Source: a virus
DNA length: 64,000 nt
Virus record (IMG/VR): IMGVR_UViG_3300017527_001400
Location: 14,409 to 78,408 of that record
Reading direction: 5' to 3' (one strand)
Part shown: positions 1 to 64,000 of the stretch, one piece after another
How the letters are laid out: each line of letters starts with the position of its first letter
How positions within the stretch are numbered: position 1 is the stretch's first letter
Notes under the pieces: model-generated
Told to the model about the DNA's origin: nothing
What the model saw: only the letters and a program-made list of their open reading frames with translations
Databases searched by the model: none
Program-made: the position numbers and the translations under genes

Positions 1-437
1 CACCTATATCCCAGCGATCTGATATTAATCGGATGAAAGCTGCTGAAGGCCTGGCTATCTTACTTCGGGAAATTTGCACAGAGATCCAGATTATATCTTT
101 CTCTTATCATCCTGTGAATGTTCCTAACAGGAGAGGTTTTGCCCTCGGAGAAGCGATCACGAGGTCTCAGGACAACGGTGGAACCAACTTTGGTGAAGCT
201 GTTTCTCAGGCATATAATATCCCTCATGATCGGTTAATTGCCATCACAGACGAACAATCTCATGATCGTGTGCCTGATCCTAAACATGGCATTCCTTCTT
301 ATGTGATTAACGTTGCTTCATATCAAAATGGCGTTGGTTACGGGCCTTGGACACATATCGATGGTTGGTCTGAAAATGTTGTTCGATATATCCAGTCGCT
401 GGAGGGACTCGATGCACATAGTAAAAATGACATGTAG
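1..437 (+). CDS. TROVE/Ro60 (Rsr)-like RNA-binding protein, C-terminal vWA part (5'-truncated by window)
   Basis: Frame open from window start (PISQRSDINRMKAAEGLAIL); motifs GGTNFG, DRLIAITDEQSHD, YVINVASYQNGVGYGPWTHIDGWSE match the C-terminus of bacterial/phage TROVE proteins. Confidence 0.8.
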   Translation, partial: PISQRSDINRMKAAEGLAILLREICTEIQIISFSYHPVNVPNRRGFALGEAITRSQDNGGTNFGEAVSQAYNIPHDRLIAITDEQSHDRVPDPKHGIPSYVINVASYQNGVGYGPWTHIDGWSENVVRYIQSLEGLDAHSKNDM

Positions 438-609
438 CAGGAAGACCCTTATTGCTGAGATAGATCATGCTATGATTAAGATTTTTCAACTTAGAAAGCA
501 TGATCCAAACTATAAAAGATACACCAATGCACATAGACAGCTCAAAGCCTTCAACCGGAGGCTGCGAGCTGTGGATAACAACACTGTTGTTTTATTGTTT
601 CGTGAATAA
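427..609 (+). CDS. hypothetical protein
   Basis: ATG overlapping the end of the TROVE ORF, co-directional. Confidence 0.45.
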   Translation: MTCSRKTLIAEIDHAMIKIFQLRKHDPNYKRYTNAHRQLKAFNRRLRAVDNNTVVLLFRE

Positions 610-629
610 CTTTTTTTTGGAGGAAGATT

Positions 630-1022
630 ATGGACACGGATAGGCTTAAGGAGTTCGCGGAACTCGAAGGTGAAAAGGCAGAAATCAAAAACCGTCTGAA
701 CGAGATCACCAGGCGCCTAGAGGTAATAGGGCCGGAACTACTCGATGACATGATTGATGATGGTATTCAAAATATCAACATCAGCGGCCGGGCAGTACAT
801 ATTCGCAAAGACATCTGGGCTAAAGTCGAAAGCACGAAAGAGCAAGTAGTTAAGGCTCTAAAAGAGTCGGGTCTAGAGGAATATGTTACTGTTGGATTTA
901 ATCACCACAGCATTTCGTCTTACATTCGCCATCAGGTTGAAGCTGAAGAACCATTGCCTGATCCTCTTAAAGGCCATCTATCAGCCAATACGGTTCTGTC
1001 TGTTCGCTCAACCAAAGCATAG
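630..1022 (+). CDS. conserved phage hypothetical protein (N-terminal coiled coil)
   Basis: GGAGG RBS, 130 aa. Confidence 0.7.
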   Translation: MDTDRLKEFAELEGEKAEIKNRLNEITRRLEVIGPELLDDMIDDGIQNINISGRAVHIRKDIWAKVESTKEQVVKALKESGLEEYVTVGFNHHSISSYIRHQVEAEEPLPDPLKGHLSANTVLSVRSTKA

Positions 1023-1169
1023 GCAGGGTGTTGCCATCGACGTCAAATTACCGGACGGTTCTGGAGGTGACAACGGGGTCCCTGCCTATGCTATTTGCTT
1101 AAAATCGACTGGGTCAGCCTTTGTCGAGAATCATTTATATAAATATCAAGAAAAAGGATTTACGCTGTT

Positions 1170-1445
1170 ATGACATCAAAACAAGTTGATAGATTAATTG
1201 AAGAAATCGGCAATGTTGCATATAACTTAAAATATTTAGGAAATGGAAATGCTTCAACTCAATTTGGAGCAATTGAAGGCCATTCAATGCAAGTAAAGGA
1301 AGGGCTTGAAACCTTAGCCTCTGCAGTTTCAAGTGCTGGAGGAGAAATAAACATAAGTGATTTACCAACTGCAATCGAGGGTGCTGGTAGAGATATTAAA
1401 GATGGGCTGCTATCCATAGCGGCTGCGATAAATGATGCGGGGTAA
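1170..1445 (+). CDS. hypothetical protein
   Basis: AAGGA RBS, 91 aa; stop codon lies inside the tRNA-Met 5' end. Confidence 0.6.
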   Translation: MTSKQVDRLIEEIGNVAYNLKYLGNGNASTQFGAIEGHSMQVKEGLETLASAVSSAGGEINISDLPTAIEGAGRDIKDGLLSIAAAINDAG

Positions 1446-1514
1446 GGTAGTCTGGTCTAACCTAGGTGTCTCATAAGCACCTCTTCGCGGGTTCAAATCC
1501 CGCCCCCGCTTCCA
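1436..1514 (+). tRNA. tRNA-Met(CAT), possibly initiator-like
   Basis: GCGGGG/CCCCGC acceptor with 1:72 mismatch, anticodon arm GGTGT-CTCATAA-GCACC, T arm GCGGG-TTCAAAT-CCCGC, encoded CCA. Confidence 0.88.
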
Positions 1515-1548
1515 AAATATTAAAAGGAGGCTATATGATGATTCTTGT

Positions 1549-1820
1549 ATTCGAATAGTATTCCATATCATGCCTTCAGAAGCGATCAGATCCGATTTCA
1601 TTAATAATAGCATGGGATAGCATGCCTTGCCGCATTATCCAGTTTGCTTCGACCCTATCTTATATAATTCAAATTCTATTTGGATTCGGTTCGATAAAAC
1701 TCTACGCAATGCACTATCATCAAATGCAAAATCTCATAGGATCCAATAAAATCCTACGTTTATTATTTCAATACTGTACAAACAAGGATTGGCCTTAACA
1801 GTACAATAGTATTGAATGCT
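1549..1820 (+). repeat. upstream 5-nt-periodic (AT-NNN)n array, ~4-5 blocks
   Basis: AT at 1555,1560,1565,1570,1585,1590,1595,1600; then 1607,1612,1617,1622,1637,1657,1662,1667; then 1684,1694,1709,1719,1724; then 1731,1736,1741,1746,1751; no credible ORF. Confidence 0.8.
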
Positions 1821-1836
1821 TATAAGGAGAGAGAAA

Positions 1837-2589
1837 ATGAAAAAGAAAGCACCAGGACCGTACACATTCAGAATTGTTGGACAGGCAGATTCCGCGTGGC
1901 GCGGGGCAGTACCGGACGATTGTGCAGATCTCAAAGTTGCACCCGAGAAAAATGTAAAGGAGCTCCTTTACATGATCGTCAAGGCAGAAGTTGAAAGACT
2001 CACACAAAAGGGTGATACAAAGGGGGCAGCTGAGGCTGTCAAAAAGTATCAAGATCATTCAAAACATCAATATGCGAATCCATTGAATGTTTTCAAAAAA
2101 GACAAGCAAAACGGTGATATCCCATGTATCGGTGCTCATTGTCTTTATGGTGGGTTTCGTGATGCTGCCGTTGAGCTTTTCCCGCAGTATTTCTATAAAA
2201 CTGCTGCAGACCGTGGCAAAAAGCCATCGAACAAGCATCTTAGAAAATATGTTCATGTCCGTCCTTATCATGTTTTCTTGCATCGGCCTTCAATGAATGG
2301 TAATGGTAAGATTATAAAAGAAGTGGATGGTGTTCATGATCAACATCCTACGCCAAAAGTCGGGGCCTTTTGTCGTTATGAATTTATTGATTCTCCATTT
2401 CAATTTGAATATCTTCTAAATGTTTCCATCGAAGGCCCCTTCAAAAAGTTCCTGGAAAATCAACACGAAGTTAAAATGGCAATCGTTCAATCAGCAAATG
2501 CCGGTCAAGGCGGCGGAAGGGCAGCAGGTTATGGAATGTGGAGGATACTCAAGTGCAAGGTTGAAGATGGCCTGTCGTATACGCCGTAA
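1837..2589 (+). CDS. solitary Cas7/Csm3-like RAMP protein
   Basis: AAGGAG RBS; PCIGAHCLYGGFRDAA resembles the RAMP P-x-I-P-G-S-S-L-K-G-x-x-R motif; C-terminal glycine loop GQGGGRAAGYGMWRI; no other cas genes in window. Confidence 0.75.
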   Translation: MKKKAPGPYTFRIVGQADSAWRGAVPDDCADLKVAPEKNVKELLYMIVKAEVERLTQKGDTKGAAEAVKKYQDHSKHQYANPLNVFKKDKQNGDIPCIGAHCLYGGFRDAAVELFPQYFYKTAADRGKKPSNKHLRKYVHVRPYHVFLHRPSMNGNGKIIKEVDGVHDQHPTPKVGAFCRYEFIDSPFQFEYLLNVSIEGPFKKFLENQHEVKMAIVQSANAGQGGGRAAGYGMWRILKCKVEDGLSYTP

Positions 2590-2626
2590 AATCCCTAAAA
2601 TCGCAACAAATACGGAAGGAGTAATC

Positions 2627-2821
2627 ATGTCAAAGATCACTGACACGCTAACAGATGCTGCAGATAAGGTTCTCAATGGTGAAATTCCATTGAAAACCGG
2701 TGAAGTCGTTCATAAACTGGGCAATTCGCTTGGAGTCGCAAAAAACTCCGAGTGTCGTGCACAGGAAATTGGACTGGAAGACGACACAAAAGCCGCACTG
2801 GATGCCATCAAAACAGAGTAA
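2627..2821 (+). CDS. small protein between RAMP gene and array (candidate accessory subunit)
   Basis: AAGGAG RBS, 64 aa (MSKITDTLTDAADKVL...). Confidence 0.7.
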   Translation: MSKITDTLTDAADKVLNGEIPLKTGEVVHKLGNSLGVAKNSECRAQEIGLEDDTKAALDAIKTE

Positions 2822-2831
2822 ACGGAAACCT

Positions 2832-2859
2832 TGGGTAAGCGGCAATTGCCGTTTACCCA
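2832..2859 (+). promoter_or_regulatory. GC-rich hairpin at the 5' boundary of the periodic array
   Basis: TGGGTAAGCGGCAATTGCCGTTTACCCA near-perfect palindrome, no U-tract. Confidence 0.55.
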
Positions 2860-2865
2860 TGTCTT

Positions 2866-4135
2866 CCTATCCTGTGTTGTTCGATAGTATGCATTTAGAT
2901 ACCATAGACTCGTATTTTATTCATAAGAAATGTCATACGGTTCCGTTCGATCCCTTATCTCAGGATCCGATAATATGCTATGCATTATAGAATTTGCCTT
3001 GCTTAGGTAGCATATGTTTCTATTTGATCAATGATTGATTCAATACCATCGAATTGAGTCCTCTGTGATACAATGTAATAGAATAAATGTATTTAATATC
3101 ATTGCATGGAGTTCGATAAGCTTCCATCAAATCATATGCATTATTTTATTAACTGGAATTGAAAAAGATCCCTTCGCATGGAATGTATAGTCCGCTATAG
3201 TACCGTTCCATAATACACGATGCTATGCTTTTGAATAAATAATTTGATCTAGTAATATTTGATTCCGTGAGATGCTATCTTATATTATGAATTAATCTCA
3301 TCTCATCAGATATTATGCGTTTCGATTCGATTTGATCCGATCTATAATCTCATGCCATATTATATTAATCGATAACTCAAGGTCCGATCCCATTCGATTC
3401 GATGAAATAAAATATTATGCAAAATTAAAATACAATAATTTAGAGTGGGACCGTATTTGAACCTATTCTATTTTATATTATCGCTTTAATACTCAATACC
3501 ATCAGACCGTATTATATGCCTTCGCATCTGATCGTATGACATAATCAATTGCATCGCATGCGATCGCGCATAATTGAACCAAATATTATGGAATCAATAA
3601 TTCAATAACATATCATCAGGCTATATGCCATTGAATATGTTCCGATTTTATCCACCAATAGTATGCCATCGGATAGATTGTTTTGTAATGTCATAATCTG
3701 CCATTCGCAATGTCTTATTTTACAATCGAACATTATGGCTTGGCTTAGTCTTCCATAAAATATATTATTTAATTGGAATTTGATTTTATGCCTTCAAGAA
3801 GTATCCGATCCAATTCATAATTGCATCAGATTTTATACAAATAAATATTGTCTCGTTTAATTCATAAATGTCATCCGTTAATATGGCTTGGAATTTGTTG
3901 CTATAGCTACTTTACGATTCGATAAACAATTCCATATCATCCAAATACATTGAATTATATGCAATTAATAATCAATTAAAATTGTTCCCAGTATTGTTCA
4001 ATTGGATGCGATCAGTTGAAATAAATCATTCCATTTTATATGACTCATTGATATCGCTTTCTATGACATGGAATATTTCTCTTCATAAAATAAAATTAAT
4101 TGGCACATCACGCTTTCTTATGGGATATAATGTTT
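2866..4135 (+). ncRNA. 1.27-kb (AT-NNN)n periodic array, ~23 blocks of ~9-15 pentamers; candidate guide-RNA array
   Basis: No credible ORF; e.g. 3295: ATctc ATctc ATcag ATatt ATgcg TTtcg ATtcg ATttg ATccg ATcta TA ATctc ATgcc ATatt...; phase resets about every 52 nt. Periodicity is seen directly; RNA function is inferred. Confidence 0.75.
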
Positions 4136-4181
4136 TACATTAAACTTTACACACACAATAAAATAAAGGAGGAACAAACTC

Positions 4182-4526
4182 GTGGAACTCATTAGATTTC
4201 ACAACGCAATAATCGGCAATAGAAAAAACAACCCAGTTATCACCGAATGTATCATCAAGGACGGCAACAAAATTGCTTCCGGAATTGCTCTCTGCAGCAA
4301 AATGGATAAGTTCAACGAAGTCACCGGTATCAATTTGGCCAGGCGCAGAGCTCTTCGGAAAATCAAAGGTCGCAAGGTCCGTCCAATGGCAAGACATAAG
4401 GCCATCTCTATTTTCATGGAAACCGGATATCCCATACCTGCTGATGGAGCGAAGGCCCTGAACCTGAACCGACAGTGCCTCAGCAAAGTATGTAAGATCG
4501 AAAAAGAAGCTCTCTTTAAGGTCTAA
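4182..4526 (+). CDS. hypothetical protein
   Basis: AGGAGG RBS, GTG start, 114 aa. Confidence 0.7.
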   Translation: MELIRFHNAIIGNRKNNPVITECIIKDGNKIASGIALCSKMDKFNEVTGINLARRRALRKIKGRKVRPMARHKAISIFMETGYPIPADGAKALNLNRQCLSKVCKIEKEALFKV

Positions 4527-4533
4527 AATAAAA

Positions 4534-4807
4534 GCGGGCGTAGCTCAAAGAGGTAATGTCAAAAGGGTGCTTAGCAGAAAGACGTCGACGCTTGACAGAA
4601 GATTAGGACAAGCCAATTTTGGACATTGAGTAGTGGACCAACCAAGACACTGCTGGGTAATACCATCGAGTGCGAGATGGAAATAGTATGCATAGAGGTC
4701 GAGCTTCGTCAGTCTGGATTAACCAGTGATCCGTTCCACAAGTAACTTGGTGCGCTGACAGTTCCATAATAATAGCTGCCTCTCCTATGTCCAATAACGT
4801 CCGACCA
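4534..4807 (+). ncRNA. structured RNA with tRNA-Gly-like ends
   Basis: Starts GCGGGCGTAGCTCAAAGAGG (same as 5314), ends CGTCCGACCA; internal stems TGTCAA/TTGACA, TTGGACAT/ATGTCCAA, CCATC/GATGG, GTCAG/CTGAC. Confidence 0.5.
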
Positions 4808-4835
4808 CAAAGGTTATCATACTGTGTTAAGCTTT

Positions 4836-4911
4836 GTGGCCGGAGGCATACGGGTACGCCGATAGACTGTGGCTCTATTGCAAGTGGGTTCGAGCCCCAC
4901 CGGTCACCCCA
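4836..4911 (+). tRNA. tRNA-His(GTG)
   Basis: GTGGCCG/CGGTCAC acceptor, C73, CCA; anticodon arm ATAGA-CTGTGGC-TCTAT; T loop GGTTCGAGCCC. Confidence 0.85.
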
Positions 4912-4915
4912 CAAA

Positions 4916-4994
4916 AGCCCCTTGGTGAAGTGGCTTAACACGACGGGCCTTGGACCCGTAATTTTCCCAGGTTCGAATCCTGGAGGGGCTTCCA
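4916..4994 (+). tRNA. tRNA-Gln(TTG), atypical (C33, U73)
   Basis: AGCCCCT/AGGGGCT acceptor, ACGGG-CCTTGGA-CCCGT anticodon arm, CCAGG-TTCGAAT-CCTGG T arm, CCA. Confidence 0.78.
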
Positions 4995-5012
4995 TCCAAA
5001 AAAGGAGTAGGT

Positions 5013-5312
5013 ATGTCAGCTGATTGGTGTGAAACTTGTGGAAACTTTATGCTCTTCCCAAATTCTCATAAATGTCCTCCAATATTCATGGTTAATGAAC
5101 CTGAATATGATGAAGAATGGTATAAGATAAGAGCGCGTAGCTTTGAGTCAGCTGCTGAAAAATGGGCTGACAAAACAGATGCCGAAGGTGATTATTCAAT
5201 TATCAGTGGCAACGAAACAGAAGTTATTGTTCGCAATGAAGCCGGCGAAATAAAAAAGTTTAAAGTTTTTGGAGAATCTGTACCCGAATATACTGCAACA
5301 GAGATCGAATAA
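5013..5312 (+). CDS. hypothetical protein (N-terminal CxxC/HxC)
   Basis: AAGGAG RBS, 99 aa. Confidence 0.7.
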   Translation: MSADWCETCGNFMLFPNSHKCPPIFMVNEPEYDEEWYKIRARSFESAAEKWADKTDAEGDYSIISGNETEVIVRNEAGEIKKFKVFGESVPEYTATEIE

Positions 5313-5313
5313 A

Positions 5314-5409
5314 GCGGGCGTAGCTCAAAGAGGGGTAAGCGCACCCTTACGATAGAGCGCCGTGCCACCAGCACGGAGGTCGGAGGTTTGACTCCTCCCG
5401 TCCGCTCCA
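5314..5409 (+). tRNA. tRNA-Gly-like RNA with expanded D-loop, anticodon-position ACC
   Basis: GCGGGCG/CGTCCGC acceptor, U73, CCA; GCTC..GAGC D stem enclosing ~27 nt; CCGTG-CCACCAG-CACGG arm; T arm GGAGG-TTTGACT-CCTCC. Confidence 0.65.
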
Positions 5410-5418
5410 AGGAAAACC

Positions 5419-5658
5419 ATGCATAAAACAACAAATACAACTACAAAATATATATTCTCTGAGAATGATGTCATTAATATGATTGATGCTTTCTTGTTGA
5501 AACATGAAGAAGGTGGTGAAATTAACTTCATGAATGCGGTTGTTCGGGCAAGAAGTGCCAATTCATCCAATGCATCTGTGCCTGTAGGCCAGTTGGAACT
5601 AACAATCTACGGGTCCCCATGTTCCAAGGCTGGCGAGTCGGGCTCCAAACCCGACTGA
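5419..5658 (+). CDS. hypothetical protein (3' end overlaps tRNA-Trp)
   Basis: AAGGA RBS, 79 aa. Confidence 0.45.
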   Translation: MHKTTNTTTKYIFSENDVINMIDAFLLKHEEGGEINFMNAVVRARSANSSNASVPVGQLELTIYGSPCSKAGESGSKPD

Positions 5659-5687
5659 GCGAGGTTCAATTCCTCGGGGATTCGCCA
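5611..5687 (+). tRNA. tRNA-Trp(CCA)
   Basis: GGGTCCC/GGGATTC acceptor, G73, CCA; TCGGG-CTCCAAA-CCCGA anticodon arm; CGAGG-TTCAATT-CCTCG T arm. Confidence 0.82.
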
Positions 5688-5814
5688 TAAGGAGATCTCA
5701 TGAAACACAAAGAATGTGGAGGAAAATTCGTAAAGGTCCCGATGAAAGACAATCACAACCATTATAGGTGCAATCGTTGCGGCTATAAAATGGTAAAATA
5801 TAGGAAGGCTTAAC

Positions 5815-6021
5815 ATGCTTCGTAAATACCAAGAGATTCCATCGATGGATTCATATTTAGATGAAGTCTGTGAAAGATGTGGATTCAGATATGGGTCTCA
5901 CCATGGAGGAACATCGCCATGGCCTAGAGACTATTGTCCCGGTCATGAAGACAAAATGGATTGGGATAAAGGCCCTGGGACTGTTTTCAGAGGTACTGGA
6001 AAATATAATAAAAAGTCTTAA
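5815..6021 (+). CDS. hypothetical Cys/His protein
   Basis: 68 aa with CERC..HH..C. Confidence 0.55.
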   Translation: MLRKYQEIPSMDSYLDEVCERCGFRYGSHHGGTSPWPRDYCPGHEDKMDWDKGPGTVFRGTGKYNKKS

Positions 6022-6097
6022 CCACGTTCGAATCGTGGGCCGAGGGAAGCGAGCCTGAAACAAAGGGCTCTCCCAGAGCAAGCACTCTGGCCCTTGG

Positions 6098-6198
6098 CAT
6101 GGACCGAGGGGTCATCCGACAAGCTGAGAGTAAGTGTGATTATTCGGACGCCTGAACACACTGAAACGGGCTTGGCAAAGGGTGGCGTGTGTAGGCTT
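6098..6198 (+). repeat. 101-nt structured motif, copy 1
   Basis: Near-identical to 6517-6617. Confidence 0.85.
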
Positions 6199-6286
6199 AC
6201 CATTGGTAAGGGGCGCAGGTGAAACAATCTGAGCGTGTGGCAGGTGGCCTTAAACGGGGTGGAGCCTTACCATCAAAATTAAACAT

Positions 6287-6470
6287 GGGCGAAGTGGCGG
6301 AATTGGTATCGAGGGCGAAGTTGGGGTGTAGGGAAGTTCCAAATACGTGTAGATACCATTGATAAGTTTAGATAGACGCAAGGGTATCGGATATATGAGC
6401 CGATGAGAGTCAAATCACCTTGAGTACTTTAAAATGACATCGTGCAGGTTCAAATCCTGCCTCGCCCACA
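6287..6470 (+). ncRNA. tRNA-Leu-like RNA with large insertions
   Basis: 5' GGGCGAAGTGGCGGAATTGGTA, internal TAGACGC, 3' GCAGG-TTCAAAT-CCTGC-CTCGCCCA; ~184 nt. Confidence 0.65.
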
Positions 6471-6516
6471 CAATAAATGAATTTTCGATTAGTTATTTTT
6501 AGGGGGCAACACAAAA

Positions 6517-6617
6517 CATGGACCGAGGGGTCATCCGACAAGCTGAGAGTAAGTGTGATTATCCGGACGCCTGGACACACTGATACGGGATTGGCAAAGG
6601 GTGGCGTGTGTAAGCTT
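6517..6617 (+). repeat. 101-nt structured motif, copy 2
   Basis: Near-identical to 6098-6198 with a compensatory base-pair change. Confidence 0.85.
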
Positions 6618-6916
6618 GTCACTATAACTAGAGGTGCTATCGATGCAAACGATTAAAATGTCAACCAACGGTGTTGCTCGACTGATATCAATCAAGTCCA
6701 GTCTCGAGAACAAAGATTTCACCGATACATGTCCACGATGGACAGTTTATACCGAACCAAATCCAAAGATCAGCAACTGGTGTGAGGTTTGTGCTAAATT
6801 ATTTGACCGGGTCAAAGGATTCAGTGATTGTCCCTGCAATTTATATAAAAGAGAAACATTAATCAAACGATTGGATAAAATTATTCAATACAATCTAAAA
6901 GTCAAAGGAGGATATC

Positions 6917-7693
6917 ATGGCAGGAAAGCTACACGAGCTCTTGGCGGTAGAAGGGGACCTCGAAGGAATCTGGAGGAAGGTTCTCGCTGAAGCACTCAAC
7001 ACATTCACCAAGAAGAAGAACCATTTCATCGGCTTTGTTCGTCCGCTCGTTATGTTTGCTGATGAACGGCAGAAAGAAAATACCACGGAGCAAGTTGCTC
7101 GGACTACTACTGTCCGTGAAAAACTTGCTTATGTCTGGGTCTCTACCATTCGCTACTTCAATGCGATCGCTCAAAAAGAAAGCACAAATCAAACAGCCTG
7201 TGCTGATCTCGTGGTTGGTGGAAAGGTTCTGCTCCCACAGATGCCGGCTACTTTATTGCTTGGTTTGGAAAGCCGCTTGCGTCAAGTCCGCGAAGTATAT
7301 GCAGGAATTCCTACGCTTCCACCGGGTATCGAATGGAAATTAGATCCTTCGGTGGCAGATGATGTCTATAAATCTGAGGTTCCAGAGGAAGCTTTCAAAA
7401 CTGAAAAGGTTTTCAGGGCTCAGGTTTTATACGAAGCTAAGTTCCCCAAGGATGGGGAAGGTGGGTCTTCGTTGCCGGCTCAGGTCGAGAAAATCGCTGA
7501 GACGGTAAACATCGGTTTGTATAAAAAGACGTATTGGGCTGGCATGCTGTCGACAGCAGAGAAGTCTGAGTTGCTTGAAAAAGTTGACGAATTACTTCGC
7601 TCTGTCAAACAGGCCCGGCAGCGTGCCAACTCAACAAAGATCGTGAAGCTTGACATTGGCCAAGTTTTATACGATTATATCCATAAGCCCTAA
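6917..7693 (+). CDS. conserved phage protein (possibly DUF7873-like)
   Basis: AGGAGG RBS; MAGKLHELLAVE...LLLGLE...KQARQRAN pattern recalled from phage proteins; family name unverified. Confidence 0.7.
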   Translation: MAGKLHELLAVEGDLEGIWRKVLAEALNTFTKKKNHFIGFVRPLVMFADERQKENTTEQVARTTTVREKLAYVWVSTIRYFNAIAQKESTNQTACADLVVGGKVLLPQMPATLLLGLESRLRQVREVYAGIPTLPPGIEWKLDPSVADDVYKSEVPEEAFKTEKVFRAQVLYEAKFPKDGEGGSSLPAQVEKIAETVNIGLYKKTYWAGMLSTAEKSELLEKVDELLRSVKQARQRANSTKIVKLDIGQVLYDYIHKP

Positions 7694-7812
7694 CCTTCGA
7701 AGAAACCCTTACGAGGCAAGGCTGTAACCACTGCTTAACGAAAGGAGTACATGATGTTCTATTGCATAGGAGGTGGCCCATTCTGGTAACTATCTAAAGG
7801 AGGTGATCCAGA

Positions 7813-7992
7813 ATGCCCAAGTCACGAAAGAAAAGCAGTGGAGACAAGAAACATGGACGTCTTATGAAAAGTCCATCCCATCAACGTTACAACGCTGAAC
7901 GCCGATGGGAAAAGAATAAAGCAAAGCGTGCAAAAAAACAAAATAAAATTGAGGCAAAACACCGTCTCAAAAAAGCTAAGGACTCAGTTTAA
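7813..7992 (+). CDS. small highly basic protein (59 aa)
   Basis: AGGAGGTG RBS; MPKSRKKSSGDKKHGRLMKSPSHQRYNAERRWEKNKAKRAKK...; below ORF-track cutoff. Confidence 0.6.
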   Translation: MPKSRKKSSGDKKHGRLMKSPSHQRYNAERRWEKNKAKRAKKQNKIEAKHRLKKAKDSV

Positions 7993-8106
7993 TTGCTTAG
8001 TGTTAGTGTTAGAAGCCTCAAGCGGCCTCATGGCTTAATCTGTGCTTGTCGCATAGTAACAGTTTATTGAGTCCTCAGTTTTGTCCGGTCTCTCCTTAAA
8101 GCGATT

Positions 8107-8229
8107 GGCAGTGTAGACTTTAACCATCAAGGTCGCCGGTTCGGATCCGGCCTGGCCCTCCATAAAAAAACTTATGGGCCAGTAGCTCAGCGGTAGAGCG
8201 TGATGAAATTAGTTTTACTACCACTGTTC
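8107..8229 (+). ncRNA. YrlA-type Y RNA (circularly permuted tRNA mimic)
   Basis: Order CATCA, AGGTC, T arm GCCGG-TTCGGAT-CCGGC, CTGGCCC-loop-GGGCCAG acceptor, TA, D arm GCTC-AGCGGTA-GAGC, TGATG; closed by bulged stem GGCAGTG..TAGACT / AGTTTTA..CACTGTT; TROVE gene in same genome. Confidence 0.78.
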
Positions 8230-8292
8230 ATGAAGCAATGGAGCGTCCCATTTAGCTCTGTACTTGTAATACAGAAAGCAAATAAAATGGAA

Positions 8293-8322
8293 AGGGCGGG
8301 TCGAAAGGATATTCGGCCCGTC
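8293..8322 (+). terminator. hairpin, possible terminator
   Basis: GGGCGGGTCGAA-AGGATA-TTCGGCCCGTCC. Confidence 0.45.
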
Positions 8323-8717
8323 CATATCACAATCTGAATCCAACTATATCTTCCGGTGCTCGATGATCCGAGCTGTAAACTACTTGGTAATTATTTGCAG
8401 GCAATCATTATTTATGGACAAAACTTAGCTCTAACGCTGGTTGTCAAGCCAGATCGAGCAGGGTAAAGTTGACTTTTTGTTTAGCATTCGAATAGTCAAA
8501 TGCATTTGTAATCGGTTGAGAAAGACCTGAAGGATCAAATAGGTTGCAAGTAGACCGGATATAAAATGGGATGTTGGGGTGAATAGCACAGGGAGGATGA
8601 CCGATGCCCTTATGCATGGTCCAGGCCTCAGCATCCCATCTCAAAAGGATAAAAATGGCAGAATTCATGTTCACTCGCGCGACTAAAAGAAGGCTGGATG
8701 CAGGAAGGAGAATAACT

Positions 8718-9095
8718 ATGGAGCCATGTGTAAATTCAATGTGTACGTTTTGGGATCCTGATCTTTTGTATCAGTGTAATGCTGATTTCTTCATTGAAAG
8801 CTGCGATTCATATATGGTGTCGCCTGACGTGGAGAAGATGAATTGGTTGAACAGGACAAAAAAGCAAGAGCCAGACTGTGAGCTCATTGACAGGGCAAAA
8901 CCAGCAACAAACTATCGCCAGGATATCTTCCATTTTTTAACTGATAATATTCAATCTATTGTAACAGATAAGAACATTATTTACGTCATGGATTCAGGGG
9001 ACTTGCATAAGCTCGTCAATAAATTAAATGATAGGTATAAAGGGAAAATTTTACAAAAGAATTTGCTGAAACACACCATTACATCAGATGTATAG
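8718..9095 (+). CDS. hypothetical protein
   Basis: AAGGAG RBS, Cys-rich N-terminus. Confidence 0.6.
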   Translation: MEPCVNSMCTFWDPDLLYQCNADFFIESCDSYMVSPDVEKMNWLNRTKKQEPDCELIDRAKPATNYRQDIFHFLTDNIQSIVTDKNIIYVMDSGDLHKLVNKLNDRYKGKILQKNLLKHTITSDV

Positions 9096-9106
9096 ATAAG
9101 GAAGCC

Positions 9107-9331
9107 GTGAAAGTATTATGTTTAGATCCTGTCAGTGTCTTCGAAGAAGGCAGACTATATAAATGCGATAATATCAACTCGAGCCTCATTGCTATTTGGC
9201 ACCCTGTTGAGTCAGTTAAACCAACACATGAAAAAGATATCATATCTAAATATTATAGCATAAAAGGTCCAGTAAGATATACCATGTCGACCAAAGTATT
9301 TAAAAAACATTTTATTGAATTTGTAAAATAG
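9107..9331 (+). CDS. small paralogous family protein (C..F..G..Y...F..F)
   Basis: MKVLCLDPVSVFEEGRLYK...VFKKHFIEF. Confidence 0.65.
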   Translation: MKVLCLDPVSVFEEGRLYKCDNINSSLIAIWHPVESVKPTHEKDIISKYYSIKGPVRYTMSTKVFKKHFIEFVK

Positions 9332-9340
9332 GAGAAGCAA

Positions 9341-9703
9341 ATGCCATACGATATTACTGGATGGAACGGTAAACCTGATGGAGGACTAAGCTTAGCATTA
9401 AGGAACATATTGTCGATGCCAGACCTTGTCTTCACTACTAATACTTTTGGAAATATCACTATTAGCGGCCCTCTGCATGGATTCCATATAGAAGGTCTAT
9501 ATAATCCGGAAGCTTTTGAGATTCTTATTGATAAGATAGAGCTCAAAGGCTTGGATAGTGGAAACTATCTTGATAAAATGAAAACTATTTTGACTGAAAC
9601 TACTGGCAAGTATTCAGCTACTCTTATCTGGAACGATGGAGAAAGCATCTCAAAAATCACAGCCGATGACGGCGTGGTTGGGCACATAGAAATCGAAATT
9701 TGA
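9341..9703 (+). CDS. hypothetical protein
   Basis: AGGAG RBS, 120 aa. Confidence 0.7.
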   Translation: MPYDITGWNGKPDGGLSLALRNILSMPDLVFTTNTFGNITISGPLHGFHIEGLYNPEAFEILIDKIELKGLDSGNYLDKMKTILTETTGKYSATLIWNDGESISKITADDGVVGHIEIEI

Positions 9704-9737
9704 CCAAAATAATTTTTCAAAAAAGGACGCGTAAATT

Positions 9738-9977
9738 ATGCCCTACGATTACAAAAAAGATTTTCAAGATCCATATGAAAAGCTCATGTCTGATCTGTTG
9801 GGTCACTCTGGTAAGATGATGATCTTTGAAACAATTGGCTGGACACATGCCTATTTTTGTTCTGAGCTCGATAAGGGCAATGATCCAAGGAAGATCGATG
9901 TTTCTGAATTAATTGCAAAGGCACAAAAGGATTTGATTGATGAAAGGCCGGAGACCACGCCGGTTGACTCGGGATAG
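9738..9977 (+). CDS. hypothetical protein
   Basis: AAGGA RBS, 79 aa. Confidence 0.6.
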   Translation: MPYDYKKDFQDPYEKLMSDLLGHSGKMMIFETIGWTHAYFCSELDKGNDPRKIDVSELIAKAQKDLIDERPETTPVDSG

Positions 9978-10069
9978 ACGCTTCTATTGTTACGGATGTT
10001 ATTTCCCTGAAAGAAGATCTGGTATTGATAGAAGAGATCAACCCGATCGACGGAAATAAAAGGAGAAAT

Positions 10070-10255
10070 ATGAAACCAGCTCGTGTTTTATTCTGGATAA
10101 TTGCGGCTATATTTTGCGGAACCTTGTACTGGCAGATGGTTTCTGATATGCTTGCCTCTGAAAACGGCAAGGTTGTTGCCTTTGGAGTCATATCTCTTAT
10201 TGGAATAGCCGCAGGTCTTGTAGGTTATTATGACAGAATATTTAAATGCAAATAA
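10070..10255 (+). CDS. small two-TM membrane protein
   Basis: AAGGAG RBS; two hydrophobic segments. Confidence 0.65.
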   Translation: MKPARVLFWIIAAIFCGTLYWQMVSDMLASENGKVVAFGVISLIGIAAGLVGYYDRIFKCK

Positions 10256-10418
10256 TTAGAGATATGGTATTTAAGCTGACGAAAATCTCACACGAGATGC
10301 ATCTTCTTGTTTGCAGATACAATATAGAGCCAACACCAGAACTAATGTTTCAAATCAAAACCTGTTCTAACGCCATGGCAGAGCTCAGCGACGAAATAAA
10401 CGATCTTGTGAGGATGAA

Positions 10419-10817
10419 ATGAAATTAAGAAAACACGCTAAACAGGAACTCGATATCCTGGGATGGTCTCACTCCGATTACAAAGACCTTCTTAACCTGC
10501 TAGACTCCCTTGAAAAGCAAAGTCACTCTGTTCAAGAACTACCCTTCTTTCTTGGTGTATTTGCCAAGCTCGCCCAATTCGAACCACTCGCTCCATTACA
10601 AGGAACCAAAGAAGAATGGATGAATGTGGATCTCGAAACCCTCCAAAACAAAAGATGTTTCCATGTCTTCAAGAACATAAAGACCGGCCAGGCTTATGAT
10701 GCTAGAGGCTGTGTGTTCAGGAAGCCCAACGGCGCCTGTTATGTCGACAAGCGAAGCCATGTGAAAATAGTTTTCCCATATACTCCAAAAACCAAATATA
10801 TAGATGTGCTCAAATGA
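10419..10817 (+). CDS. conserved phage hypothetical protein
   Basis: FEPLAPLQGTKEEW..QNKRC.HVFK motif. Confidence 0.7.
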   Translation: MKLRKHAKQELDILGWSHSDYKDLLNLLDSLEKQSHSVQELPFFLGVFAKLAQFEPLAPLQGTKEEWMNVDLETLQNKRCFHVFKNIKTGQAYDARGCVFRKPNGACYVDKRSHVKIVFPYTPKTKYIDVLK

Positions 10818-11065
10818 AAGACACTGCAAGAAGCTATTATGACCAAGTTAAAGACCAATATCCAGAATCTGGGATATTTAGAGCTTGCACCGGACTAACA
10901 CATTTCTTGGTTGGCGGTGTCATGCATACCACTGTTAAGGAAAGTCGAAAAATAAAAGGTTTGTGGAATGCATGCAAAAAGGCAAAACGAATGGCCATAT
11001 GGCGAGATTTTTGGGCACCACACGAAGAAGAAACTGGAATAGCGTTTTGGGTAGAAAGACAATGA
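10814..11065 (+). CDS. hypothetical protein
   Basis: ATGA overlap with previous ORF. Confidence 0.55.
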   Translation: MKDTARSYYDQVKDQYPESGIFRACTGLTHFLVGGVMHTTVKESRKIKGLWNACKKAKRMAIWRDFWAPHEEETGIAFWVERQ

Positions 11066-11289
11066 ATAATTGTGTTTGTATAAAAGCTCGAGATCCATTT
11101 CGCCTACTTCGTGTTTATGAGTATATACAGTCCGATGATATCATGCATGTTTATCATAAAACAGTTCATTTTGTAAGAACCCCGCCAAATTCGCAACGAT
11201 GGGGATTGGCGTATGCTCCAAACGATGACAGTGGATATCACTTTGAAATTGAAATGAACGCATTTTACCATTATTTTAGGAAATTATGA
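11062..11289 (+). CDS. small paralogous family protein
   Basis: MNNCVCIKARDPFRLLRVYEY...AFYHYFRKL. Confidence 0.6.
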   Translation: MNNCVCIKARDPFRLLRVYEYIQSDDIMHVYHKTVHFVRTPPNSQRWGLAYAPNDDSGYHFEIEMNAFYHYFRKL

Positions 11290-11458
11290 ATCTCTGGTGG
11301 GGATATATACACACTAATGATTCAAAGCAGGTGAAGAGGTTTTTCGATTGGCGAGACATCTCTGAAGCCGAGTGCAGTCCTTTTGTTTCCAAGGTTGTGA
11401 AGAAACCCTACTATGCCGAGAATAGGGCTGACGCGTTAATTAAACTCGAGGAGGAATT

Positions 11459-11647
11459 ATGCTAAAACTTGTACTTTACACAATGCCAAAATCAGGACGT
11501 TGGCGATGGAAGCTCATGCGGGCCGATAAATGTCTTGCCCGGGCTGATTATCACTGGGCCAATAAGTCGGCAGCCAAGACAGCCTTCAATGGTCTGGTGA
11601 AAAACATACAAAAGCTAGAAGGTAAGCCCGTCGCAATTGCAGAATAA
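11459..11647 (+). CDS. YegP/DUF1508-like protein
   Basis: GAGGAGG RBS; GRWRWKLM....LA....W.NKSAAK pattern. Confidence 0.55.
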   Translation: MLKLVLYTMPKSGRWRWKLMRADKCLARADYHWANKSAAKTAFNGLVKNIQKLEGKPVAIAE

Positions 11648-11746
11648 ACCGGGCCACCGTAAATAAAATCGACGTAAGCCAAATCACTCAATTTTGAGTA
11701 AAATTACTCATTATTGAGTGATTTTTTGTTTTTGGAGGTACAAAAC

Positions 11747-11977
11747 ATGAATGTTGTCATAAAATTCCTTGCTGTAATAGGTGTTCTTGCAATTATTTTC
11801 GCTGTTTATGCATATCATATGCCGACAGACAGCACAGATAAAGGTAGATGGAAAAGGTCCGGAATGCGTCTTCATGTGGACCAGGATACTGGCATAAACT
11901 ATCTATCTACTCTTAGAGGTGGTCTCGTTCCAAGGCTCCACCCTGACGGCTCCTTGTACATCAGTACAACAAAGTAG
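11747..11977 (+). CDS. small membrane-anchored protein
   Basis: GGAGG RBS; N-terminal TM; VDQDTGINYL motif. Confidence 0.65.
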   Translation: MNVVIKFLAVIGVLAIIFAVYAYHMPTDSTDKGRWKRSGMRLHVDQDTGINYLSTLRGGLVPRLHPDGSLYISTTK

Positions 11978-12078
11978 TACACCTTCCATAGACGAACCCG
12001 AATATCAGCCACAACATCTTGTATCTATTAGTTATTTCATTATAGATCTTATTTTTTTCTGGACTAACACGGAGAGAC

Positions 12079-12609
12079 ATGCTACTATCCAATACACGAT
12101 CAAAGTTGGCTGCCATCGCAACGATCTTGTCAATTATGGGGCTCATAACGTTTGCATTGTTCATACTTGAAGAGGCTATGCAAACGATAATGTTTGGCAC
12201 TTGGGCTGCTCAAGATGCTGGCGATTGGGCTTTGGTTTTGGCTGGTTGCGAGACAAATCGCAAAATCAACAGAACATTAAAAATTGTGAACTATTCCGTC
12301 GGGTGGATTCAACCATTCGCATTCATAGCTTATCGAAGTTATGGAGAAGCAATGGATTTTTACATTGAAGCGCTCGAACGTAAAATTCTGAGGCGGGAGC
12401 CAGGATTATTTATCGGCAAAGAATTAACTTTAACCGTACAGCCCGTGAACCACAAGAAACTTGCCGGTGAATACCTTATCAGAACAAAGTCGAACCTATT
12501 GGTACTGTCAACTGAACAGCTGAGACGGGGTCAAGAAGTCAGCGGAATAATAACAAAGTACAAGAACACTGTGGCATTGACCATAGAGACATCCAAGAAA
12601 GACAACTGA
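12079..12609 (+). CDS. membrane-anchored hypothetical protein (paralog of 28597-28950)
   Basis: TM helix; WIQPFAFIAYRSY vs WINPYAHFAYRSY. Confidence 0.7.
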   Translation: MLLSNTRSKLAAIATILSIMGLITFALFILEEAMQTIMFGTWAAQDAGDWALVLAGCETNRKINRTLKIVNYSVGWIQPFAFIAYRSYGEAMDFYIEALERKILRREPGLFIGKELTLTVQPVNHKKLAGEYLIRTKSNLLVLSTEQLRRGQEVSGIITKYKNTVALTIETSKKDN

Positions 12610-12621
12610 ACGGGTTGTAAA

Positions 12622-13341
12622 ATGCAAGGAGACGCTATGACAGGAAAAGATGTTGCTGTAAAGGAGAAGTACGCAATCATGAACCCGGAACAAAACGTCA
12701 TGGAAATCATTCAGTTGAACTTGGGTGGAGAGGCTCTGTCAATTTCAGATCTCGACACAATCAAGACGCCAGCTGGTGGTTCTACGATGTGGACGATTCC
12801 AACGGCTGGAGATGACGAGATCGTAAAGGAATTCTCTGGTGTAATTATTCACTCCCAGATTCAACGAACATATTGGGAAGATGAATATTCCGGCAAGGGT
12901 CAACCGCCCGATTGTTTTTCAAACGATGCCGTAGTTGGTACTGGCATCCCCGGCGGTGATTGCTGTGACTGTCCGAATGATGAATTCGGATCTGCACGAA
13001 AAGGCAAAGGCAAGGCTTGCTCAACGAAACGTATCATGTTCATCCTCCGAGAAGATAGTCTGTTGCCGACGGTTCTTCGGGTTCCAGTTGGATCCTTGAA
13101 AAACAGTCGAAACTATCTCAGCTCACTTTCCAACAAAGTCCAAGCGATGCACGGTGTTTTCACCGAGTTTGGTCTGGAGAAGGCTACGAATACCGGCGGA
13201 ATCGAATATGCCAAAATCACGTTCAAAAGGACGGGGGTTCTGACACCTGAAGAGGTCAAGGCAGTTGTGGCCTACAAGGAAAAGATCCTGCCTTATATTG
13301 ACCAGGCCGCATCAGTTTTCATACCGGAAGAGGCTAAATAA
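12622..13341 (+). CDS. phage single-stranded DNA-binding/annealing-type protein
   Basis: IKTPAGG, PPDCFSND, CxDCPNDEFGS..GKGKAC motifs; directly upstream of primase. Confidence 0.65.
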   Translation: MQGDAMTGKDVAVKEKYAIMNPEQNVMEIIQLNLGGEALSISDLDTIKTPAGGSTMWTIPTAGDDEIVKEFSGVIIHSQIQRTYWEDEYSGKGQPPDCFSNDAVVGTGIPGGDCCDCPNDEFGSARKGKGKACSTKRIMFILREDSLLPTVLRVPVGSLKNSRNYLSSLSNKVQAMHGVFTEFGLEKATNTGGIEYAKITFKRTGVLTPEEVKAVVAYKEKILPYIDQAASVFIPEEAK

Positions 13342-13350
13342 GGAGCTACC

Positions 13351-15015
13351 ATGACAACATTTCTTCAGGATCTATACAAAGGTAAACCAAACGATCATCA
13401 CATCTTAATATGGACTCTGAAAGGAAAACGCTCCAAATGGTTTAAGACGGTAAAGGAAGCGGAGGACTTCATAAGTGCCAACCCTGATGATACATACTTC
13501 GGGGTTGGCACAAGTATTAAGGACTTCGGACCTTCGAAACGATGCACAAAAAGTAAAATTTCAGGAATTCCCGGGCTATATGTTGACATCGATATAAAGC
13601 CCGATGGCGAAGACAGCAAAGCCCACAAGGGTAAGAAGTATCCCAAAAGTATGAAGGAAGCTCTGTCACTGGTCGAAGGACAGGGCATGGATCCAAGCAT
13701 TATCATAAATAGCGGTTATGGATTACACTGCTATTGGCTATTCGATGATTTCTGGTCATTTGATAATAACGCTGAACGCCAACAAGCTGCAGAGCTCGAA
13801 CAACGTATGAACGCCACGATCTTGAACCGTGCGAAACGCAACGGCATGGCGATAGACAGCGTGTTCGACTTGTCTCGGGTTTTGCGGCCTGCGGGAAGCA
13901 ATAATTGCAAACGCAAAAAGCCTGCTGCAGTGACTGTACAATCAGACAGTGGTAAAAGATATGATCCTCTTGACCTCGAACGTGACCTCGACAAACTCCC
14001 TGACAAAAAAATAAAAGATACACATAGAACTTTCTCAGACATAAAGATAGATCCGGGATTAAAGGTCAATCCAAAGGTAGAGATCAAGGCGGACGATTTA
14101 TTCGAGCTATCAGCACAGCAAGATCAATTCAATGCTACATGGGCAGGTAAACGAGGCTTCAAAAGCCCATCAGAATACGATTTAAGTCTGGCGAATATGG
14201 CTGTAGAAGCCGGATGGAGTGATCAAAAGGTCGTCAACCTGATTATCCATCATCGACGCAAAACCGGAGAGCTTGATCCGGTCAAAATGACTAGAAAAGA
14301 TTATTTTGATCGAACAATAAGACTTGCAAAAGAAGCTGCTAAAAAAAACGAGTTTGAACGGCTTACAGACAAAATCGTGGCAAGCGGGACGATTTTTGAT
14401 CAAAAAACTATTCAAGATGTTACAAATCACATAAATAAGCTGCTAAAACCTCTCAAGTTTGTAGAAATCAGAAAGCATATCAACGAACCAAAAGTAGATT
14501 ATTTTATAGACGTCATTGCACCTGATGGAACGGCTTGGGAGATAAAACTTGAAGGTAGCTTACAAACTAGACTGCTGTTTATAAAAAACCTTCAAGACAG
14601 AACAAATGTACGCCCCAGAATCGGCGTCAAGCAATGGGATGCCTTGTCTCAGGCATTCAGCATCGTTGTTGTAGAGGTTGAGCGATCTCTCCGGATGGAG
14701 CAGATACAAGATGCAACAGTTATCTATGTTGAAAAGTTCATTGCAAATAAAAACGTCAAGCTTAAAGAAGTCTGGTCTTCGGGTCAGCCATTCAAGCATA
14801 AAGGTGAATGGGTCTTAAATGTCAAAAAGTTCCACACATGGTTCACCCTTGCAAACAATGAAGGCGATTACGATCAGAAAAGCCTCAGAGCCGATCTCAA
14901 GGAGGCCGGCTTCAAAGGCATTAACATCTGGCTGGTAGAACATCAAGCAGATGGAAGCTATCTTCGAAAGAAGAAGGCTTATATGAAGATCCCCAAAAGC
15001 TGGCCACTGCCTTAA
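13351..15015 (+). CDS. RepB-type (AEP) DNA primase
   Basis: LYVDID, INSGYGLHCYW, FDLSRVLRPAGSNN, SPSEYDLSLAN motifs. Confidence 0.82.
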   Translation: MTTFLQDLYKGKPNDHHILIWTLKGKRSKWFKTVKEAEDFISANPDDTYFGVGTSIKDFGPSKRCTKSKISGIPGLYVDIDIKPDGEDSKAHKGKKYPKSMKEALSLVEGQGMDPSIIINSGYGLHCYWLFDDFWSFDNNAERQQAAELEQRMNATILNRAKRNGMAIDSVFDLSRVLRPAGSNNCKRKKPAAVTVQSDSGKRYDPLDLERDLDKLPDKKIKDTHRTFSDIKIDPGLKVNPKVEIKADDLFELSAQQDQFNATWAGKRGFKSPSEYDLSLANMAVEAGWSDQKVVNLIIHHRRKTGELDPVKMTRKDYFDRTIRLAKEAAKKNEFERLTDKIVASGTIFDQKTIQDVTNHINKLLKPLKFVEIRKHINEPKVDYFIDVIAPDGTAWEIKLEGSLQTRLLFIKNLQDRTNVRPRIGVKQWDALSQAFSIVVVEVERSLRMEQIQDATVIYVEKFIANKNVKLKEVWSSGQPFKHKGEWVLNVKKFHTWFTLANNEGDYDQKSLRADLKEAGFKGINIWLVEHQADGSYLRKKKAYMKIPKSWPLP

Positions 15016-15039
15016 TTAAATAATACAAAAAGAGGAATC

Positions 15040-15360
15040 ATGGACAAAGCCTTCGAAAGCACAGCAGAACTGTTTCTGCACATCGCTACCCTGGCCATCG
15101 CAAAGAAGTCTTCGCCAAAGGATTGGCTGGAGACAGATGACAAGATGTTTATACAGCTATTAGTTCCCCGGGCGGTGCAAGATGAACTTGGCAGAGTGTT
15201 CAGATCCGCCAAGGACTCTGGGCTTTTCAAAGAGGACGTTGTACAAACCGATATCGAAACAGACCTGTTTATGGGATACCTCATAACAGGCTTGTGGCAA
15301 AGCATTGAAGAAGAGGAAGAAAAATGGAAGAAGATATCAAAGAAATTAGATATATATTAA
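15040..15360 (+). CDS. hypothetical protein
   Basis: GAGGA RBS. Confidence 0.6.
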   Translation: MDKAFESTAELFLHIATLAIAKKSSPKDWLETDDKMFIQLLVPRAVQDELGRVFRSAKDSGLFKEDVVQTDIETDLFMGYLITGLWQSIEEEEEKWKKISKKLDIY

Positions 15361-15623
15361 GCCGAACAGAATCACACCTTGGCGAGATGTTGATGACCTT
15401 CAAGACGGCCCTAGAACCAAGGCCAGCTCCAGTCGAGGATGGTCTTCTTCCGTCGGACTTCCATGAAGGCGGCACCAGCGGCCGGATCGGATGGCTCCGT
15501 GTGGAAAAGGCGTTATCTATTATCAAACAGTCTTTGGCCAGAATGAATAGGATGGATGGTAGTATTAACATAGAACCAGTATTTCAGGAGCTAATCGAGA
15601 CGCTAACCAAGTACCAAGAATAG
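15324..15623 (+). CDS. hypothetical protein
   Basis: GAGGA RBS, overlaps previous ORF. Confidence 0.5.
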   Translation: MEEDIKEIRYILSRTESHLGEMLMTFKTALEPRPAPVEDGLLPSDFHEGGTSGRIGWLRVEKALSIIKQSLARMNRMDGSINIEPVFQELIETLTKYQE

Positions 15624-15640
15624 GATAAAAGGAGAGAATT

Positions 15641-16018
15641 ATGAAATTCGAAGGATTTAAACATCAAGAACACGAATCGGCAGCAATTCAACTGGGTCAA
15701 GCAATCAAAACCATATCAGGCATGACCATGCAGATATTGGCCAAATACGGTCGAAGTTCACTGGCCTACAAGAAAGCCGTTGTTGCGCAGCGACGGGCCT
15801 TTGGGTTACAGGATGAAATGAACGACCAATATATGTTCGAACGAGCGGAAATCTTAAAGCAGGTTCCGGAAGTAATGCACAACGGTTTTCCGGTCGATTT
15901 GTACCTGAATTGGGATGACCACAATGTGGTGGGCGCAGGCGGCAATGACGCTATGGCGGATACCCACAAAGTAGTACCCATCGATTCTGGCAAATTCGGC
16001 GAATCTCAGTCCGTGTAA
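15641..16018 (+). CDS. hypothetical protein
   Basis: AAGGAG RBS. Confidence 0.65.
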   Translation: MKFEGFKHQEHESAAIQLGQAIKTISGMTMQILAKYGRSSLAYKKAVVAQRRAFGLQDEMNDQYMFERAEILKQVPEVMHNGFPVDLYLNWDDHNVVGAGGNDAMADTHKVVPIDSGKFGESQSV

Positions 16019-16059
16019 GGTGCTACATTGTAGTGTTTTTCTCTGGGTTTTGTGAAAAA

Positions 16060-16410
16060 GCGAAGAAAAAAACATGAAAAAAACGACCGAAAAAAAGGTT
16101 GAATTAGTGGAAAAAAAAGTTGAATTTTCGGGAAAAAAGGTTGAATCAACCAAAAACTTTTTTGGGCTATGCTGAATGATATCACAGACTTAACCCAAAT
16201 TAGGCGTTATTCTATATAGGGTAATAAAACAAGTCATATGGTAGGTGGGTGGAGAAAAGGTTGACAATGAATGATATCAGTAGGTTATGAAGAATATTCA
16301 ACTAAAAACACGTATTATTCAACCAAAAAGCAATGAATATTCAACCAAAAAAAGAAAATAATCAACTAAAAAGACATGAAAAAAGAAAAATTCAACCTTT
16401 TTTTATTGTG
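16060..16410. repeat. iteron-like repeats, putative replication origin
   Basis: A-tract-GTTGAA at 16098, 16119, 16140 (21-nt period) and inverted TTCAAC at 16297, 16318, 16340, (16361), 16391; AT-rich, between primase and helicase. Confidence 0.65.
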
Positions 16411-16442
16411 GCGCATAAAAAGAGAAAAAATGGAGAAAATAT

Positions 16443-18101
16443 ATGCTAAATGAATACCGACTTTTTGGGCCTCCGGGGACTGGAAAAACGACAAGACTTG
16501 CAAAAGTGTCAATTCCAAAAGCTGTAAAGAAATACGGGTCTGATGGAGTTGTGGTAACGTCCTTTACAAAAGCTGCAGCAAAGCAAATAATCAGTAAAGG
16601 ATTAGAGGTTGACGATAATTGTGTGGGGACTCTTCATTCTCTGTGCTACAGGGCTTTGGGTTTTCCAAAATTGACCGCCCAGGATAACTTCTCTGAAAAA
16701 TGGAACACGGCATATCCGAGACTTCGGGTCTTTGGGTCTAAACTCGGATCCTTAGATGAAGGTGGTGTGAATGAGCGTGGTGATACTGATGGAGACTCGT
16801 TGCTGTATAAGATGGACATCGCAAGGGCGAAGATGATTCCAAAAGAAAAATGGTTTCAGCCTGTTGCCAGCTTTTATAACAAGTGGACGGCATTCAAAAA
16901 TCTTCATGCTGTAATGGATTTTACAGATCTTATAGAAGAAGTTGTTAAACAGGGCATACCGCCACCCGGAAAGGCGAAGGTAATGTTTGTGGATGAAGCC
17001 CAAGACCTGACGCCTCTTCAATTAAGTTTAATCCGAGGTTGGGGAGAAAATATGGACTGGATCATGCTGGTTGGAGATGATGACCAAACCATCTATTCTT
17101 TCACCGGTGCCAGTCCAGATGCCTTTCTGCAACCAGAAATACCAGACGACAGGAAAATGGTCCTTGATCAATCATATAGAGTGCCCATCTCTGTGCATAA
17201 CGTTGCCAAGACTATTACGAATCGTATTAGATATCGTGAGGCCAAGGAATACAAGCCCAGACCTGAGAACGGAGCTGTTAGATCGATCGAAGAGACATAT
17301 TCTGGCCCAGACGAAATAATCGATGACATCGAAAAGCAGTTGAAATTGAAAAGAACTGTTATGGTTTTGGCATCGTGTTCATATATGATTGAACCGGTAA
17401 GGAAGGCACTGGTCGAAAACAACATGCCTTTCGGCAATAAATACAGGTCTACGAGAGGTGACTGGAATCCGCTCGCAAGAGGCGGTGAATCAAGGACATC
17501 CGCAAGAGACCTGCTATTTACATTCCTATCGAGTGGTTCGGATAATAAATATTGGAATGTACCACAGTTTGTAGCTTGGGCTTCACATATAGGAGTAGGG
17601 AAAAACGGCCTAAAGCGTGTTGTTGGTAAAAAGGTCCTGACTAAACTTAAAGAAGAGATCGAAAAGAACTCAAAAGGTCTCAACAGCACAGAGAACGTTT
17701 TAAGCTTGGCTCTTTCTGATGATGCTATAGAGCCGGCATTGGCCAGAGACGTAGACTGGCTGATGACAAGCCTGCTTCAGAAAAGAAGAAAGCCTCTTGA
17801 ATATCCAATCAAGTTATATAAGAAATTCAAAACAAAAGACATTCTTGAAGGTCATCCGCCAATAACCATAGGAACGATCCATTCGGTAAAAGGAGGAGAA
17901 TCTGATGTGGTTTATCTTTACCCAGATATATCAGCAGCTGCTGCAAGAGAGCAGGCAAATGGCGATATTTCTGAAGATTCTCTGTTTCGATTATTTTATG
18001 TTGGTGTAACTCGAGCAAAACATGAGCTTGTTCTAATGTCACCATTAATGAAGAGATCTGGTAGAGGAAAGCAAAAATTAGCTTATTTTGTAGACATATA
18101 G
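16443..18101 (+). CDS. UvrD/Rep-like SF1 helicase
   Basis: GPPGTGKT, VDEAQD, GDDDQTIY, QSYR, TIHSVKGGE, FYVGVTRAK. Confidence 0.92.
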   Translation: MLNEYRLFGPPGTGKTTRLAKVSIPKAVKKYGSDGVVVTSFTKAAAKQIISKGLEVDDNCVGTLHSLCYRALGFPKLTAQDNFSEKWNTAYPRLRVFGSKLGSLDEGGVNERGDTDGDSLLYKMDIARAKMIPKEKWFQPVASFYNKWTAFKNLHAVMDFTDLIEEVVKQGIPPPGKAKVMFVDEAQDLTPLQLSLIRGWGENMDWIMLVGDDDQTIYSFTGASPDAFLQPEIPDDRKMVLDQSYRVPISVHNVAKTITNRIRYREAKEYKPRPENGAVRSIEETYSGPDEIIDDIEKQLKLKRTVMVLASCSYMIEPVRKALVENNMPFGNKYRSTRGDWNPLARGGESRTSARDLLFTFLSSGSDNKYWNVPQFVAWASHIGVGKNGLKRVVGKKVLTKLKEEIEKNSKGLNSTENVLSLALSDDAIEPALARDVDWLMTSLLQKRRKPLEYPIKLYKKFKTKDILEGHPPITIGTIHSVKGGESDVVYLYPDISAAAAREQANGDISEDSLFRLFYVGVTRAKHELVLMSPLMKRSGRGKQKLAYFVDI

Positions 18102-18210
18102 CGCCGACATGTTATATTAACCCTTTGGTGATAAGCGCCTATGTATACAATAAACTCGGTAGCAAAAAGCGCAGATACCCGGCTCGTCTAGCAACCCATG
18201 GGAAACGAGT
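18100..18210 (+). repeat. TIGR-like dual-repeat array 1 (9-nt spacers)
   Basis: AGCGCCG acatgttat ATTAACCCT ttggtgata AGCGCCT atgtataca ATAAACTCG gtagcaaaa AGCGCAGATACCC ggctcgtct AGCAACCCA tgggaaacg AG. Confidence 0.7.
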
Positions 18211-18432
18211 ATGAATTTAAGAAGAGAAAGATGCGGATTATGTATTCATTTTCGCCATCATGAAGACTTTAAACAGTTCAGGTTGGCTTATCAGTGTCAA
18301 TACTATTATCTTTCATTTCAGCAAAGAAAATATGTGAATTGGAATACAAATAGATGCGAACGTTTTGAACGAAGCTTTAAGAGAATGATTAAATACATTG
18401 CAAGGAATAGTAAATGTCGCCAATTACGCTAG
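18211..18432 (+). CDS. small RCGxC Cys-rich protein (paralog family)
   Basis: RCGLCIHF...C...CERFER. Confidence 0.55.
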   Translation: MNLRRERCGLCIHFRHHEDFKQFRLAYQCQYYYLSFQQRKYVNWNTNRCERFERSFKRMIKYIARNSKCRQLR

Positions 18433-18782
18433 ACGTCGATGAAACAGGCGAAGTAGTACGAACAGATAGACCCAAGCAAGAAGTCGCTGAAAAAGAGCAA
18501 TCAGATGCAATTCCGAAGTGTTTTAACACATTTCCGTGCGACCAGTTGACAAAAACGGATGATAAGTGCTACTGTAACGTCTCAAACGGGGCAATATACT
18601 CTCTGGATGAATGTCCAAGAGGATATTGGTATATACCAGAGAGACGAAAACCAAAGATTCAAAATCGAACTTCCTGGTATGAGGAAAATCATAGGTTACG
18701 CCAGGAGGAAATCAATGGGAAAAATCCTATGGACCGACACGGAGACGACGGGACTGGACTCAAAGAAAAACTCAGCGATTGA
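18414..18782 (+). CDS. hypothetical Cys-rich protein
   Basis: AAGGA RBS; overlaps 5' end of exonuclease. Confidence 0.5.
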   Translation: MSPITLDVDETGEVVRTDRPKQEVAEKEQSDAIPKCFNTFPCDQLTKTDDKCYCNVSNGAIYSLDECPRGYWYIPERRKPKIQNRTSWYEENHRLRQEEINGKNPMDRHGDDGTGLKEKLSD

Positions 18783-19314
18783 AATAGCTGCCATTGTTGA
18801 AATCGATGAAGAAGTAAAAGATCAATTTTCAATCCAAATCAAACCACTTGAAAATAAAGAAATCAGCGATAGGGCTCTTGAAATAAATGGCCGCACCCGG
18901 GAGGAGATCGCCGAATTCACTCCAGTTGATCTTGCGATATTAAGCTTTAAGAAAAGGCTGGAAAAACATGTCAACAAATTCGACTCGTCAGACAAATTTA
19001 TTGTTGCAGGATATAATATTGGTTTCGACATAAACTTTATTCGAGCTCTTTTCCATGACGTCGGTGATAAGTATTATGGCAGTTACTTCTTTAATTGTCC
19101 TCTTGACGTCTACTCCGACGTTGCAAAGCTCGTGTCAAAAACAGATCTCAGACTCCCTAATTATAAGCTTAGCACAGTCTGTAACCATATTGGAATCGAG
19201 ATTGATGCGCACGATCCAGTAAGCGACATAACTGCCACCCGGGAGCTTTATTATCGATTGCAAACAATGACTCCGAAATATGTTCGAAGAAAAAATCCAG
19301 TGACGGCCCAGTAG
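18715..19314 (+). CDS. DnaQ/DEDDh 3'-5' exonuclease
   Basis: AGGAGG RBS; DTETTG, GYNIGFD, AHDPVSDI motifs. Confidence 0.9.
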   Translation: MGKILWTDTETTGLDSKKNSAIEIAAIVEIDEEVKDQFSIQIKPLENKEISDRALEINGRTREEIAEFTPVDLAILSFKKRLEKHVNKFDSSDKFIVAGYNIGFDINFIRALFHDVGDKYYGSYFFNCPLDVYSDVAKLVSKTDLRLPNYKLSTVCNHIGIEIDAHDPVSDITATRELYYRLQTMTPKYVRRKNPVTAQ

Positions 19315-19423
19315 CTCCCAGAAAACCAACGCGCCAGAGGCCCTTAAAAGGGAAGGTACCCATTAGAGAAAAAGGCCCGCGCTAACCAAGTTACCCAAAG
19401 AACGCTTGGCCATAAAGGAGTAG
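19304..19423 (+). repeat. TIGR-like dual-repeat array 2
   Basis: CGGCCCA gtagctccc AGAAAACCA acgcgccag AGGCCCT taaaaggga AGGTACCCA ttagagaaa AAGGCCCG cgctaacca AGTTACCCA aagaacgct TGGCCA. Confidence 0.75.
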
Positions 19424-19426
19424 ACA

Positions 19427-19642
19427 ATGGAAGGATGGAAATGTCCAGTATGCGGAAGGGGTCTTGCACCATTTGTTAATGAATGCCCATGCTATAAAGT
19501 AGATACTGTACAAGATGGGATCTCATGTATAGATTATTATTGGGAAACTTGTCCATTATGTTGGGTTTCTCATAGAAGAGGTGAGCCATGTAATTGCGGA
19601 TCGGTTTATAGTAGTGGTTCAGCCCCCATGCCGGCCCATTGA
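19427..19642 (+). CDS. small zinc-finger protein
   Basis: AAGGAG RBS; GWKCPVCGRG..P...ECPC. Confidence 0.65.
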   Translation: MEGWKCPVCGRGLAPFVNECPCYKVDTVQDGISCIDYYWETCPLCWVSHRRGEPCNCGSVYSSGSAPMPAH

Positions 19643-19856
19643 AAGAGAGCAATCCAAAGGATAGAAGGCCCTCGGAAACCAAGCAATCCATAAGACCCTA
19701 GGCCAGGAAGTTATATTAACACGGTACGCTGAAGCCTCAAGGGTCAAGTAATCCATAGGATAGTAGCTAAAATAGGCCCTCGGGAACCGAGCAATCCATA
19801 AGACCCTAGGCCACTATTTCGAAGCCATTGTTTAAGAGTAACCCTAAAGGAGGGAG
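19632..19856 (+). repeat. TIGR-like dual-repeat array 3 (largest)
   Basis: CGGCCCA ttgaaagag AGCAATCCA aaggataga AGGCCCT cggaaacca AGCAATCCA taagaccct AGGCCA ggaagttat ATTAACACG gtacgctga AGCCT caagggtca AGTAATCCA taggatagt ...; 34-nt period. Confidence 0.8.
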
Positions 19857-19859
19857 CTT

Positions 19860-20183
19860 ATCCCAAGAAGAACCGAAAAGGCAGTTGTTAAGACCATCAA
19901 AGATGCTCTGAATAGTCTCGATCATTGCATGATTAGAAAGCGAAGATTGTATATTAGAGGCGATCCCGACTTAACAGGTTGTTATCTTGGGACACGGCTC
20001 GAGCTTGAAGTAAAAACAATCGGCGGTAGCCCGACATCACTACAACTCAAGCGAATTGACGACTGGCAAAAGCTCGGATGTGTCTCAGCAGTTGTCTGGT
20101 CATTAAGTGACGTTATTAAAGCGATGGATTCGATTCTTTTAAGTAAAGACAAGAAATTGCTTGCAAATATGATCGAAGACTGA
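19860..20183 (+). CDS. VRR-NUC family nuclease/resolvase
   Basis: GDPDL..ELEVK....PT.LQ motif; frame extends upstream to PRRTEKAVVKTI behind an AGGAGG RBS, with ATC at the start position. Confidence 0.75.
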   Translation: MPRRTEKAVVKTIKDALNSLDHCMIRKRRLYIRGDPDLTGCYLGTRLELEVKTIGGSPTSLQLKRIDDWQKLGCVSAVVWSLSDVIKAMDSILLSKDKKLLANMIED

Positions 20184-20240
20184 TATCTTCAAATCTCTAA
20201 CACGGAAAATTTAACATTTCCGCCTCTGATTCATTTCCTC

Positions 20241-20275
20241 GAAGCCCGTTTGCGTGGCAGCCGCAAGCGGGTTTC
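20241..20275 (+). terminator. hairpin/terminator
   Basis: GAAGCCCGTTTGCG-TGGCAGC-CGCAAGCGGGTTTC. Confidence 0.5.
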
Positions 20276-20284
20276 CCTCGTTAT

Positions 20285-20324
20285 GGGCCCTATTCAGGCT
20301 AGCAACCCTTATATATACAGGCCA
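20285..20324 (+). repeat. single TIGR-like unit
   Basis: GGGCCCT attcaggct AGCAACCCT tatatatac AGGCCA. Confidence 0.6.
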
Positions 20325-20326
20325 TT

Positions 20327-20602
20327 ATGAAAAAACCAAATATAAAAGTAAAAAGATGCGGATTCTGTAAACATTACAGGAAACTTCGCATTTCTATAAA
20401 TGGAGTCACAAGCGGATACGGCCCAATCATAACATTCTGCAACTTCTATGGAGACGAGCCAGCCCTCGACATAAACCATAACAAGTCGGCATGTGAAAAC
20501 TTCAAACGAGATTTTAAGAAAACTGCTATATATATAATCAACACAAGGAGAAGCCGTTATGACAACCAAAAGAAACGAAGAAAACATCGAAAGGTTAGCT
20601 GA
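20327..20602 (+). CDS. small RCGxC Cys-rich protein
   Basis: RCGFCKHY...C...ACENFKR. Confidence 0.6.
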   Translation: MKKPNIKVKRCGFCKHYRKLRISINGVTSGYGPIITFCNFYGDEPALDINHNKSACENFKRDFKKTAIYIINTRRSRYDNQKKRRKHRKVS

Positions 20603-20715
20603 TGAGGTGTTAGATAGCTGGGATATGGAGGCAACGCTTCATTATGCAAGAGAGCGCTTGATCTCCAATTATAAAGCTAACGAATCTTCATTCCAAGAGG
20701 ATTGGAAAGCGATGA

Positions 20716-21162
20716 TTGGTTGATATGGATAAATATAAAAAAAGATGCGGCCTGTGTTCTCATTCTATAAAAAAATATTACATAGAAGACGATCGAACCT
20801 ATACTATAAGAGAATCTAATACATGCGACCTCTCTTTAACTCGAACCCGATATGTTGGCGATACAAAAGCTTCATGTAATAATTTTGCAATAGACATAAG
20901 GAAGCTCGCAAAATACCTGCATCGCATCGAAACGGATTCAAGATATAAGCTTATGAATAAGCGAGTCATAGGTCCAGACCCAATGCGAAGGCGATGTGGA
21001 CTATGTTGTTCTTTTGTCAAACAATATAGCGGCTTCCATTATTATATAAAAGGGAAATGCAGAAGAAACATTAGAGGTCTTGTCGACCACAACGAAGACG
21101 CATGTCGAAAATTCAGAAGAAGTAAAAAAAGAGTTGATGCATATATGAAAAAATGCCGTTAG
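20716..21162 (+). CDS. RCGxC Cys-rich protein with two tandem domains
   Basis: RCGLCSHS..SCNNF and RCGLCCSF..ACRKFRR. Confidence 0.65.
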   Translation: MVDMDKYKKRCGLCSHSIKKYYIEDDRTYTIRESNTCDLSLTRTRYVGDTKASCNNFAIDIRKLAKYLHRIETDSRYKLMNKRVIGPDPMRRRCGLCCSFVKQYSGFHYYIKGKCRRNIRGLVDHNEDACRKFRRSKKRVDAYMKKCR

Positions 21163-21285
21163 AAGTAAGTAACCCATGGCTAAAGAGCATTATAAATACC
21201 ATCCGGAATTAGCAATCCATCACAAACAAGTATAACAAAAAGTCATAGTAACCATAACAAGCGGTAATACCACCCCAAAGAGTGC
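21153..21285 (+). repeat. TIGR-like array 5 (degenerate)
   Basis: ATGCCG ttagaagta AGTAACCCA tggctaaag AG..ACCA tccggaatt AGCAATCCA tcacaaaca AG. Confidence 0.6.
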
Positions 21286-21476
21286 GGTGACGACGAATCG
21301 CGGATTTTAAGCCCGAAGATCGTTGTTTTGGCGTAAAAATGCCCGAAAATCCGGTGTTTTTGCGCCTTTTTTTGCTAATTTTGGATGAAAACGATGGACG
21401 AGGCCAGGGGAACGCAGGGTGAAGGGGTCTTTCTCGTGCAAACTCGGCGTAGTCAGACATAAAGTGGCTCGTAAAT

Positions 21477-21503
21477 TAAGGGGGGCGCCAGGGTAGGGGG
21501 GTT
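21477..21503. repeat. 27-bp G-rich direct repeat, copy 1
   Basis: TAAGGGGGGCGCCAGGGTAGGGGGGTT identical to 25722-25748. Confidence 0.85.
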
Positions 21504-21757
21504 AAATCTCGTTAAGCGAGAAAAGAGCCTTTGGAAATCGAACAAATACACATTGTAGACACAACTGAAACCTACTGACCCAACAAAACCAAGAAACACA
21601 GCACAAAGAAAGCCTCTCAAAGCCTATTGCTCTAATATTATTATGAATTCTTTTTTCGTTTCAGAGAATCTCAGGTAAAAAGGAGGGATAGACATAAAAA
21701 CCTACTCTGAAACTCAAAAAGAGCAACCCAAAACAATCAAATTCAAAGGAGTTAACA

Positions 21758-22147
21758 ATGGAAATCACAAGCGCACAGAAAGCCGGTCAGCAGTACTCAT
21801 TCTACCCCAACGGCCCCGAACGCTCGAGAAGCTTCGTCGTGATCCCCCGTGAAATGATCGACATGACAGACATGGGTCACGTAAAAGCGAAGTGGAGCCG
21901 CGTGGTAGCCTTCGGTGATCTCGCGGAAGCCATCAACAAACTCATGGATGACGGAGTAACGTTGTTCAAAATTGGAAAGGGTCGCATCCGCAAGAACGAT
22001 CTGGAGCTGGACGATGGAGAAATCCTGAAATCCAAAGAGATCGTTGCCAAAACCCTGGACATGAAGGGATTCACCAAACTGATGAACTCCAAGGCTATCA
22101 AAGGCTCTGGAATTTACTCAGGCGACGAAGTCCCTGACGCTGGCTAA
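21758..22147 (+). CDS. hypothetical protein
   Basis: AAGGAG RBS; followed by hairpin TTGGTAGGGGC..GCCCCTGCCAA. Confidence 0.75.
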   Translation: MEITSAQKAGQQYSFYPNGPERSRSFVVIPREMIDMTDMGHVKAKWSRVVAFGDLAEAINKLMDDGVTLFKIGKGRIRKNDLELDDGEILKSKEIVAKTLDMKGFTKLMNSKAIKGSGIYSGDEVPDAG

Positions 22148-22242
22148 AATCTGATCCTTAACAATAACCTTGGTAGGGGCGATCGAAGCCCCTGCCAACA
22201 ACCCGATTGCAACAAACAAGAAACCCAAACGGAGGAATCACC

Positions 22243-22590
22243 ATGAACTATGCAACGAAACGCATTCTGTCTATCATCACCTTGTCAGTCTCTCTGGTAA
22301 TGCTCATATCCTTTGGCATCGCCTTTGGAGCTGAGGAAGTTGTCACTGGAGAAATCACGGACGTTGTCCAAGCCGTCGACAAAAACGGTGAGAGCTACAC
22401 TCGCCTCATCGTCACCGTTGAAAGAACCCTCGAAGGCTCTGACTACCAAGTTGGATTACCCTTTATGGCATTCGGAAGCCAAGCGGAACCTGCTGCAGCA
22501 CTGCAAGCCGGCGACGTTCTGAAAGCAATCTGTCAAACACGATTGTATCAGGGCAGGGAATCCTTCACCATCGTCAAGATCCTTGAATAA
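22243..22590 (+). CDS. signal-peptide-bearing SSB-like OB-fold protein
   Basis: GGAGG RBS; signal peptide ending AFGA; VTGEI..V..DKNGESYTRL...FMAFGSQAE.A..LQAGD. Confidence 0.6.
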   Translation: MNYATKRILSIITLSVSLVMLISFGIAFGAEEVVTGEITDVVQAVDKNGESYTRLIVTVERTLEGSDYQVGLPFMAFGSQAEPAAALQAGDVLKAICQTRLYQGRESFTIVKILE

Positions 22591-22597
22591 CCTCACC

Positions 22598-22882
22598 ATG
22601 GCGGTGGTAGTGACGTTCACGTTGCTATCACTGCCCGCCGATCTTAGGCACTATGTATCGGAATACTGGTATGACCCGAAAATTGAACTGGTAACTATCA
22701 GGCTCACCGAAGATTTCGAAGGTGGCTCGGATTTCGATGGATACACAGCAGCCAGACTCTTTCATTCAATCTGTAAGCAAGGCTATCTCTTGAAAGTTTT
22801 GCCATACAAGATAGGTGGCTGGGTGCCTAGCGAGGTTAACCCGATGAGGCGGGAATGGACGCAGAAACTGATCGAACAATAA
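22598..22882 (+). CDS. hypothetical protein
   Basis: ORF downstream of OB-fold gene. Confidence 0.45.
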   Translation: MAVVVTFTLLSLPADLRHYVSEYWYDPKIELVTIRLTEDFEGGSDFDGYTAARLFHSICKQGYLLKVLPYKIGGWVPSEVNPMRREWTQKLIEQ

Positions 22883-23150
22883 CATCTTGCTGAGCACCTA
22901 CCGACTGGGCGCTGCCCGGGGCTCGGAAATATAGGGACCATCGGCTTAATGGTGAAAGGCTCCCACTCAGCAATGAACGATGCACTGTGCTCCCCATACA
23001 AGGGACTGCAACCCTCTCTCCGGGAGCATAGTCATTATTTTCACGTTATTTTATTCTAAATTTATTTTTATTTTACGAAGGGGGCACCATGTACGACTTG
23101 TTCACAATAATAGGTATAGGCACGGTTGCCTTCCTACTGGCTAAAGCAGT

Positions 23151-23402
23151 TTGCAAATTAATGACATGGAACTCGAAACGAGTTGGGAAACTCTCAAAAT
23201 CCTGGAGGTCAAAATGAAACACTGCGGAACTTGTAAGTTTTGGGAAAATGAAGGCACCCCTGACGAAGGCGTATGCACCGAAACAAAGACAGGCATACCA
23301 ACATTCAAAATCCCAGTCGGAGGGATGTCTACCCAGGCCTTTATATACACGCATGCCATCTTTGGATGCGTGAACCATAAACTCTCGGAAGAAGGGGAAT
23401 AA
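23151..23402 (+). CDS. hypothetical CxxC protein
   Basis: HCGTCKFW...FGC. Confidence 0.5.
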   Translation: MQINDMELETSWETLKILEVKMKHCGTCKFWENEGTPDEGVCTETKTGIPTFKIPVGGMSTQAFIYTHAIFGCVNHKLSEEGE

Positions 23403-23404
23403 CC

Positions 23405-23671
23405 ATGAATTTCGTAACGATTCCAATGGAAATGATCGATCAAAGCAAAATCGAACGAGCAGGAATGGCTGATCTAATGATATTCGACGAGCCGCTGGAG
23501 CTTGATGAACTCACTTTTCAGCGAGGCATTGCCTTTGGACGCGTTGCGAGCTCTGTTAAATACCTGGTAAGCGAAGGCAAAATGATAACCCCTAAAATCA
23601 TCTCGGTGAAATTAAGGGAATTCAATGATCATCCGCCGGTATGGGATATGATTATCGAGAAGTTACACTAA
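23405..23671 (+). CDS. hypothetical protein
   Basis: GGGGA RBS. Confidence 0.55.
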   Translation: MNFVTIPMEMIDQSKIERAGMADLMIFDEPLELDELTFQRGIAFGRVASSVKYLVSEGKMITPKIISVKLREFNDHPPVWDMIIEKLH

Positions 23672-23918
23672 CATTCACCCAGGAGGTGTATCATGACACT
23701 GACCTGGCAACAGGCTAAAGGGAAAACGGCAAGATACATGTAGAGAGCATTTGCCGTTTACCCGGAAAGCTAAGGAGATGTTATGGATAACTATCAATAC
23801 ACGCATTTCATGAAGTATTCGCGGATTAAAGGGGAAATCAGGGCAAGGGGTTTGGATCGGCAAACAGCCGAAGGACCTCGCGGAAAGATTAACCATTTAA
23901 CTAAGAGGGGCACGGATC

Positions 23919-24218
23919 ATGGGAAAACTCAAATTCTATCGATCAAAAAACAATCCCACAGTCATTCTTGACAGGGAATGGGCAGAGGAAGCCGAGGAAA
24001 TCGATCAGCTGCTGAAAGAGCACTGTGGAGAGAACGCTCGCTGGTCTCAGATATTTGCCTACGGAGACGTTGCGAATTACATCTATTACCTCTTCAAAAA
24101 TGGACACACTAAATTCGCATTCGACAAGCTCAGATTCCGACACAACAGGGGCAACACATACACCATCGAGTTGCAAAACAACGTTGTTTTCGTGGAGGAA
24201 GGAAATTCGCCTACATAG
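23919..24218 (+). CDS. hypothetical protein
   Basis: GAGGGG RBS. Confidence 0.55.
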   Translation: MGKLKFYRSKNNPTVILDREWAEEAEEIDQLLKEHCGENARWSQIFAYGDVANYIYYLFKNGHTKFAFDKLRFRHNRGNTYTIELQNNVVFVEEGNSPT

Positions 24219-24482
24219 CGATTCACAGGTAGGAAAACCACTGCGACATATAACGGCACACAGGGGTCTTCCTCCCAGCGTACGCAAAGAGTTCTTTTCA
24301 GTTTCCATTATATAGTCCGCGATTTTCATTTTGAAAGAAAATTCGGGCACCTCAAAATCTGCGCCAACGGTAAAGATGTTGGCACAGATTTATGCATTTA
24401 CGAAGTTTTCTTGCAAAATGAAAATCGCAGCTATCTTATTCTTTGTAAAAGAACACAAACAATAACAAAGGGAGAGAAAACA

Positions 24483-25562
24483 ATGCAAAAACAATTAAAA
24501 CTTGACGCAGTGGTTGATTTCGAAGAATTCTTGATTACAGAGAAAGTAGCACAGGTTGCCCTGGAAACAGCAAGAAACCTCGCAGACAGACCCGACGACA
24601 AACCCACAGTAACTTACATTAAAAACGGACCTCGAAGAATCATCCATTGGGTCAAAAACATGGAGAAACAATGGGTCCGCAGAGAAAGCATCACACACGA
24701 CAGCTACTGGGCACCAACCGAACTTGTGGAATTCCACGATCTACGCCAAGCCAACAGAGAAGCCCTCCCGGAAGACCGAAGCGTTTCACAGGGGACAGAG
24801 CACCCAAAAACCCCGAAATTCCCATCAGACAAATCCATCTCAGTCGAATGCAAGGTAGGCGATCACAAACGCTTACTTGCTTTCGAAATCAAAAACAAAG
24901 AAGCTCAACCTTTCTGGAAGACGCTCACATGGCTCATGGAACAAACCAACCTATCAAGAAACCGCTGCATCCGGCTGCGAGACGCATTCACCGCTCTAAG
25001 CTTCGATCGAAAATGTATTCTCGGAATCATCGATGACATAGACAAACAATACGTATCCTACCTGGAAGCACTTGTGGAAGACCTGCCAATCCCACCTCCA
25101 ATACATTATGACCCAGAATTATACTCCGACCATGGCATCATTGACACAGATTCTCTCATAGCAACCATTTCCGAAGAGACACTGGGCGCCTCACTCCCAC
25201 AGGAATCAATCAGGAAACTCAGAACATTGATCGAACCAGAATTCGAAACTGAGGAAGAAAAGGAAGAAACGCCGGCACAGGTCTTCGGATTACGAAAGCT
25301 TTACTACGAAGAAGATGGATGTTCTCACGAATTCCTGTCATTTCTGAGATTCGCCACAGTAAGCGAAATCAAAGGCGTTATGAGATCACTCTTTCCACAG
25401 AAAAACTCAAAAGGCTATCTAATCAGAGCAAGATTCTGGTATCTCACAGCATCTCAAAGATCACAAGCTTGGACATACATCAATTGCCGAAGAGAGGAAC
25501 TGGGAATGATAAGCGAAGAATCTCAAGATCTCGATTTCACAGCCGACAAAGGAGGAAAATAG
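24483..25562 (+). CDS. hypothetical protein
   Basis: GGGAG RBS; 359 aa. Confidence 0.7.
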   Translation: MQKQLKLDAVVDFEEFLITEKVAQVALETARNLADRPDDKPTVTYIKNGPRRIIHWVKNMEKQWVRRESITHDSYWAPTELVEFHDLRQANREALPEDRSVSQGTEHPKTPKFPSDKSISVECKVGDHKRLLAFEIKNKEAQPFWKTLTWLMEQTNLSRNRCIRLRDAFTALSFDRKCILGIIDDIDKQYVSYLEALVEDLPIPPPIHYDPELYSDHGIIDTDSLIATISEETLGASLPQESIRKLRTLIEPEFETEEEKEETPAQVFGLRKLYYEEDGCSHEFLSFLRFATVSEIKGVMRSLFPQKNSKGYLIRARFWYLTASQRSQAWTYINCRREELGMISEESQDLDFTADKGGK

Positions 25563-25721
25563 AATGTATTACGCATGGATCGAAGATTTATTCGAAGTCT
25601 CAGGAATGAAATTCCATTTATTCCCAATACTGGAATACGCAGCCATCGCAGGGACCAGGATCTCATACAACGACTACTTCCTCGATTACACAGGAATTAA
25701 CTGGAGGGCTTACCTATAGCA

Positions 25722-25748
25722 TAAGGGGGGCGCCAGGGTAGGGGGGTT
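25722..25748. repeat. 27-bp G-rich direct repeat, copy 2
   Basis: Identical to 21477-21503. Confidence 0.85.
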
Positions 25749-25807
25749 TGCTCGACCGAGCGGTCGAAGGGACTTCCCTGCAGACAATCCGGCTTCTTCA
25801 GTACAAA

Positions 25808-25932
25808 CAGGCTTTTCCCACCATCGAACGACCCAGTAACCAACCCAACCTTTCGATCACGCAGGCACTACCCACCATCGGACTTCCCAGTCACCAACCC
25901 GGCTGTTCGATTACGCAGGCATCACTCACCCA
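25808..25932. repeat. 54-nt imperfect tandem repeat (~2.3 copies)
   Basis: CAGGC at 25808, 25862, 25916; shared CCCACCATCG..CCCAGT.ACCAACCC..TTCGAT.ACG. Confidence 0.75.
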
Positions 25933-26040
25933 AAGATCAAGACCAACCTCGCATGATTAGAGCGACCGGCTAAAAGACCGCCGTCGCTCTCAAAGCTCGG
26001 TACTTGCAGGATAACACAACTCAATTGAGCAGGTGATTCT

Positions 26041-26449
26041 CTCTACCGTTTCGATTTTCGATTTTTTCTGCAAGCTTTTTTTTCTCTCCTTGTTGAAGAC
26101 AGGTTTTTGGTGACTACATTAGATTCCGGGAAGAACCGTGCCAGCCGGCGACAAGGCGAGCCCAGCGATGCACCGGTATATGAGGGTGTAAAATCTAAGG
26201 ATGTAAACAGAACATCCTTAGATTTTACACCCTCATATACCTGTCCCTTTGCGGGGGATAAGACATCGCCTTCGCATGCAACTTGCAAACAGAGCAAGTT
26301 GCACGCCAAGCCGATATCCCCCGCAAAGGCACTGCCCTGCTGGATCGCCGCCTGGCACGGTTCTTCCCTAGTGGGTTGATGTTAGTCACCATAAACCTTC
26401 AACAAGGAGAGAAAAAATGCAGAAAAAATCGAAAATCGAAACGGTAGAG
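26041..26449. repeat. ~400-bp branched imperfect palindrome with inner perfect 30-bp hairpin
   Basis: CTCTACCGTTTCGATTTTCG...CGAAAATCGAAACGGTAGAG; perfect stem 26175-26204/26212-26241. Confidence 0.85.
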
Positions 26450-26842
26450 GGAATCGTGGATTGGGCGGGAGAGCATAACTGGAAATCCGGCAAAGGCTGG
26501 CACTACAGAGTGAAGCTTGTGTCGAAGCGTGTCGATCAGGTGATCCAAATAGACTGCTACAAAATGGCTCGACAGTCTGCAGCTGGCATGGTGCGTTCTA
26601 AGGCTGGATGGGATCACCGTCCGGAGTTGGCGATTCAGCAGGGCGATCGGGTGAGAGTACGAACGCCTCATTACAAAAGGGAGATGGACACCAACAAGAA
26701 CAGCCAGAAATATACTCGCCACATCTACTCGGTCAACTATACCCGAGAAATTGAGGTGTTGGAGAGGTTGGAAGCCTGCTTACCTCCATCCGCCTACGCA
26801 AACCCCAGTAATCAATCGGGTTCAGCACCGAAGCCTGCCTAA
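26417..26842 (+). CDS. possible OB-fold protein inside the palindrome
   Basis: AAGGAG RBS; VEGIVD...YRVKL...IQIDCY...IQQGDRVRV. Confidence 0.55.
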   Translation: MQKKSKIETVEGIVDWAGEHNWKSGKGWHYRVKLVSKRVDQVIQIDCYKMARQSAAGMVRSKAGWDHRPELAIQQGDRVRVRTPHYKREMDTNKNSQKYTRHIYSVNYTREIEVLERLEACLPPSAYANPSNQSGSAPKPA

Positions 26843-27499
26843 GTCCAATGGATGGTTGGGGTGCGAGCCTCAACCATCCAATCCTCCTAAGCCAAGCGAT
26901 TCTCTGACCCAGAAAGAAATCTCAGCGATTCACTACATTTCGACAAGACTCAGCGATGCAATGAATTTGGTGGAAAAGCACCACCAAATCCGTTGCCCTG
27001 CTAAGTCTTGACGAAAAGCAGCTCTCTGCTGTGATTTCTTTCTGGATCAGTTCTCTGCTTGGCTTAGGAGGATTGGATGGTTGAGGCTCGCACCCCAGCC
27101 ATCCATGGGGACTTAGGCAGGCTTCGGTGCTGAACCCGTTGATTACTGGGGTTTGCGTAGGCGGATGGAGGTAAGCAGGCTTCCAACCTCTCCAACACCT
27201 CACTTTCGCGGGTATAGTTGACCGAGTAGATGTGACTCGGTATTTCTGGGCTGTTCTTGTTGGTGTCCATCTCCCTTTTGTAATGATGCGTTCGTACTCT
27301 CACCCGATAGCCATGCTGAAGTCGCCAACTCCGGACGGTGATCCCATCCAGCCTAAGAATGCACTATGCCATCTGCAGACTGTCGAGCCATTTTATAGCA
27401 AAGATGTCTATTTGGATCACCTGATCGACTCGACACAAGCTACACTCTGTAGTGCCAGCCTTTGCCGGATTTCCAGTTATGCTCTCCCGCCCAATCCAC
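26456..27499. repeat. ~1.04-kb imperfect palindrome; right arm is a frameshifted inverted copy of the 26417 gene
   Basis: Arms 26456-26973 and 26981-27499, loop AAAAGCA; minus-strand ORFs 26922-27203 and 27064-27303 reproduce parts of the plus-strand translations. Confidence 0.88.
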
Positions 27500-27644
27500 C
27501 CTAGTGCCCAGGCCGTGCGGGTAAAAATATATCACCCGCCCCCTTCTGAGGACGTCGGACAAAATTAGCATGGCTGAAAGTCGACCCTAAAAAATATTTT
27601 TACATTTTTCTGAACTTTTAATTTTTTAAGGAAACCCAAAGCCA

Positions 27645-27848
27645 ATGCGAAAAGCGATCTGCATCAGCCCAACCCAAAGATTCGAGGTCAACCAGCTATA
27701 TAGCTACGAAGTCACGATGGAATTCGAGGACTTATATGAACTTGGCAGACCGATGCCCATAAAGATAGAAACTAAAAAAATTTATATTGTTAACGGGTTT
27801 CATTTTTCGCAATACGAATTTGACAAGACATTCAGGAAATTCATATGA
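27645..27848 (+). CDS. small paralogous family protein
   Basis: MRKAICISPTQRFEVNQLYSY...EFDKTFRKFI. Confidence 0.65.
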   Translation: MRKAICISPTQRFEVNQLYSYEVTMEFEDLYELGRPMPIKIETKKIYIVNGFHFSQYEFDKTFRKFI

Positions 27849-28018
27849 AACGAGTCTTATGCTTTCAGCGATCGTTGCCATTCAAGGTAGGCGGATTATA
27901 TAGATTCATAATAGAAGAATATCAGGACAGAACCTACTATTTAGTTTACATCGGCAAAAGCTATCATGCTTATTCCAAACAATACTTCAAAGACCATTTC
28001 GTACCATTCATCCAATAG
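27845..28018 (+). CDS. small paralogous family protein (57 aa)
   Basis: MKRVLCFQRSLPFKVGGLYRF...YFKDHFVPF; translated by hand. Confidence 0.6.
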   Translation: MKRVLCFQRSLPFKVGGLYRFIIEEYQDRTYYLVYIGKSYHAYSKQYFKDHFVPFIQ

Positions 28019-28032
28019 CCATCGGAGATAAT

Positions 28033-28239
28033 ATGCCAAGTTACAATGACACAGTAAACATCTTAAAGGACCGCATCAAGGTTCTAATCAACGACAACCC
28101 GGAGATCCTACAAATCGACGATCCATGGAAGCTGTTCGATTTCGAGGCGCTCGTCGTCTCGGATCTCGACCCGTCCCTTTTCCAAGCACAGTGGGCCCTA
28201 TCACGAGCCAAGCAAGAGTGGCGACAAACTCACGGATGA
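28033..28239 (+). CDS. hypothetical protein
   Basis: GGAG RBS. Confidence 0.6.
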   Translation: MPSYNDTVNILKDRIKVLINDNPEILQIDDPWKLFDFEALVVSDLDPSLFQAQWALSRAKQEWRQTHG

Positions 28240-28472
28240 AGGCCCTCTGTATTCAATCGATCATACCGTTTCAAGTCGGCAACCTGTACAGGTGCACCAA
28301 GTTTTTGACACCGCTCGGAACAGCAGAAGCATGGTCGGTGTGGAATATCAGGCAACCAAATACTAAGGTAGGCGGATTATATAGATTCATAATAGAAGAA
28401 TATACAGATGGCGGATATAATTATATTATGTCCGTGAATACCTTCAACCAGTATTTCAGGAGATTCATATGA
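28236..28472 (+). CDS. small paralogous family protein
   Basis: MKALCIQSIIPFQVGNLYRC...TFNQYFRRFI. Confidence 0.65.
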   Translation: MKALCIQSIIPFQVGNLYRCTKFLTPLGTAEAWSVWNIRQPNTKVGGLYRFIIEEYTDGGYNYIMSVNTFNQYFRRFI

Positions 28473-28596
28473 AAGACTACGATCAGGGCCGCAGAGACGG
28501 CTATGACAAAACAGTCGACGAATCTAAAGAAGCCAAAAACCCAAAGTACAAAGAGGGTGTCATCAAAGGTATACTGGAACGATTAAAGGAGGAAAA

Positions 28597-28950
28597 ATGA
28601 AGACTATATTATCGATTGCCTTCATATATTTGTCTTTGATAGGCTTGGTAACCTTCTCCATGTTCATTATGCAGGAGGCACAGCAAACAACTCAATGGGC
28701 TCTGAGAATATCGGAGCCTGACTTATATATGAAAGGCCAGCAGCTGAACGAAACCTTGTTCAAGCGAATGCGCTTTCTAAACCACATAGCATGGATAAAT
28801 CCTTATGCCCACTTCGCATACAGATCGTACATCGAGAATCGGGGTCCTCATACCAAAAGTGTCAATGTTAATACGTCGACCGACACCACCGGACCCTTAT
28901 GTTCAATTAAGCAAAAGAGAAGCCAAACTTTTGACGTCCTTCTTAATTGA
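28597..28950 (+). CDS. membrane-anchored protein, paralog of 12079-12609
   Basis: AGGAGG RBS; TFSMFIMQEA.Q, WINPYAHFAYRSY. Confidence 0.65.
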   Translation: MKTILSIAFIYLSLIGLVTFSMFIMQEAQQTTQWALRISEPDLYMKGQQLNETLFKRMRFLNHIAWINPYAHFAYRSYIENRGPHTKSVNVNTSTDTTGPLCSIKQKRSQTFDVLLN

Positions 28951-29143
28951 AGAGGGACGGCCATATAATTTCACACCCGCGGGCCACTCTCGCATAAAGC
29001 TTGTGGCTGCACGCAACATGCCTGACAATGTGGAGCCTATTCAAGGCTTCAAATGGAATATCACAGACAAACGCAAGATTATTGTACAGGTAACCCAGTT
29101 TTTCAGGGATAACGTAATCATCTTTCACGGAAGGCTACCATAA
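28865..29143 (+). CDS. hypothetical protein (divergent member of small family)
   Basis: LIEEGRPYNF...NVIIFHG. Confidence 0.5.
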   Translation: MLIRRPTPPDPYVQLSKREAKLLTSFLIEEGRPYNFTPAGHSRIKLVAARNMPDNVEPIQGFKWNITDKRKIIVQVTQFFRDNVIIFHGRLP

Positions 29144-29442
29144 TGTTAAAAGTTTTCAAATATCCACTAGAGATTCTGTCTTATCACCAAGTCGAGCTGC
29201 CAGTCGGCGCCAAGGTCTTGAAGTTCGAAAACCAGAACAACGTCCCAACGATCTGGGCCCTGGTTGACCCTTCCCCCTCAGTCCCAAAAGAAACCCGGCT
29301 CTTTCGGTTGGCCGGCACAGGCCATGAAATCGACGAAGAGCATCTCAAATTCATCGATACCGTCTTCATCAATCAATTTGTCCTCCATTTCTTTGAAGTC
29401 CTGACCGAGAGGGCCGCCCCTCGTGAATCCTGCAATCTGTAA
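29143..29442 (+). CDS. conserved phage hypothetical protein
   Basis: VFKYPL..VELPVGAKVL..QNNVPTIWALVDP..GTGH..VLHFFE pattern. Confidence 0.7.
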   Translation: MLKVFKYPLEILSYHQVELPVGAKVLKFENQNNVPTIWALVDPSPSVPKETRLFRLAGTGHEIDEEHLKFIDTVFINQFVLHFFEVLTERAAPRESCNL

Positions 29443-29663
29443 TGGCCATCATCATACCCAAAAGAAACATCCAGGCACTGGATCTCTACCTGCTTAAAAA
29501 AGGCAAGCCCTACAAAGTGGTAAAACACTCAAAATATTTAAATCTGGTATCTGCTGACTACATACACTCGGCAGGGAAAATGACAATACCATTGGGATTC
29601 TTTCATTTATCCTCTTCTGATATTATTGTTTTTTCTGGACAAATAAATGCAAAGGGCTTTTGA
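29442..29663 (+). CDS. small paralogous family protein
   Basis: MAIIIPKRNI...KKGKPYKV...DIIVFSG. Confidence 0.55.
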   Translation: MAIIIPKRNIQALDLYLLKKGKPYKVVKHSKYLNLVSADYIHSAGKMTIPLGFFHLSSSDIIVFSGQINAKGF

Positions 29664-30061
29664 AAGGCTCAACCAAAAGAATGTAAAGAAAATGGTAATT
29701 TGATTGATGTTGATACATTACCAATGAAAGCACTTTTGGACATGGTGTTGTGTTGGTTTGTATTAAAAATAAATGTATTTGTAGTTCAAAAGTATGTAAA
29801 GATGAAAGGATTTAATAATGAAAGAAATTAAATATGTATGGGTTGTTGAAGGAGAAGAAGGAGAAGATGTAAGTTGGATAGATACTATATTTGCTGATGA
29901 AAAAGATGCACAGATAGAAATGGATAGACTTAATAAAGAATACAAACAGCATAGTACTGTTTATTTTGTAGAAAAATATCCAATAAAATGAAAATAATAT
30001 AGTAAAGATTTAAAATTAGTCCGATTCGATTAACCCAATTACCACAAAAGAGGAGAAACCC

Positions 30062-30856
30062 ATGAGCATCGTGCTGAAAGCTATCGTCAGAGGCCATTAC
30101 GACTTACAAAAACTAAGAATTCAGGCTGGGAATCGAATTATTGCGAATTTTCGGTCAAAATTGGACATTGCGCCGTCCGATAAGGCTGAAAAAGCTGCCT
30201 TATCGTCAATAAAGACCGAATTTGCGGCTCTACCAGCCATAAAGTCCAAGAAACACTTCAAAGGCACGCCAATAATTGCCGAATATCCGGAATATGTGCT
30301 GGTTAAGAGCTACGTTGCCCTGTTGGAAAGCGAAAAACAAGTCATCAAAGAAATCACCCAGATCGTCAACGAACATCCGCTGTACATCTCGTTCCTATCC
30401 TCCATCAAGGGTATTGGTCCACTCATGACCGGGATCCTCCTGACAGAAATCGATATCTCCAAGGCCGATACGCCGGCAGCCCTGTGGAAATATGCTGGAC
30501 TTGACGTCACCTCAAAAGGTGAGGGCCGCTCCCGCCGGGCAGAGCATCTAGTCGACCGAGAATATACCAAGGCCGACGGAACTGTCGCCACAAAGAAATC
30601 CATTACCTATAATCCACGCCTGAAGACCAAACTTATGGGAGTCCTGGCACCATCCCTTATCAAACAGCAGTCTCCGGACTATGCTCCAGTTTATTACGAA
30701 TACAAAACCCGTCTCGAAACCAGTCGACCGGAAATGGTCAAAGGCCATATGCACATGATGGCCCTGCGATACATGACGAAGCGCTTCCTGAAGCATCTGT
30801 ATTTGAATTGGAGGAAACTCGAAAATCTGTCGGTGACTGAACGATGGACATCGTAG
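30062..30856 (+). CDS. Nop/IS110-like RNA-binding protein lacking RuvC (TasA-like)
   Basis: GAGGAG RBS; N-terminal YDLQKLRIQAGNR coiled coil; IKGIGPL...EIDI.KA.TPAALWKYAGL; YNPRLKT; H.MALRYM.K.FL..LY..WR; no DEDD domain. Confidence 0.8.
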   Translation: MSIVLKAIVRGHYDLQKLRIQAGNRIIANFRSKLDIAPSDKAEKAALSSIKTEFAALPAIKSKKHFKGTPIIAEYPEYVLVKSYVALLESEKQVIKEITQIVNEHPLYISFLSSIKGIGPLMTGILLTEIDISKADTPAALWKYAGLDVTSKGEGRSRRAEHLVDREYTKADGTVATKKSITYNPRLKTKLMGVLAPSLIKQQSPDYAPVYYEYKTRLETSRPEMVKGHMHMMALRYMTKRFLKHLYLNWRKLENLSVTERWTS

Positions 30857-31143
30857 ATGTCCTACATAAAGGAATGGTAATGGGGGCAATATCAAAATCA
30901 AAAGCTTATGCAGGCGCAGCAGTGCACCAGCCCGAAGTCACAATAAAAGCTGTATGCTTGGAACCGGTCTTTATCTTCGAATTACACAGGCTTTATAAAT
31001 TCAAAGTGTTGATACAATCTGACTCCGACGGATACCTAACTGAAGAGAAAACATACAGGCACAACGAAGAAATTGACGACGGCCTCTGCTGGATAGCCCT
31101 TGGAGAAGAAGCCTTCAAAAAGCATTTCAGAAAGTTTCAATAA
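30844..31143 (+). CDS. small paralogous family protein
   Basis: IKAVCLEPVFIFELHRLYKF...AFKKHFRKF. Confidence 0.55.
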   Translation: MDIVDVLHKGMVMGAISKSKAYAGAAVHQPEVTIKAVCLEPVFIFELHRLYKFKVLIQSDSDGYLTEEKTYRHNEEIDDGLCWIALGEEAFKKHFRKFQ

Positions 31144-31400
31144 TGATACTGATAGCAAAAAGAACGATAAAATTACAAGATATAAAGAAATTGATCCCGG
31201 ACTCTCATAAGTTCAAGTTGCCACCGAAACGGGAACATTATGAAGGAACGGTCATCTTTACTGAAGGTAAGCCCTACAAAGTCACCATCAGCGAGACCGG
31301 TGTGGGCTCTATCCAAACAGATGCTGGAATATTCTTTATATACGCCAAGGGTGACGGAGAAGTCATTCCAACAGAGTTCTTCAGGATCTTCACGAGATGA
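31143..31400 (+). CDS. small paralogous family protein
   Basis: MILIAKRTI...IFTEGKPYKV...FFRIF. Confidence 0.65.
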   Translation: MILIAKRTIKLQDIKKLIPDSHKFKLPPKREHYEGTVIFTEGKPYKVTISETGVGSIQTDAGIFFIYAKGDGEVIPTEFFRIFTR

Positions 31401-31585
31401 TCCTGATTGCCAGATTTGATATTATGCTCGGCAAAAACATTATCTTTAAAAAAGGCGAAGTATCAAAAGCATGGTTTGATGGAAAAGACATGGCATATTT
31501 TGATGATCCAAAGTGCCATATACGTGTTGATAGAATCGGCTACTATTTCATAATATTTAAAGGTGATAATGGTCATAATAGCTAA
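31397..31585 (+). CDS. small paralogous family protein
   Basis: MILIARFDI...IFKKGEV...YFIIFK. Confidence 0.6.
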   Translation: MILIARFDIMLGKNIIFKKGEVSKAWFDGKDMAYFDDPKCHIRVDRIGYYFIIFKGDNGHNS

Positions 31586-31742
31586 AAAAGACATATTGAT
31601 AAACAAACAGATAGTCTTCAAGAAGGGCCAAGTCATCAATGCCTGGAGAGGAGGCGATAAATTCGTCTATTACAAAGGCGGTCGAATGGGAGAGACTGTC
31701 ATGAGAGAGCTTTTCGTAGTCTTTAAGGATGATCCAATATGA
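31569..31742 (+). CDS. small paralogous family protein (57 aa)
   Basis: MVIIAKKDILINKQIVFKKGQV...LFVVFK; translated by hand. Confidence 0.55.
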   Translation: MVIIAKKDILINKQIVFKKGQVINAWRGGDKFVYYKGGRMGETVMRELFVVFKDDPI

Positions 31743-32011
31743 TCTTGATCTGCAAAAAAACCATATCAAGTAAAACGTTCAAAAAAATAATACTCGGCTT
31801 TAATTCAAAAATGGGTGATGACTTAAAAAAAGACCTCGAGTCTGACAAAGCTGTATTTATAGAAGGCAAACATTATAAAATGAACGTTAATAAAGATAGA
31901 AGAATCATGAGCAGTGAAATTGGCACAATAACCATGTTTCACTCCAGCAAAATAATGGAAGCTCTATTACAAGAATGCTTCATAATCTTTTCAAAAGGAG
32001 AAAAAGAATGA
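31739..32011 (+). CDS. small paralogous family protein
   Basis: MILICKKTI...VFIEGKHYKM...CFIIFSK. Confidence 0.65.
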   Translation: MILICKKTISSKTFKKIILGFNSKMGDDLKKDLESDKAVFIEGKHYKMNVNKDRRIMSSEIGTITMFHSSKIMEALLQECFIIFSKGEKE

Positions 32012-32385
32012 CAACACAAGGCCAACGAAACTATGCAGTAGAAAGAATAAGAGGGAAAGTCGGTGAAAAATTGGAAGCAGCCAAGCATGAGTTCCATATC
32101 GAAGGAAAAGGACTTACAAACATGCAACGGCTGGATCTTATCCGAAAAGGAAAGGTTACGCTTCTCCCAAAGAAAGAATTGAGTTTACTGCGGAATTGGG
32201 ACCGTACCAACATCAAAGACGTCTTTGATTTCAGTGAATATGCATGGGAATCCGGCGTAGACAAGAAAAAATACGGCAAACGCGAAAAAGCCATTCTCAC
32301 AGAATCCAACCGGATTATTGACGAAGTTATGCTTGGCGATGCCAAAGAAGCCATGAAACTTCTCAAAGCCTTCGAAACCTTCTAA
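32008..32385 (+). CDS. hypothetical protein
   Basis: AAGGAG RBS. Confidence 0.7.
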   Translation: MTTQGQRNYAVERIRGKVGEKLEAAKHEFHIEGKGLTNMQRLDLIRKGKVTLLPKKELSLLRNWDRTNIKDVFDFSEYAWESGVDKKKYGKREKAILTESNRIIDEVMLGDAKEAMKLLKAFETF

Positions 32386-32573
32386 TGAAGTTTATTTGCC
32401 TGAAATCTGTCCATATATTTGTAGAAAACCATTTATATACGCTAACAAGCTGCGAAACAGCTTATGACCTAAAAACAGGCAGAGCAATGGTCAGATTTAA
32501 GTTTTTAGACAATAATACGTTTTATACGGCAAAAGAGAAAGAATTCAAAAAAATGTTCAGGAGATTCGACTAA
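32385..32573 (+). CDS. small paralogous family protein
   Basis: MKFICLKSVHIFVENHLYTL...EFKKMFRRF. Confidence 0.6.
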   Translation: MKFICLKSVHIFVENHLYTLTSCETAYDLKTGRAMVRFKFLDNNTFYTAKEKEFKKMFRRFD

Positions 32574-32574
32574 T

Positions 32575-32775
32575 ATGAAGCCCAACGTCAAAAAGTACAT
32601 AAAAGACGATACAAGTTGCCCATTTTGCGAATCCATAAAGATCGTACCTGAAGATGCCATCTCAACTGACCTTAAAGGCGCATCCCAGCATATCGCATGC
32701 CATAACTGCGGAGCTGAATGGTATGATCAGTACACGCTCACGGGGATCAGTGTATGCGTCGAGCCATCTGCATAA
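32575..32775 (+). CDS. zinc-ribbon protein
   Basis: CPFC...CHNCGAEWYD. Confidence 0.65.
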   Translation: MKPNVKKYIKDDTSCPFCESIKIVPEDAISTDLKGASQHIACHNCGAEWYDQYTLTGISVCVEPSA

Positions 32776-32860
32776 AAGATATCTACCCTTATTTCAAAGA
32801 CAATCACCTGAAATTTTTATTATCTTCTGAATTTATTTATTAACCCAAAGGAGAGAGCTT

Positions 32861-33874
32861 ATGAAACCGTCGGAGTTGGTAGAATTGCTGCGAATAGCCA
32901 TCAGGAATAAAATTAATGTCCTTATCAAAGGCAAACCCGGGCTTGGTAAAACAGACATTGTCCTCCAGTCCTGTGCACTAGAAGATTTCGATGTCGTGCT
33001 TTCACATCCGGTTGTGGATGATCCAACTGACTATAAAGGCATGCCGTGTATCATCAAAGACAAAGAAGGTAACGAGAAAGCCCAGTTCATGCCGTTTGGG
33101 AACTTGAACAAGTTGATTGAAGCCACGCGGCCGACAGCCTATTTCATGGATGATCTGGGGCAGGCGCTGCCGGCTGTACAAGCGGCTGCTATGCAGTTGC
33201 TGCTTGCTCGGGAAATCAACGGCCATGTAATCAGTGACCAAGTGACCTTCATTGCGGCCACCAACAGAAAAGCTGACAAAGCTGGAGTATCTGGAATCCT
33301 TGAACCGGTTAAGTCGAGATTCGGATCTATCGTCGAACTGGAAACCGATCTTGAAGACTGGGTTACCTGGGGATTAACCTCCAAGAAGATCCCGGTTGAT
33401 TTAGTGGCCTTCATACGTTTCAGGCCAGAACAGCTCGACACATTCGAAGCGACCTCTGATCTGACGAACTCTTCCTGTCCAAGGACTGTGGAAAACGTTG
33501 CCAAGTGGATGAAAGCTAAAATACCTCGGGACTTGGAATTTGAAACATACGAAGGTGCAGCAGGTAAAGCCTTTGCCTCTGAATTGATATCCTTCCTGAA
33601 AATCTTCAGACAACTTCCGGATCCGATTAAAATTATCAAGGATCCAATGAACGCCAACATCCCCGATGAACCAGCAGCTCTATATGCGACATGCGGTGCA
33701 CTGGCTGCCAGGGCAACAATGAAGAATTTCGAGAACATCTGCCAGTATGCTTACAGGATGCCGAAAGAATTCTCTGTCTTCATGGTCAAGGATTGTGTTC
33801 GTCAAAATGAAGATGTCGCCCAAACGGACTCGTTCATCGAATGGGTTACCAAGCACAAAAGCTCAATGATATGA
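32861..33874 (+). CDS. MoxR-like AAA+ ATPase
   Basis: Walker A GKPGLGKT, Walker B YFMDD, sensor AATNR, SRF, PRT. Confidence 0.88.
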   Translation: MKPSELVELLRIAIRNKINVLIKGKPGLGKTDIVLQSCALEDFDVVLSHPVVDDPTDYKGMPCIIKDKEGNEKAQFMPFGNLNKLIEATRPTAYFMDDLGQALPAVQAAAMQLLLAREINGHVISDQVTFIAATNRKADKAGVSGILEPVKSRFGSIVELETDLEDWVTWGLTSKKIPVDLVAFIRFRPEQLDTFEATSDLTNSSCPRTVENVAKWMKAKIPRDLEFETYEGAAGKAFASELISFLKIFRQLPDPIKIIKDPMNANIPDEPAALYATCGALAARATMKNFENICQYAYRMPKEFSVFMVKDCVRQNEDVAQTDSFIEWVTKHKSSMI

Positions 33875-34302
33875 AAAACGAAGAGACATATAACTTAGGG
33901 TTCAATGTTAGATACTTAGCTGACTCTTGTGTATCAGTTACCATTGCTGATTTCACGGGCTACTTCTCTTTTGCTATGCCATTCGCATTTAAAATAAAAG
34001 GCAATCCACCAATTGTCGCAGAAGACCGGATGTGGCCAGAAGAAACACTAGGCCATGTCAATATTGTAAAAGTTGGTAAAAGAGCCGTAACATATGTTGA
34101 TATCAAAGCTTTCAAAATCATATGGAAAGAAGAGCTGAACAAAAGCATTCTAAAAGCTGCAGCTTCAATTGCTACGTTCAGGATGAAACTAAAAAAGCAG
34201 CCGGAGGTACAGGAAGATGGGAAAGTACGAATACGACGAAAGCAAAGACCAAGCTCTATCAATAATGGATTCGCTCGTGGGCCATTACCAGGGAAAAGTT
34301 GA
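33871..34302 (+). CDS. hypothetical protein
   Basis: ATGA overlap. Confidence 0.55.
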   Translation: MKNEETYNLGFNVRYLADSCVSVTIADFTGYFSFAMPFAFKIKGNPPIVAEDRMWPEETLGHVNIVKVGKRAVTYVDIKAFKIIWKEELNKSILKAAASIATFRMKLKKQPEVQEDGKVRIRRKQRPSSINNGFARGPLPGKS

Positions 34303-34630
34303 TGACGAATATATCTTTAAAATGAAAGACAAGAAAATAGTGTCTTTTACATACAGGCCATATGGAATTTTCATAATAAAGGTCAAAACGGATAAAGGCG
34401 AAAAGACCGTCGAGTTTGGATACGGATCGTCAGGAAGGGATCGAATAGATGGCGGAATTGCCATAATCACTGATATAGGAAGATTCCGGCCGCAGGCTTT
34501 GAAGCTTAACGACGAAACCAAAAGAAGAAAGGTTTCGAGCTTCAGGAGTCTCTCTATTCGCCAATTATGGGAAATTGCAGAAATGGCCCTGGATGAATAC
34601 CGCGAACTTCTCAAGGAAATGTATTCATAA
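34217..34630 (+). CDS. hypothetical protein
   Basis: GGAGG/AGGA upstream. Confidence 0.55.
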   Translation: MGKYEYDESKDQALSIMDSLVGHYQGKVDDEYIFKMKDKKIVSFTYRPYGIFIIKVKTDKGEKTVEFGYGSSGRDRIDGGIAIITDIGRFRPQALKLNDETKRRKVSSFRSLSIRQLWEIAEMALDEYRELLKEMYS

Positions 34631-34653
34631 AAAAACAACAAAAGGAGTAAGCC

Positions 34654-35517
34654 ATGAGTATTACACAGAAAGCGATGATAGTCAAACTCCACGTTTCGTC
34701 ATGGAAGGGGCAACAGCATGACGGCGTGGTAACCAGCAAAACCCAGACAGCCCATGGAGCTAAACACGGTTCAGGCGTCTACAACAAATTCCTGATTGCG
34801 AAAAAGCATGTACAGGACATCCAGCGGGCTGAGAACGAAGCACGTAAATTCCACATTGCCATGACCTTACCCTGGAATGACGGTGGAGACAGGCTTCTGC
34901 CATCGAAAAACTATCTGAAATATTCAAAAGGGATGCGCGGTCTGAAACAGAAATTCGAAGTGGCTGCCGGCAAATTTGCCCAGCAATATCCAGCAATGAT
35001 TACAGAAGCCAAGAACCTGCTTGGAAGCATGTACAACAAGAACGACTATCCGGCGCCAAGCTATATCGGAGACAAATTTGCCTTCTTCACAGACATCACA
35101 CCGGTTCCGAGTTCCGGGGACTTCAGAGTCGATATGGAAAAAGCCGATCGAGATCAGATCAAACAAGAACTCGATGAAAAGAGCGAAAGAAGCCACGAGC
35201 AGGCGATGGCGGATCTGTGGGAACGACTTTTCAATGTTGTTAAGCCCATGGCGGAAGGTATGGCTGGAAGCAAAGGCAAGGTCTACGACTCATATGTCAA
35301 GAACATTGAGGAGCTCACAGACATTTTGCCAGACCTGAATATTGCCAATGATCAATCCTTGAATGAGATGTCGGACGAGGTAAGAGATCTTCTTACAGCC
35401 AATACTCCGGGACAGCTCAGAAAAGACAAAAAGCTCAAGGCCAGCACAGCAGCGACTGCTGCAAAAATGATGGACAAGATCGGCATAATGTCTGGAGGTG
35501 GCGGTGTTACTAAATAA
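34654..35517 (+). CDS. DUF3150-like protein accompanying AAA/DUF2201 module
   Basis: MIVKLHVSSW.G...KFL...TLPW...G.RLLP...YP...F.F pattern; context. Confidence 0.6.
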   Translation: MSITQKAMIVKLHVSSWKGQQHDGVVTSKTQTAHGAKHGSGVYNKFLIAKKHVQDIQRAENEARKFHIAMTLPWNDGGDRLLPSKNYLKYSKGMRGLKQKFEVAAGKFAQQYPAMITEAKNLLGSMYNKNDYPAPSYIGDKFAFFTDITPVPSSGDFRVDMEKADRDQIKQELDEKSERSHEQAMADLWERLFNVVKPMAEGMAGSKGKVYDSYVKNIEELTDILPDLNIANDQSLNEMSDEVRDLLTANTPGQLRKDKKLKASTAATAAKMMDKIGIMSGGGGVTK

Positions 35518-35866
35518 GAAGGATATCGAGTTCATGTGGAATGAGTTGGTTCTGTTTTTACATCTGTTCCTGATTGCTGCCTTCTTATTTATAGGGATTT
35601 ATGCTTGGGATTTCAATCAGAAATTGGCTTTCATTATCTTTGGAGCAGATATAATCTTTATCTTATCCGTCATGAGCGCTGTCATAAGAAGAACAGCCAT
35701 GTCAAAGATAAAAAATCCGTATAAAACGAAAGAATTCATAGCCGAAACAAATAGATTTGTTAAAACCTTCAAAAGAGCGACGGAAGCGGATATAGCAAAG
35801 ACCTTGCAATCAATAATGTGTTCGGCTTATGAAAAAGGATTAAGTGACGGTAAGAGAAAAGGATAA
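35498..35866 (+). CDS. two-TM membrane protein
   Basis: Two hydrophobic helices. Confidence 0.6.
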   Translation: MAVLLNKKDIEFMWNELVLFLHLFLIAAFLFIGIYAWDFNQKLAFIIFGADIIFILSVMSAVIRRTAMSKIKNPYKTKEFIAETNRFVKTFKRATEADIAKTLQSIMCSAYEKGLSDGKRKG

Positions 35867-35887
35867 ATAAAAAGAAAGGATTAAGCG

Positions 35888-37093
35888 ATGGCAAGTGAAA
35901 TGAGAGAAAAAATCAGTAATGCAATGACAAAGCTTGTTCTGGATCATGCCTTCTTTGCGGCTTTGGCGTTGAGACTAAAGGTTGTCGAAAACAAGGCTGT
36001 AGAAACCGGTTATGTAAACAGCAAAGAAATCGGATACAATCCGGATTGGGTAGCCAAACTGTCTCTTGAACAGACAAAAGGCTTTATTGCCCATGAGGTT
36101 ATGCACTTGGCCATGTGTCATCATACGAGAATAGAAGATAGAGACCATGGTTGGTGGAACATCGCTGGTGACTTTGCTATCAATGGTATCCTAGATGAAG
36201 CAGGTCTCGAGCTTCCAGATACACAGTGCCTGGATCGAGCATATGACGGAAAGTCTGCTGAAGAGATCTATGAAAAGGTTTATGATCCAACAAAATCCCC
36301 GGGAAACCAAAGTGGTACTCAAGGAGGAGGCTCTGGAGATGGTACCCCGTCACAGGATCCGGGCGGCTGCGGTGGAGTGGAAAAACATACAGGCCCTGAC
36401 GGAAACACCGCTTCGAAGAGCGATATCAAGAAAGAAGAAGAAAACTGGAAAATGGCTGCCATTGCCGCGGCGAATGCTGCCAAACAGCAAGGTGATCTTC
36501 CCGGGCATTTAAAGGCCCTAATAGAAGACATGAAACGTGCAAAACTCGATTGGAGAATCTTGCTCAGAGAATTCGTTGAAACCTCTTCGAAGAACGATTA
36601 CAACTGGGCCATCCCAAATAGACGATATGCTCAAAGCCGTGTAATCCTGCCGTCACTTCTGTCAAAGGAATTGGGAACGGCCGTAATTGCAGTGGATACA
36701 TCAGGTAGTGTGTCGATCGATGAACTCCAGCAATTCGCTGGTGAAATCAGTTCTATCCTTGAAGAATATCAGGACATAACAATCCAAGTACTATATTGTG
36801 ACACCCGGGTTGCAAAAACCAAAGAATTCCATTCCTCAGACCTGCCGATCAATCTCGAGCTTCATGGTGGTGGCGGTACAGATTTCAAACCTCCATTTGC
36901 CTGGGTAAAGAAGCACCTTGATGGAGATCCAACATGTTTGATTTACTTTACGGATCTTGAATGCAACAGCTACCCTAAAGACCCGGGATACCCAACCATC
37001 TGGGTATGGACAAAAACTCAATGGACCAGCTCATATTGGAAGGCGCCTCCATTTGGCCAGATCGTTGCGATGGACATGACGAAAGACGACTGA
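35888..37093 (+). CDS. DUF2201 metallopeptidase + vWA protein
   Basis: AHEVMH (HExxH), WNIAGDFAIN, VDTSGS MIDAS, GGGGTDF, YFTD. Confidence 0.88.
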   Translation: MASEMREKISNAMTKLVLDHAFFAALALRLKVVENKAVETGYVNSKEIGYNPDWVAKLSLEQTKGFIAHEVMHLAMCHHTRIEDRDHGWWNIAGDFAINGILDEAGLELPDTQCLDRAYDGKSAEEIYEKVYDPTKSPGNQSGTQGGGSGDGTPSQDPGGCGGVEKHTGPDGNTASKSDIKKEEENWKMAAIAAANAAKQQGDLPGHLKALIEDMKRAKLDWRILLREFVETSSKNDYNWAIPNRRYAQSRVILPSLLSKELGTAVIAVDTSGSVSIDELQQFAGEISSILEEYQDITIQVLYCDTRVAKTKEFHSSDLPINLELHGGGGTDFKPPFAWVKKHLDGDPTCLIYFTDLECNSYPKDPGYPTIWVWTKTQWTSSYWKAPPFGQIVAMDMTKDD

Positions 37094-37398
37094 TGGGCGA
37101 ATATAAAAGACCGGGGTTCCAAACGTTTGTCGTTAAGATACCACACTCAAACTATCTTGACACTCACATTTGCAGAAATATGAGCGTCAAGCCTCTGCTT
37201 GTCGAAAATAAAAGAGGTAAAGCTGCAGACATTGCCTGGACTATGCATTGTGATGTTGAATACCTTATCGAAGAAATGAACAGCAAATCGATAACCTTTC
37301 AAAAGCATATGATTGACATGATGCTAAAACATATTCATAGAGAATCTTATGATATCTGGACCTTAATCAATCAACACCTTGAGGAAAAAGATGAATAA
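37093..37398 (+). CDS. hypothetical protein
   Basis: TGATG overlap. Confidence 0.5.
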   Translation: MGEYKRPGFQTFVVKIPHSNYLDTHICRNMSVKPLLVENKRGKAADIAWTMHCDVEYLIEEMNSKSITFQKHMIDMMLKHIHRESYDIWTLINQHLEEKDE

Positions 37399-37601
37399 AG
37401 TCTACATAGAAATAATGCTGACCTTTATTGCAGGATTTTTGATATTCATATTGATTGAGCTTTACAGTTTCCACGATGATTTCAGTCATGAATATCGTCC
37501 TGAAAAACACTATCACAGTACGATCGATGCTCCGGTGGCTGCCGGCGGAAAGATCGTCTTCATCGATCAAGACTGTGACCAACCAGACGAACTCGGAGAT
37601 C

Positions 37602-38066
37602 ATGATGAATGAAAAAGATCCAGATGGCCTAAACCCAAGCGACCCGGGAGCAAAATTAGATGCAGATAAACCCATGGCATCCCTACTGCAATTATTTTCA
37701 AGAGCACTCATCGAAATTGCCAAGGTGGGGACATTCGGAGCTAATAAGTATAGTCGAGGTGGCTGGCAACACGTTGCTGACGGTGAAGTCAGATATTCAG
37801 ACGCACTCTGGAGACACTTACTTGCGGAAAATCTTGAAGAACGCGACCTTGATTCCGGGCAGCTGCATATGGCTCAGGTAGCATGGAACGCTTTGGCAAG
37901 ACTTGAACTTAATTTAAGGAGGAAAGATGGAACATTATCTAGTACAGAACAGCTCTCAGGGAAGGATCAAATTCCTGCACCTATCACTGGTGGGGGAAGA
38001 CATGCAGTCAGTTTGGGGTCTCATCGGGGGAAAGACCCAGACCAAGATGACTTCTTACCAACCTAA
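37602..38066 (+). CDS. dATP/dGTP diphosphohydrolase domain protein (DUF5664-like)
   Basis: GAK.DADKP..SLL, V.TFGANKY...W, YSDALWRHL, DSGQLHMAQVAWNAL. Confidence 0.85.
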   Translation: MMNEKDPDGLNPSDPGAKLDADKPMASLLQLFSRALIEIAKVGTFGANKYSRGGWQHVADGEVRYSDALWRHLLAENLEERDLDSGQLHMAQVAWNALARLELNLRRKDGTLSSTEQLSGKDQIPAPITGGGRHAVSLGSHRGKDPDQDDFLPT

Positions 38067-39207
38067 AAATGTTGGGCGATCAAATGAAATGTCAATAATG
38101 GACGTTGCAATAGCTGACATCGAACGAAAGGTAGCCAGAAAGGTGAAAAACGGTTATCGAATCGTACCCGATCTGGACAACATTGGCACAGCTGCTGAGC
38201 CAGACAAAATGGACTTTGATAACCCGCCAACGTCATTCTGCCCGTCCAAACCAATCTCACAACCGACGGCCAAGCACATTGAAAAAGCAACTGCTGGAAC
38301 ACACATATATCAGGTTAAAGAAAACGGCATGTGCCATTATGCCTTTTTTGGCAGCACGGGTAAGGTTCGAATCTTTACCCGAAGAATGAATGATCATACA
38401 GCTAAATACCCAGGCATCGCTTTGAATCTGAAACAAGCATGCATACCAAAGAACAGCGTCCTTGGAATCGAGCTCGTCGTTTCTCCAGGGATTGGCAACC
38501 ATCAAGAAAATCATAAATATATGCAACAGATCTCAAAGGTCGATACACATAAAGGCGAGCTCAAAGATGATCTTACAGAATCGTTTGCCAGACAGCAGAA
38601 AAATCAAGTCAGAGGTTGTGTGTTCTCGATTTATTACTGGGATAGTGAAGAGATCTGGAAAAAGAAATCCAATGAATCTCTCATCTTGATTGAAACGAAG
38701 TTTCATAGCAGGGACAACGGAAATCGATTGTATGCTCCAAAATCTATTCCATTGAGAGGAATCGAACAAGCAAGGACATGGTTAAAGCAACAAAAAGGTA
38801 TGATCGAAGGACTGGTGCTGTGGGATCTTGATGATAAGGTTGACGTTGGATTCTCTGGCAAACCCAAACGCCGGGCATCATACAAGATAAAGATCGTGCT
38901 TGAAACAGATGTCATCGCTTATGGTTGGGAAGAAGGAAAGACAAAGGGTGAGATAGGATCCTTACTCATTGGAAAACTTAATAAAGACCATGGATTACCA
39001 GTGGGCGTTTTTGATGCAAGCCAGCTTATTGAGATGGGCAAGGTCGGCTCAGGTTTAAAAGGCGACCTGCTTGATCCAGCCAACTGGGACTTCCCACAAG
39101 TCATAGAGATCAAGTATGACGTTCAAAATCCAAATGGCAGCTTTATTTTCCCACGCTTCAGTAAGGTCCACGAAGACAAGGTGCCGGCCGAATGTATCCA
39201 AGAATAG
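37927..39207 (+). CDS. ATP-dependent DNA ligase with WGR-like N-terminus
   Basis: WGLIGGK..., motif I QVKENG, IFTR, EGLVL, YKIK, GKVGSG, FPRF. Confidence 0.85.
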   Translation: MEHYLVQNSSQGRIKFLHLSLVGEDMQSVWGLIGGKTQTKMTSYQPKNVGRSNEMSIMDVAIADIERKVARKVKNGYRIVPDLDNIGTAAEPDKMDFDNPPTSFCPSKPISQPTAKHIEKATAGTHIYQVKENGMCHYAFFGSTGKVRIFTRRMNDHTAKYPGIALNLKQACIPKNSVLGIELVVSPGIGNHQENHKYMQQISKVDTHKGELKDDLTESFARQQKNQVRGCVFSIYYWDSEEIWKKKSNESLILIETKFHSRDNGNRLYAPKSIPLRGIEQARTWLKQQKGMIEGLVLWDLDDKVDVGFSGKPKRRASYKIKIVLETDVIAYGWEEGKTKGEIGSLLIGKLNKDHGLPVGVFDASQLIEMGKVGSGLKGDLLDPANWDFPQVIEIKYDVQNPNGSFIFPRFSKVHEDKVPAECIQE

Positions 39208-39443
39208 AAATAGGGCAAACGCACTATGTATGGATGATAGGTGTAAGCACTGGCATAGTGATTGGATATACGGATAATGCTAAAGAAAAATACAAGATAG
39301 GAATAGGACACAAGCTAGCTACATGGTCTCCAAGTGTATTTAAAATACCAACAAAAATTCCTGATCGAATTTTAAGGGTCTTTGGTAAAATGAAATTATT
39401 AGGGAAAATATAATGGGATACATATATCAAGCATGGAGGGGTA

Positions 39444-39854
39444 ATGTTAAGAAAGGTAAAATCTTGGTTCTTGGGCATTTTGAAACCTGGGAAGAAGCCA
39501 ACAGAAAGCTCAAAAAAACAACCCGACTCTACCCACAACAAGGCGTCGACAGCATCAACCTCGTCACAAACGAACGGAACGAAAATACTCGGGGGCCCGA
39601 GCCGGAAAGCGTTCGGAAAGAAAGACATAATCCCAATGAACTTTACAGACGGAACAGACCCGTTCTGGGATCTCGCCCCAAAGTTAAACGAAGTCGAAAA
39701 GGAAGCAAGAAACGGAAAAACAAACGTGTTAATAATAATCCAAAGAAGTGATGAAGGAATATCTACGTATTGGAGAGGAACAAAGCCACTTACAGCTGCA
39801 CTCGGCTCTTTAGAATTTGGAAAACTCCAATTATACGAAAATGGAGGAGAATAA
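39444..39854 (+). CDS. hypothetical protein
   Basis: GGAGG RBS. Confidence 0.5.
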   Translation: MLRKVKSWFLGILKPGKKPTESSKKQPDSTHNKASTASTSSQTNGTKILGGPSRKAFGKKDIIPMNFTDGTDPFWDLAPKLNEVEKEARNGKTNVLIIIQRSDEGISTYWRGTKPLTAALGSLEFGKLQLYENGGE

Positions 39855-40061
39855 ATGAATAGCCGCAGATTATTCCCAACATACAAAAAAGCCAAGAAAT
39901 TCCTGCAACTTCAGCGAATAATGCATCCTATGAAAACTGAAAACTGGAATATCTATGACATGAAGAAATCTCACCCACGAATGACAAAGAATCGATATTT
40001 TGTTGGAAGCTATTTTGAATGGCTTCAATGCTAATTAAGGCAAGCTTAATGGCAGCTGGTA

Positions 40062-40247
40062 ATGGAGATAACAATGGAAAAAGAAATTTGTCCACTATTT
40101 ACAGCAGCCAGCATAGCAGCTGGCGTAATAGGAAAGTCTTATAGAGTTTGTGTTGAAGAATGCAAATGGTATAACAAAAAAGAAAAGACATGTATTGTTG
40201 AGGAATTAGATAGAAGTCTTATGGATATTTCTAAGAATCTTCCTTAA
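40062..40247 (+). CDS. small Cys-rich protein
   Basis: ICPL...C..EECKWY...C. Confidence 0.5.
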   Translation: MEITMEKEICPLFTAASIAAGVIGKSYRVCVEECKWYNKKEKTCIVEELDRSLMDISKNLP

Positions 40248-41691
40248 CTCCGCTACTGTCTAAATCTTCCTCCTCAACTTCAAGCTCAAGTTTGGCATTA
40301 ATCAGGATCTCCTCTTCAATGATTTCATAGTCTTCATCAGTTAGATCCGGCAGAACCATCTTGGTCATGTGTTTCTGAGCTTTCTGTTTAAAGGTCGTAC
40401 TGCTCACCTCACTAATGCTCTTGATAATATTGTCAAGGCTAAGGCTTAGATCATCGATAGAAAAGTGCGGAGAACGAGTGATGCCAACATCTTCAAATTG
40501 GTCTTCCATGTTTTGCCATTTACACCATAAACGGATTATGTTTTCCTCTGATTCAAGCAGATTGGCATTTTTCTGAATCAAAACACTGTTCAACTGTTGA
40601 AACTCGTATCGGAGAGCAAGACCCGACGACACTTCGTTGTTACTTTTCCGTTGGCCATGCACACCGGAAAGGTGGGCGATCCGATACGTTTCATCGGTCT
40701 TTCGGTCAATCCATCTCAATACAGCCTCAATAGGCTCAGCAATGGCCGCCTCCATCCAATCGGGTCTCGCCTGTGGATTGTCTGGCGGGAACTCCTGCAC
40801 AGCACGAACACCTACCGTCTCACCTGCTGGTTCATCACCTTCTTTTTGCATAGGCAATCTCAACATCGGAAACCCAGCGAACTTAATTACCTCTTCGCCA
40901 TGAGATAGATTCCTCACGATACTGGCTGTTATATAAGATATTTCACGTATGTCTGATATACCAATGTATGGTGTATAGATATTCTTGATGTTCGGCAACC
41001 ATACAAATGGAATCTCATCTAATGGATTTACCCCGGCGCTAACAAGTATTGCCTGGCCTTTATTTACGAATGATGCTTGGGCCATCTCTTTATCATTCAT
41101 GATCCTCCAGATCTCCCATCTATCTTTTCTCCAGATCGTAAAGGTATCTTTATCTTTTTCCCTAAGCTTGAGATATACCAATTCGGGACGATGTGTATCT
41201 GGATTAGTCTTCCACTCCCAATCATAGATATTAGAAAGGGTATACATACTGCAGTAAGGATACACACCTGCTGATATCTCCTGAGCTTTTGTCTTCATGT
41301 CACCGGCCTTGTTAACCAGGACGCCGGCTGAGCCGTAGACAGAGGCAATCTTCTGTGAATTGTTCAGGAACATATCGAGATCTGTGCCAGAAAGATCAGC
41401 ATCTTTTTCAAACATCTTCCATTGCTTATCCTGCTCAACACCACCCATATGACGAACAGGTGCTCTTTCAGTCAGATAAAAATTAAAAAGATCAACAATA
41501 GCAGCAGAATAGTTAAAGCAGATGCCCTCTTCAATTCGACTTTTCCAATTCTTGAATGATTCCAGTGGATGCTGCGTTAAGGCATTCTCAATGAAAGGAC
41601 GACCACCATCATACGCTAATCTATAAAAATTCCATGAAGTTTCGTTAGCTATATGAATGTCATGTTTTTTTTCTAGCTCTTGCTTATCCAT
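40231..41691 (-). CDS. portal protein
   Basis: AYDGG, CFNYSAAIVD, EIPFV, SGLALRYEFQQLN; follows terminase. Confidence 0.85.
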   Translation of the reverse strand: MDKQELEKKHDIHIANETSWNFYRLAYDGGRPFIENALTQHPLESFKNWKSRIEEGICFNYSAAIVDLFNFYLTERAPVRHMGGVEQDKQWKMFEKDADLSGTDLDMFLNNSQKIASVYGSAGVLVNKAGDMKTKAQEISAGVYPYCSMYTLSNIYDWEWKTNPDTHRPELVYLKLREKDKDTFTIWRKDRWEIWRIMNDKEMAQASFVNKGQAILVSAGVNPLDEIPFVWLPNIKNIYTPYIGISDIREISYITASIVRNLSHGEEVIKFAGFPMLRLPMQKEGDEPAGETVGVRAVQEFPPDNPQARPDWMEAAIAEPIEAVLRWIDRKTDETYRIAHLSGVHGQRKSNNEVSSGLALRYEFQQLNSVLIQKNANLLESEENIIRLWCKWQNMEDQFEDVGITRSPHFSIDDLSLSLDNIIKSISEVSSTTFKQKAQKHMTKMVLPDLTDEDYEIIEEEILINAKLELEVEEEDLDSSGVKEDS

Positions 41692-41707
41692 TTTGATTTC
41701 CTTTTTT

Positions 41708-43207
41708 TTACTTCCAGAATAACCTTCGTGATCGTTTGTATTGTGGCCGGGCAGCCCACCTAAGATATTGGGATGTCGAATCGACTATATCATCAAACTT
41801 GCCATATGGAAATTGTGCGATCTGCGTTTCAAATTCTACCCTCCATGAAGCCTTTTCAGGAATAAATAGATTTCCAGCCTCTATGATTGGAGAAGTTTCG
41901 CTCATACGAATTTTTTTGTTCACATCTGCCTTAATTGGCAGAACAGTAAGATCGGGATGCTTTTCACGTAAATCCTGGATAAGGCTTTGTCCACTGGCCT
42001 TGTCCTCTATTAATATAGGTATAGGACCAAATCCATAAGCCTTCCATTTATCATGAAGACGAATAACGGCCCGTTTAAGTCTTGGATATGTTAGACGTTT
42101 ATTGACGAGATCGAGAAGATAATGTTTACCGTTTTTACCAAGACCCCAAACGGTACCTGCTGATGGATCATTAAGCTGAGCCTCTTTGAAGGCTGTATCC
42201 CAGGAACAGACGACCTTTACCAGTTTTGGGAGGATGCCATCGTTGATGTGCTTCCGCCACTTGTTTGATAATCGATCAAGACTGAATAAGGCTTCGCAGT
42301 TAGGGAACATGAAGTACTGCCATTCGTGTAACGGATAATGTTGAAGCCAGTTGATATCAACGATACCTTCACCCTCGGGGATGGGTCGCTGTTGGTAGAG
42401 GGATGACCACTCACGGGTTCCGATGGTAGCTCTGGTGGCTTCAAGTCTCTCCTTGTCATATCTTGATGGCCACAACGGATCGCCTGACTTTCTGCCAATA
42501 ATATCCCCATCTTCTTCCGCGATTGCTGGAAGCTCAAGTACCTTCCAATTCTCATGTGCCGCTTCATCTTGTAAGAACCCCGCCAAATCATAATAACTCC
42601 ATCTTGTCATAATTAAAATAATTGCATGTTTATCCATGAGACGAGTATAAGCAACAGCACGAAACCAATTACGTAGATCGGCTTGTGAAGCTTCCGAATC
42701 AGCGTCCTTACGTCCTTTAATTGGGTCATCAATAATAAAAAGATGAGCACCACGCCCAGTAACAGCGCCACCAACGCCTGTGGAAAAGTATGCTCCGTCT
42801 TTTTCTGTGCTGAACTTGTTTGCGCCTTTACTGTCTGTTGAAATCGCAGATCCTGGAAAAATTTCATTGTATGCCGGGTCCGTTAGTTGATTTCTGACCT
42901 TTCTTCCAATGTCTGTTGATCGATCGAAAGAATAGGTAGCTGATATAATTTCTCGTTCTGGATGTCTGCCAAGGTACCAAGCTGGAAAGAACTCCGAAAC
43001 AAGCATTGTTTTTCCGTGTCTCGGAGGCATAAAAATCATTAATCGTTCAATTTTGCCTTGCTCAACCTTTTCAAGATGGGACGCGATAAGACGATGGTGA
43101 GGAGCTATCTCGTACTTGGGGTATTGTAATTTGACATAGGAAAGAAGTTTGGCATGTGCGTAAGCCCGAACTTTCTGTATAGGATCACTAAACAGGCTCT
43201 GAGGCAT
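41708..43207 (-). CDS. terL: terminase large subunit
   Basis: PPRHGKT, GRGAHLFIIDDP, LYQQRP, SWDTA, IEDKASG, FP.GK.DD.VD. Confidence 0.93.
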   Translation of the reverse strand: MPQSLFSDPIQKVRAYAHAKLLSYVKLQYPKYEIAPHHRLIASHLEKVEQGKIERLMIFMPPRHGKTMLVSEFFPAWYLGRHPEREIISATYSFDRSTDIGRKVRNQLTDPAYNEIFPGSAISTDSKGANKFSTEKDGAYFSTGVGGAVTGRGAHLFIIDDPIKGRKDADSEASQADLRNWFRAVAYTRLMDKHAIILIMTRWSYYDLAGFLQDEAAHENWKVLELPAIAEEDGDIIGRKSGDPLWPSRYDKERLEATRATIGTREWSSLYQQRPIPEGEGIVDINWLQHYPLHEWQYFMFPNCEALFSLDRLSNKWRKHINDGILPKLVKVVCSWDTAFKEAQLNDPSAGTVWGLGKNGKHYLLDLVNKRLTYPRLKRAVIRLHDKWKAYGFGPIPILIEDKASGQSLIQDLREKHPDLTVLPIKADVNKKIRMSETSPIIEAGNLFIPEKASWRVEFETQIAQFPYGKFDDIVDSTSQYLRWAARPQYKRSRRLFWK

Positions 43208-43748
43208 CTATAATATCTCCACCAACGTCTGCTAGCCGTTTAAGGCCATCAAACTCATTGTTAGAAGCATTCACAATTTCATCTATTTGGGCTGTTGTCA
43301 GATTGGCAGTAACACTTTGAACGCGAATATTCCTCGTATTCATCTGACCTGCACCAACAAGTTTGGTTTCAAGCTCTATGATCTTCCGTATTTCTTCAAC
43401 AAGCTTTCCTCCAGTAGCATTCTTGGGTAAAGACCTTAGCTTTTCCCAAGCCCACCTATGAAGAACCTCAAGTCTTGCCATACTCCGTGTAAGCACAATC
43501 CCAGCATCAACAAGAGGACTGCTCAAAAGCCTATGCGTTACAACCTTTACATCACGCTTTATAGTGTCGAGACTTACGCTATGATGTGTCGCCATGTCTT
43601 TTTGAGTCCATCCATCAAGCCATTGTCTTTGAACATCTGCACGACGACTTATAATCTGTCTTGACCTAAATTTGTAGTTTTTAACAGCGCGGGAACTTGC
43701 ATTAAATTCCTTGCCATAACCAACTGGATTGTTAAGATTAATAGCCAT
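43188..43748 (-). CDS. terminase small subunit (HTH)
   Basis: GWTQKDMA..HSVSLDTIKRD HTH; directly upstream of terL; start at MAINLNN. Confidence 0.7.
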   Translation of the reverse strand: MAINLNNPVGYGKEFNASSRAVKNYKFRSRQIISRRADVQRQWLDGWTQKDMATHHSVSLDTIKRDVKVVTHRLLSSPLVDAGIVLTRSMARLEVLHRWAWEKLRSLPKNATGGKLVEEIRKIIELETKLVGAGQMNTRNIRVQSVTANLTTAQIDEIVNASNNEFDGLKRLADVGGDIIDASEPV

Positions 43749-43807
43749 ATAGGGTGTCCTTAATAATAGGAATATACAAGATATAGTAGTGAATAAAGAA
43801 GAAATAT

Positions 43808-43845
43808 GTTGACATTTAATAAAATATAAATTAAAAATTGTCAAC
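43808..43845. promoter_or_regulatory. overlapping opposite-strand sigma70-like promoters
   Basis: GTTGACA...TGTCAAC inverted -35 boxes in the AT-rich gap between divergent packaging and head operons; minus-strand TATTAA at 17-nt spacing. Confidence 0.45.
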
Positions 43846-44023
43846 AATAATATGGTATTGAACCATAGCTTGTGAAGGGGCCATTTAACAAATACGGAAG
43901 CAAAGAGCGATGGGAAAGCCAAAAGATGCGAGAGGCGTCGGAGGCGGCGGGATGCCCGATTCAATCTAACCTTCTAAGATGGCATTAACGCAGCGATAGG
44001 CTGCACGACGGGAGGTCAAAGCC

Positions 44024-44836
44024 ATGAAACTGAAGCTTAATGAAGATGGAAACGTTGTTGTACAGGATGGAATGCCGGTTTATGTTGATGACAAAAACAA
44101 TGATATCGTTCATGATGCACCAAAATTATTGTTTAAAGTCAATGCGTTAACCCAGGAGAAAGATCGTCACTTCGAAACAGCCAATGGTTTGCAGAAAAAG
44201 CTGGACGTTTTCGACGGTATCGATCCTAAAAAAGCTGCAGATGCGCTTGCGGTTGTCGAAAAACTTGATGGGAAAGAAATGATTGAAGCTGGTGAATTCG
44301 ACAAGCTAAAAGGGCAGATGCAGGACATCTCAGACCAGAAACTTGATGAACAAAAGCAAGTATTCGAGGCAAAGATAAGCGACTTATCAGCCCTGTCTGA
44401 AACCCAAAAAGGGACAATAGAACACTTGATTGTCACTAACCACTTCGCTCAAAGCCCATACTTTTCCGGCTCAAAACCAAAGACCGTTTTAAGTCCGGAC
44501 CTCGCAGCCAATGTATTCAAAGATTTTTTCAAAGTTGAAGGTGAGGGTCAAACGACAAAGCTCGTCGGGTATATTGACGGAGAAAAAATTCCATCCAGAA
44601 AAAATGTCGGTGAACCGGCGAATTTCAATGAAGCGATATCCACAATCATTGAGCATCATCCAGAGAAAGATCGTTTTCTTTCCTCCTCAGTAGGAGGGGG
44701 CCCTGGATCAGGGAGCAACTTTAACGTAGACGATGGAGTCGTTATGATCTCTGCAGCTGATGCAAAAGTTCCCGCAAAATATCGAGCAGCGCGAGAAAAA
44801 GCAGAAAAAGCAGGGGTTTTGATAAAGATCGTCTAA
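44024..44836 (+). CDS. capsid scaffolding protein
   Basis: GGGAGG RBS; MKLKL..DG.VVVQDGMPVY, coiled coil, GGGPGSG tail; upstream of coat. Confidence 0.8.
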   Translation: MKLKLNEDGNVVVQDGMPVYVDDKNNDIVHDAPKLLFKVNALTQEKDRHFETANGLQKKLDVFDGIDPKKAADALAVVEKLDGKEMIEAGEFDKLKGQMQDISDQKLDEQKQVFEAKISDLSALSETQKGTIEHLIVTNHFAQSPYFSGSKPKTVLSPDLAANVFKDFFKVEGEGQTTKLVGYIDGEKIPSRKNVGEPANFNEAISTIIEHHPEKDRFLSSSVGGGPGSGSNFNVDDGVVMISAADAKVPAKYRAAREKAEKAGVLIKIV

Positions 44837-44859
44837 TTTCCTAATAAAGGAGATTTAAA

Positions 44860-46065
44860 ATGCCGAACACAATCGACCCTTATAATCCTATTTTTTATGC
44901 TCAAGAAGCGCTTATCGTTCTGGAAGATGCCCTTGGCATGGCTGCTCGCGTTCATCGTGGATACGATGCAGAACGCAAATCAGCCAACAAAGGCGATACA
45001 ATTCAGATCAGTAAACCCGGTACCTTCACAACCGCTGTTGGTGGTAATGGATCCACAGTACAGGATCTCGAACCTACCAGCATCGACATGACGCTGGACA
45101 ATTGGCGTGAGGTGAAGTTTGGCTTGACCGATAAGGAACTGGCCTACACCACAGAAAAAATCATTTCCGATCACCTTTCCCCGGCCACATATGCACTGGC
45201 CCATTACATCGAAACAACCCTTACAAACCTTTATCAGAAGGTACCGTGGTCTTTCGACATCGCAGCATCTCCTGGTGCTGATGACATCGTCGATGCCAGA
45301 AAAGTCCTGCGGGACAATGCTGGAACCATTGTTGACTCCGATATGATCCATTTCGGAATCGACTCCACCATGGAAGCAGCCTTCCTGAAAAGTGAAGTAT
45401 TTCATGCAGCTCGCATTGCTGGCGCCGATGCCAACAAACAGGCTCTGCTGAATGGTTCCCTCGGGGAACGGTTTGGCTGTGAGCATTTTGTACAGCAAAC
45501 ATTGGCTCAGCATACATCTGGTACAGTCGTATCAGTTGCAAGCGATCTGGTAGGTGTTGTAACCGGTGCTCATGCAAAAGGCGTATCATCTCTGTTAGTT
45601 GGATCCCTTGAAGCTGGTGACAGTTCCAGCGTTACCAAGACTCTCAAGGCTGGCGACAGTTTTGTTATTGCTGGCGATACCCAGCGCTACACAGTGACAG
45701 AAGACGTTGTCCTGTCAGCTGGTGTTGCTACCTTGGCTATTTGGCCCAAACTGGCTGTAGCGATGTCTGGTTCTGAGGTAATTACCTTTGAAACAGCCGA
45801 TTCAACAAATTACGCTGACAGTTATTATCCAAACCTGATGTTCCACAGAAATGCTTTCGCATTGGCTCTTGCCCCTCTCCCCGATCTGGGCAACAACGCC
45901 GGAGCGCGCATGGCTGTGGCAACCGATCCGAGAACCGGACTCTCGATCAGATCACGCCTTGCATATGATGATTCCTATGCAAAGGTACTGATTACCCTTG
46001 ATGTTCTGTTTGGTGTCAAATGTCTTGACCCGAACTTGGCGGTTGTAGCTCGAAGAAACGCTTAA
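44860..46065 (+). CDS. major capsid protein (P22 coat-like)
   Basis: KGDTIQISKP, NLMFHRNAFALA..PL, GLSIR, LDVLFGVK. Confidence 0.9.
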   Translation: MPNTIDPYNPIFYAQEALIVLEDALGMAARVHRGYDAERKSANKGDTIQISKPGTFTTAVGGNGSTVQDLEPTSIDMTLDNWREVKFGLTDKELAYTTEKIISDHLSPATYALAHYIETTLTNLYQKVPWSFDIAASPGADDIVDARKVLRDNAGTIVDSDMIHFGIDSTMEAAFLKSEVFHAARIAGADANKQALLNGSLGERFGCEHFVQQTLAQHTSGTVVSVASDLVGVVTGAHAKGVSSLLVGSLEAGDSSSVTKTLKAGDSFVIAGDTQRYTVTEDVVLSAGVATLAIWPKLAVAMSGSEVITFETADSTNYADSYYPNLMFHRNAFALALAPLPDLGNNAGARMAVATDPRTGLSIRSRLAYDDSYAKVLITLDVLFGVKCLDPNLAVVARRNA

Positions 46066-46094
46066 TCCATAACATTCAGTCTTCAACCTGATAT

Positions 46095-46132
46095 AAAAAA
46101 GGCGGGTGGATTTAATCCGCTCGCCTTTTTTT
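46095..46132 (+). terminator. rho-independent (bidirectional) terminator
   Basis: AAAAAAGGCGGGTGGA-TTTAA-TCCGCTCGCC-TTTTTTT. Confidence 0.85.
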
Positions 46133-46166
46133 CTATACCAAAATTTTAACCAAATGGGGGCAAAGA

Positions 46167-46550
46167 ATGAGACTCGAGACAGTTGAGTGTGTACATCCTG
46201 CGAATAGCACGCAGAAAATGATTATCAATAAGTCGGACTATAACCCACTCGTTCATGTTTTGTGGGAAGACCGTGTCAATGAAGCCTTAAAAGAAAAGGC
46301 CATTAAAGAAAAAAAGGCCGAAGAAAGAAAGGCAGCTAAAAAAGAGAAAGATCGAAAAGAAGCTGAGCTGAAAAAGGCTGCTGAAAACGAAAAGAAAAAG
46401 GCTGACAAAGAGAAGGCCGACAAAGAGGCCAAAGAAAAGGCTGACGAAGAAGCCAAGGCTGAAAAAGAAGCCAAGGAAAAGGCCGACAAAGAGGCCAAGG
46501 CTGAAAAAGAAGCCAAAGACAAGAAAAAAACGTCCGGGGCAAAACGATAA
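46167..46550 (+). CDS. hypothetical protein with EK/AK-rich tail
   Basis: MIINKSDYNP..H motif then KEKADKEAK repeats. Confidence 0.7.
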   Translation: MRLETVECVHPANSTQKMIINKSDYNPLVHVLWEDRVNEALKEKAIKEKKAEERKAAKKEKDRKEAELKKAAENEKKKADKEKADKEAKEKADEEAKAEKEAKEKADKEAKAEKEAKDKKKTSGAKR

Positions 46551-46575
46551 CTTTTAATAGACAGGAGATATTCCC

Positions 46576-48279
46576 ATGGCAATTACAGCAGCGGACGTAT
46601 CCGTAGCCACGAACGGTGATATCCGATGGGAGGATGGTGGGGCGGGAGATGGCCCCTACACCGTTCTTGAACTCCATAGGTATCTGCAGAGCTTGGCTGA
46701 TGACCAGCAAGCGTCTGGTGATGATCTGCTCGACATCACCAGTCCAACCCCTTCCGAGCGTTCAACCGATAACATTATTACCCTGAATGGAACTTACAAT
46801 ATTGATGCTGAAATGGCTCAGCATCTTTATGACGGCTCCATCACGCAGGGTTCTGGGGACGAAGTTTATTCGGGTCTGGTAGTTGTGGGCGCGGTAAACT
46901 TATCTACCACCCTGATGATTGTTCAAGACAATGCCCTTTACGATGATGGTGTTCATACACCTTCTTCACCCTTCTGGGGCACTGGTTTAAACAGTGATGC
47001 AACGGCAAATATTCTGATGCGCTGTATGATTCTCACCAGATCAGGTGGTACAGATGTTGATGGAAAAAAGATCCGTGTTCAGGCTCGAGAGTATTTGGAC
47101 ACCTATGCTGAGTTCTCTGTAACACTTGGTCTTGGAAATTCCACGGCAGCTATTTTTACCAGTGACGATCTCAATAACACAACTGCTGCCGGTACAGTGG
47201 CAACATGGGATACCATTGTCAACAACACAGAAGGATACGTTGCGATTGATCTGGGTGGTGGTGATGGTGATAAGTATTACTATTCAGAATGGGACCGTGC
47301 AGCTTATACGATCAATCAGCTCTATGAACGGGCCAAGTGGCTGCAGAGAAGAGGAGCGACCTCAGATTCGTCAGGCGACCTTGAAGATCTCTATGGCATG
47401 GATGGTGAGTTGTTTCGAGGTATTACCCATCAGATTGCTGTAGATAATCCAGGCGGCACCTTCGATGCTTTTGAGCCCGTGTCGTGGAGTGGCGGGACCG
47501 GATATATGCTTGCCATCAACAGTCCTGGGGCAGCCACAGCAATGTGGATTCAGTTAACCAGTGGGGCTATTGTTACCGAAGATCAGGAAATCACAGGGAC
47601 AAATTCATCAGCGACCTGTGACGCGGACGCAACCATTACTTCTCGGCTGCTTTCGCCTTGTTTCCTTGGGCAGTCAACTGGTACAGCTATCATCGGTGGT
47701 TACGGTGTTGGCATTGAGTCAGCTGATTTGACCAGTTCGGACCTTCTTTTTGACCTTGCAAATGCAAGCCAGCAGCCTCCAAACAATGTGACATTCACTG
47801 TGTCCGGTTTGGTGGCTGGTGAAGATTATGTCTTGGTTACCAATGATGAGTCCACTGATATTGATTATGACCAATTGACTCTTGATACGGATTTGACCGC
47901 TTCTGGTCAGGTAGCCATTGTCTGTTCCGGCGCAATCCCTGTAGATACCCCAGCAGCAGGAACGGTGCGAGTTAATTTGGACTCCGGTATTTACCGGAGA
48001 GTAGCGTATACGTCTTATTCCGGTGTGACGTTTACCACGGCATCCACAGACTGGACCGATCCATTGGATGCTCAAGGAGCCAAGAACATCTTTATCAGTT
48101 ACATTGATAAATTGGCTGGCGCCACCTCTGAGGAGTTCACCACAATCTACAATGCGCCGAGAACACTGTTTATTCGGGTGCGCGACGGCGGTGGTTCTCC
48201 GATCAAGACTTACGAGACCACTGGTACCCTTGGGACTGCAGGCGGCTCAGCTACAGCAACAAGAACGCCTGACGCCTAA
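46576..48279 (+). CDS. virion structural protein
   Basis: AGGAG RBS; T/G/D-rich beta protein in structural operon. Confidence 0.7.
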   Translation: MAITAADVSVATNGDIRWEDGGAGDGPYTVLELHRYLQSLADDQQASGDDLLDITSPTPSERSTDNIITLNGTYNIDAEMAQHLYDGSITQGSGDEVYSGLVVVGAVNLSTTLMIVQDNALYDDGVHTPSSPFWGTGLNSDATANILMRCMILTRSGGTDVDGKKIRVQAREYLDTYAEFSVTLGLGNSTAAIFTSDDLNNTTAAGTVATWDTIVNNTEGYVAIDLGGGDGDKYYYSEWDRAAYTINQLYERAKWLQRRGATSDSSGDLEDLYGMDGELFRGITHQIAVDNPGGTFDAFEPVSWSGGTGYMLAINSPGAATAMWIQLTSGAIVTEDQEITGTNSSATCDADATITSRLLSPCFLGQSTGTAIIGGYGVGIESADLTSSDLLFDLANASQQPPNNVTFTVSGLVAGEDYVLVTNDESTDIDYDQLTLDTDLTASGQVAIVCSGAIPVDTPAAGTVRVNLDSGIYRRVAYTSYSGVTFTTASTDWTDPLDAQGAKNIFISYIDKLAGATSEEFTTIYNAPRTLFIRVRDGGGSPIKTYETTGTLGTAGGSATATRTPDA

Positions 48280-48290
48280 AGAGGTGGTTT

Positions 48291-49838
48291 GTGGCTTATT
48301 CAGACGATATATCCACTCTGGGGGCGGATCATCATTGGGACTTCGATGGTGATTCGCTCGACCAGATTGGTTCTATAGATGGCACAGATACGACCATGGA
48401 CTATACCCATTCTGCCATAGCCAAGGATGCCACATTCTGTGCTACTATAGATGCAAGGTCGGATAAAGTCTTATTATCCACGGCCACCACAATTGAGAAT
48501 GCAGCGAATGCCAGAAAAGCTGTGGGTGGATGGTTCGCAGTAGATTCTGTAGAGCTCCCTATGTGTGTTATTTATTCCGAAGGAACCTATCTAATCGGTT
48601 GTCACATGTATTTAATGCCTGGGAATAGTGTCGTTGCTGAAATACGTGATGGTGCAAATTTTCAGGTTCAAGTCTATTCTGACATGATTCTTGCGCCCGA
48701 CCGATCATACCATCTTTGTTTAATATTTGAAGGAACAGGATATGCAAATGAAGTTCGCTTTTATATAGATGGAATATCTCAATTAGACGCTGATCCTTCA
48801 GATCGACAACCCGATGTGGCCACCATAACTGCAAGAGCTCAAGTAGGCGTATTTGGAGATCCTACGCATACTGATGTTGGGATGGGTGGTACCGACTTTG
48901 CTGATGATATTCAAAGTCCCGGAGACAACAGATCAACTGAACAAGTTATTGATGCTTACTATCAGCACTGGTGTTGCTGGGGGGATGAAGCCGATGCAGT
49001 TCTAACGACTACTGAAGTAAGAGAAACATTGTTTGAACGTGGAGCCTTAGCGGATGTTACAATTAGCACCGGAACTGAATCCGCAATGCAAACTGCTTTA
49101 GATGTTTATGCCGATACAGTAAGAGGAAATGCGGCTTGCTGTATAGAAGTCGAAGCTGTTTCTGGCGGCGGCGATTTTACATTGGATTTAGATAATATCA
49201 CATTTAACAGCTTGGCATCGATTCATATCAGATATAATGGCACGGCTGATACATTAACTCTTATAAACAAAAACGGAGCTAATTGCTCCATTGTAGCCAA
49301 TCCCTTTGGTGGTAGTACTCAGGTCTTTACTGAAGTGGATATTGATGTTGCGATTCTGGACATTACTGATTCTGCTGGAATAGATGATGCAAGAGTTCTT
49401 GTCGAGGCTGATTCAGGAGGTGCCTTGCCTTCAGATGATGTTGTTACGATTACAAGATCAGTAAGAACCGCCACGGTATCGCATACAGCTCATGGGTTAT
49501 CCACTGGAGATTACATTGGCATCCGAAATGCGAATCAAGGAGACTATAACGGCATAAAACAAATCACAGTGACCACAGTTGATGCTTATACCTATTCAGC
49601 TTCAAGTAACACCCCGTCTCCAGCAACCGGTACAATTACGGCCACTGCCGTCTTGCTTAATGATATCACGGACTCAAATGGAGATGCAACAAACACCTTT
49701 TTGTACAGTGCAGATCAGCCGGTACGGGGGCTTGCCCGAAAAGGATCGTCAAGCCCTTATCATAAAACAGGAGCTTTTGCTTCAACAATAACATCGAGCG
49801 GAGTTTCTATAACGGTGCTTTTAACGGGAGACGAATAA
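48291..49838 (+). CDS. virion protein with LamG/concanavalin-like domain
   Basis: HHWDFDG, GGWF, YHLCLIF..VRFYIDG; C-terminal domain shared with 50074. Confidence 0.7.
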   Translation: MAYSDDISTLGADHHWDFDGDSLDQIGSIDGTDTTMDYTHSAIAKDATFCATIDARSDKVLLSTATTIENAANARKAVGGWFAVDSVELPMCVIYSEGTYLIGCHMYLMPGNSVVAEIRDGANFQVQVYSDMILAPDRSYHLCLIFEGTGYANEVRFYIDGISQLDADPSDRQPDVATITARAQVGVFGDPTHTDVGMGGTDFADDIQSPGDNRSTEQVIDAYYQHWCCWGDEADAVLTTTEVRETLFERGALADVTISTGTESAMQTALDVYADTVRGNAACCIEVEAVSGGGDFTLDLDNITFNSLASIHIRYNGTADTLTLINKNGANCSIVANPFGGSTQVFTEVDIDVAILDITDSAGIDDARVLVEADSGGALPSDDVVTITRSVRTATVSHTAHGLSTGDYIGIRNANQGDYNGIKQITVTTVDAYTYSASSNTPSPATGTITATAVLLNDITDSNGDATNTFLYSADQPVRGLARKGSSSPYHKTGAFASTITSSGVSITVLLTGDE

Positions 49839-50074
49839 TGAGTGTTCCATTTGGAAATCATTTTGGAGCAGGCTTTAAAGAAGCTGTTATAGTCTTGGAA
49901 GCTTTGCAGAAAGTCTCTTTTGACGAACCTGAAAAAGAAAAGGAACGGTTAAGCATGATTAATTATATAGACTCTAAGTTAAAGTCTGTATATCCGTATC
50001 AGTGGGATGATTATTTTCATGAGTATCCCACGGCAACTGGCCCTGGAAAACTTGAAGCGGAGAGAGAAACCTAA
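49838..50074 (+). CDS. hypothetical protein
   Basis: TAATG coupling on both sides. Confidence 0.65.
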   Translation: MSVPFGNHFGAGFKEAVIVLEALQKVSFDEPEKEKERLSMINYIDSKLKSVYPYQWDDYFHEYPTATGPGKLEAERET

Positions 50075-52587
50075 TGGCATCTCCAGCATACCAAGATGGA
50101 AATTCTCAAAGAACACTGGCAGCGGTGTCTTTAACTTTTACTATCCCTGCGGGTGCCAGCCAAGGTGATTTTATGATTGTGTTTGTGAAACAATCTGAAA
50201 ACACAGGGGCACAAGAATGGGATGATGATGGTGGTGGTGGCAACGGATGGACTCGACTTGATTATCACCGGACTACTAGTGGAAGAGATCAAGAAACAGC
50301 GATTTTTTATAAATTCCACGATGGGTCCGAGTCTAATCCTACTTTTACTTGGTGGTCTGGCGGAACAAACTCAGTAATGTCTGGTATCTTCTTGGTTTAT
50401 GATAATGTTGATACGGTTGAGCCCATAAATGATTTTGCTTGGCAATGGGCTCAAAATGATTGCAATCCTCCTAATCCAGATGCTGAAGTGTCCTATATCA
50501 ATACAAAGGTAATTTGTTTTCATGCTGCTACCCATGATGATATTAGTTCTGTTGGGGCACCCACTGGATTCACTATAAGAGATTATCAATATGGTGGTTC
50601 TGCTCAACATACATGGGATCATACAGATATATTCTCTGCTGATATAGAAATTGATACCATTGCAACATATTCTCCTCCCGATTGGACTCATGGTGCTGCA
50701 AACACAACTCCTGAATATCATACATACACGGTGGCATTGAATGAGCTCCAGCCAATTCATCTCACAAGCCCAGCAACAGGAACAAAGATGCAGTGGAATG
50801 ATACCAATAAAACAGTTGGGGGAGATGGGTTTGAAAGCACACAGGGGACAGGCAAGCTTGAGCTGTGGAGTGACACAAATGATGACTCTGGGACGGTTAA
50901 AACAGCCCAGTCCATTGACAGCTGGTCAGACACCTCAATCCAGTACGATGTGACCCAGGGGTCCCTGGTGGATGGTATTAATTATTTGGTCGTCACAAAT
51001 GACACTGGTGATGTATCCAATAAAAGAGCCGTTAATATTGGCTTTGGTCCGTATGCTCCGATCATTTCTACTGACGCAGATTTGTACTGGAAAATGAACA
51101 ACAGCTATGATGATGATGGTGCCAGAAACGACAATAAACCATTTAATGCTGTACAGCGAGGAACACCAACTTTCAGTGCAACTCCAATTTGTAGGACGAA
51201 CACACATTCATTTAACCTCAGCGATTCTGCTGATGGGTCTGAGCCTGCAAACTCTGATTATACAAATATCACCAACACCCATACGTATAGAAATGTTGGA
51301 GGATGGGTCAGGATAGAAGCGTTGCAGACTTACCCTGCTATCATTTACGAAGAAGGTGGTGGTGTAAACAATATCTATGCCCTGATGATGCCCAACGGCA
51401 GGCTGATGATTAATGTGGCAGACTCAAGCGGAGATCCTGATTTTAAATATCAGCATTATTCTGATTTTGCACTCACGACAGCAAGACCATATTATTTGCA
51501 CATAGCAGCGGAATTCGGAGACCACTTCGATTTATACATTGATGGCGTATTGCAGACAGCGGATCACGCAGGGACGCTGGGATCAGACACAACTATGTCA
51601 ACTCATTCTGGTGATTGGAGCTTTGGCGATCCCGGAGCCAACCTTGACACAGGCGGAGTTGATATTGCCTATAATGCCTGCAACCCAGCTTATCTGGCTC
51701 ACTGGGGGACTTGGTCTGGGATTGGCGGCGGTGCTCCTCTGACAACGGCCCAGATCAGAGATGAGCTTTTTAGAGAAGGGGCTCTGGCAGAGCATACTAT
51801 TTCAGCTGGAACAGAAGCTGCTATGCAGACCGCCATGGATGCCTATGACTCTCAAACCCATAAGGACTGGCCCCTGACTTATGACATTGAAGATGTGACA
51901 GGTGGAGGGGATCTCAACCTCGATATAACAGATCAGGTATGGCCGGACGAATGCAAATTTCACATCAGATGGTTAGGAGGAGGCACTTTAACTATTCGCA
52001 ATCTGGGAACTTCAAACTTTGAAACCTCTAAAGCGTATTCACCAACAGAGGGGACAATTGCAGTAATAGAAACTGTCAGTGCGGAAATTACTGTAAAGGA
52101 CGCAGCAGACAGTACAGTGCTTTCAGATGCCAGGGTGCTTTTGCTCGCTGCTACCGGTGGACCTCTGCCTTTTGAAGACTCCATATCTATAACAAGGTCT
52201 GGCTATCCACCAAAGGCTACAGTAACCCACACAGCACATGGGTTGGTGACAGAAAATAAAATATTGATTGAAAGTGCGACTCAAAATGAATATAATGGAA
52301 TCAAAGCGATAACAATCACATCAGTGAATACCTATACTTTTACAGTTAGTGGGTCACCTACAACCCCTGCAACAGGTTCTCCAACGGCAACATCAGTAAT
52401 AATTGATGATGATACAGATTCAGAAGGAATAGCTTTGACGAATGAACATAGGTACACATCAAGCCAGCCCGTTTCAGGAAAAGCAAGGTTGGGATCTACC
52501 AGCCCGTTTTATAAGCCAGGAAGTTATTCAGGAACCATAACCAGTTCAGGTCTATCGGGAAACATATTTTTAGTAGGAGACGAATAA
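50074..52587 (+). CDS. virion protein with LamG-like domain (paralog of 48291)
   Basis: LYWKMN, VGGWV, IYEEGG, DLYIDG; ATVTHTAHGL..EYNGIK.IT. Confidence 0.7.
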   Translation: MASPAYQDGNSQRTLAAVSLTFTIPAGASQGDFMIVFVKQSENTGAQEWDDDGGGGNGWTRLDYHRTTSGRDQETAIFYKFHDGSESNPTFTWWSGGTNSVMSGIFLVYDNVDTVEPINDFAWQWAQNDCNPPNPDAEVSYINTKVICFHAATHDDISSVGAPTGFTIRDYQYGGSAQHTWDHTDIFSADIEIDTIATYSPPDWTHGAANTTPEYHTYTVALNELQPIHLTSPATGTKMQWNDTNKTVGGDGFESTQGTGKLELWSDTNDDSGTVKTAQSIDSWSDTSIQYDVTQGSLVDGINYLVVTNDTGDVSNKRAVNIGFGPYAPIISTDADLYWKMNNSYDDDGARNDNKPFNAVQRGTPTFSATPICRTNTHSFNLSDSADGSEPANSDYTNITNTHTYRNVGGWVRIEALQTYPAIIYEEGGGVNNIYALMMPNGRLMINVADSSGDPDFKYQHYSDFALTTARPYYLHIAAEFGDHFDLYIDGVLQTADHAGTLGSDTTMSTHSGDWSFGDPGANLDTGGVDIAYNACNPAYLAHWGTWSGIGGGAPLTTAQIRDELFREGALAEHTISAGTEAAMQTAMDAYDSQTHKDWPLTYDIEDVTGGGDLNLDITDQVWPDECKFHIRWLGGGTLTIRNLGTSNFETSKAYSPTEGTIAVIETVSAEITVKDAADSTVLSDARVLLLAATGGPLPFEDSISITRSGYPPKATVTHTAHGLVTENKILIESATQNEYNGIKAITITSVNTYTFTVSGSPTTPATGSPTATSVIIDDDTDSEGIALTNEHRYTSSQPVSGKARLGSTSPFYKPGSYSGTITSSGLSGNIFLVGDE

Positions 52588-52904
52588 TGCCAGAAGAAAA
52601 ACATATCCATTTAGTAAGAGAAGTGCCTGATATTGACGATGTTGAAGATATCAAAGAAATAAAGAAAAAGTATGATTATGTGAAAAGACTTCTGGCCTCC
52701 GTGAATGAGTCATGCAAAAAAATGGAAATTAACATGAGAATCCTGTCTGAACAAAACCAAATGTTAATTGCGGAGAAAACCCAGTGGGAGCAGCAAAAAG
52801 CACTTCAGACAGATGTCATACAAAAAGAATTATCGAAGAAGGATGCAGTCATCGAAGAACTGCAGCAGGAAATTCAGAACTTAAGAGAAAAACTTAAGAA
52901 ATAA
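52587..52904 (+). CDS. coiled-coil protein
   Basis: Heptad-rich 105 aa. Confidence 0.65.
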   Translation: MPEEKHIHLVREVPDIDDVEDIKEIKKKYDYVKRLLASVNESCKKMEINMRILSEQNQMLIAEKTQWEQQKALQTDVIQKELSKKDAVIEELQQEIQNLREKLKK

Positions 52905-52914
52905 GAGGTAAGTC

Positions 52915-53643
52915 ATGGCGGTATCAATAGACCCAGTAACGGGAGTGATTACCGTTCCGCAATCCGATTTGTCTCATGTGACCGGAACTCTGTACGAACT
53001 GGATACAGACTGGCTCAGGCTTCAATTAAAGAGCTGGGAAGATTCTGAAGAAGGAATAGTATTTCCTGATACACATCAGCATAATACCGAAATTACTGTA
53101 GCTGGGATCACTTATGCCAGAACAATTGAAATTATCAATGGATATTCAATTACATTTTCTCCAGATTCTCAATGGTCTTGCAGACTTGCTGGATCAAACA
53201 ACAATTTCTTTGATATCGAAAATAATATTCTTAATCAGAACCAAGTGCAGGTCATACCGACAAACTCTGCTGGTCTTCAAGTAGTAACACAAGGTTCTGG
53301 AGTTACTCAACAAGACAAGGACGATATCGTAGATGGTGTTTGGGACGAAGCAATCAGCGCTCACACCGATGTTGGATCTACTGGAGAAGCAGTACAACAA
53401 AACGTACCATCAGCGTCTGAGATAACGGCAGCGGTGTGGGGCCATTCGGATGCGGTCTTTCTGCTAAAGGTTATAAAAAACAAAAAAGTTCTGGACAAAT
53501 CAGGTAATGTCTGGCGTCTTATTATATACGATGACGACAATTCAACACCAATTCTTCAAAAAAATCTTAAAGACAGTGATGGGAATAATATTTCTGATAT
53601 GGCAGCCGGCGTCCTCGCACAGGAGATAAAGAGCAGTGTTTAA
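52915..53643 (+). CDS. virion structural protein
   Basis: GAGGT RBS; VWDE/VW repeats. Confidence 0.65.
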   Translation: MAVSIDPVTGVITVPQSDLSHVTGTLYELDTDWLRLQLKSWEDSEEGIVFPDTHQHNTEITVAGITYARTIEIINGYSITFSPDSQWSCRLAGSNNNFFDIENNILNQNQVQVIPTNSAGLQVVTQGSGVTQQDKDDIVDGVWDEAISAHTDVGSTGEAVQQNVPSASEITAAVWGHSDAVFLLKVIKNKKVLDKSGNVWRLIIYDDDNSTPILQKNLKDSDGNNISDMAAGVLAQEIKSSV

Positions 53644-53925
53644 TATTCAACCAGGCACAGGATTAGGATTTGCTGGATCAAAACAAATTGCTTTAGGTTT
53701 GGGTAATATTGGAGAAGCTGTTGAATATGTATACAAAATATTAAAAGACATCAGAACAATAATAACTGAACAATTCAGCATTACATGGGAACCAGATGAC
53801 TGAAGCATTTGACATTAATACAACTGATGTGGAAGAATTCGGCATAGAGACAGAAGATGTTGAAGACTTCAGCATAACTACAACCGAAGTTGAAACCTTT
53901 GCACTCATTGGAGAGGTGGAATAAA

Positions 53926-54309
53926 ATGGCAGAATTCGAAGTAGAAATCGAAGTTGGTTATAACACACTGAACTGGGGTGTTTATAAATTCACATTTCCA
54001 ATTTGCTCAACGGCTGATGCAAATGACGGATTAATTCCATTCGGAACAACAGTGGTTAATGCAGAGGTTAAAGCATATAGTGGGAATGTTAAAAGAAAGT
54101 CCGACTTAAGTTTATTTACATTAGTTCCAGGGCTTGTTGATGATGATAGTTCATATCCAATCACTGTTGTAAATGACAATGAAGTTCATATTACATTGTC
54201 GTATCCAGGTGATTCATATAAAGGGGAAAAGGTCACCCTTATTTTCGAATTAGAACTAACATCTGGACCAAAAAGATCATTTTATCATCAATACATTAAA
54301 GTGAGGTAA
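53926..54309 (+). CDS. virion-associated hypothetical protein
   Basis: GAGGTGG RBS; MAEFEVEIEV start. Confidence 0.6.
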   Translation: MAEFEVEIEVGYNTLNWGVYKFTFPICSTADANDGLIPFGTTVVNAEVKAYSGNVKRKSDLSLFTLVPGLVDDDSSYPITVVNDNEVHITLSYPGDSYKGEKVTLIFELELTSGPKRSFYHQYIKVR

Positions 54310-54314
54310 CAATC

Positions 54315-54821
54315 ATGGCAGACATGATAGTTGAAACCGGCTCGGGGCTGGCCAATGCTAATTCATATGTGACACTTGACGATGCTGACTTGTATCATGA
54401 GATGCGACTTCATGTAGCGACATGGACAGCCGCCTCCGATGACACAAAAGAGGCTGCTCTGATGTGGGCAACCCGCCTGCTTGACAACTTGATCGATTGG
54501 AGTGGGTATAAAACGTCAGAAACACAGGCATTGCGCTGGCCCCGTAGCTTCACTTATGACCTTGATGGATACCTGATTGAATCTTCCATTATACCAGATT
54601 TCTTAAAAAGTGCAACTGCGGAATACGCAAGAAATCTGATAGACGAAGACCCAACAGGGGATAACGATCTGGCAGGATTCAAGAAACTGAAGATCGATGT
54701 CCTTGAAATCGAAGTTGATAAGTGGAGCGAGACAGGGTCCATTCCTTTATCAGTATGGAATATGGTCAAACAATACGGACAAAAATTTACCAACCAAAGC
54801 AGAGTTCTTGAAAGGACATAA
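54315..54821 (+). CDS. head-tail adaptor (DnaT-like family)
   Basis: IVETGSGLANANSYVT, QALRWPR. Confidence 0.8.
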   Translation: MADMIVETGSGLANANSYVTLDDADLYHEMRLHVATWTAASDDTKEAALMWATRLLDNLIDWSGYKTSETQALRWPRSFTYDLDGYLIESSIIPDFLKSATAEYARNLIDEDPTGDNDLAGFKKLKIDVLEIEVDKWSETGSIPLSVWNMVKQYGQKFTNQSRVLERT

Positions 54822-55192
54822 TGGCTGGATCCTTAAAAACAGCTTTCAGAAAGGCAGCGGTAGCCGCTTTTACTGCGGCAGGTGATGTAAAAAGATCCGT
54901 TACATTTAGAAGCATGACAAATAGTGCTGGATATGATACAAGTACTGGTACAGTAAACAGTACCTATACAGACTACACTGTTTCTATGTTGATTTTTAGG
55001 GTAAACGCCAACGAAGTAGGCCAAGGAATCATACAGGCAAACGATGAATGGGCGTTGATTCCACAATACAGCTTGACACCGGTACCAAAGGTAAATGATA
55101 TTATTATTGACGGAACAAGCGAATGGAAAATAACCCAAATAAAAGATGACGGCGCAGACGTTCTGTGGAAGTTTCTTATAAGGAAGCCATAA
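54821..55192 (+). CDS. head closure protein
   Basis: YDTSTG, PKVNDII; position. Confidence 0.65.
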   Translation: MAGSLKTAFRKAAVAAFTAAGDVKRSVTFRSMTNSAGYDTSTGTVNSTYTDYTVSMLIFRVNANEVGQGIIQANDEWALIPQYSLTPVPKVNDIIIDGTSEWKITQIKDDGADVLWKFLIRKP

Positions 55193-55680
55193 TGCCAGGT
55201 CCAACAATATCAAAACAGCACATGCTTAGAACGCATGAAAGATTCCAAGAAGCTCTGAACGAGCAAAAGATCCAGATAAGTAAACTTGGAAGCAACGTTG
55301 TTAAGGCCATAGCAAGAAAGACACTTGGCAGGCTTGTATCAAGATCACCAATAGATACAGGTAGATACGTATCAAGCCATAAGGTTTCCATTGGCGGCAT
55401 GGTCTCGTCTGAAAAAGAAACAGATGAAAGATTTGATGCACCACAAAAAAACCGAAGAAGCGCAACAGGATTCGCCATAGCCAACGGTCAACGAGTAATC
55501 GCAAAGGCAAAGAATCCAAAAAAGATAACAATAAACAATACAGCAGAATATGCAATCAGCGTAGAAGTTGGCATAGGGTGGAAAATGACACCCGGGTATT
55601 TCGTTTACCATCATACACTTGCTGATATGATGGAAGAAGCCCCAGCAATAATAAAAGCTGAAGAGGCAAAAATAAAATGA
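55192..55680 (+). CDS. HK97 gp10-like tail completion protein
   Basis: SPIDTGRY..SH.VS, INN.AEYA..VE.G. Confidence 0.75.
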   Translation: MPGPTISKQHMLRTHERFQEALNEQKIQISKLGSNVVKAIARKTLGRLVSRSPIDTGRYVSSHKVSIGGMVSSEKETDERFDAPQKNRRSATGFAIANGQRVIAKAKNPKKITINNTAEYAISVEVGIGWKMTPGYFVYHHTLADMMEEAPAIIKAEEAKIK

Positions 55681-56075
55681 GCTTTGAAACAGAAGCACAA
55701 TATATAGAAGATAGATTTGGAACAGAGTGGGGATCAACAACTGATATAAAATGGGATAATGTAGATTATGTTCCCACAGCCAGCAACAGTTATGTGGAAA
55801 TTGAAATTCATAATAGCAGCTCAAACGTAGCTGGCTTCGGTGGTGATGACATGATGTATAGGATGCGGGGCATTATCTCTATAAAAATATTTGCAGCCTT
55901 GAACTCCGGAACCAGGGCGGCAAAGGTGCTTGCAGACACAGCGGCTGAAATTTTCAGGGGAGAACATTTCAATGGCATAAACTGCGGTGCACCAATGATA
56001 AACAGGTTAGGTAAGGTTGAAGACTGGTTTATCTACACAGTAACCGTTCCTTTCTACAGGAACGAAATCCTTTAA
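55677..56075 (+). CDS. tail terminator protein
   Basis: WDNV.Y, G.I.I.IF...SG......AD..A.IF, V.VPF. Confidence 0.75.
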   Translation: MSFETEAQYIEDRFGTEWGSTTDIKWDNVDYVPTASNSYVEIEIHNSSSNVAGFGGDDMMYRMRGIISIKIFAALNSGTRAAKVLADTAAEIFRGEHFNGINCGAPMINRLGKVEDWFIYTVTVPFYRNEIL

Positions 56076-56090
56076 TAGGAGGACATTGCA

Positions 56091-57059
56091 ATGTCAGAAT
56101 CGAATCGAACAAGACTCGCGTATATCGCGGAACAGACATGGAACACTACCCCCGCATCCCCTGAACTTCAAGCACTGCGAATTACTGGTGAATCTTTTGT
56201 CCATAATATCGACAATATCACCAGTGCTGAGATCAGAAATGATCGAAACGTTGCAGCGCTGATTCAGGCCAGTAAATATTCCGGGGGTGGATTTAACTTT
56301 GAACTCTCTTCTGGAAGCTACGATGACCTGCTTGTTGCGGCCCTGTTTTCTTCGGGTTGGACAGAGCAAGATTCAAGTGGCGGAAACGAAGAAATCAAAA
56401 ATGGTGTTACCCAGACATCATTCTCAGTGGAACGAGCCAATCTCGACAAAACTCAATTCTTCATGTTTCCAGGCCAAGTTGTTAACACTCTCAATCTGAC
56501 AGTGTCAGCCGGTGCCATCGTAACAGGTAGTTTTGACTTTATGGGTGGATTCCCTGCAACGGGTCTGCAACAGACAACCTTTGATGCCAGCTCCAATACG
56601 ACACCAAAGGCAGCCTCCACTACAGATCCCTTCAACGGAATTGGAAATGTTGGAACCATCAAAGAAGGTGGTGTAGCCCTGTCAGGAATTTATCTTTCTG
56701 AAATTTCCTTTTCTCTTTCCAATAATCTTCGTTCTCTGCCTGCACTTGGTCAGGATACACCTATCCAGATCTCAGCCGGCAAGTGTGATATTACCGGTAC
56801 AGTAACAGCGTACTTCGAGGACGAATCTCTTTATGACAAATTTATCGGTGGAACAGAGACCTCCATGGAGTTTACTCTGACAGACGCGGATTCCAATACC
56901 ATTCGCTTCAATTTCCCATTGGTAAAGTATGAGTCCGATACAGCGAATGCTACAGGCCAGGATACAGATATCATGGAGACTCTGGGTTTCAGAGCCATTT
57001 ATGATACGTCCGAGGCAGCTCAAATCGTAATTGAGCGTAGCAGCGCTCTTTCTTACTAA
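56091..57059 (+). CDS. major tail tube protein
   Basis: LAYIAE..W.TTP, SAEIR.DR, FSLSNNL, ITGTVTAYFED..LY.KF. Confidence 0.85.
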   Translation: MSESNRTRLAYIAEQTWNTTPASPELQALRITGESFVHNIDNITSAEIRNDRNVAALIQASKYSGGGFNFELSSGSYDDLLVAALFSSGWTEQDSSGGNEEIKNGVTQTSFSVERANLDKTQFFMFPGQVVNTLNLTVSAGAIVTGSFDFMGGFPATGLQQTTFDASSNTTPKAASTTDPFNGIGNVGTIKEGGVALSGIYLSEISFSLSNNLRSLPALGQDTPIQISAGKCDITGTVTAYFEDESLYDKFIGGTETSMEFTLTDADSNTIRFNFPLVKYESDTANATGQDTDIMETLGFRAIYDTSEAAQIVIERSSALSY

Positions 57060-57174
57060 ATAGTTTTGGGCCGGAGTAGTTCTACGAATTCTGCTTGTGG
57101 CCCCGTCATGCAGACTTTGGTGCTCCGGCCCAAATAACAACGGGGAATATAATTTAACGGGGAGGGACTTAACA

Positions 57175-57606
57175 ATGAAATTTGCAACATTTGAAGATGA
57201 ATTCACATCTGAACTGGACATCGCAGAACTGGACTTTGGGTTCAACAGTAAGAACGAACCACTGAGATTCATCATCCGTGAAACTGGCAGTCCGGAACAT
57301 GAGAAGGTCCAACGGAAGTATTCGAAGGCATTGACAGCCAGCCGCCGTAATCGTGTTCGTTATAGAGCTGTTATGGCAAAGATCGTAGGCGAATCAATAC
57401 TAATTGATTGGAAAGGTGTACTGGACGATGAAGGGAATGAAGTGCCTTGCACCCTTGAAAACAAAATCGAAGCCCTGACAAAATATAAAAAGCTTTTTGT
57501 TGAGATCATCGATTTTGCTTCCGACCAAACAAACTTCGAAGTACCAGAAACAGAGCTTGATGATGAAGCGTTGAGTCCTGACGAGGATACGGAAAAAAAC
57601 TCATAG
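57175..57606 (+). CDS. tail assembly chaperone
   Basis: LIDWKGV..EG.EVP.T.EN; ends at slippery A AAA AAC. Confidence 0.8.
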   Translation: MKFATFEDEFTSELDIAELDFGFNSKNEPLRFIIRETGSPEHEKVQRKYSKALTASRRNRVRYRAVMAKIVGESILIDWKGVLDDEGNEVPCTLENKIEALTKYKKLFVEIIDFASDQTNFEVPETELDDEALSPDEDTEKNS

Positions 57607-57965
57607 AGGTGCTAACCTGGCACCTTGAGTATGGGCAAAAGGCTGACTGGTTCCAAGAGATAGAGGAACAAGGTGGTGCCGAGTTTGATTTTCTTGACGA
57701 TAAGCCAGAGCTGTATGAAGATCTTTATGGAGACTGGAAAGCCTTCTGGAGACTCTCTGGCTCTCGTCAAATCGGAATGGGACTTGGTAGTATCCAAATG
57801 TCAGAGATTCTCGCTTACATGGAAATCTTTGGAATCCATAACACCCGTGAACGTGAATTATTGCTCACCAGAATCCAAATCCTCGATAGAACTTTTCTTA
57901 AGCACCACTCCAAAAAAGACAAAAAGAAAAAGAAAAACGCTAAGGCAGCAAGAGGAAGAAAATAA
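57600..57965 (+). CDS. tail chaperone C-terminal extension via -1 frameshift
   Basis: -1 frame reads KLIEVLTWH...; AFWRLSGSRQ.GMG..I..SEI.AY motif. Confidence 0.75.
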   Translation, partial: LIEVLTWHLEYGQKADWFQEIEEQGGAEFDFLDDKPELYEDLYGDWKAFWRLSGSRQIGMGLGSIQMSEILAYMEIFGIHNTRERELLLTRIQILDRTFLKHHSKKDKKKKKNAKAARGRK

Positions 57966-60900
57966 TGGCTCTTAACATTGATATAAGGTTTTCGTCTAAA
58001 GATGCCCAAAAGGTAATCAGAGAAGTTGATTCACTTGGATTAGCTGAGGAGAAGCTTTCAAGGAAATTCAAGCGAAGACTTGATGCTGAAATGGCTGCAA
58101 ATAGCTTTTCGCACAAAGCCAGTAAAGAAGCTGTTGACAGTTTGGAAAAAGTGGAAAGAGCTGTTAAGGGCGTCGATGATCAAATCGACACATATAAAAG
58201 AGACCTAGAAATGCTTACAGATCATGTAGCCTCTCTAGAAAATGAATATCAAAAACTAAAACGCGTTGAGCCTTTCATGGAAAAAGCCGGCAGGCTTGAT
58301 CGCGTCATAATGAAACAAAGAAAACTCAATTCGGAACTGGCTGAAACTAAACTTCTAATAAGAAGACACAAGCGAGATAACAAAGCCGTTGTTAATTCTT
58401 TGCAAGAGCAAAAAGTAGCTCTCACAAAAAACGTTGAGGTAATGGGAAAGTCTACCCAAGAGCATAGGAATGCTGCATTGGCACAGGCTAATGAAGCATT
58501 GGCAAGACAAGATTCTATTAAATGGATAGACAGATACACAGAATCATTAAGACGCCTCGACAGCATGCAAAAGAAACTTGAACGTGCAGGCCGATTCAAG
58601 GAAGCAAATGAACTGGCTGAGATGAACAGAACTATAGCGAACTATACACCAGATGATACCAGAGACGCTGTAGTTGGTGCTGGGAAAAGAGTTCCATTAG
58701 ATATTAATGAATGGAAAAAAGCTGATAGAGCTATAAACAAAGCAGAACGATCGCTCAAAAAATTTGAAAAACGTGCTAGAAGGGGATTTGGATTTATGAA
58801 TTCCTACTTTGCACGAGTTTCAATTATCATGTCTGGTACAGCTGCTACCCTATTCGTATTCCAGAACATCGTCCAAGGGCTTAGAGCTGTAGTAAGTCCT
58901 CTCCTTGATATCGAAAAATCTTTTATTAAAATCAAAACATCTGTTGGCGCCACAACTGCTGAACTTGCTATGTACAAAGATGCTGCTGCCGAAGCTTCTC
59001 GAGCAGGGCTAGGATCTATTAGCGATAATATCGAAAAAATAGAAGAGCTTCGAAAAAAAGGTCTTGAAACCAATGAAGTCTTAGGCCTCCTTGCATTCCA
59101 AAGAGAAAAGAATGAACAATCAAGCAAAGGTACCTTGACTTCACAATTCTCAAAGACGACTGCGCTATTAAAAGAATCGGCGATGGCATTCACCAAATCC
59201 ATTACCCCTTCTTTGATAAGAGGTCTTGAATTACTTGATAAATATCTCGAAAGATTCATTGAGGTTTCAGACAAAATCGATGGAATGACGGAGGCCATGG
59301 ACAAGCTGTCTCAAAAAGATAGAGACATTCTTGGCGGACCAGCTCCGCAATCTGAACACAAAGTTGACGATTCTTTTAAAATGTCAGACGGATTCATGGC
59401 ATATCAAAAAAGAATAGCGGAAGCCACAGAGAACACGAAGCAGGCTGTGGACAAACAAACCGAAGAAGATGCTGTATGGGGTGAGCTAAATATAAAAGAA
59501 CGGATGGGCATAAGTCAGGCAATGACTGGCGTAATGCAAATCCAGAAGGTAATCGATGGTGACACCTTCAAGATAAAGCTGGCAGACGGATCCCTGTGGG
59601 ACATTCGTACGGCCACAATGGATACTGCTGAATCTGTTCGTCAAGCTAAAGACGGTGAAACGGATTCAACCGGCAAGGTTATAGAAAACACGATGCTTGG
59701 GTTGATAGCCTCCGCTGCTGCCAGTGCATTGGTAGAAGAATCAGGTGACCAACTTTATGCCAGACGTTCTGAAGGCAGTAGTGATAAAGGCAAATATGAT
59801 CGTTTTTTAAGAGACCTATTCACCATGCAAGGTGAAAGCTTTGAAGACATAATGAAGTCTATAGGTCTTGGAGCCGATTATAAATTTGGTATGCATGGAA
59901 CATCAGAAAGAGGAAGCTTTGAGATGGATCTTCCTGGTGGCAAAGAAATTGCAGCCTTTATGAGCTTGGATATACAAGAAGCTCTTTCTGATCTGGAAGA
60001 ATTTGCTGAAAGCAGAGGTATCGATGTAAGCGTTGTCGATCCAAACGACACCTTAGAGATAATGAAACAAAAAGGCATTGCAGAAGATATGGCTAAGGTT
60101 TATCTGGAAATAGCTGCACTGTCCGGTGCAAGGGGCCGTGATAAACAACTTGCTGCTGAAGAAAAGCAAAGACAAAAAATTATTACTGCTGTTAATCAAG
60201 AAATGAAGGTTAAAGAGCTTACAGGTAGTGTTACTGAAAAATATACTAAAAATGCAGAAGCAGCTATAGCTGCTGAGATGCGAGCTTACGAAAGAGCTAA
60301 TATCCCAGAAAAATATCGAGAAAGAATAAAGGCTATGCTGGAAGCTCAGGCTGCTGTCAAAGCTGTTACGGATTTAGGAACTACTTTGCCGAAAGCCGAA
60401 GCTGACGCTATTAAAGAAGGTTCTGAACTGTCCTTAAAATATAACGTACAATACTGGATGGATAAACAAACACAGGCTGAAGCCAGTGCCAAGAAGATGC
60501 GCACAATTGCTAAAGATGAAACAGCTGCAAGGATTGTTGAAATCGATCATGAGCTTGATGAACGAAAAGCAGCGGCAGCAAAAATGGCAGCAACCTATGA
60601 TATCACGGGAGAGGTTTCTGGCACACATAAATTAATCATGGCTGAGGTCAGGGCCCTGGAAGAGGAAAAAGTTAAGCTTGCTCTTGGATCAAAGGCTGCA
60701 AGAGTTGCACTGCTCCAAAAAGAAATGGCCGATTATAAGAAAGAAGCCAAGAACAAAGCGAAGGCATTCGCAGCTACAGAAGAAGTTGATGATGAATATA
60801 AGAAGTTAAGAGAAATCATGAATTCAACTCAAGCCGAACTAGACACACTGACTGTCGGAGCTGATGCCAGTAGATTAACACAATTATCCGGAGAGCTTAA

Positions 60901-63900
60901 ATTAATTGAAGACATATATAAAAAAGAAGAAAGTTTGATTAAAAATACCGGCCAAATAACAGATGATTACTTTGATTATCGTCGTAAACGCCTTGAAAAA
61001 TTAAAACAAATTTACATAGAACTATATGGCGAAGCTTTCGGAGCAGAGAAGTTTGCGCTGGAACAAGGCTATCAGGATCATAAAAAAATCCTTGAAAAAG
61101 AATATGCCGATACATTGATGTTCCAAGAGTTGACGAATATGGTAACTGACGAAGGTATCCAACATGAACAAGAACAACTTGCTGGGCTTATATCTTATGC
61201 AGAAGAAAGGTTCAGCAACCTTCCCGGCATTGCAGAATACCTTAATAAATTTCGTATAAAATCTGAGCTCGCTACCTTTAAAAAGGATTGGGCAGAACAA
61301 ATAGTTATTATCAATGAGGTTCTTACCTCAGTCGGATATATATCGCCTGCTTTAGACGAGTACAATAAAAAACTCATAGATCTTGAAACTCAAAACCTAA
61401 AAGCCTTTGGAGTACCCAATACTGCGATCAATGAAATCAACCACTATAAAAACGAAGTCAACGACCTTAAAAAGATTACAGAAGGAATGGATTTCGGTGC
61501 TGGCTTTGATGCTGGCTTCGCTGGATTGGACGGCTTAAAGCTAAAATTTGGTCAACTTGGATACGAGATTGGCAAAGGGCTTAGAGACGGCATGGCTTCG
61601 GGTTTTAAGGATTGGTTTACTGAGCTGGCTAAAAGTGGAGATCTCTTCGCAGATAAGATGGATGAAATAGTAGGAAATCTCGCGGAAAGTATTTCAGAAT
61701 TTACTGTAGACATGGCAATCGAATTTGCTATGTCTTACGCTAAAATGGCTATAGATGCACAAGTAACAGCAACTATACAAGCAGCAGCTGCCAAGGCTGC
61801 GGCAGCCTCCCAAATAGAAGCTGCACAGGCAGCAGCCGCTGCCAACATTGCAGCTGCGAATGCTTCAAAGGCGGCTTGGGCATCTACCGGATGGGGAGCA
61901 GCGGCTCTCGCTGTTGGATATATGTTTTCACAAATGTCCAGAAGTGGTAGAGGCTCTTCCGAAGATAAACTTAAAAAAATGCTCGAAGAATTGCAAGAAA
62001 TCAAAAAGAACCTAAAGGCCAGCAATGATCGAATGGAAGCTGTACTTCTTAACGATGATGTAAGCAGGTGGCAAGCACAAATATACGATTTACTTGTTGC
62101 TGCAAACGATAATCTGGCAGACATAGCTGGCAATACGGTCCCTGTCGCATATGATATTATTCGAGAAGATGCTTATGCAAGTTTCCTGGCAAACTGGACA
62201 CCCGACGATGCAGAAGCTCCTCTTCCTGGCATTTTATCAATTGATAACGTTGCTGATAAAATAATTGTAGGATTTGATCAAGCACTTAACAATTCAGATC
62301 TTGTAACAATACTCGAAGAAGATTCAAATGATGGGCTTGATCCAGACACTACTGAGGATGGAATCAATGATCAGACAGGTAATGATGATTTTGACATTCC
62401 AGGTGGTAATTGGTCAAATGATCCTGATGATTATTTTGATTTCTTAGATCCTGTTCCTGCCGATCCAGAAATTATCGATCCAATGCCAGGAGATGCTCCA
62501 GACAATGACCGTGGGGATGAATGGGTACCTTCGCCACCGGATATTTCAGAATGGGAAAAAACTTGGGATGCGCTATTCACAATTGACGAGCTTATGGGAA
62601 TGGGATTATATGACCTTCGTGATGCCATAGCGGAAATGCAAGAATTCACTAAAGACCCTGATCTTAAAGCTGACTTTGATCCATTGCTCGAGACTATTGA
62701 CGAAGCAATTCGAGATTTTGAGCAAGGCCTTCAATTAATAAATGATGATATTATAGACACGCTTTCTGATTTCTCTGGGCGTTGGACAGAAGACATAACC
62801 GCAATTGGAGCTGCCTTAAAAGATGCCAACGATACATTTTTTGATGGATTAAAGGGTTCATTGGAATCTTCCTTAGCAGTAATAAAAGAGCTGGGGCTGA
62901 TGGATTCAGAGGAAGATTTCCTGGATCTTGAAAAAATGGTAGCCAATGCAGGCTCTAAAGAAGAAGTGCTTGCCATATTTGAGACGATTGAGACACTGGC
63001 AAAAGATACTAACGATACTATGCTTTGGCTACAGCTTGATCTCAAGGATGATATCATAGCTCTGTGGGATGATACCACGGCAGCAATTAAAGAATCCTTC
63101 AGTGACATCCGGCTTGATACTTGGAAACAAGTTAACCGATACATGTCTGATGTTACCGGAACAGCGTCAGAGTTAGCCAAATCTCTCCAAGGAGTTGATG
63201 ACCAGTTTAAAACATGGTTAGATGCTTTAATCGATGCTGGGGCAGAAGTAGCAGAACAAACACAATTACTAGAAACATGGGGAAAAGCCCTAAAAGAAAC
63301 ATTAAAAGCTCCATTCAAAGCCCTCCAAGATCAAATTAAAGAAAACAATAAAGCCTTTGAAAGAAGAGACTGGGAAACCTCAGACTGGATAAACCAATTC
63401 AAAACCCTAGATTCAGAATTCCTAAATCTTGACTTCCCTGGCATTGGAGCTTCAAACGAAGAAATAACAGCCTATTATGATGCTACTTTGCCAATCTTAA
63501 CTGAGCAGGTAGATATCCTTGAAAAAATTCGTGAAGATACATCGAATATGATTGAAGAGTTCAAAGAGCTTTATTCATCGCTCGACGATCTTCTATTCGA
63601 ACTTCGTGGTGGCAGCCTGTCTTCAGTACAGAGCGCTGAGATCTATCAAGACAAATATGATACGCTCTTTGCGGCAGCATCATCTCCTGATGCAACAACG
63701 GATGATGTCTCGGCATATGAAACCTTCGTTAGCGAGTATCTGGATTTCTTTAAAGCTTATGCAGGAAACTATGACAAAGTCGTTGGAAAAGTCATCGGCG
63801 ATGTTGAAGACGTCCGAACAAATATAGAAAACAAACTTACTCCATTGGAAACTCTTGTAAAAAGCACCAATTCAGTGCTCGGCATCACATATGATTTATT

Positions 63901-64000
63901 GTCAAAAAGATTAGATGATATGATTACAGCAATAGAAAGCCTTACCATTGTTGTGAATATTGAAGATGGAACAGCCATTTTAGAAAACAATGAAGAAAAC
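57965..64000 (+). CDS. tape measure protein with embedded thermonuclease domain (3'-truncated)
   Basis: TAATG-coupled start MALNIDIRF; no stop found in the parts read (absent from ORF track, consistent with running off the end); helical, Ala/Glu/Lys-rich; follows chaperones. Confidence 0.85.
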   Translation, partial: MALNIDIRFSSKDAQKVIREVDSLGLAEEKLSRKFKRRLDAEMAANSFSHKASKEAVDSLEKVERAVKGVDDQIDTYKRDLEMLTDHVASLENEYQKLKRVEPFMEKAGRLDRVIMKQRKLNSELAETKLLIRRHKRDNKAVVNSLQEQKVALTKNVEVMGKSTQEHRNAALAQANEALARQDSIKWIDRYTESLRRLDSMQKKLERAGRFKEANELAEMNRTIANYTPDDTRDAVVGAGKRVPLDINEWKKADRAINKAERSLKKFEKRARRGFGFMNSYFARVSIIMSGTAATLFVFQNIVQGLRAVVSPLLDIEKSFIKIKTSVGATTAELAMYKDAAAEASRAGLGSISDNIEKIEELRKKGLETNEVLGLLAFQREKNEQSSKGTLTSQFSKTTALLKESAMAFTKSITPSLIRGLELLDKYLERFIEVSDKIDGMTEAMDKLSQKDRDILGGPAPQSEHKVDDSFKMSDGFMAYQKRIAEATENTKQAVDKQTEEDAVWGELNIKERMGISQAMTGVMQIQKVIDGDTFKIKLADGSLWDIRTATMDTAESVRQAKDGETDSTGKVIENTMLGLIASAAASALVEESGDQLYARRSEGSSDKGKYDRFLRDLFTMQGESFEDIMKSIGLGADYKFGMHGTSERGSFEMDLPGGKEIAAFMSLDIQEALSDLEEFAESRGIDVSVVDPNDTLEIMKQKGIAEDMAKVYLEIAALSGARGRDKQLAAEEKQRQKIITAVNQEMKVKELTGSVTEKYTKNAEAAIAAEMRAYERANIPEKYRERIKAMLEAQAAVKAVTDLGTTLPKAEADAIKEGSELSLKYNVQYWMDKQTQAEASAKKMRTIAKDETAARIVEIDHELDERKAAAAKMAATYDITGEVSGTHKLIMAEVRALEEEKVKLALGSKAARVALLQKEMADYKKEAKNKAKAFAATEEVDDEYKKLREIMNSTQAELDTLTVGADASRLTQLSGELKLIEDIYKKEESLIKNTGQITDDYFDYRRKRLEKLKQIYIELYGEAFGAEKFALEQGYQDHKKILEKEYADTLMFQELTNMVTDEGIQHEQEQLAGLISYAEERFSNLPGIAEYLNKFRIKSELATFKKDWAEQIVIINEVLTSVGYISPALDEYNKKLIDLETQNLKAFGVPNTAINEINHYKNEVNDLKKITEGMDFGAGFDAGFAGLDGLKLKFGQLGYEIGKGLRDGMASGFKDWFTELAKSGDLFADKMDEIVGNLAESISEFTVDMAIEFAMSYAKMAIDAQVTATIQAAAAKAAAASQIEAAQAAAAANIAAANASKAAWASTGWGAAALAVGYMFSQMSRSGRGSSEDKLKKMLEELQEIKKNLKASNDRMEAVLLNDDVSRWQAQIYDLLVAANDNLADIAGNTVPVAYDIIREDAYASFLANWTPDDAEAPLPGILSIDNVADKIIVGFDQALNNSDLVTILEEDSNDGLDPDTTEDGINDQTGNDDFDIPGGNWSNDPDDYFDFLDPVPADPEIIDPMPGDAPDNDRGDEWVPSPPDISEWEKTWDALFTIDELMGMGLYDLRDAIAEMQEFTKDPDLKADFDPLLETIDEAIRDFEQGLQLINDDIIDTLSDFSGRWTEDITAIGAALKDANDTFFDGLKGSLESSLAVIKELGLMDSEEDFLDLEKMVANAGSKEEVLAIFETIETLAKDTNDTMLWLQLDLKDDIIALWDDTTAAIKESFSDIRLDTWKQVNRYMSDVTGTASELAKSLQGVDDQFKTWLDALIDAGAEVAEQTQLLETWGKALKETLKAPFKALQDQIKENNKAFERRDWETSDWINQFKTLDSEFLNLDFPGIGASNEEITAYYDATLPILTEQVDILEKIREDTSNMIEEFKELYSSLDDLLFELRGGSLSSVQSAEIYQDKYDTLFAAASSPDATTDDVSAYETFVSEYLDFFKAYAGNYDKVVGKVIGDVEDVRTNIENKLTPLETLVKSTNSVLGITYDLLSKRLDDMITAIESLTIVVNIEDGTAILENNEEN

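What the first reader, a model, noticed from the sequence alone, without database searches (positions are those of the whole stretch)
2866..4135. Second-level structure: ~23 blocks of ~52 nt delimited by a phase-shifting ATNNA-TW-AT junction
Seen: in-phase AT runs start near 2869, 2930, 2987, 3038, 3091, 3143, 3190, 3242, 3295, 3347, 3430, 3491, 3548, 3600, 3658, 3710, 3767, 3820, 3868, 3929, 3971, 4028 and 4085. Register shifts are mostly +2 and occur at a recurring junction, e.g. ATgca-TT-AT (2980, 3136), ATcta-TA-AT (3340), ATcaa-TA-AT (3593), ATtca-TA-AT (3813), ATtaa-TA-AT (3964 and 1600). Blocks differ in their variable bases, like spacers. Inference: the junction is a processing site or filament boundary yielding ~50-nt unit RNAs, which would make this a multi-guide array rather than a decayed microsatellite.
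Basis: partly seen in the sequence, partly recalled or inferred. Interest (0 to 1): 0.88.

Follow-up and report, generated by a model that had tools for sequence, protein, structure and literature searches.

The report
Phage VIPR-type guide-RNA array, A/U-handle variant
The 1.3-kb "AT every five bases" stretch is an array of about 24 short guide RNAs belonging to a phage VIPR system (a CRISPR-related RNA-guided DNA binder first described in 2026), and one guide spells, two bases in three, the catalytic motif of the primase-helicase gene of other phages.

Summary
AT recurs every 5 nt (z = 13.5 against shuffles). The phase breaks every 52 ± 11 nt, mostly by +2, at an ATNNATNAT junction.

The array flanks a lone Cas7-like RAMP gene (1837-2589) and a conserved 64-aa gene (2627-2821). 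All 13 related lineages I could fetch have the same R-T-N-N-N arrays beside these two genes.

This is the layout of VIPR systems (bioRxiv 10.64898/2026.04.26.720920 and .720927): one Vipr protomer per pentamer, fixed bases hidden, variable bases read against DNA with every third target base skipped.

I tested that rule. The block 3600-3654 (11 pentamers, positions 3-4 of each, one skip) has 8 exact matches in IMG/VR. All lie in codon register, antisense, on the DSGNGIHAYWM(L/F)D motif of a ~950-aa primase-helicase. The match stops exactly at both junctions. Three other guides gave no exact match.

So the blocks are guides and the junctions are guide boundaries. RNA ends were not mapped.

It differs from published VIPRs in three ways:
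- the fixed dinucleotide is A/G-U instead of GGY;
- there is no structured 3' tail;
- no sequence similarity to the SUSP1 Vipr was detected.

This scan has already filed similar "A-T type" VIPR arrays in other genomes.

The parts
1436..1514 (+). tRNA-Met (CAT); its 3' end abuts the upstream array
   Evidence: ARAGORN; Rfam tRNA 49.5 bits
1515..1836 (+). Upstream guide array 'a': 4 phase blocks (starts 1515, 1604, 1673, 1730), all shifts +2. It runs into the ribosome-binding site of the RAMP gene.
   Evidence: Periodicity z = 5.3; segmentation; spectral peak 5.15-5.16 nt
1837..2589 (+). vipr-like gene: lone Cas7-type RAMP protein, 250 aa (P0001), with an inserted helical hairpin (residues 34-79) and the C-terminal glycine-rich loop GGGRAAGYGMW
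   Evidence: AF2 model pLDDT 91. Foldseek PDB top hits are all Csm3/Cmr4/type VII Cas7, probability 1.0. VIA-align: the top 40 are all RAMP subunits, led by Cas7-type backbone proteins, Z 12.8 down to about 7. Virus-specific family: 49 representatives at 50% identity; Atlas clusters 92-100% viral.
2627..2821 (+). Conserved 64-aa three-helix accessory gene (p64), candidate vap-like partner
   Evidence: Homologues in 11 of the 12 related lineages, always downstream of the RAMP gene on the same strand; in L018 the contig ends at the RAMP gene. AF2 model pLDDT 82, three helices. No fold or family match.
2833..2858 (+). GC-rich hairpin without a T-run, between the p64 stop codon and the start of array 'b'. 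A similar hairpin follows p64 in L005.
   Evidence: Sequence; palindrome I2; L005 sequence; no terminator call
2861..4140 (+). Downstream guide array 'b': 24 blocks of 7-15 pentamers (R-T-N-N-N) separated by phase-shifting junctions
3600..3654 (+). Verified guide: 11 pentamers. Positions 3-4 of each, read with one skipped base, match a primase-helicase gene in 8 viral contigs.
   Evidence: pattern; 8 exact hits; codon register, antisense, GNGIHAYWM[L/F]D; match ends at both junctions; target carries DUF927
3593..3601 (+). Example of the ATNNATNAT junction (ATCAATAAT) immediately 5' of the verified guide. The others start at 2980, 3027, 3136, 3235, 3340, 3760, 3813, 3964 and 4021.
   Evidence: junction alignment
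13342..15015 (+). The phage's own primase-domain gene. Its motif GYGLHCYWLFD (13714-13746) matches the guide at only 17 of 22 read positions, so it is spared.

Best explanation
The two AT-periodic stretches are the guide-RNA arrays of a divergent VIPR (Viral Interference Programmable Repeat) system.

By analogy with the published cryo-EM work, one protomer of the lone RAMP protein (1837-2589) grips each pentamer of the transcript. Pentamer positions 1-2 (purine, then U) correspond to G2-Y3 of the canonical GGY handle and are held by the protein. Position 5 corresponds to a degenerate G1. Positions 3-4 are the free NN bases that pair with target DNA, with every third target base skipped.

Each in-phase run of about 8-13 pentamers is one guide. 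The 7-nt junction (AT spaced 4 then 3, net +2) breaks the register, so one filament ends and the next begins. The array is therefore a head-to-tail string of about 28 tail-less guides (4 upstream, 24 downstream).

At least one guide is aimed at the catalytic motif of the primase-helicase of other phages, and the phage's own primase is mismatched. This fits the inter-phage silencing role shown for VIPR.

Shown here:
- the periodic anatomy;
- its conservation beside the RAMP and p64 genes;
- the RAMP fold;
- the skip-one reading rule for one guide;
- the coincidence of target-match ends with the junctions.

Inferred from the published systems:
- transcription of the array;
- protomer-per-pentamer binding;
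- DNA binding and silencing.

Open: whether the junction is cut, and by what.
For: Anatomy.

Pentamer logo: position 1 is A 0.62 / G 0.19 / T 0.15, position 2 is T 0.78, positions 3-5 are near uniform. There are 152 distinct pentamers among 294.

The polarity (GT far more common than AC at the fixed positions) is the same relative to the RAMP gene in all loci.

The RNA is unstructured on either strand, z about 0, as expected of a protein-coated guide.

RAMP fold.

Association: arrays sit beside the RAMP gene in every lineage, and p64 is conserved beside it. Other neighbouring genes differ between loci.

Published VIPR features:
- a lone RAMP with a helical bundle, plus a vap gene;
- arrays on both sides of vipr;
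- 9-16 pentamers per vrRNA;
- frequent internal degeneracy;
- alternative YNNNG and NNNGG repeats;
- staggered tail-less arrays;
- non-canonical WGT/NN-type units.

The internal degeneracy is seen here too. Canonical AT is 0.8-0.9 at block edges and 0.3-0.5 in mid-block, against about 0.41-0.56 in a segmentation control.

Reading rule: the pattern TCNAANATNCANTANGCNTGNATNCCNTTNCC (22 specified bases) gave 8 exact hits in IMG/VR. Three 20-base guide patterns gave 0 hits in the same collection. All 8 hits are in codon register with the skips on wobble bases. They lie in a DUF927 primase-helicase. The match is 2/2 over exactly units 1-11 and falls to 0-1/2 in the in-phase units beyond both junctions.

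No self-target was found: the best match to the own genome and to relatives is at chance level, and the own primase matches at 17/22.

The SUSP1 VIPR locus shows the same gene-between-arrays layout with GG at lag 5.
Against: No significant sequence or profile similarity to the SUSP1 Vipr (hhalign E 0.21; tblastn against phages found none), nor of p64 to vap1. Homology to published Viprs therefore rests on fold class and architecture.

There is no conserved structured 3' tail, which type II vrRNAs have.

The fixed bases are A/G-U, a consensus not listed in the preprints I read.

Only 1 of 4 guides tried has an exact target. None of the other 26 segmented blocks of the window matches the 57 kb fetched around the 8 targets.

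A codon-position likelihood test favoured positions 3-4 only weakly.

Expression, RNA ends and protein-RNA binding are untested.
Confidence: 0.85

Rival explanations
1. The arrays are a non-guiding scaffold or sponge RNA. The RAMP protein coats the periodic RNA (5 nt per protomer), for example for autoregulation or sequestration, and the variable bases carry no targeting information.
For: The variable bases are near random, and adjacent blocks are no more alike than distant ones. Array 'a' reaches the RAMP ribosome-binding site. Most guides tried have no exact target.
Against: A 22-of-22 gapped match to 8 foreign genes, in codon register and bounded by the junctions, is not expected of neutral sequence. 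Three other patterns gave 0 hits in the same collection.
Confidence: 0.07
2. The periodicity acts on double-stranded DNA, for example as binding sites phased to half a helical turn (5.2 bp) for p64 or another protein (centromere-like or nucleoid-like), unrelated to RNA.
For: The mean period in this window is 5.20 nt, half of 10.4. The arrays flank a small helical protein gene, as some partition centromeres do.
Against: The mean period is not conserved. It is 5.15-5.20 in the window, L005 and L017. It is 5.05-5.11 in L012 and L013, and 4.83 in L003. The adjacent protein has an RNA-binding RAMP fold. The one-skip target match has no explanation under this reading.
Confidence: 0.03
3. A decayed (ATNNN)n microsatellite without function.
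For: Short-period repeat; AT-rich; not detected by TRF.
Against: Junction spacing is far more regular than random indels give (CV 0.22 against 0.72). The junction motif is enriched about 9-fold. The pattern is kept in 13 lineages while the variable bases turn over. A target match was found.
Confidence: 0.01

Closest known systems
Type II VIPR of Escherichia phage SUSP1 (Vipr YP_009199429 + vap1 + four vrRNAs); bioRxiv 10.64898/2026.04.26.720920, 10.64898/2026.04.26.720927 and 10.64898/2026.10.15.759431
   Same: Both have:
- a phage-borne lone RAMP gene plus one small accessory gene, with pentamer-repeat arrays on both sides (SUSP1 locus checked);
- about 9-16 pentamers per guide;
- two variable bases per pentamer read with a one-base skip on codon wobble positions;
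- targets in competing mobile elements;
- no self-targeting.
   Different: Here the fixed bases are A/G-U with a loose third base, not GGY. There is no ~40-nt pseudoknot tail. There are about 28 guides packed head to tail rather than 4. The protein is 250 aa, against 195 aa. No significant profile similarity was found.
Alternative VIPR repeat classes (YNNNG, NNNGG, NNNNG), staggered tail-less arrays (Methods and Fig. S18 legend of 10.64898/2026.04.26.720920) and the non-canonical WGT/NN, TGH/NN, GAC/NN units of 10.64898/2026.10.21.760802
   Same: YNNNG has a fixed purine-pyrimidine dinucleotide (G-Y) plus three looser bases, which is the layout seen here (R-T-N-N-N). In GC-richer relatives GT makes up about 23% of units, counted as in-phase dinucleotides GT 113 of 485 in L003b/L004/L009. 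Staggered arrays also lack tails, and one guide's end marks the next guide's start.
   Different: An A-U handle and the ATNNATNAT (4+3) junction are not described in the text I could read. The figures were not available, so identity with a published type cannot be excluded.
Cas7 backbone filaments of class 1 CRISPR effectors (Csm3, Cmr4, Csf2)
   Same: Same RAMP fold (Z up to 12.8) and a glycine-rich loop. Oligomerisation along a guide RNA is inferred.
   Different: The step is 5 nt, not 6. There are no CRISPR repeats or spacers and no cas1, cas2, cas5, cas6 or cas10 nearby. The system is encoded by a virus.

Membership tests
VIPR system | Lone RAMP protein (RRM core, glycine-rich loop, thumb, helical bundle) outside any CRISPR-Cas locus | tested here: met
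   Confident model (pLDDT 91). The best structural matches are all RAMP subunits, led by Cas7-type backbone proteins. The model has an inserted helical hairpin at residues 34-79 and a G-rich loop. No cas genes or CRISPR repeats lie nearby. The thumb was not examined separately.
VIPR system | Sequence or profile homology to a published Vipr protein | tested here: inconclusive
   hhalign of the 41-sequence family profile against the SUSP1 Vipr gave E 0.21, aligning only the G-loop (GVGDWR against GYGMWR). tblastn against phage records found no match. The preprint itself says RAMPs share little sequence similarity. The seed protein X1U2U4 was not available to compare.
VIPR system | Tandem pentanucleotide repeats with fixed and hypervariable positions in the intergenic regions flanking vipr | tested here: met
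   The fixed part is R-T (A/G, U), not GGY.
VIPR system | About 9-16 repeats per guide | tested here: met
   21 blocks in the window have 8-13 pentamers, with modes at 9-10. The verified guide has 11.
VIPR system | Variable dinucleotides specify a target with a one-nucleotide skip, mostly on codon wobble positions | tested here: met
   Guide 3600-3654 gave 8 exact 22-of-22 matches in IMG/VR, in codon register. This was shown for one guide only. Three other guides had no exact match in viral contigs, and one of them none in genome contigs.
VIPR system | No self-targeting | tested here: met
   The best one-skip matches to the own genome and to related loci equal the shuffled controls, and none reaches 0.9. 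The own primase matches at 17/22.
VIPR system | Accessory vap gene beside vipr | tested here: inconclusive
   A 64-aa gene is conserved beside the RAMP gene. It shows no similarity to vap1, no family or fold match, and its DNA-binding character is not shown.
VIPR type II (SUSP1-like) | Invariant structured 3' tail (pseudoknot) after each repeat tract | tested here: not met
   Blocks abut through a 7-nt junction. There is no conserved ~40-nt element, and folding z-scores are about 0.
VIPR system | vrRNAs are expressed and co-purify with Vipr; target transcription is repressed | not testable with these tools
   No sequencing run was listed for this DNA.
CRISPR-Cas | Direct repeats alternating with spacers, plus cas adaptation and effector genes | tested here: not met
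   No repeat-spacer array. Only a single RAMP gene is present.

The most novel reading that the evidence does not exclude
This is a separate, virus-wide VIPR lineage. At least 30 large Atlas clusters and 49 representatives at 50% identity show no detectable sequence tie to SUSP1 Vipr. It uses an A/G-U handle and strings dozens of tail-less guides head to tail. Guide boundaries would be written only as a register slip (ATNNATNAT, AT spaced 4 then 3) instead of an RNA structure or a ribozyme. Guide length would then be set by the protein filament reading the register, and the slip itself could be the processing or capping signal.
Probability: 0.45. Interest if true: 0.7.

Novelty: new variant of a known kind. 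Interest (0 to 1): 0.6.

Why it matters
VIPR systems were described only in 2026, and the experiments rest on GGY-handle, tailed guides from two type II systems.

This locus shows that the one-skip code also holds for an A/U-handle array without tails. It offers a natural guide-target pair, a rival phage's primase-helicase catalytic motif, for testing. It also points to a simple sequence mark, a 4+3 register slip, as the guide delimiter in long arrays. Handle recognition by a different G-loop (GYGMW instead of GVGDW) could widen the design space of these small programmable DNA binders.

For annotation, callers that look for GGY would miss this family. Tandem Repeats Finder and Rfam saw nothing in the array, and Pfam and PHROGs gave no hit for the RAMP or p64 proteins.

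Tried and rejected
Helical phasing of dsDNA. The 5.2-nt mean period looked like half of 10.4, but the mean period varies from 4.83 to 5.20 among relatives.

A TRAP-like ring wrapping each block. The number of units per block varies from 8 to 13, and the idea became unnecessary once VIPR was found.

Other decodings of the variable bases. None beat shuffled controls:
- all three variable bases read contiguously, or with a two-base gap, against the own genome and against 177 kb of related loci;
- positions 4-5 plus one skip.

The codon-position likelihood test was too weak to fix the rule.

Selection against off-register AT was not seen.

Similarity between adjacent blocks was not above background.

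Searches that returned nothing:
- Rfam and Tandem Repeats Finder;
- megablast and tblastn against phage records;
- Genome contigs for RAMP relatives;
- Viral contigs for close p64 relatives.

Promoter and terminator scans were not above shuffles.

Tools that gave no usable result:
The contigs of the closest relatives (P0002, P0003, P0054, P0055, and an 87-kb contig with an identical RAMP gene) could not be fetched, so block-wise gain or loss among close relatives was not examined.
- The 98-99% identical contigs L001-3 and L006-8 have no differences in their arrays.
- The look-up of sequencing runs listed no run.
- Complex prediction for RAMP + p64 gave no verdict.
- The fold search for p64 found nothing informative.

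The integrase-like reading of guide 3487 (STQRYARLRD) gave no exact match in genome or viral contigs.

Full report
**1. The observation**

The stretch 2866-4135 has no open reading frame longer than 53 aa and is 32% G+C.

AT dinucleotides recur at 5-nt spacing. There are 96 pairs at lag 5, against about 30 at other lags, and the excess continues to lag 35. Against 1000 dinucleotide-preserving shuffles the lag 5+10+15 count is 252 versus 120 +/- 9.8, z = 13.5.

A sliding scan of the window finds the signal in two places only, about 1515-1815 and 2830-4140. The same scan of the whole 78-kb virus record adds one weak stretch outside the window.

Junction spacing is 52.5 +/- 11.5 nt. This is much more regular than simulated arrays with randomly placed shifts (CV 0.22 against a mean of 0.72 and a minimum of 0.41).

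Thirteen of 23 shifts are +2. A model-free lag profile shows the same +2 drift at lags of about 45 and 100.

**2. Surroundings**

Between the two periodic stretches lie two genes on the + strand.

The first (1837-2589, 250 aa) has no Pfam or PHROG hit. It gives a confident model (pLDDT 91). Its structural neighbours are all RAMP subunits of CRISPR effectors, led by the Cas7-type backbone proteins Csm3, Cmr4, Csf2, the type VII Cas7 and the Cas7 domains of gRAMP. Foldseek gives probability 1.0 and VIA-align gives Z 12.8 down to about 7 for the top 40. Profile searches touch only the glycine-rich loop of Csm3/Csm4. The family is compact (49 representatives at 50% identity) and almost entirely viral.

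The second gene (2627-2821, 64 aa) folds as three helices and has no informative match.

I fetched 18 related loci, which represent 12 further lineages. Every lineage has a purine-T-N-N-N periodic stretch directly beside the RAMP gene. A homologue of the 64-aa gene lies downstream on the same strand in the 11 whose fetched DNA extends past the RAMP gene. Other neighbours differ: MCM, AAA_24, UvrD, HD-OB, AntA or tail sheath.

The arrays cannot be aligned between loci whose RAMP genes are 70-75% identical in DNA. The variable bases therefore turn over quickly while the frame is kept.

**3. Anatomy of the repeat**

- Position 1 is A > G > T and rarely C. Position 2 is T. Positions 3-5 are close to uniform.
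- GC-richer relatives use GT in place of AT in up to 23% of units, counted as in-phase dinucleotides in L003b/L004/L009.
- GT greatly outnumbers AC at the fixed positions in every lineage, so the motif has the same polarity as the genes.
- Neither strand folds better than shuffled sequence.
- Canonical AT is strongest next to the junctions (0.8-0.9) and weakest in mid-block (0.3-0.5). A segmentation control does not reproduce this gradient.
- The +2 junction is shared by the window, L005 and L017, which sit on both sides of the RAMP tree. Other lineages break phase by +1 or -1 at similar spacing. That variation rules out a fixed 5.2-bp helical constraint.
- In L017 the block starts carry an explicit 20-nt motif (GAAGTTTATATA...), and one 67-nt unit is tandemly duplicated.

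**4. What is known**

My own literature searches with descriptive terms found nothing. The scan's earlier notes on other genomes named VIPR systems, and I then read the preprints.

VIPR consists of a lone phage-encoded RAMP (Vipr), an accessory vap gene, and vrRNAs encoded on both sides of vipr. Each vrRNA has 9-16 pentamers in which GGY is fixed and NN is variable.

Cryo-EM shows one protomer per pentamer. The GGY bases are flipped into the protein by the thumb, the G-loop and helix 1. A helical bundle handles the skipped target base. The NN bases pair with DNA in which every third base is skipped.

The preprints also report:
- natural targets in competing phages and satellites, mostly in codon register with the skip on the wobble base, and no self-targeting;
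- alternative YNNNG, NNNGG and NNNNG repeats, and frequent internal degeneracy;
- staggered tail-less arrays and ribozyme-separated arrays.

A later preprint adds non-canonical units such as WGT/NN.

I located the SUSP1 locus (L020 27500-29510). It has GG at lag 5 in both intergenic regions flanking a 195-aa and a 146-aa gene.

**5. Test of the reading rule**

I mapped purine-T onto G2-Y3 of the canonical handle. This makes positions 3-4 the NN pair.

Guide 3600-3654, written as NN-skip (22 specified bases), has 8 exact matches in IMG/VR. For a collection of the order of 10^11 bases I estimate about 0.01 expected by chance. The collection size is my assumption, not a measured figure. Three other guides written the same way (20 specified bases each) gave 0 matches.

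All 8 matches are antisense to an open frame of up to about 950 aa (shorter where the fetched stretch cuts it) and fall on the motif DS-GNGIHAYWM(L/F)-D. The DNA differs among the hits only at the skipped wobble bases. The protein carries DUF927. Its N-terminal domain is a distant homologue (21-30% identity) of this phage's own primase-domain gene.

The match is perfect over units 1-11 and drops to chance in the in-phase units just beyond both junctions, in all 8 targets. The phage's own motif (GYGLHCYWLFD at 13714-13746) matches at 17 of 22 positions.

No guide matches the own genome or the related loci above the shuffled controls.

**6. Conclusion**

The blocks are guides and the junctions are guide boundaries. 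The locus is a VIPR-type system with an A/G-U handle and tail-less, head-to-tail guides.

Membership by sequence in the published Vipr family could not be shown. hhalign gave E 0.21, aligning only GVGDWR with GYGMWR in the G-loop. In that alignment the tryptophan that stacks on G2 is kept and the aspartate that reads G1 is not. This would fit a changed handle, but it is an inference from an alignment that is not significant.

Not established:
- whether the junction is cut;
- what p64 does;
- what the other guides target.

**7. Limits**

- No sequencing run was listed.
- The complex prediction gave no verdict.
- Collection scans accept exact patterns only, so guides with one or two mismatches to their targets could not be found.
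- The figures of the preprints were not available, so a published type with this exact consensus cannot be excluded.

Noticed in passing
window 3-437 and 8108-8230: The window opens with the C-terminal part of a Ro60/TROVE-like RNA-binding protein (PHROG 850, E 3.7e-8). A YrlA-like (Y RNA-like) match lies 8 kb downstream (41 bits, below Rfam's gathering score of 69). Together they could be a phage Ro-Y RNA module.
   Followed up: no
window 4527-4835 and 5312-5406: The 22-nt start of the tRNA at 5314-5406 (AAGCGGGCGTAGCTCAAAGAGG) is repeated at 4527. It is followed there by about 300 nt with no tRNA or intron call before tRNA-His at 4836. This could be a split or intron-bearing tRNA.
   Followed up: no
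virus record G000 C1 8301-8600 (about 6 kb upstream of the window): A third, weak stretch with AT at 5-nt spacing (excess 11 on the same scale as the arrays, which reach 40). It could be a solo guide.
   Followed up: no
L017 1400-2110: In this relative the guide blocks begin with an explicit 20-nt motif (GAAGTTTATATA...), seen at 6 starts or more. One 67-nt unit is tandemly duplicated at 87% identity, so arrays can grow by duplication of a guide unit.
   Followed up: partly
L013 11690-11850: The array of this relative is followed by two tRNA-like T-arm sequences (GGTTCGATTCC...). In the window tRNA-Met abuts array 'a'. Guides may use tRNA processing to define an end.
   Followed up: no
window 3490-3539: This guide, read by the one-skip rule in sense, gives S-T-(H/Q)-R-Y-A-R-L-R-(D/E), one base from the tyrosine-integrase motif TQRYAHLRD. 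No exact match was found in genome or viral contigs, so the reading is unconfirmed.
   Followed up: partly
L004 about 11302-11463, L008 5807-5869, L009 1090-1164, L011 about 1500-1620: About 50-70 nt upstream of the p64 start are conserved among four lineages (they read through as ...LTQNQI.LWRCK...). This is either an N-terminal extension or a conserved RNA element.
   Followed up: no

What the first reader, a model, noticed from the sequence alone, without database searches (positions are those of the whole stretch)
18100..21285. Dispersed TIGR-like arrays (34-nt unit, two 9-nt spacers) interleaved with genes
Seen: five intergenic patches (18100, 19304, 19632, 20285, 21153) alternate a ~7-nt edge repeat (AGGCCCN/AGCGCCN) and a 9-nt loop repeat (AGYAAYCCA) around exactly 9-nt variable segments; one unit is nearly duplicated (19666-19705 vs 19774-19813). 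Established: TIGR arrays have dual repeats with two ~9-nt spacers and guide Nop-domain Tas proteins. Unusual: spacers here read CCN-[9]-AG (I recall UG at that box in described systems), the array is fragmented among genes, overlaps RBSs, and lies 9-12 kb from its presumed protein.
Basis: partly seen in the sequence, partly recalled or inferred. Interest (0 to 1): 0.82.

Follow-up and report, generated by a model that had tools for sequence, protein, structure and literature searches.

The report
Scattered guide-RNA genes of phage TasA
A phage carries about fifteen short guide-RNA genes of the recently described TIGR-Tas kind, scattered singly or in twos and threes between ordinary genes, far from their protein, which has lost its RNA-cutting tail; this is a new layout of a known system.

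Summary
The window is part of a 78-kb phage record. Fifteen 34-nt units lie on the + strand at 7685 and in five patches at 18100-21235. Each reads box C (CCN), 9 nt, loop AGYAAYCCA, 9 nt, box D (AG).

- The bare skeleton occurs 12 times against 0.98 expected, all on one strand.
- Each unit is closed by a 4-bp stem, with compensatory changes in the solitary units.
- The only tas gene (30062-30856) encodes a nuclease-free TasA. Its model matches TasR and TasH structures.
- 56 relatives (25-51% identity) mostly carry long 36-nt arrays next to tasA with the same AG...CCA boxes. The "AG not UG" feature is therefore typical of this clade.

What is unusual:
- The edge repeat is 7 nt, not 9.
- Units are solitary or in runs of two or three and fill intergenic gaps.
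- They lie 9-22 kb from tasA.
- This TasA lacks the C-terminal Tyr/His tail that cuts tigRNA precursors. That tail is present in 55 of the 56 relatives.

The system looks like a dual-repeat lineage that has shifted towards the stem-loop architecture. Targets are unknown and none lies in the phage's own genome. New variant of a known kind.

The parts
7685..7725 (+). Solitary tigRNA-like unit: AAGCCCT / AACCTTCGA / AGAAACCCT / TACGAGGCA / AGGCTGT. It fills the gap after ORF 6917-7693, whose stop codon lies inside the unit.
   Evidence: Covariance model R1, which was not trained on it: 23.2 bits, E 4e-4. Sequence and context. Stem AGCC/GGCT.
18100..18140 (+). Patch 1, unit 1. Edge AGCGCCG, degenerate loop ATTAACCCT. 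It overlaps a promoter-like site (TAGACA-16-TATATT, 18091-18118).
   Evidence: Edges are 34 nt apart. The loop lacks the G:C pair, so this is a doubtful member.
18134..18174 (+). Patch 1, unit 2. Edge AGCGCCT, degenerate loop ATAAACTCG.
   Evidence: Doubtful member.
18174..18214 (+). Patch 1, unit 3. It is solo-type: GATACCC / GGCTCGTCT / AGCAACCCA / TGGGAAACG / AGTATGA. The 3' flank holds the ATG (18211) of the first Zn-finger gene.
   Evidence: Stem ATAC/GTAT.
19304..19413 (+). Patch 2: three tandem units with loops at 19320, 19354 and 19389, sharing the edge AGGCCCN. It starts inside the 3' end of the exonuclease gene and ends 2 nt before the ribosome-binding site of ORF 19427-19642.
   Evidence: E 1e-6 to 2e-5; these units were in the training set.
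19632..19706 (+). Patch 3a: two tandem units with loops at 19648 and 19682. The stop codon of ORF 19427-19642 lies in the first spacer.
19731..19814 (+). Patch 3b: a diverged duplicate of 3a, with loops at 19747 and 19790. A 9-nt insertion makes the first unit solitary with its own flanks, GAAGCC...AGCTAA.
   Evidence: block alignment, 79% mean column identity. (second unit 95% identical, both differences in spacer A).
19821..19861 (+). Patch 3c: solitary unit GAAGCCA / TTGTTTAAG / AGTAACCCT / AAAGGAGGG / AGCTTAT. Spacer B is the Shine-Dalgarno sequence of the endonuclease gene, whose likely ATC start follows at 19860.
   Evidence: (the phrog_93 match starts upstream of the first ATG). (the ATC aligns with the ATG start in L064).
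20285..20325 (+). Patch 4: solitary unit GGGCCCT / ATTCAGGCT / AGCAACCCT / TATATATAC / AGGCCAT. It ends 1 nt before the ATG of ORF 20327-20602.
   Evidence: Absent at the syntenic site of L064.
21152..21235 (+). Patch 5: two solitary-type units with loops at 21168 and 21211 and unit-specific stems AATGC/GCATT and ATAC/GTAT. They follow the last Zn-finger gene.
21353..21376 (+). Terminator-like hairpin plus T-run, downstream of the last units.
   Evidence: consensus scan only.
30062..30856 (+). tasA: 264 aa, coiled coil plus Nop-type domain, no nuclease domain. The C-terminus is truncated (...SVTERWTS*) and lacks the Tyr/His processing tail.
30054..30064 (+). Loop-repeat-like AGAAACCCA whose last A is the A of the tasA start codon. 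It is not a full unit.
   Evidence: The model R1 finds no unit here at E <= 10.

Best explanation
The patches are genuine guide-RNA (tigRNA) genes of the phage's single TIGR-TasA system, in a derived layout.

**The RNA.** Each 34-nt unit folds so that a short terminal helix brings box C (CCN) and box D (AG) of its two ends together. The helix is 2 bp where units are tandem and 4-5 bp where a unit stands alone. The internal loop repeat AG-YAAY-CCA forms the second, pseudo-symmetric box D / box C pair. Two 9-nt spacers are left exposed.

**Expression.** The units lie on the coding strand and fill the gaps between replication-module genes, so they are most likely transcribed as part of those polycistronic mRNAs.

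**The protein.** A dimer of the nuclease-free TasA binds each unit. This TasA lacks the Tyr/His tail that cuts precursors in dual-repeat systems, and the 2 central bases of the edge repeat are also missing. Release of the units must therefore rely on host RNases or on trimming down to the protected core, as proposed for stem-loop TIGR systems.

**The action.** The complex would then bind 18-bp DNA sites, 9 nt on each strand, and block transcription or replication without cutting. The targets are outside this phage genome and are unknown.

**Shown here:** unit anatomy, statistics, covariation, protein identity, loss of the tail, and comparison with relatives.
**Inferred:** transcription, binding, processing route and DNA targeting.
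For: **Motif and spacing.** Far above chance and strand-specific.

**Terminal stem.** Columns 2-5 pair with 36-39 in 12/13, 13/13, 13/13 and 13/13 units, using GC, CG, AU and UA pairs. 0 of 500 shuffles reach the observed percentage paired or covariation score. Slid controls pair 23-44% against 80.8%. The innermost variable pair is complementary in 14/14 units, shuffle p about 1e-5. This matches the covarying extra edge pair described for tigRNA (PMC12045711).

**Protein.**
- TasA matches TasR 9MTY (phmmer E 1e-14) and TasH (E 7e-6).
- The AlphaFold model (pLDDT 90.4) matches 9MTY at TM 0.66 and TasH at 0.53-0.65.
- It is the only tas gene in the 78-kb record.

**Relatives.**
- 57 TasA-encoding loci were found in IMG/VR. 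One, L056, holds only the C-terminal half of the gene and its tail was not read, which leaves the 56 relatives counted below.
- Arrays with AG....CCA edge and loop repeats lie within about 300 nt of tasA in 32 of 36 loci mapped. They are on the same strand and have a 36-nt period.
- The window's loop consensus includes the loop repeat of L014, L028 and L034-38.

**Processing tail.** SpTasH Y289/H296 lie in a C-terminal tail, LYVQEKLGH. The homologous Y.EAKLG..H is present in 55 of the 56 relatives and absent here, with no remnant in any frame. A preprint reports the dyad as conserved in dual-repeat systems and absent in stem-loop systems.

**Second cases.**
- L024, the only other relative without the tail, has no long array beside this tasA. 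It has 2-3 solitary units.
- L035 has at least 9 solitary stem-closed units, each in a gap between ORFs.
Against: - There is no expression or binding data.
- No target was found for any spacer pair.
- The units are few, two have degenerate loops, and several spacers double as translation signals. A guide free to evolve would not be expected to do that.
- A 7-nt edge and a 34-nt unit have not been reported for any characterised TIGR system.
- The 4-bp stem of the tandem units follows trivially from palindromic edges (GGCC, GCGC). Independent covariation therefore rests on the six solitary units.
- Loss of the TasA tail could instead mean that the system is decaying.
- The closest syntenic relative, L064, has no units at all. 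There is thus no cross-genome conservation test of individual units.
Confidence: 0.72

Rival explanations
1. The units are cis-acting TasA sites on mRNA rather than DNA guides. In this reading, TasA binding, and cleavage by host RNases at the units, punctuates the polycistronic transcripts and switches translation of the gene just downstream. The 'spacers' are then simply local mRNA sequence. This may also hold in addition to guide function.
For: - **Packing:** units fill the intergenic gaps exactly. They start in or just after the upstream stop codon and end at the next ribosome-binding site or start codon.
- **Overlap with translation signals:** spacer B of unit 19837 is the Shine-Dalgarno sequence AAAGGAGGG. 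Unit 20301 ends 1 nt before an ATG. The ATG lies inside the 3' flank of unit 18190.
- **Relative L035:** solitary units sit 0-14 nt after a stop in seven of nine cases and about 35-50 nt before the next listed start in seven of nine, through a whole run of small genes.
- **tasA start:** a repeat-like AGNNNNCC-ATG overlaps the tasA start in the window, L002, L025 and L035. L011 has the same arrangement with its own edge repeat, AACGAGTC.
- **Targets:** no DNA target was found.
Against: - Tas proteins characterised so far act on DNA through both spacers.
- Spacers of the duplicated unit have already diverged only in spacer A. That is how a guide would diversify.
- Units 19320-19389, 19648-19790 and 21168-21211 do not overlap any translation start.
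Confidence: 0.17
2. The locus is a decaying TIGR system. A formerly contiguous array next to tasA was broken up and eroded, tasA lost its tail, and the remaining units are non-functional relics.
For: - Few units; degenerate loops at 18116 and 18150; irregular flanks; truncated TasA C-terminus.
- No array next to tasA, only a loop-like remnant over its start.
Against: - Solitary units keep unit-specific complementary flanks (AATGC/GCATT, ATAC/GTAT, AAGC/GCTT, AGCC/GGCT). This requires selection on each unit.
- A two-unit block was duplicated recently.
- TasA keeps all 28 invariant residues of the family alignment and gives a confident fold.
- Relative to the compact syntenic contig L064, the units look like additions between genes rather than leftovers of an array.
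Confidence: 0.08
3. These are unrelated intergenic repeats (promoter, terminator or REP-like elements) that resemble TIGR units by chance.
For: - A sigma-70-like site overlaps patch 1, and an 11-mer GTTATATTAAC recurs at 18111 and 19710.
- No Rfam family matches the units.
Against: - The loop consensus includes the loop repeat of TIGR arrays that sit next to homologous tasA genes.
- Exact 9-nt spacers, covarying closing stem and one-strand bias are all present.
- A tasA gene lies in the same genome.
Confidence: 0.03

Closest known systems
Dual-repeat TIGR-TasA systems (Faure et al. 2025, PMC12045711; e.g. the Flavonifractor plautii TasA locus) and the 56 IMG/VR relatives found here
   Same: Alternating edge and loop repeats, both beginning with box D and ending with box C. 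Two 9-nt spacers. A covarying closing pair in the edge. Array on the tas strand. TasA made of a coiled coil plus a Nop-type domain, 25-51% identical to relatives that carry canonical arrays.
   Different: The edge is 7 nt rather than 9, with the central 2 nt missing, so the unit is 34 nt rather than 36. There are at most three units in tandem instead of 5-15 or more. No array lies beside tasA, and the units sit 9-22 kb away between genes. TasA lacks the Tyr/His processing tail.
Stem-loop TIGR systems (Peromyscus gut-contig TasA in Faure 2025; CsTasR and BlTasA in bioRxiv 10.64898/2026.09.09.750476)
   Same: Single units closed by complementary flanks. Box C and box D flank two spacers. Sub-arrays are separated by other sequence. 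The Tas protein has no Tyr/His loop, which implies maturation by other RNases.
   Different: The stem here is only 4-5 bp. The internal linker is a conserved loop repeat, not variable. No conserved CUU sits at the stem base. The protein's nearest relatives all belong to dual-repeat loci, so the resemblance looks independently derived.
Archaeal and eukaryotic box C/D s(no)RNAs with Nop5/Nop56/58 (established knowledge; comparison drawn in PMC12045711)
   Same: A pseudo-symmetric RNA with two guide segments held by a Nop-domain dimer. Guide genes embedded in host transcripts, as intronic or polycistronic snoRNAs are, offer a parallel to units embedded between cistrons.
   Different: No RUGAUGA/CUGA k-turn boxes and no Rfam snoRNA match. 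No fibrillarin or L7Ae partner. The expected target is DNA, not RNA methylation sites.
Virus-borne mini-CRISPR arrays and solitary repeat units (from my own knowledge, not checked here)
   Same: Very short guide arrays carried by a virus, away from or without effector genes.
   Different: Different repeat architecture and effector family. Here the effector is encoded in the same genome.

Membership tests
TIGR array, dual-repeat type | Two distinct alternating repeats (edge, loop) separated by spacers of about 9 nt | tested here: met
   The edge AGSSCCN and the loop AGYAAYCCA alternate. 29 of 30 spacers are 9 nt.
TIGR array, dual-repeat type | Repeats of 8-12 nt giving a uniform 36-nt unit | tested here: not met
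   The edge is 7 nt and the unit is 34 nt (spacings 34/34/35). Relatives with a clear repeat show a 36-nt period.
TIGR array, dual-repeat type | Both repeats start with box D and end with box C, and the motifs covary between edge and loop | tested here: met
   AG...CCN occurs in both repeat types here and in the relatives (AG...CCA). TasR uses UG...CCA.
TIGR array, dual-repeat type | An extra base pair in the edge repeat, supported by covariation | tested here: met
   14 of 14 units are complementary, as C:G, G:C or A:T; shuffle p about 1e-5. Pair counts.
TIGR array, dual-repeat type | A long tandem array (typically 5-15 units) directly upstream or downstream of tas | tested here: not met
   At most 3 units in tandem. 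The nearest unit is 8.8 kb from tasA. No unit is found beside tasA at E <= 10.
TIGR array, dual-repeat type | A Tas protein carrying the C-terminal Tyr/His dyad that cuts the edge repeat | tested here: not met
   The window TasA ends ...SVTERWTS*. The Y.EAKLG..H tail is present in 55 of 56 relatives and in SpTasH.
TIGR array, dual-repeat type | Transcribed and processed to discrete tigRNAs bound by Tas | not testable with these tools
   No sequencing run was listed.
TIGR array, stem-loop type | [quoted passage not shown] | tested here: met
   A 4-bp stem with compensatory changes. Solitary units have 3-5-bp unit-specific stems.
TIGR array, stem-loop type | A variable linker in place of a loop repeat, and a CUU motif at the stem base | tested here: not met
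   The loop repeat is conserved. No recurrent CTT occurs in the flanks.
TIGR array, stem-loop type | A Tas protein without the Tyr/His loop | tested here: met
Tas protein (TasA class) | Coiled coil plus Nop-type fold as in solved TasR and TasH; no HNH or RuvC domain | tested here: met
   phmmer to 9MTY at E 1e-14. Foldseek to 9MTY TM 0.66 and to TasH TM 0.53-0.65 over about 260-276 columns. The protein has 264 aa with only a Transposase_20 Pfam match.
box C/D sRNA | RUGAUGA and CUGA boxes forming k-turns; match to curated snoRNA models | tested here: not met
   These boxes are absent from the units. No Rfam match at E <= 1 over 7000-31500.

The most novel reading that the evidence does not exclude
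This phage, and L024 independently, may capture a dual-repeat TIGR system turning into a stem-loop-like one. On this reading, TasA lost its own RNA-cutting Tyr/His tail and the edge repeat lost the 2 central bases where that cut is made. The units became self-closing hairpin-ended modules that can live singly inside mRNAs. Guide release would then be tied to host processing of polycistronic early transcripts. TasA binding at units that overlap ribosome-binding sites would feed back on translation of the neighbouring genes. The same search logic, box skeleton plus closing stem applied contig-wide, could recover guides for part of the roughly two-thirds of tas loci that currently have no annotated array.
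Probability: 0.3. Interest if true: 0.8.

Novelty: new variant of a known kind. Interest (0 to 1): 0.66.

Why it matters
TIGR-Tas was described in 2025. Its natural roles, the origin and growth of its arrays, and the relation between its two RNA architectures are open questions.

- **Link between the two architectures.** Inside a clade that otherwise has textbook 36-nt arrays and a self-processing TasA, this locus shows a coordinated change of protein and RNA. The Tyr/His tail is lost, the edge is shortened, and stems close single units. That connects the dual-repeat and stem-loop classes.
- **Array growth.** A diverging two-unit duplicate shows growth by local duplication. The syntenic contig L064 has no units at the corresponding positions.
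- **Annotation.** Guides can lie more than 20 kb from tas, as single units hidden in intergenic gaps. This is relevant to the many tas loci with no annotated array (6,685 arrays for 20,096 loci in the TIGRFinder preprint).
- **A testable idea.** Nuclease-free TasA in phages may be wired into the phage's own gene expression.

Tried and rejected
**Target searches**
- *Own genome:* I searched rc(A)+B and B+rc(A) for 16 units on both strands of the 78-kb genome. There was no hit with 2 or fewer mismatches. Three hits had 3 mismatches, against 2.3 +/- 1.8 for shuffled spacers.
- *Relatives:* the same search over 852 kb of relatives' loci gave 22 hits with 3 or fewer mismatches against about 17 expected, and one hit with 2 mismatches against about 1 expected. 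No signal.
- *Public genome collection:* I did not search it. An 18-mer is expected to occur many times by chance in 596 Gb.

**Expression**
- Sequencing runs: none was listed for 18000-21400.

**Looking for closer relatives**
- An IMG/VR scan for the 34-nt unit pattern gave four single chance-level matches and no arrays.
- The helicase neighbour in IMG/VR (L058, 39% identity) has no units.
The 87,390-bp contig that encodes an identical exonuclease (P0001) could not be fetched.

**Other checks**
- Rfam finds nothing on the units.
- The proposed full unit over the tasA ribosome-binding site is rejected as a unit. The skeleton fits, but the stem fails and R1 gives no hit at E <= 10. Only the loop-like AGAAACCC-ATG junction stands.
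- 11385-11425 matches the skeleton but scores weakly (E 0.81) and lies inside a 59-aa ORF, so I left it out.
- 21708-21746 has a loop motif only, so I left it out.
- MAFFT misaligned the first unit set. I replaced it with an ungapped 41-column alignment.
- I misread a reference number and opened an unrelated Cas9 paper.

Full report
**Setting.** The window is bases 14409-78408 of a single 78,408-bp virus record. It is a tailed phage. It encodes a primase/polymerase, a UvrD-type helicase (16443-18101), a 3'-5' exonuclease (18715-19314), a VRR-NUC-like endonuclease, a ligase, a minor tail protein and four tRNAs. The finding lies in the replication module, and all genes there are on the + strand.

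- Read in register, the intergenic patches show the same plan. A 7-nt edge (AGGCCCN or AGCGCCN, or for isolated units only its halves) is followed by 9 nt, then the loop AGYAAYCCA, then 9 nt, then the next edge.
- The loop motif occurs 9 times on the + strand and never on the - strand. Eight of the nine lie in 18190-21722. The rest of the genome adds only one - strand copy.
- A skeleton of only eight fixed bases (CC-N10-AG-N4-CC-N10-AG) occurs 12 times, all on the + strand. Shuffles give 0.98 +/- 0.85, with a maximum of 4.
It is part of a duplicated two-unit block, 19632-19705 against 19731-19813. In that block, the two differences of the second unit both fall in spacer A, and a 9-nt insertion has made the first unit solitary.

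**Each unit is closed by a helix.**
- I aligned 13 units without gaps (A2). Columns 2-5 pair with columns 36-39 in 12/13, 13/13, 13/13 and 13/13 units.
- Three of these pairs show changes on both sides (GC, CG, AU, UA). None of 500 shuffles reaches the observed percentage paired or covariation score. Slid partners pair 23-44% against 80.8%.
- The pair next to the box C / box D pair is complementary in 14 of 14 units, as C:G seven times, G:C five times and A:T twice. The shuffle p is about 1e-5.
- For tandem units this follows from palindromic edges (GGCC, GCGC). The solitary units have different, unit-specific flanks that still pair: AATGC/GCATT, ATAC/GTAT (twice), AAGC/GCTT and AGC/GCT.
- This is the covarying extra pair that Faure et al. 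describe for the edge repeat of tigRNA, extended here to a short stem.
- A covariance model built from the 13 units (R1) was run without filters over the whole genome. It finds all strong hits on the + strand. It also finds one unit it was not trained on, at 7685-7725 (23 bits, E 4e-4, stem AGCC/GGCT). That unit fills the gap after ORF 6917-7693.
- That makes 15 units. Two of them (18100 and 18134) have degenerate loops.

**The protein.**
- ORF 30062-30856 (264 aa) matches the TasR of PDB 9MTY at E 1e-14 and SpTasH at E 7e-6. 9MTY is the TIGR-TasR structure of Faure et al..
- An AlphaFold model built on 27 sequences (pLDDT 90.4) matches 9MTY at TM 0.66 and TasH entries at TM 0.53-0.65, ahead of IS621.
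- There is no nuclease domain, and it is the only tas gene in the genome.

**Relatives show what is normal for this clade.**
- IMG/VR holds 57 loci encoding relatives at 25-51% identity. L056 carries only the C-terminal half of the gene, and 56 of the 57 were later read for the C-terminal tail.
- Their most frequent 8-mers are pairs of repeats such as AGCGAGCCA with AGACAACCA, AGCGTGCCA with AGCAACCCA, and AACGAGTCA with AGAAAACCA.
- I mapped 36 of these loci. In 32 a repeat run lies within about 300 nt of tasA, on its strand. Where a clear repeat is present, the period is 36 nt (example L003).
The window's loop consensus includes the loop repeat of several relatives.
- The window's edge equals the relatives' 9-nt edge minus its two central bases: AGCG-AG-CCA against AGCGCCN, with AGGCCCN as a compensated variant.

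**The protein has changed in step with the RNA.**
- In SpTasH the residues that cut precursor tigRNA are Y289 and H296. In the annotated CDS they lie in the C-terminal tail, LYVQEKLGH.
- Of the 56 relatives read for the tail, 55 have the homologous tail after the last helix (...EGLPV..Y.EAKLG..H...). L002 has W for Y, and L046 has E for the G.
- The window protein ends ...SVTERWTS*. It has W at the Tyr position and stops three residues later. No remnant of the tail exists in any frame downstream, where the next ORF overlaps.
- The window thus combines a tail-less TasA with edges that lack the central dinucleotide and with stem-closed units.
- The only other tail-less relative is L024 (...PINHPFKEN*). 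It also has no long array beside this tasA and only two or three solitary units. The 36-nt TATAAATCA/TTAAAATCA array 5 kb away sits next to a second, divergent tas gene.

**Layout.**
- The units lie 8.8-22 kb upstream of tasA and fill intergenic gaps tightly. Upstream stop codons lie inside the first spacer for the exonuclease gene, for ORF 19427-19642 and for ORF 6917-7693.
- The last unit of a patch ends at the next gene's translation signals. Spacer B of unit 19837 is AAAGGAGGG. It is followed by an ATC that aligns with the ATG start of the endonuclease in L064.
- Unit 20301 ends 1 nt before an ATG, and the 3' flank of unit 18190 contains an ATG.
- A metagenome contig with a 65%-identical helicase (L064) has the same gene order, with genes abutting or overlapping and no units at the sites of patches 1-4. 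Neither ORF 19427-19642 nor ORFs 20327-20602 and 20559-20723 has a clear counterpart at the corresponding positions in L064.
- The patches therefore look like additions in the window's lineage, although loss in L064 cannot be excluded.
- Interleaving is not unique to this phage. L047, L049 and L052 have sub-arrays separated by ORFs.
- L035 has at least nine solitary units with 5-bp covarying stems (AGGGG...CCCCT, AGGGA...TCCCT, AAGGA...TCCTT). Seven of the nine begin 0-14 nt after a stop codon. Seven of the nine end about 35-50 nt before the next listed start. All lie within a 12-kb zone around its tasA.

**What it does.**
- By homology, the units are guides for a TasA dimer that binds DNA through both spacers without cutting. 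TasA has been shown to repress transcription.
- I found no target in the phage itself or in relatives' loci, so the target is unknown.
- With no Tyr/His tail, maturation must use other RNases.
- The packing between cistrons, the overlap with ribosome-binding sites, and a repeat-like AGNNNNCC-ATG junction at the tasA start suggest a second, cis-acting role on mRNA. The junction occurs in the window and in L002, L025 and L035. L011 has the same arrangement with its own edge repeat, AACGAGTC. I rate this role as the main rival, or as a complement to guide function.
- Decay of the system is unlikely given the compensatory stems, the recent duplication and the intact conserved core of TasA.

**Literature check.** In the papers held, I found no description of solitary or widely scattered units in the dual-repeat clade. 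Known precedents are sub-arrays separated by about 450 nt in one stem-loop locus and flexible positions close to or inside tas.

**Verdict.** This is a genuine TIGR-TasA system and a new variant of a known kind.

Noticed in passing
L035:4900-15400 (IMGVR_UViG_3300005253_000193): A TasA relative that keeps the Tyr/His tail and long 36-nt arrays also has at least 9 solitary units with 5-bp covarying stems. Each sits in the gap between two consecutive small ORFs. Their 3' stem bases often read CCTTC or CCCTC, reminiscent of the CUU boundary motif of stem-loop tigRNAs.
   Followed up: partly
window 30054-30064; L002, L011, L025, L035 just upstream of tasA: The tasA start codon is fused to a repeat-like AGNNNNCC-A(TG). 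In L002 and L011 this is the locus's own edge repeat. It points to possible autoregulation of TasA translation. Four exact cases occur in 25 loci, where about 0.1 is expected by my rough estimate.
   Followed up: partly
L024:9923-10864 and 14871-16190: One 97-kb phage contig carries two tas genes. One is a tail-less TasA with only solitary units. The other is a divergent Tas followed by a 36-nt array with very different boxes (TATAAATCA / TTAAAATCA).
   Followed up: partly
window 19845-19862: The VRR-NUC-like endonuclease gene appears to start at ATC (19860), 6 nt after a strong Shine-Dalgarno sequence. The family match begins upstream of the first ATG, and the ATC aligns with the ATG start in L064.
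   Followed up: partly
window 20243-20283 and L064:2330-2372: A hairpin with loop TGGCAGC lies after the endonuclease gene. It is conserved in the syntenic contig, with different but still complementary stem sequences.
   Followed up: no
window 19262-19280 and 19815-19833: A 19-nt inverted repeat (17/19) joins the 3' end of the exonuclease gene to the 5' half of unit 19837. It brackets the roughly 570 nt that are absent in L064.
   Followed up: no
window 18211-18432, 20327-20602, 20725-21162: Three paralogous small Zn-finger genes (N-terminal K/R-R-C-G-L-C). Their 5' ends also share DNA similarity. Two of them are directly preceded by a unit.
   Followed up: no
window 18091-18118 and 19710-19720: A sigma-70-like site (TAGACA-16-TATATT with an upstream TG) lies inside patch 1. 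The 11-mer GTTATATTAAC is repeated between patches 3a and 3b. These may be internal promoters for sub-arrays.
   Followed up: no
window 21478-21500 and 25724-25746: The G-rich element GGGGGGCGCCAGGGTAGGGGGG occurs twice in large non-coding stretches. A 54-nt tandem repeat lies at 25817-25921.
   Followed up: no
window 8108-8230 (+): A sub-threshold Rfam match to YrlA (Y RNA-like): 41 bits against a gathering score of 69, E 4e-6.
   Followed up: no
window 30062-30856, residues about 36-60: The window TasA lacks about 7 and about 4 residues near the tip of the coiled-coil hairpin compared with most of the 26 aligned relatives.
   Followed up: no

Follow-up and report, generated by a model that had tools for sequence, protein, structure and literature searches.

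The tasA locus and its genome context

The ORF that we designate tasA (Table 1) lies among small ORFs for which PHROGs gives no functional annotation, as the preliminary description had it in placing the gene among small phage genes, and about 10 kb upstream of it are clusters of short repeated units interspersed with replication genes. The virus contig in which it resides, IMGVR_UViG_3300017527_001400, is linear, contains 78,408 bases and is 86% complete (CheckV); the window referred to throughout is the whole stretch of DNA analysed, 64,000 nt corresponding to bases 14409-78408 of the IMG/VR record. The virus is a tailed phage, as shown by a P22-type coat protein, a large terminase and an ORF of tape-measure size in the record. 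Among named phages, its best TerL matches reach 34-38% identity and belong to phages of unrelated hosts, and megablast of the 17-37 kb part of the window found nothing among 50,697 phage records.

The tasA start codon is an ATG with GAGGAG upstream, and the frame is open across 264 aa. Only 70 nt in-frame separate it from the preceding ORF (57 aa), so there is no room for a hidden N-terminal nuclease domain. Neither direct nor inverted repeats bracket the gene, and the reported absence of IS ends is confirmed. tasA is the sole tas gene in the 78-kb record as searched with NF052498.

The gene order helicase-exonuclease-VRR-NUC...tasA...AAA ATPase is common to the window and a kin phage represented by L003 (also L146), the TerL and TasA proteins of which are 52% and 47% identical, respectively, to those of the window's phage. 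In L003 and L146 the array is directly after tasA, and the interval from the exonuclease gene to the VRR-NUC gene is free of units. The shared gene order with an array beside tasA indicates that tasA is old in this lineage and that it is the guide position that has changed in the window's phage.

Table 1. Positions of genes, protein domains and repeat units in the window (nucleotides, or residues where marked aa).
Feature	Position	Strand	Description
Helicase gene	16443-18101		Replication gene among arrays
Degenerate units D1-D3	18098-18210	+	Doubtful TIGR units; edge AGCGCC/AGCGCA, 34-nt spacing, weak loops
Exonuclease gene	18715-19314		Replication gene among arrays
Mini-array A	19304-19413	+	3 units, A1-A3; between exonuclease gene and 71-aa zinc-ribbon-like ORF
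Mini-array B	19632-19814	+	Clean units B1, B2, B4, with B3a and B3b in between
Units B3a, B3b	19700-19773		Degenerate
Unit B5	19823-19857	+	Degenerate; window's top match to relatives-only model
VRR-NUC-like gene	19929-20183		Replication gene among arrays
Unit C1	20285-20325	+	Single unit; GGGCCCT + 9 + AGCAACCCT + 9 + AGGCCAT
Degenerate units E1-E3	21155-21270	+	Loops AGTAACCCA, AGCAATCCA, AGTAACCA; irregular 43- and 38-nt spacing
Weak partial unit	30042-30067	+	CCA + 9 nt + AGAAACCCA across tasA RBS and ATG; E 0.098
tasA	30062-30856	+	Nuclease-less TIGR-associated protein, 264 aa
TasA, N-terminal part	aa 1-102		Coiled-coil dimerisation helices
TasA, C-terminal part	aa 103-264		Nop-type RNA-binding domain

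Identification of TasA

On its sequence we identify the tasA product as TasA, the nuclease-free effector type of TIGR-Tas systems, an assignment resting also on a predicted fold that is nearest to TasR and TasH. The protein scores 141.5 bits against the NCBIfam equivalog model TIGR_Tas_endo (NF052498; cut-off 100, E 3.5e-41) and matches model positions 2-215 of 215; the cut-off was never passed in 14 control genomes. Within the Nop-type domain are the motifs GIG (aa 117-119) and WKYAGL (aa 142-147), together with the sole Pfam match above the gathering threshold, PF02371 (Transposase_20, aa 111-161); DUF7678 is a weak, sub-threshold match. Pfam finds in TasA neither a RuvC/DEDD or HNH family nor a match to PF01548. 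A PDB sequence search with TasA recovers TasR (9mty) and TasH only, and the first helix of TasA aligns to the start of the 9mty coiled coil, at about residue 110-120, past the RuvC domain. The NCBIfam model for IS110 (NF033542; cut-off 140) gives only 38.3 bits and is matched in its middle alone (positions 123-274 of 343), so that TasA lacks both the DEDD domain and the C-terminal catalytic part.

An AlphaFold2 model of TasA built on 42 sequences has a mean pLDDT of 93.6 and is composed of long N-terminal helices (2-34, 40-56 and 75-102) followed by a helical/beta C-terminal domain. The best Foldseek matches of this model are 9mty, 9w04, 9vzx and 21kl (E 1e-9 to 4e-7), with TasR 9mty at E 1e-9 and TM 0.65 and eight TasH chains at E 5e-8 to 4e-7 and TM 0.58-0.68. 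IS621 and ISCro4 are far more distant (E 1e-3 to 9e-3, TM about 0.5), and Nop5 and Prp31 weaker still (E 0.8-1.7, TM 0.30-0.37). The preliminary description had proposed a TasA-like protein combining a coiled coil with a GIG-HhH/WKYAGL domain and with no RuvC or HNH, and had named comparison with TasA, IS110 and Nop5 by phylogeny or structure as a check and clustering with truncated IS110 transposases, together with no binding of array RNA, as the outcome that would count against it. The NF052498 score, the fold near TasR and TasH and the lack of a nuclease domain bear out the proposed identity, the model and Pfam agree with the proposed architecture, and the IS110 score places the protein well outside that family.

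TasA is predicted to form a homodimer through its coiled coil. Prediction with two copies gives an ipSAE of 0.65 against 0.01 for the best control, with at least 91% contact agreement between runs and a partner pLDDT of at least 83, and the predicted interface is composed of aa 2-29 and 62-101, the same helices that TasR and TasH use. Of proteins solved as pairs, 20 of 30 attain the mark applied, as does 1 of 23 solved as single chains; the pass may reflect likeness to the solved Tas dimers.

The similarities to characterized systems follow the same lines. TasR (TaTasR, 9mty) and TasH (SpTasH of CGphi29; 9w03, 9w04 and 21kl) are the best matches in both sequence and fold, but the window protein has no N-terminal RuvC or HNH domain. 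It shares a Nop-like RNA-binding domain with the IS110/IS621 bridge-RNA recombinases (PF02371; Foldseek E 1e-3) but has neither the DEDD domain nor the C-terminal Tnp domain, and its gene is not a mobile unit. With Nop5 and Nop56/58 of archaeal and eukaryotic box C/D RNPs it shares a distant fold likeness and box C/D guide logic, without either the fibrillarin-binding N-terminal domain or k-turn guides.

TIGR-type units upstream of tasA

The repeated units located upstream of tasA share its strand and are dual-spacer units of the TIGR type. Seven clean units fit a single regular expression – an edge [A/C/G]GGCCCN (7 nt), spacer A (9 nt), a loop AG..A.CC[A/T] (9 nt) and spacer B (9 nt, once 10 nt) – which is matched seven times on the plus strand of the window, the strand of tasA and its surrounding genes, and not once on the minus strand. 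Their aligned consensus is.GGCCC.-N9-AG.aA.CCA-N9-AGGCC with a 34-nt period. In mini-array A the edge is [A/C]GGCCCN and the loop AG..A.CCA, spacer B is 9 or 10 nt, and the array closes with a terminal edge TGGCCAT. Repeat sequence is conserved from unit to unit, whereas spacer sequence is entirely different; the one exception is the pair B2 and B4, with 2 differences in 34 positions, a near-identity that points to recent duplication. The C1 unit ends 1 nt upstream of the ATG of ORF 20327-20602.

These units are unlikely to be products of chance. The spaced pair GGCC-N30-GGCC occurs six times in the window where 0.34 are expected, and none of 100 shuffled sequences contains more than two copies. 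Exact matches to AGYAAYCCA number nine in the 64 kb, and eight of them are on the plus strand at 18.19-21.73 kb. An independent, sequence-only model built from 89 units of relatives and none from the window has 33 matches in the window, individually weak (E 0.03-10), yet 13 of them are on the plus strand at 18.1-21.8 kb, against about one expected. The box motifs that bound the repeats, AG (box D) and CC[A/C] (box C), and the loop repeat AGCAATCCA also recur in the tasA-adjacent arrays of relatives. Folding of the arrays is no stronger than that of shuffled sequence (z -0.15 to +1.3), which is expected for dual-repeat guides and not for stem-loop guides, and a stem-loop reading of the arrays is accordingly rejected.

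Outside the clean units the picture is less regular. The preliminary description had placed arrays at 18.1-21.3 kb; TIGR-type units on the same strand do exist there, but the clean ones are confined to 19.30-20.33 kb and the ends of the interval are degenerate. The assignment of D1-D3 as TIGR units is doubtful, and they overlap a promoter-like site at 18091-18118 that is a weak consensus match. Downstream of E1-E3 there is a terminator-like hairpin (21353-21366) plus a T-run (to 21374), also a weak consensus match. The promoter-like site and the hairpin bracket the array region, as weak consensus matches only. Spacer B of B5 (AAAGGAGGG) doubles as the ribosome-binding site of the next gene (VRR-NUC-like), and B5 may instead be a shared translation-initiation context. 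Similarly, the partial unit across the tasA start could be a remnant of an ancestral array that abutted the gene, or an RBS context that resembles a unit by chance.

Relatives and their arrays

There are 585 TasA homologs, with lengths of about 285 aa and identities of 40-50%, and loci were fetched for 57 from IMG/VR and for the 80 metagenome sequences that were kept; the nearest homolog, P0002, is not among the latter. With tblastn, named phages add Salicola phage CGphi29, from which SpTasH comes, and Acidianus tailed spindle virus. Most of the fetched loci contain canonical dual-repeat TIGR arrays with a 36-nt period, 9-nt spacers and 5-24 units per array, in which the edge repeat is AGCGAGCCA or a variant and the loop is AGAAACCCA, AGACAACCA, AGCAACCCA or AGCAATCCA. 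A strict pattern identifies arrays in 65 of 91 loci, all but one of them (64 of 65) within 300 nt of tasA, and the period is 36 nt in 117 of the 123 loci in which it is clear. Periods of 33 and 30 nt in two loci (L022 and L010) are scattered chance matches and were discarded.

The homologs typically end with a C-terminal motif, Y-x-E-A-K-L-G-x-x-H or a visible variant of it, that is present in 117 of 120 homologs and in all but one of the 108 complete ORFs of the fetched loci. In a profile alignment this tail falls on the SpTasH segment ...RPLY289VQEKLGH296, and published work assigns the catalysis of pre-tigRNA processing to Y289 and H296 (PMC13421893). One further locus (L024) is the only other with a similarly shortened tail, and its 36-nt array is located 5 kb from the gene.

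The window system has much in common with these dual-repeat TIGR-TasA systems, of which FpTasA of Flavonifractor plautii is the described example (PMC12045711) and to which relatives 45-50% identical belong. It has the same solo Nop domain with a coiled coil, the same alternation of edge and loop repeats, each opening with AG and closing with CC[A/C], a pair of 9-nt spacers per unit and a phage location, and its loop repeat AGCAATCCA recurs unchanged in some relatives. The resemblance to the stem-loop TasA proteins (PlTasA, BlTasA and MbTasA) is of another kind: these are likewise nuclease-less and without the Y/H dyad, and their guides can occupy flexible positions or sub-arrays (PMC12045711; bioRxiv 10.64898/2026.09.09.750476; 10.64898/2026.08.11.744272), but the window units have no extended palindromic stems, the CUU stem-base motif is not seen in them, and the nearest relatives of the window protein are all dual-repeat.

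Departures from the dual-repeat family

Phage TIGR-TasA systems are known as a kind, having been published in 2025; what is new here is that a 34-nt unit, the loss of the processing dyad and a guide position about 10 kb away in operon gaps occur together. First, the window units measure 34 nt and have a 7-nt edge (AGGCCCN), against a 9-nt edge and 36 nt in relatives. Dual-repeat guides are described as uniformly 36 nt (bioRxiv 10.64898/2026.09.09.750476), and arrays of this type are recognized by a uniform 36-nt unit with 8-12-nt repeats, a description outside which the window units fall. Second, the last clean unit before tasA, with its end at 20325, is 9.7 kb upstream of the gene, and the clean arrays span distances of 9.7-10.8 kb; groups of 1-5 units are split between replication genes, unlike the 5-24 units adjacent to the gene in relatives. 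Adjacency to tas is typical of TIGR arrays, not strictly defining. Third, the processing dyad is missing: a tryptophan (W262) occupies the position of the tyrosine and TasA ends at residue 264, such that the equivalents of SpTasH Y289 and H296 are not both present. The tail motif Y.EAKLG..H is found neither in the read-through of tasA (...RWTS*MSYIKEW*) nor in the overlapping frame (MDIVDVLHKG...). As the dyad cuts at the edge repeat, a shortened edge and a lost dyad fit together, as far as a single genome allows us to infer.

Function and alternative interpretations

Guide binding and transcriptional repression are known for TasA proteins (PMC12045711; bioRxiv 10.64898/2026.09.09.750476); MbTasA is an RNA-guided transcriptional repressor, and a structure of PlTasA bound to its target is available (bioRxiv 10.64898/2026.09.09.750476; 10.64898/2026.08.11.744272; PMC12045711). 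The interpretation that we favour, with moderate confidence, is that this is a phage TIGR-Tas system in which TasA is the effector and the distant mini-arrays supply its guides. Following the behavior of FpTasA, PlTasA, MbTasA, TasR and TasH, the mini-arrays would be transcribed along with the early/replication operon, and a TasA dimer would hold each unit of about 34 nt by the box C/D motifs of its edge and loop repeats; binding of array RNA by TasA is predicted by homology, and the preliminary description too had taken the protein to be the effector for the arrays. At an 18-bp DNA site, one 9-nt spacer would pair with one strand and the second with the other, and the nuclease-free complex would block transcription or replication of the target. 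In the absence of the Y/H dyad, maturation would fall to a host or other RNase, or may not be needed.

Since the phage itself contains no match, the target probably lies in host or competitor DNA. Composite 18-bp targets – in both strand geometries, in two spacer registers and with gaps of 0-3 bp – and paired half-sites within 24 bp were sought in the 78-kb genome, and there are none with two or fewer mismatches, while matches with 3-4 mismatches are not significantly above chance. Likewise, the loci fetched from IMG/VR and metagenomes, which total 2.2 Mb and include two fragments with 85% TerL identity, give one match with two mismatches where about two are expected by chance.

The same departures lend themselves to other explanations. 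One is that this is a TIGR-TasA system in decay, which has lost its adjacent array and the 3′ end of its gene, and whose upstream units are eroding remnants without working guides. TasA has lost the Y/H tail and has a tryptophan at the aromatic position, and guide maturation is reported to be essential for the function of TasH (PMC13421893); 19 of 104 conserved columns deviate, including an R to M change in the GHRH motif; its terminal branch is the longest in a tree of 41 proteins (0.82 against a median of 0.37); similarity to its nearest homolog (P0002, 69% identical) ends after residue 184; and degenerate units are present at 18.1, 19.70-19.77 and 21.2 kb. However, the ORF is intact at 264 aa, 85 of the 104 columns are kept with most changes conservative, and the confidence of the model (mean pLDDT 93.6) is that of a well-formed fold. 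Seven units with both repeats intact and wholly different spacers would be unexpected under neutral decay, the B2/B4 duplication is recent, and the stem-loop TasA proteins function without a dyad (bioRxiv 10.64898/2026.09.09.750476). We regard decay as unlikely, and consider that the system is probably functional.

A different role would require neither guide processing nor a DNA target: TasA might bind unprocessed units or loop-like motifs at ribosome-binding sites, its own included, and tune translation. Units or AACCC[AT] motifs are located 0-35 nt before start codons at 18190, 19837, 20301, 21722, 22219, 30054 and 32839, spacer B of B5 is itself an RBS, and both the loss of the dyad and the negative search for DNA targets would be accommodated. 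Nonetheless, regulation of translation by a Tas protein is not known, the clean units A1-A3, B1 and B2 are away from ribosome-binding sites, and the motifs at 19837 and 32839 are within a longer context, TAACCC[AT]A(A)AGGAG[GA]GAGCTTAT, that may be a duplicated initiation region; we think this role improbable. Least credible of all is that tasA encodes a truncated or domesticated IS110-family transposase unrelated to the upstream repeats, a reading prompted by the name of its Pfam match (Transposase_20), by the PHROGs family label 'transposase' and by homologs entered in some databases as 'Transposase IS116/IS110/IS902'. It is contradicted by family scores, with the IS110 model far below its cut-off, its DEDD and C-terminal catalytic parts absent and the TIGR-Tas model above its own; by a fold far nearer to TasR and TasH than to IS621; by the lack of bracketing repeats; and by relatives that adjoin TIGR arrays and a syntenic position in a distant kin phage.

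If the TIGR-Tas system with distant guides does function, as this further proposal requires, the departures might be parts of one variant, which we put forward tentatively: a dual-repeat TasA that has dispensed with self-processing, the edge having shrunk from 9 to 7 nt and the dyad having been lost, with tiny arrays lodged in the gaps of an essential early/replication operon, guides matured by a host RNase or used within the mRNA, and possible occlusion of ribosome-binding sites. [quoted passage not shown]

Significance

The preliminary description had gone further in crediting the phage with three RNP systems, adding to TasA a 'RAMP' locus and a Ro/Y RNA, but quick checks lend this no support: a search with Rfam gives only tRNAs above gathering scores and no match to a Y RNA family, and the ORF taken for the RAMP (1816-2589) has no Pfam family. 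The interest of the locus lies in the one system. TIGR-Tas systems were described only in 2025; here an effector and its candidate guides are found apart in the context of a near-complete genome. The kind itself being known, the value is incremental either way. If the system does not work, it is an example of how TIGR-Tas systems decay; if it does, dual-repeat guides can mature without the Tas dyad, and array finders limited to the surroundings of tas genes will miss guides such as these.

Gene context of tasA

Small genes of two paralog families are found on both sides of tasA, the gene for the nuclease-less TIGR-Tas effector, which looks to have been inserted into a tandem run of small paralogous genes (see table). 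Members of one family have the C-terminal end ...F(K/R)(K/R)F, and those of the other either begin with MILIAK or MILICK or contain KGKPYKV internally; a 19-nt direct repeat, with copies at 29500 and 31264, falls within this start/KGKPYKV motif. Small Cys-rich paralogs with the common start K(R/K)RCG(F/L)C are also present. AAAAAGATGCGG is repeated within them at 20350 and 20739, and two of these genes have a loop motif or TIGR-like unit immediately 5′, at 18190 and 20301.

Seven genes, all within 18–33 kb, have the sequence A[G/T]NAACCC[A/T] located 0–35 nt 5′ of their start codons, and the contexts of the sites at 19837 and 32839 share the longer string TAACCC[AT]A(A)AGGAG[GA]GAGCTTAT. These sites may represent a separate regulatory element rather than TIGR loops.

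Coordinates of repeated and associated features in the window
Feature	Coordinates	Remarks
tRNA genes	within 1436-5687	n=4 (Met, His, Gln, Trp)
Small Cys-rich paralogs	18211-18432, 20327-20602, 20716-21162	
A[G/T]NAACCC[A/T] sites	18190, 19837, 20301, 21722, 22219, 30054, 32839	
Small paralogs flanking tasA, first set	27645-28472, 30844-31143, 32385-32573	
Small paralogs flanking tasA, second set	29442-29663, 31143-32011	
dATP/dGTP diphosphohydrolase N-terminal domain and ATP-dependent DNA ligase domain protein	37455-38066 and 37927-39207	

Other repeats are present in the window. A long stretch at 26035-27499 is almost self-complementary and includes 32-nt arms repeated at 26849 and 27074; the ORFs at 26751-27011 (+) and 26922-27203 (−) encode near-identical peptides, each with the N-terminus MRCWRGWKPAYLHPPTQTPVIN. 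A 54-nt tandem repeat (25808-25915; two copies, 78–82% alike) is non-coding and located shortly 3′ of the ORF at 24411-25562.

A relative lacking the Y/H tail

Besides the window's protein, the sole relative TasA without the C-terminal Y/H tail is that of L024 (L024:9923-10864), one of the loci fetched for comparison, and its C-terminus is ...HPFKEN. The L024 array (L024:15791-16190), 5 kb 3′ of tasA, has a 36-nt period and AT-rich repeats (TATAAATCA / TTAAAATCA), and a helicase and other genes are common to the L024 phage and the window.

Other phage genes

The preliminary description proposed three RNP systems, including a RAMP-like protein and a Y RNA. Family searches supported neither of these two: a Pfam search at E <= 0.01 assigns no family to the RAMP-like ORF (1816-2589), and no Y RNA family scores above the Rfam gathering score in the window, tRNA being the only family that does so. 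Next to the ligase domain protein is the dATP/dGTP diphosphohydrolase N-terminal domain (PF18909, E 2e-23), a pair that hints at nucleotide-pool manipulation or base modification. The product of 10419-10817 is a homolog of Tad3, an inhibitor of type I Thoeris (PF25185, E 7e-23), and is an anti-defence gene carried by the tasA phage.
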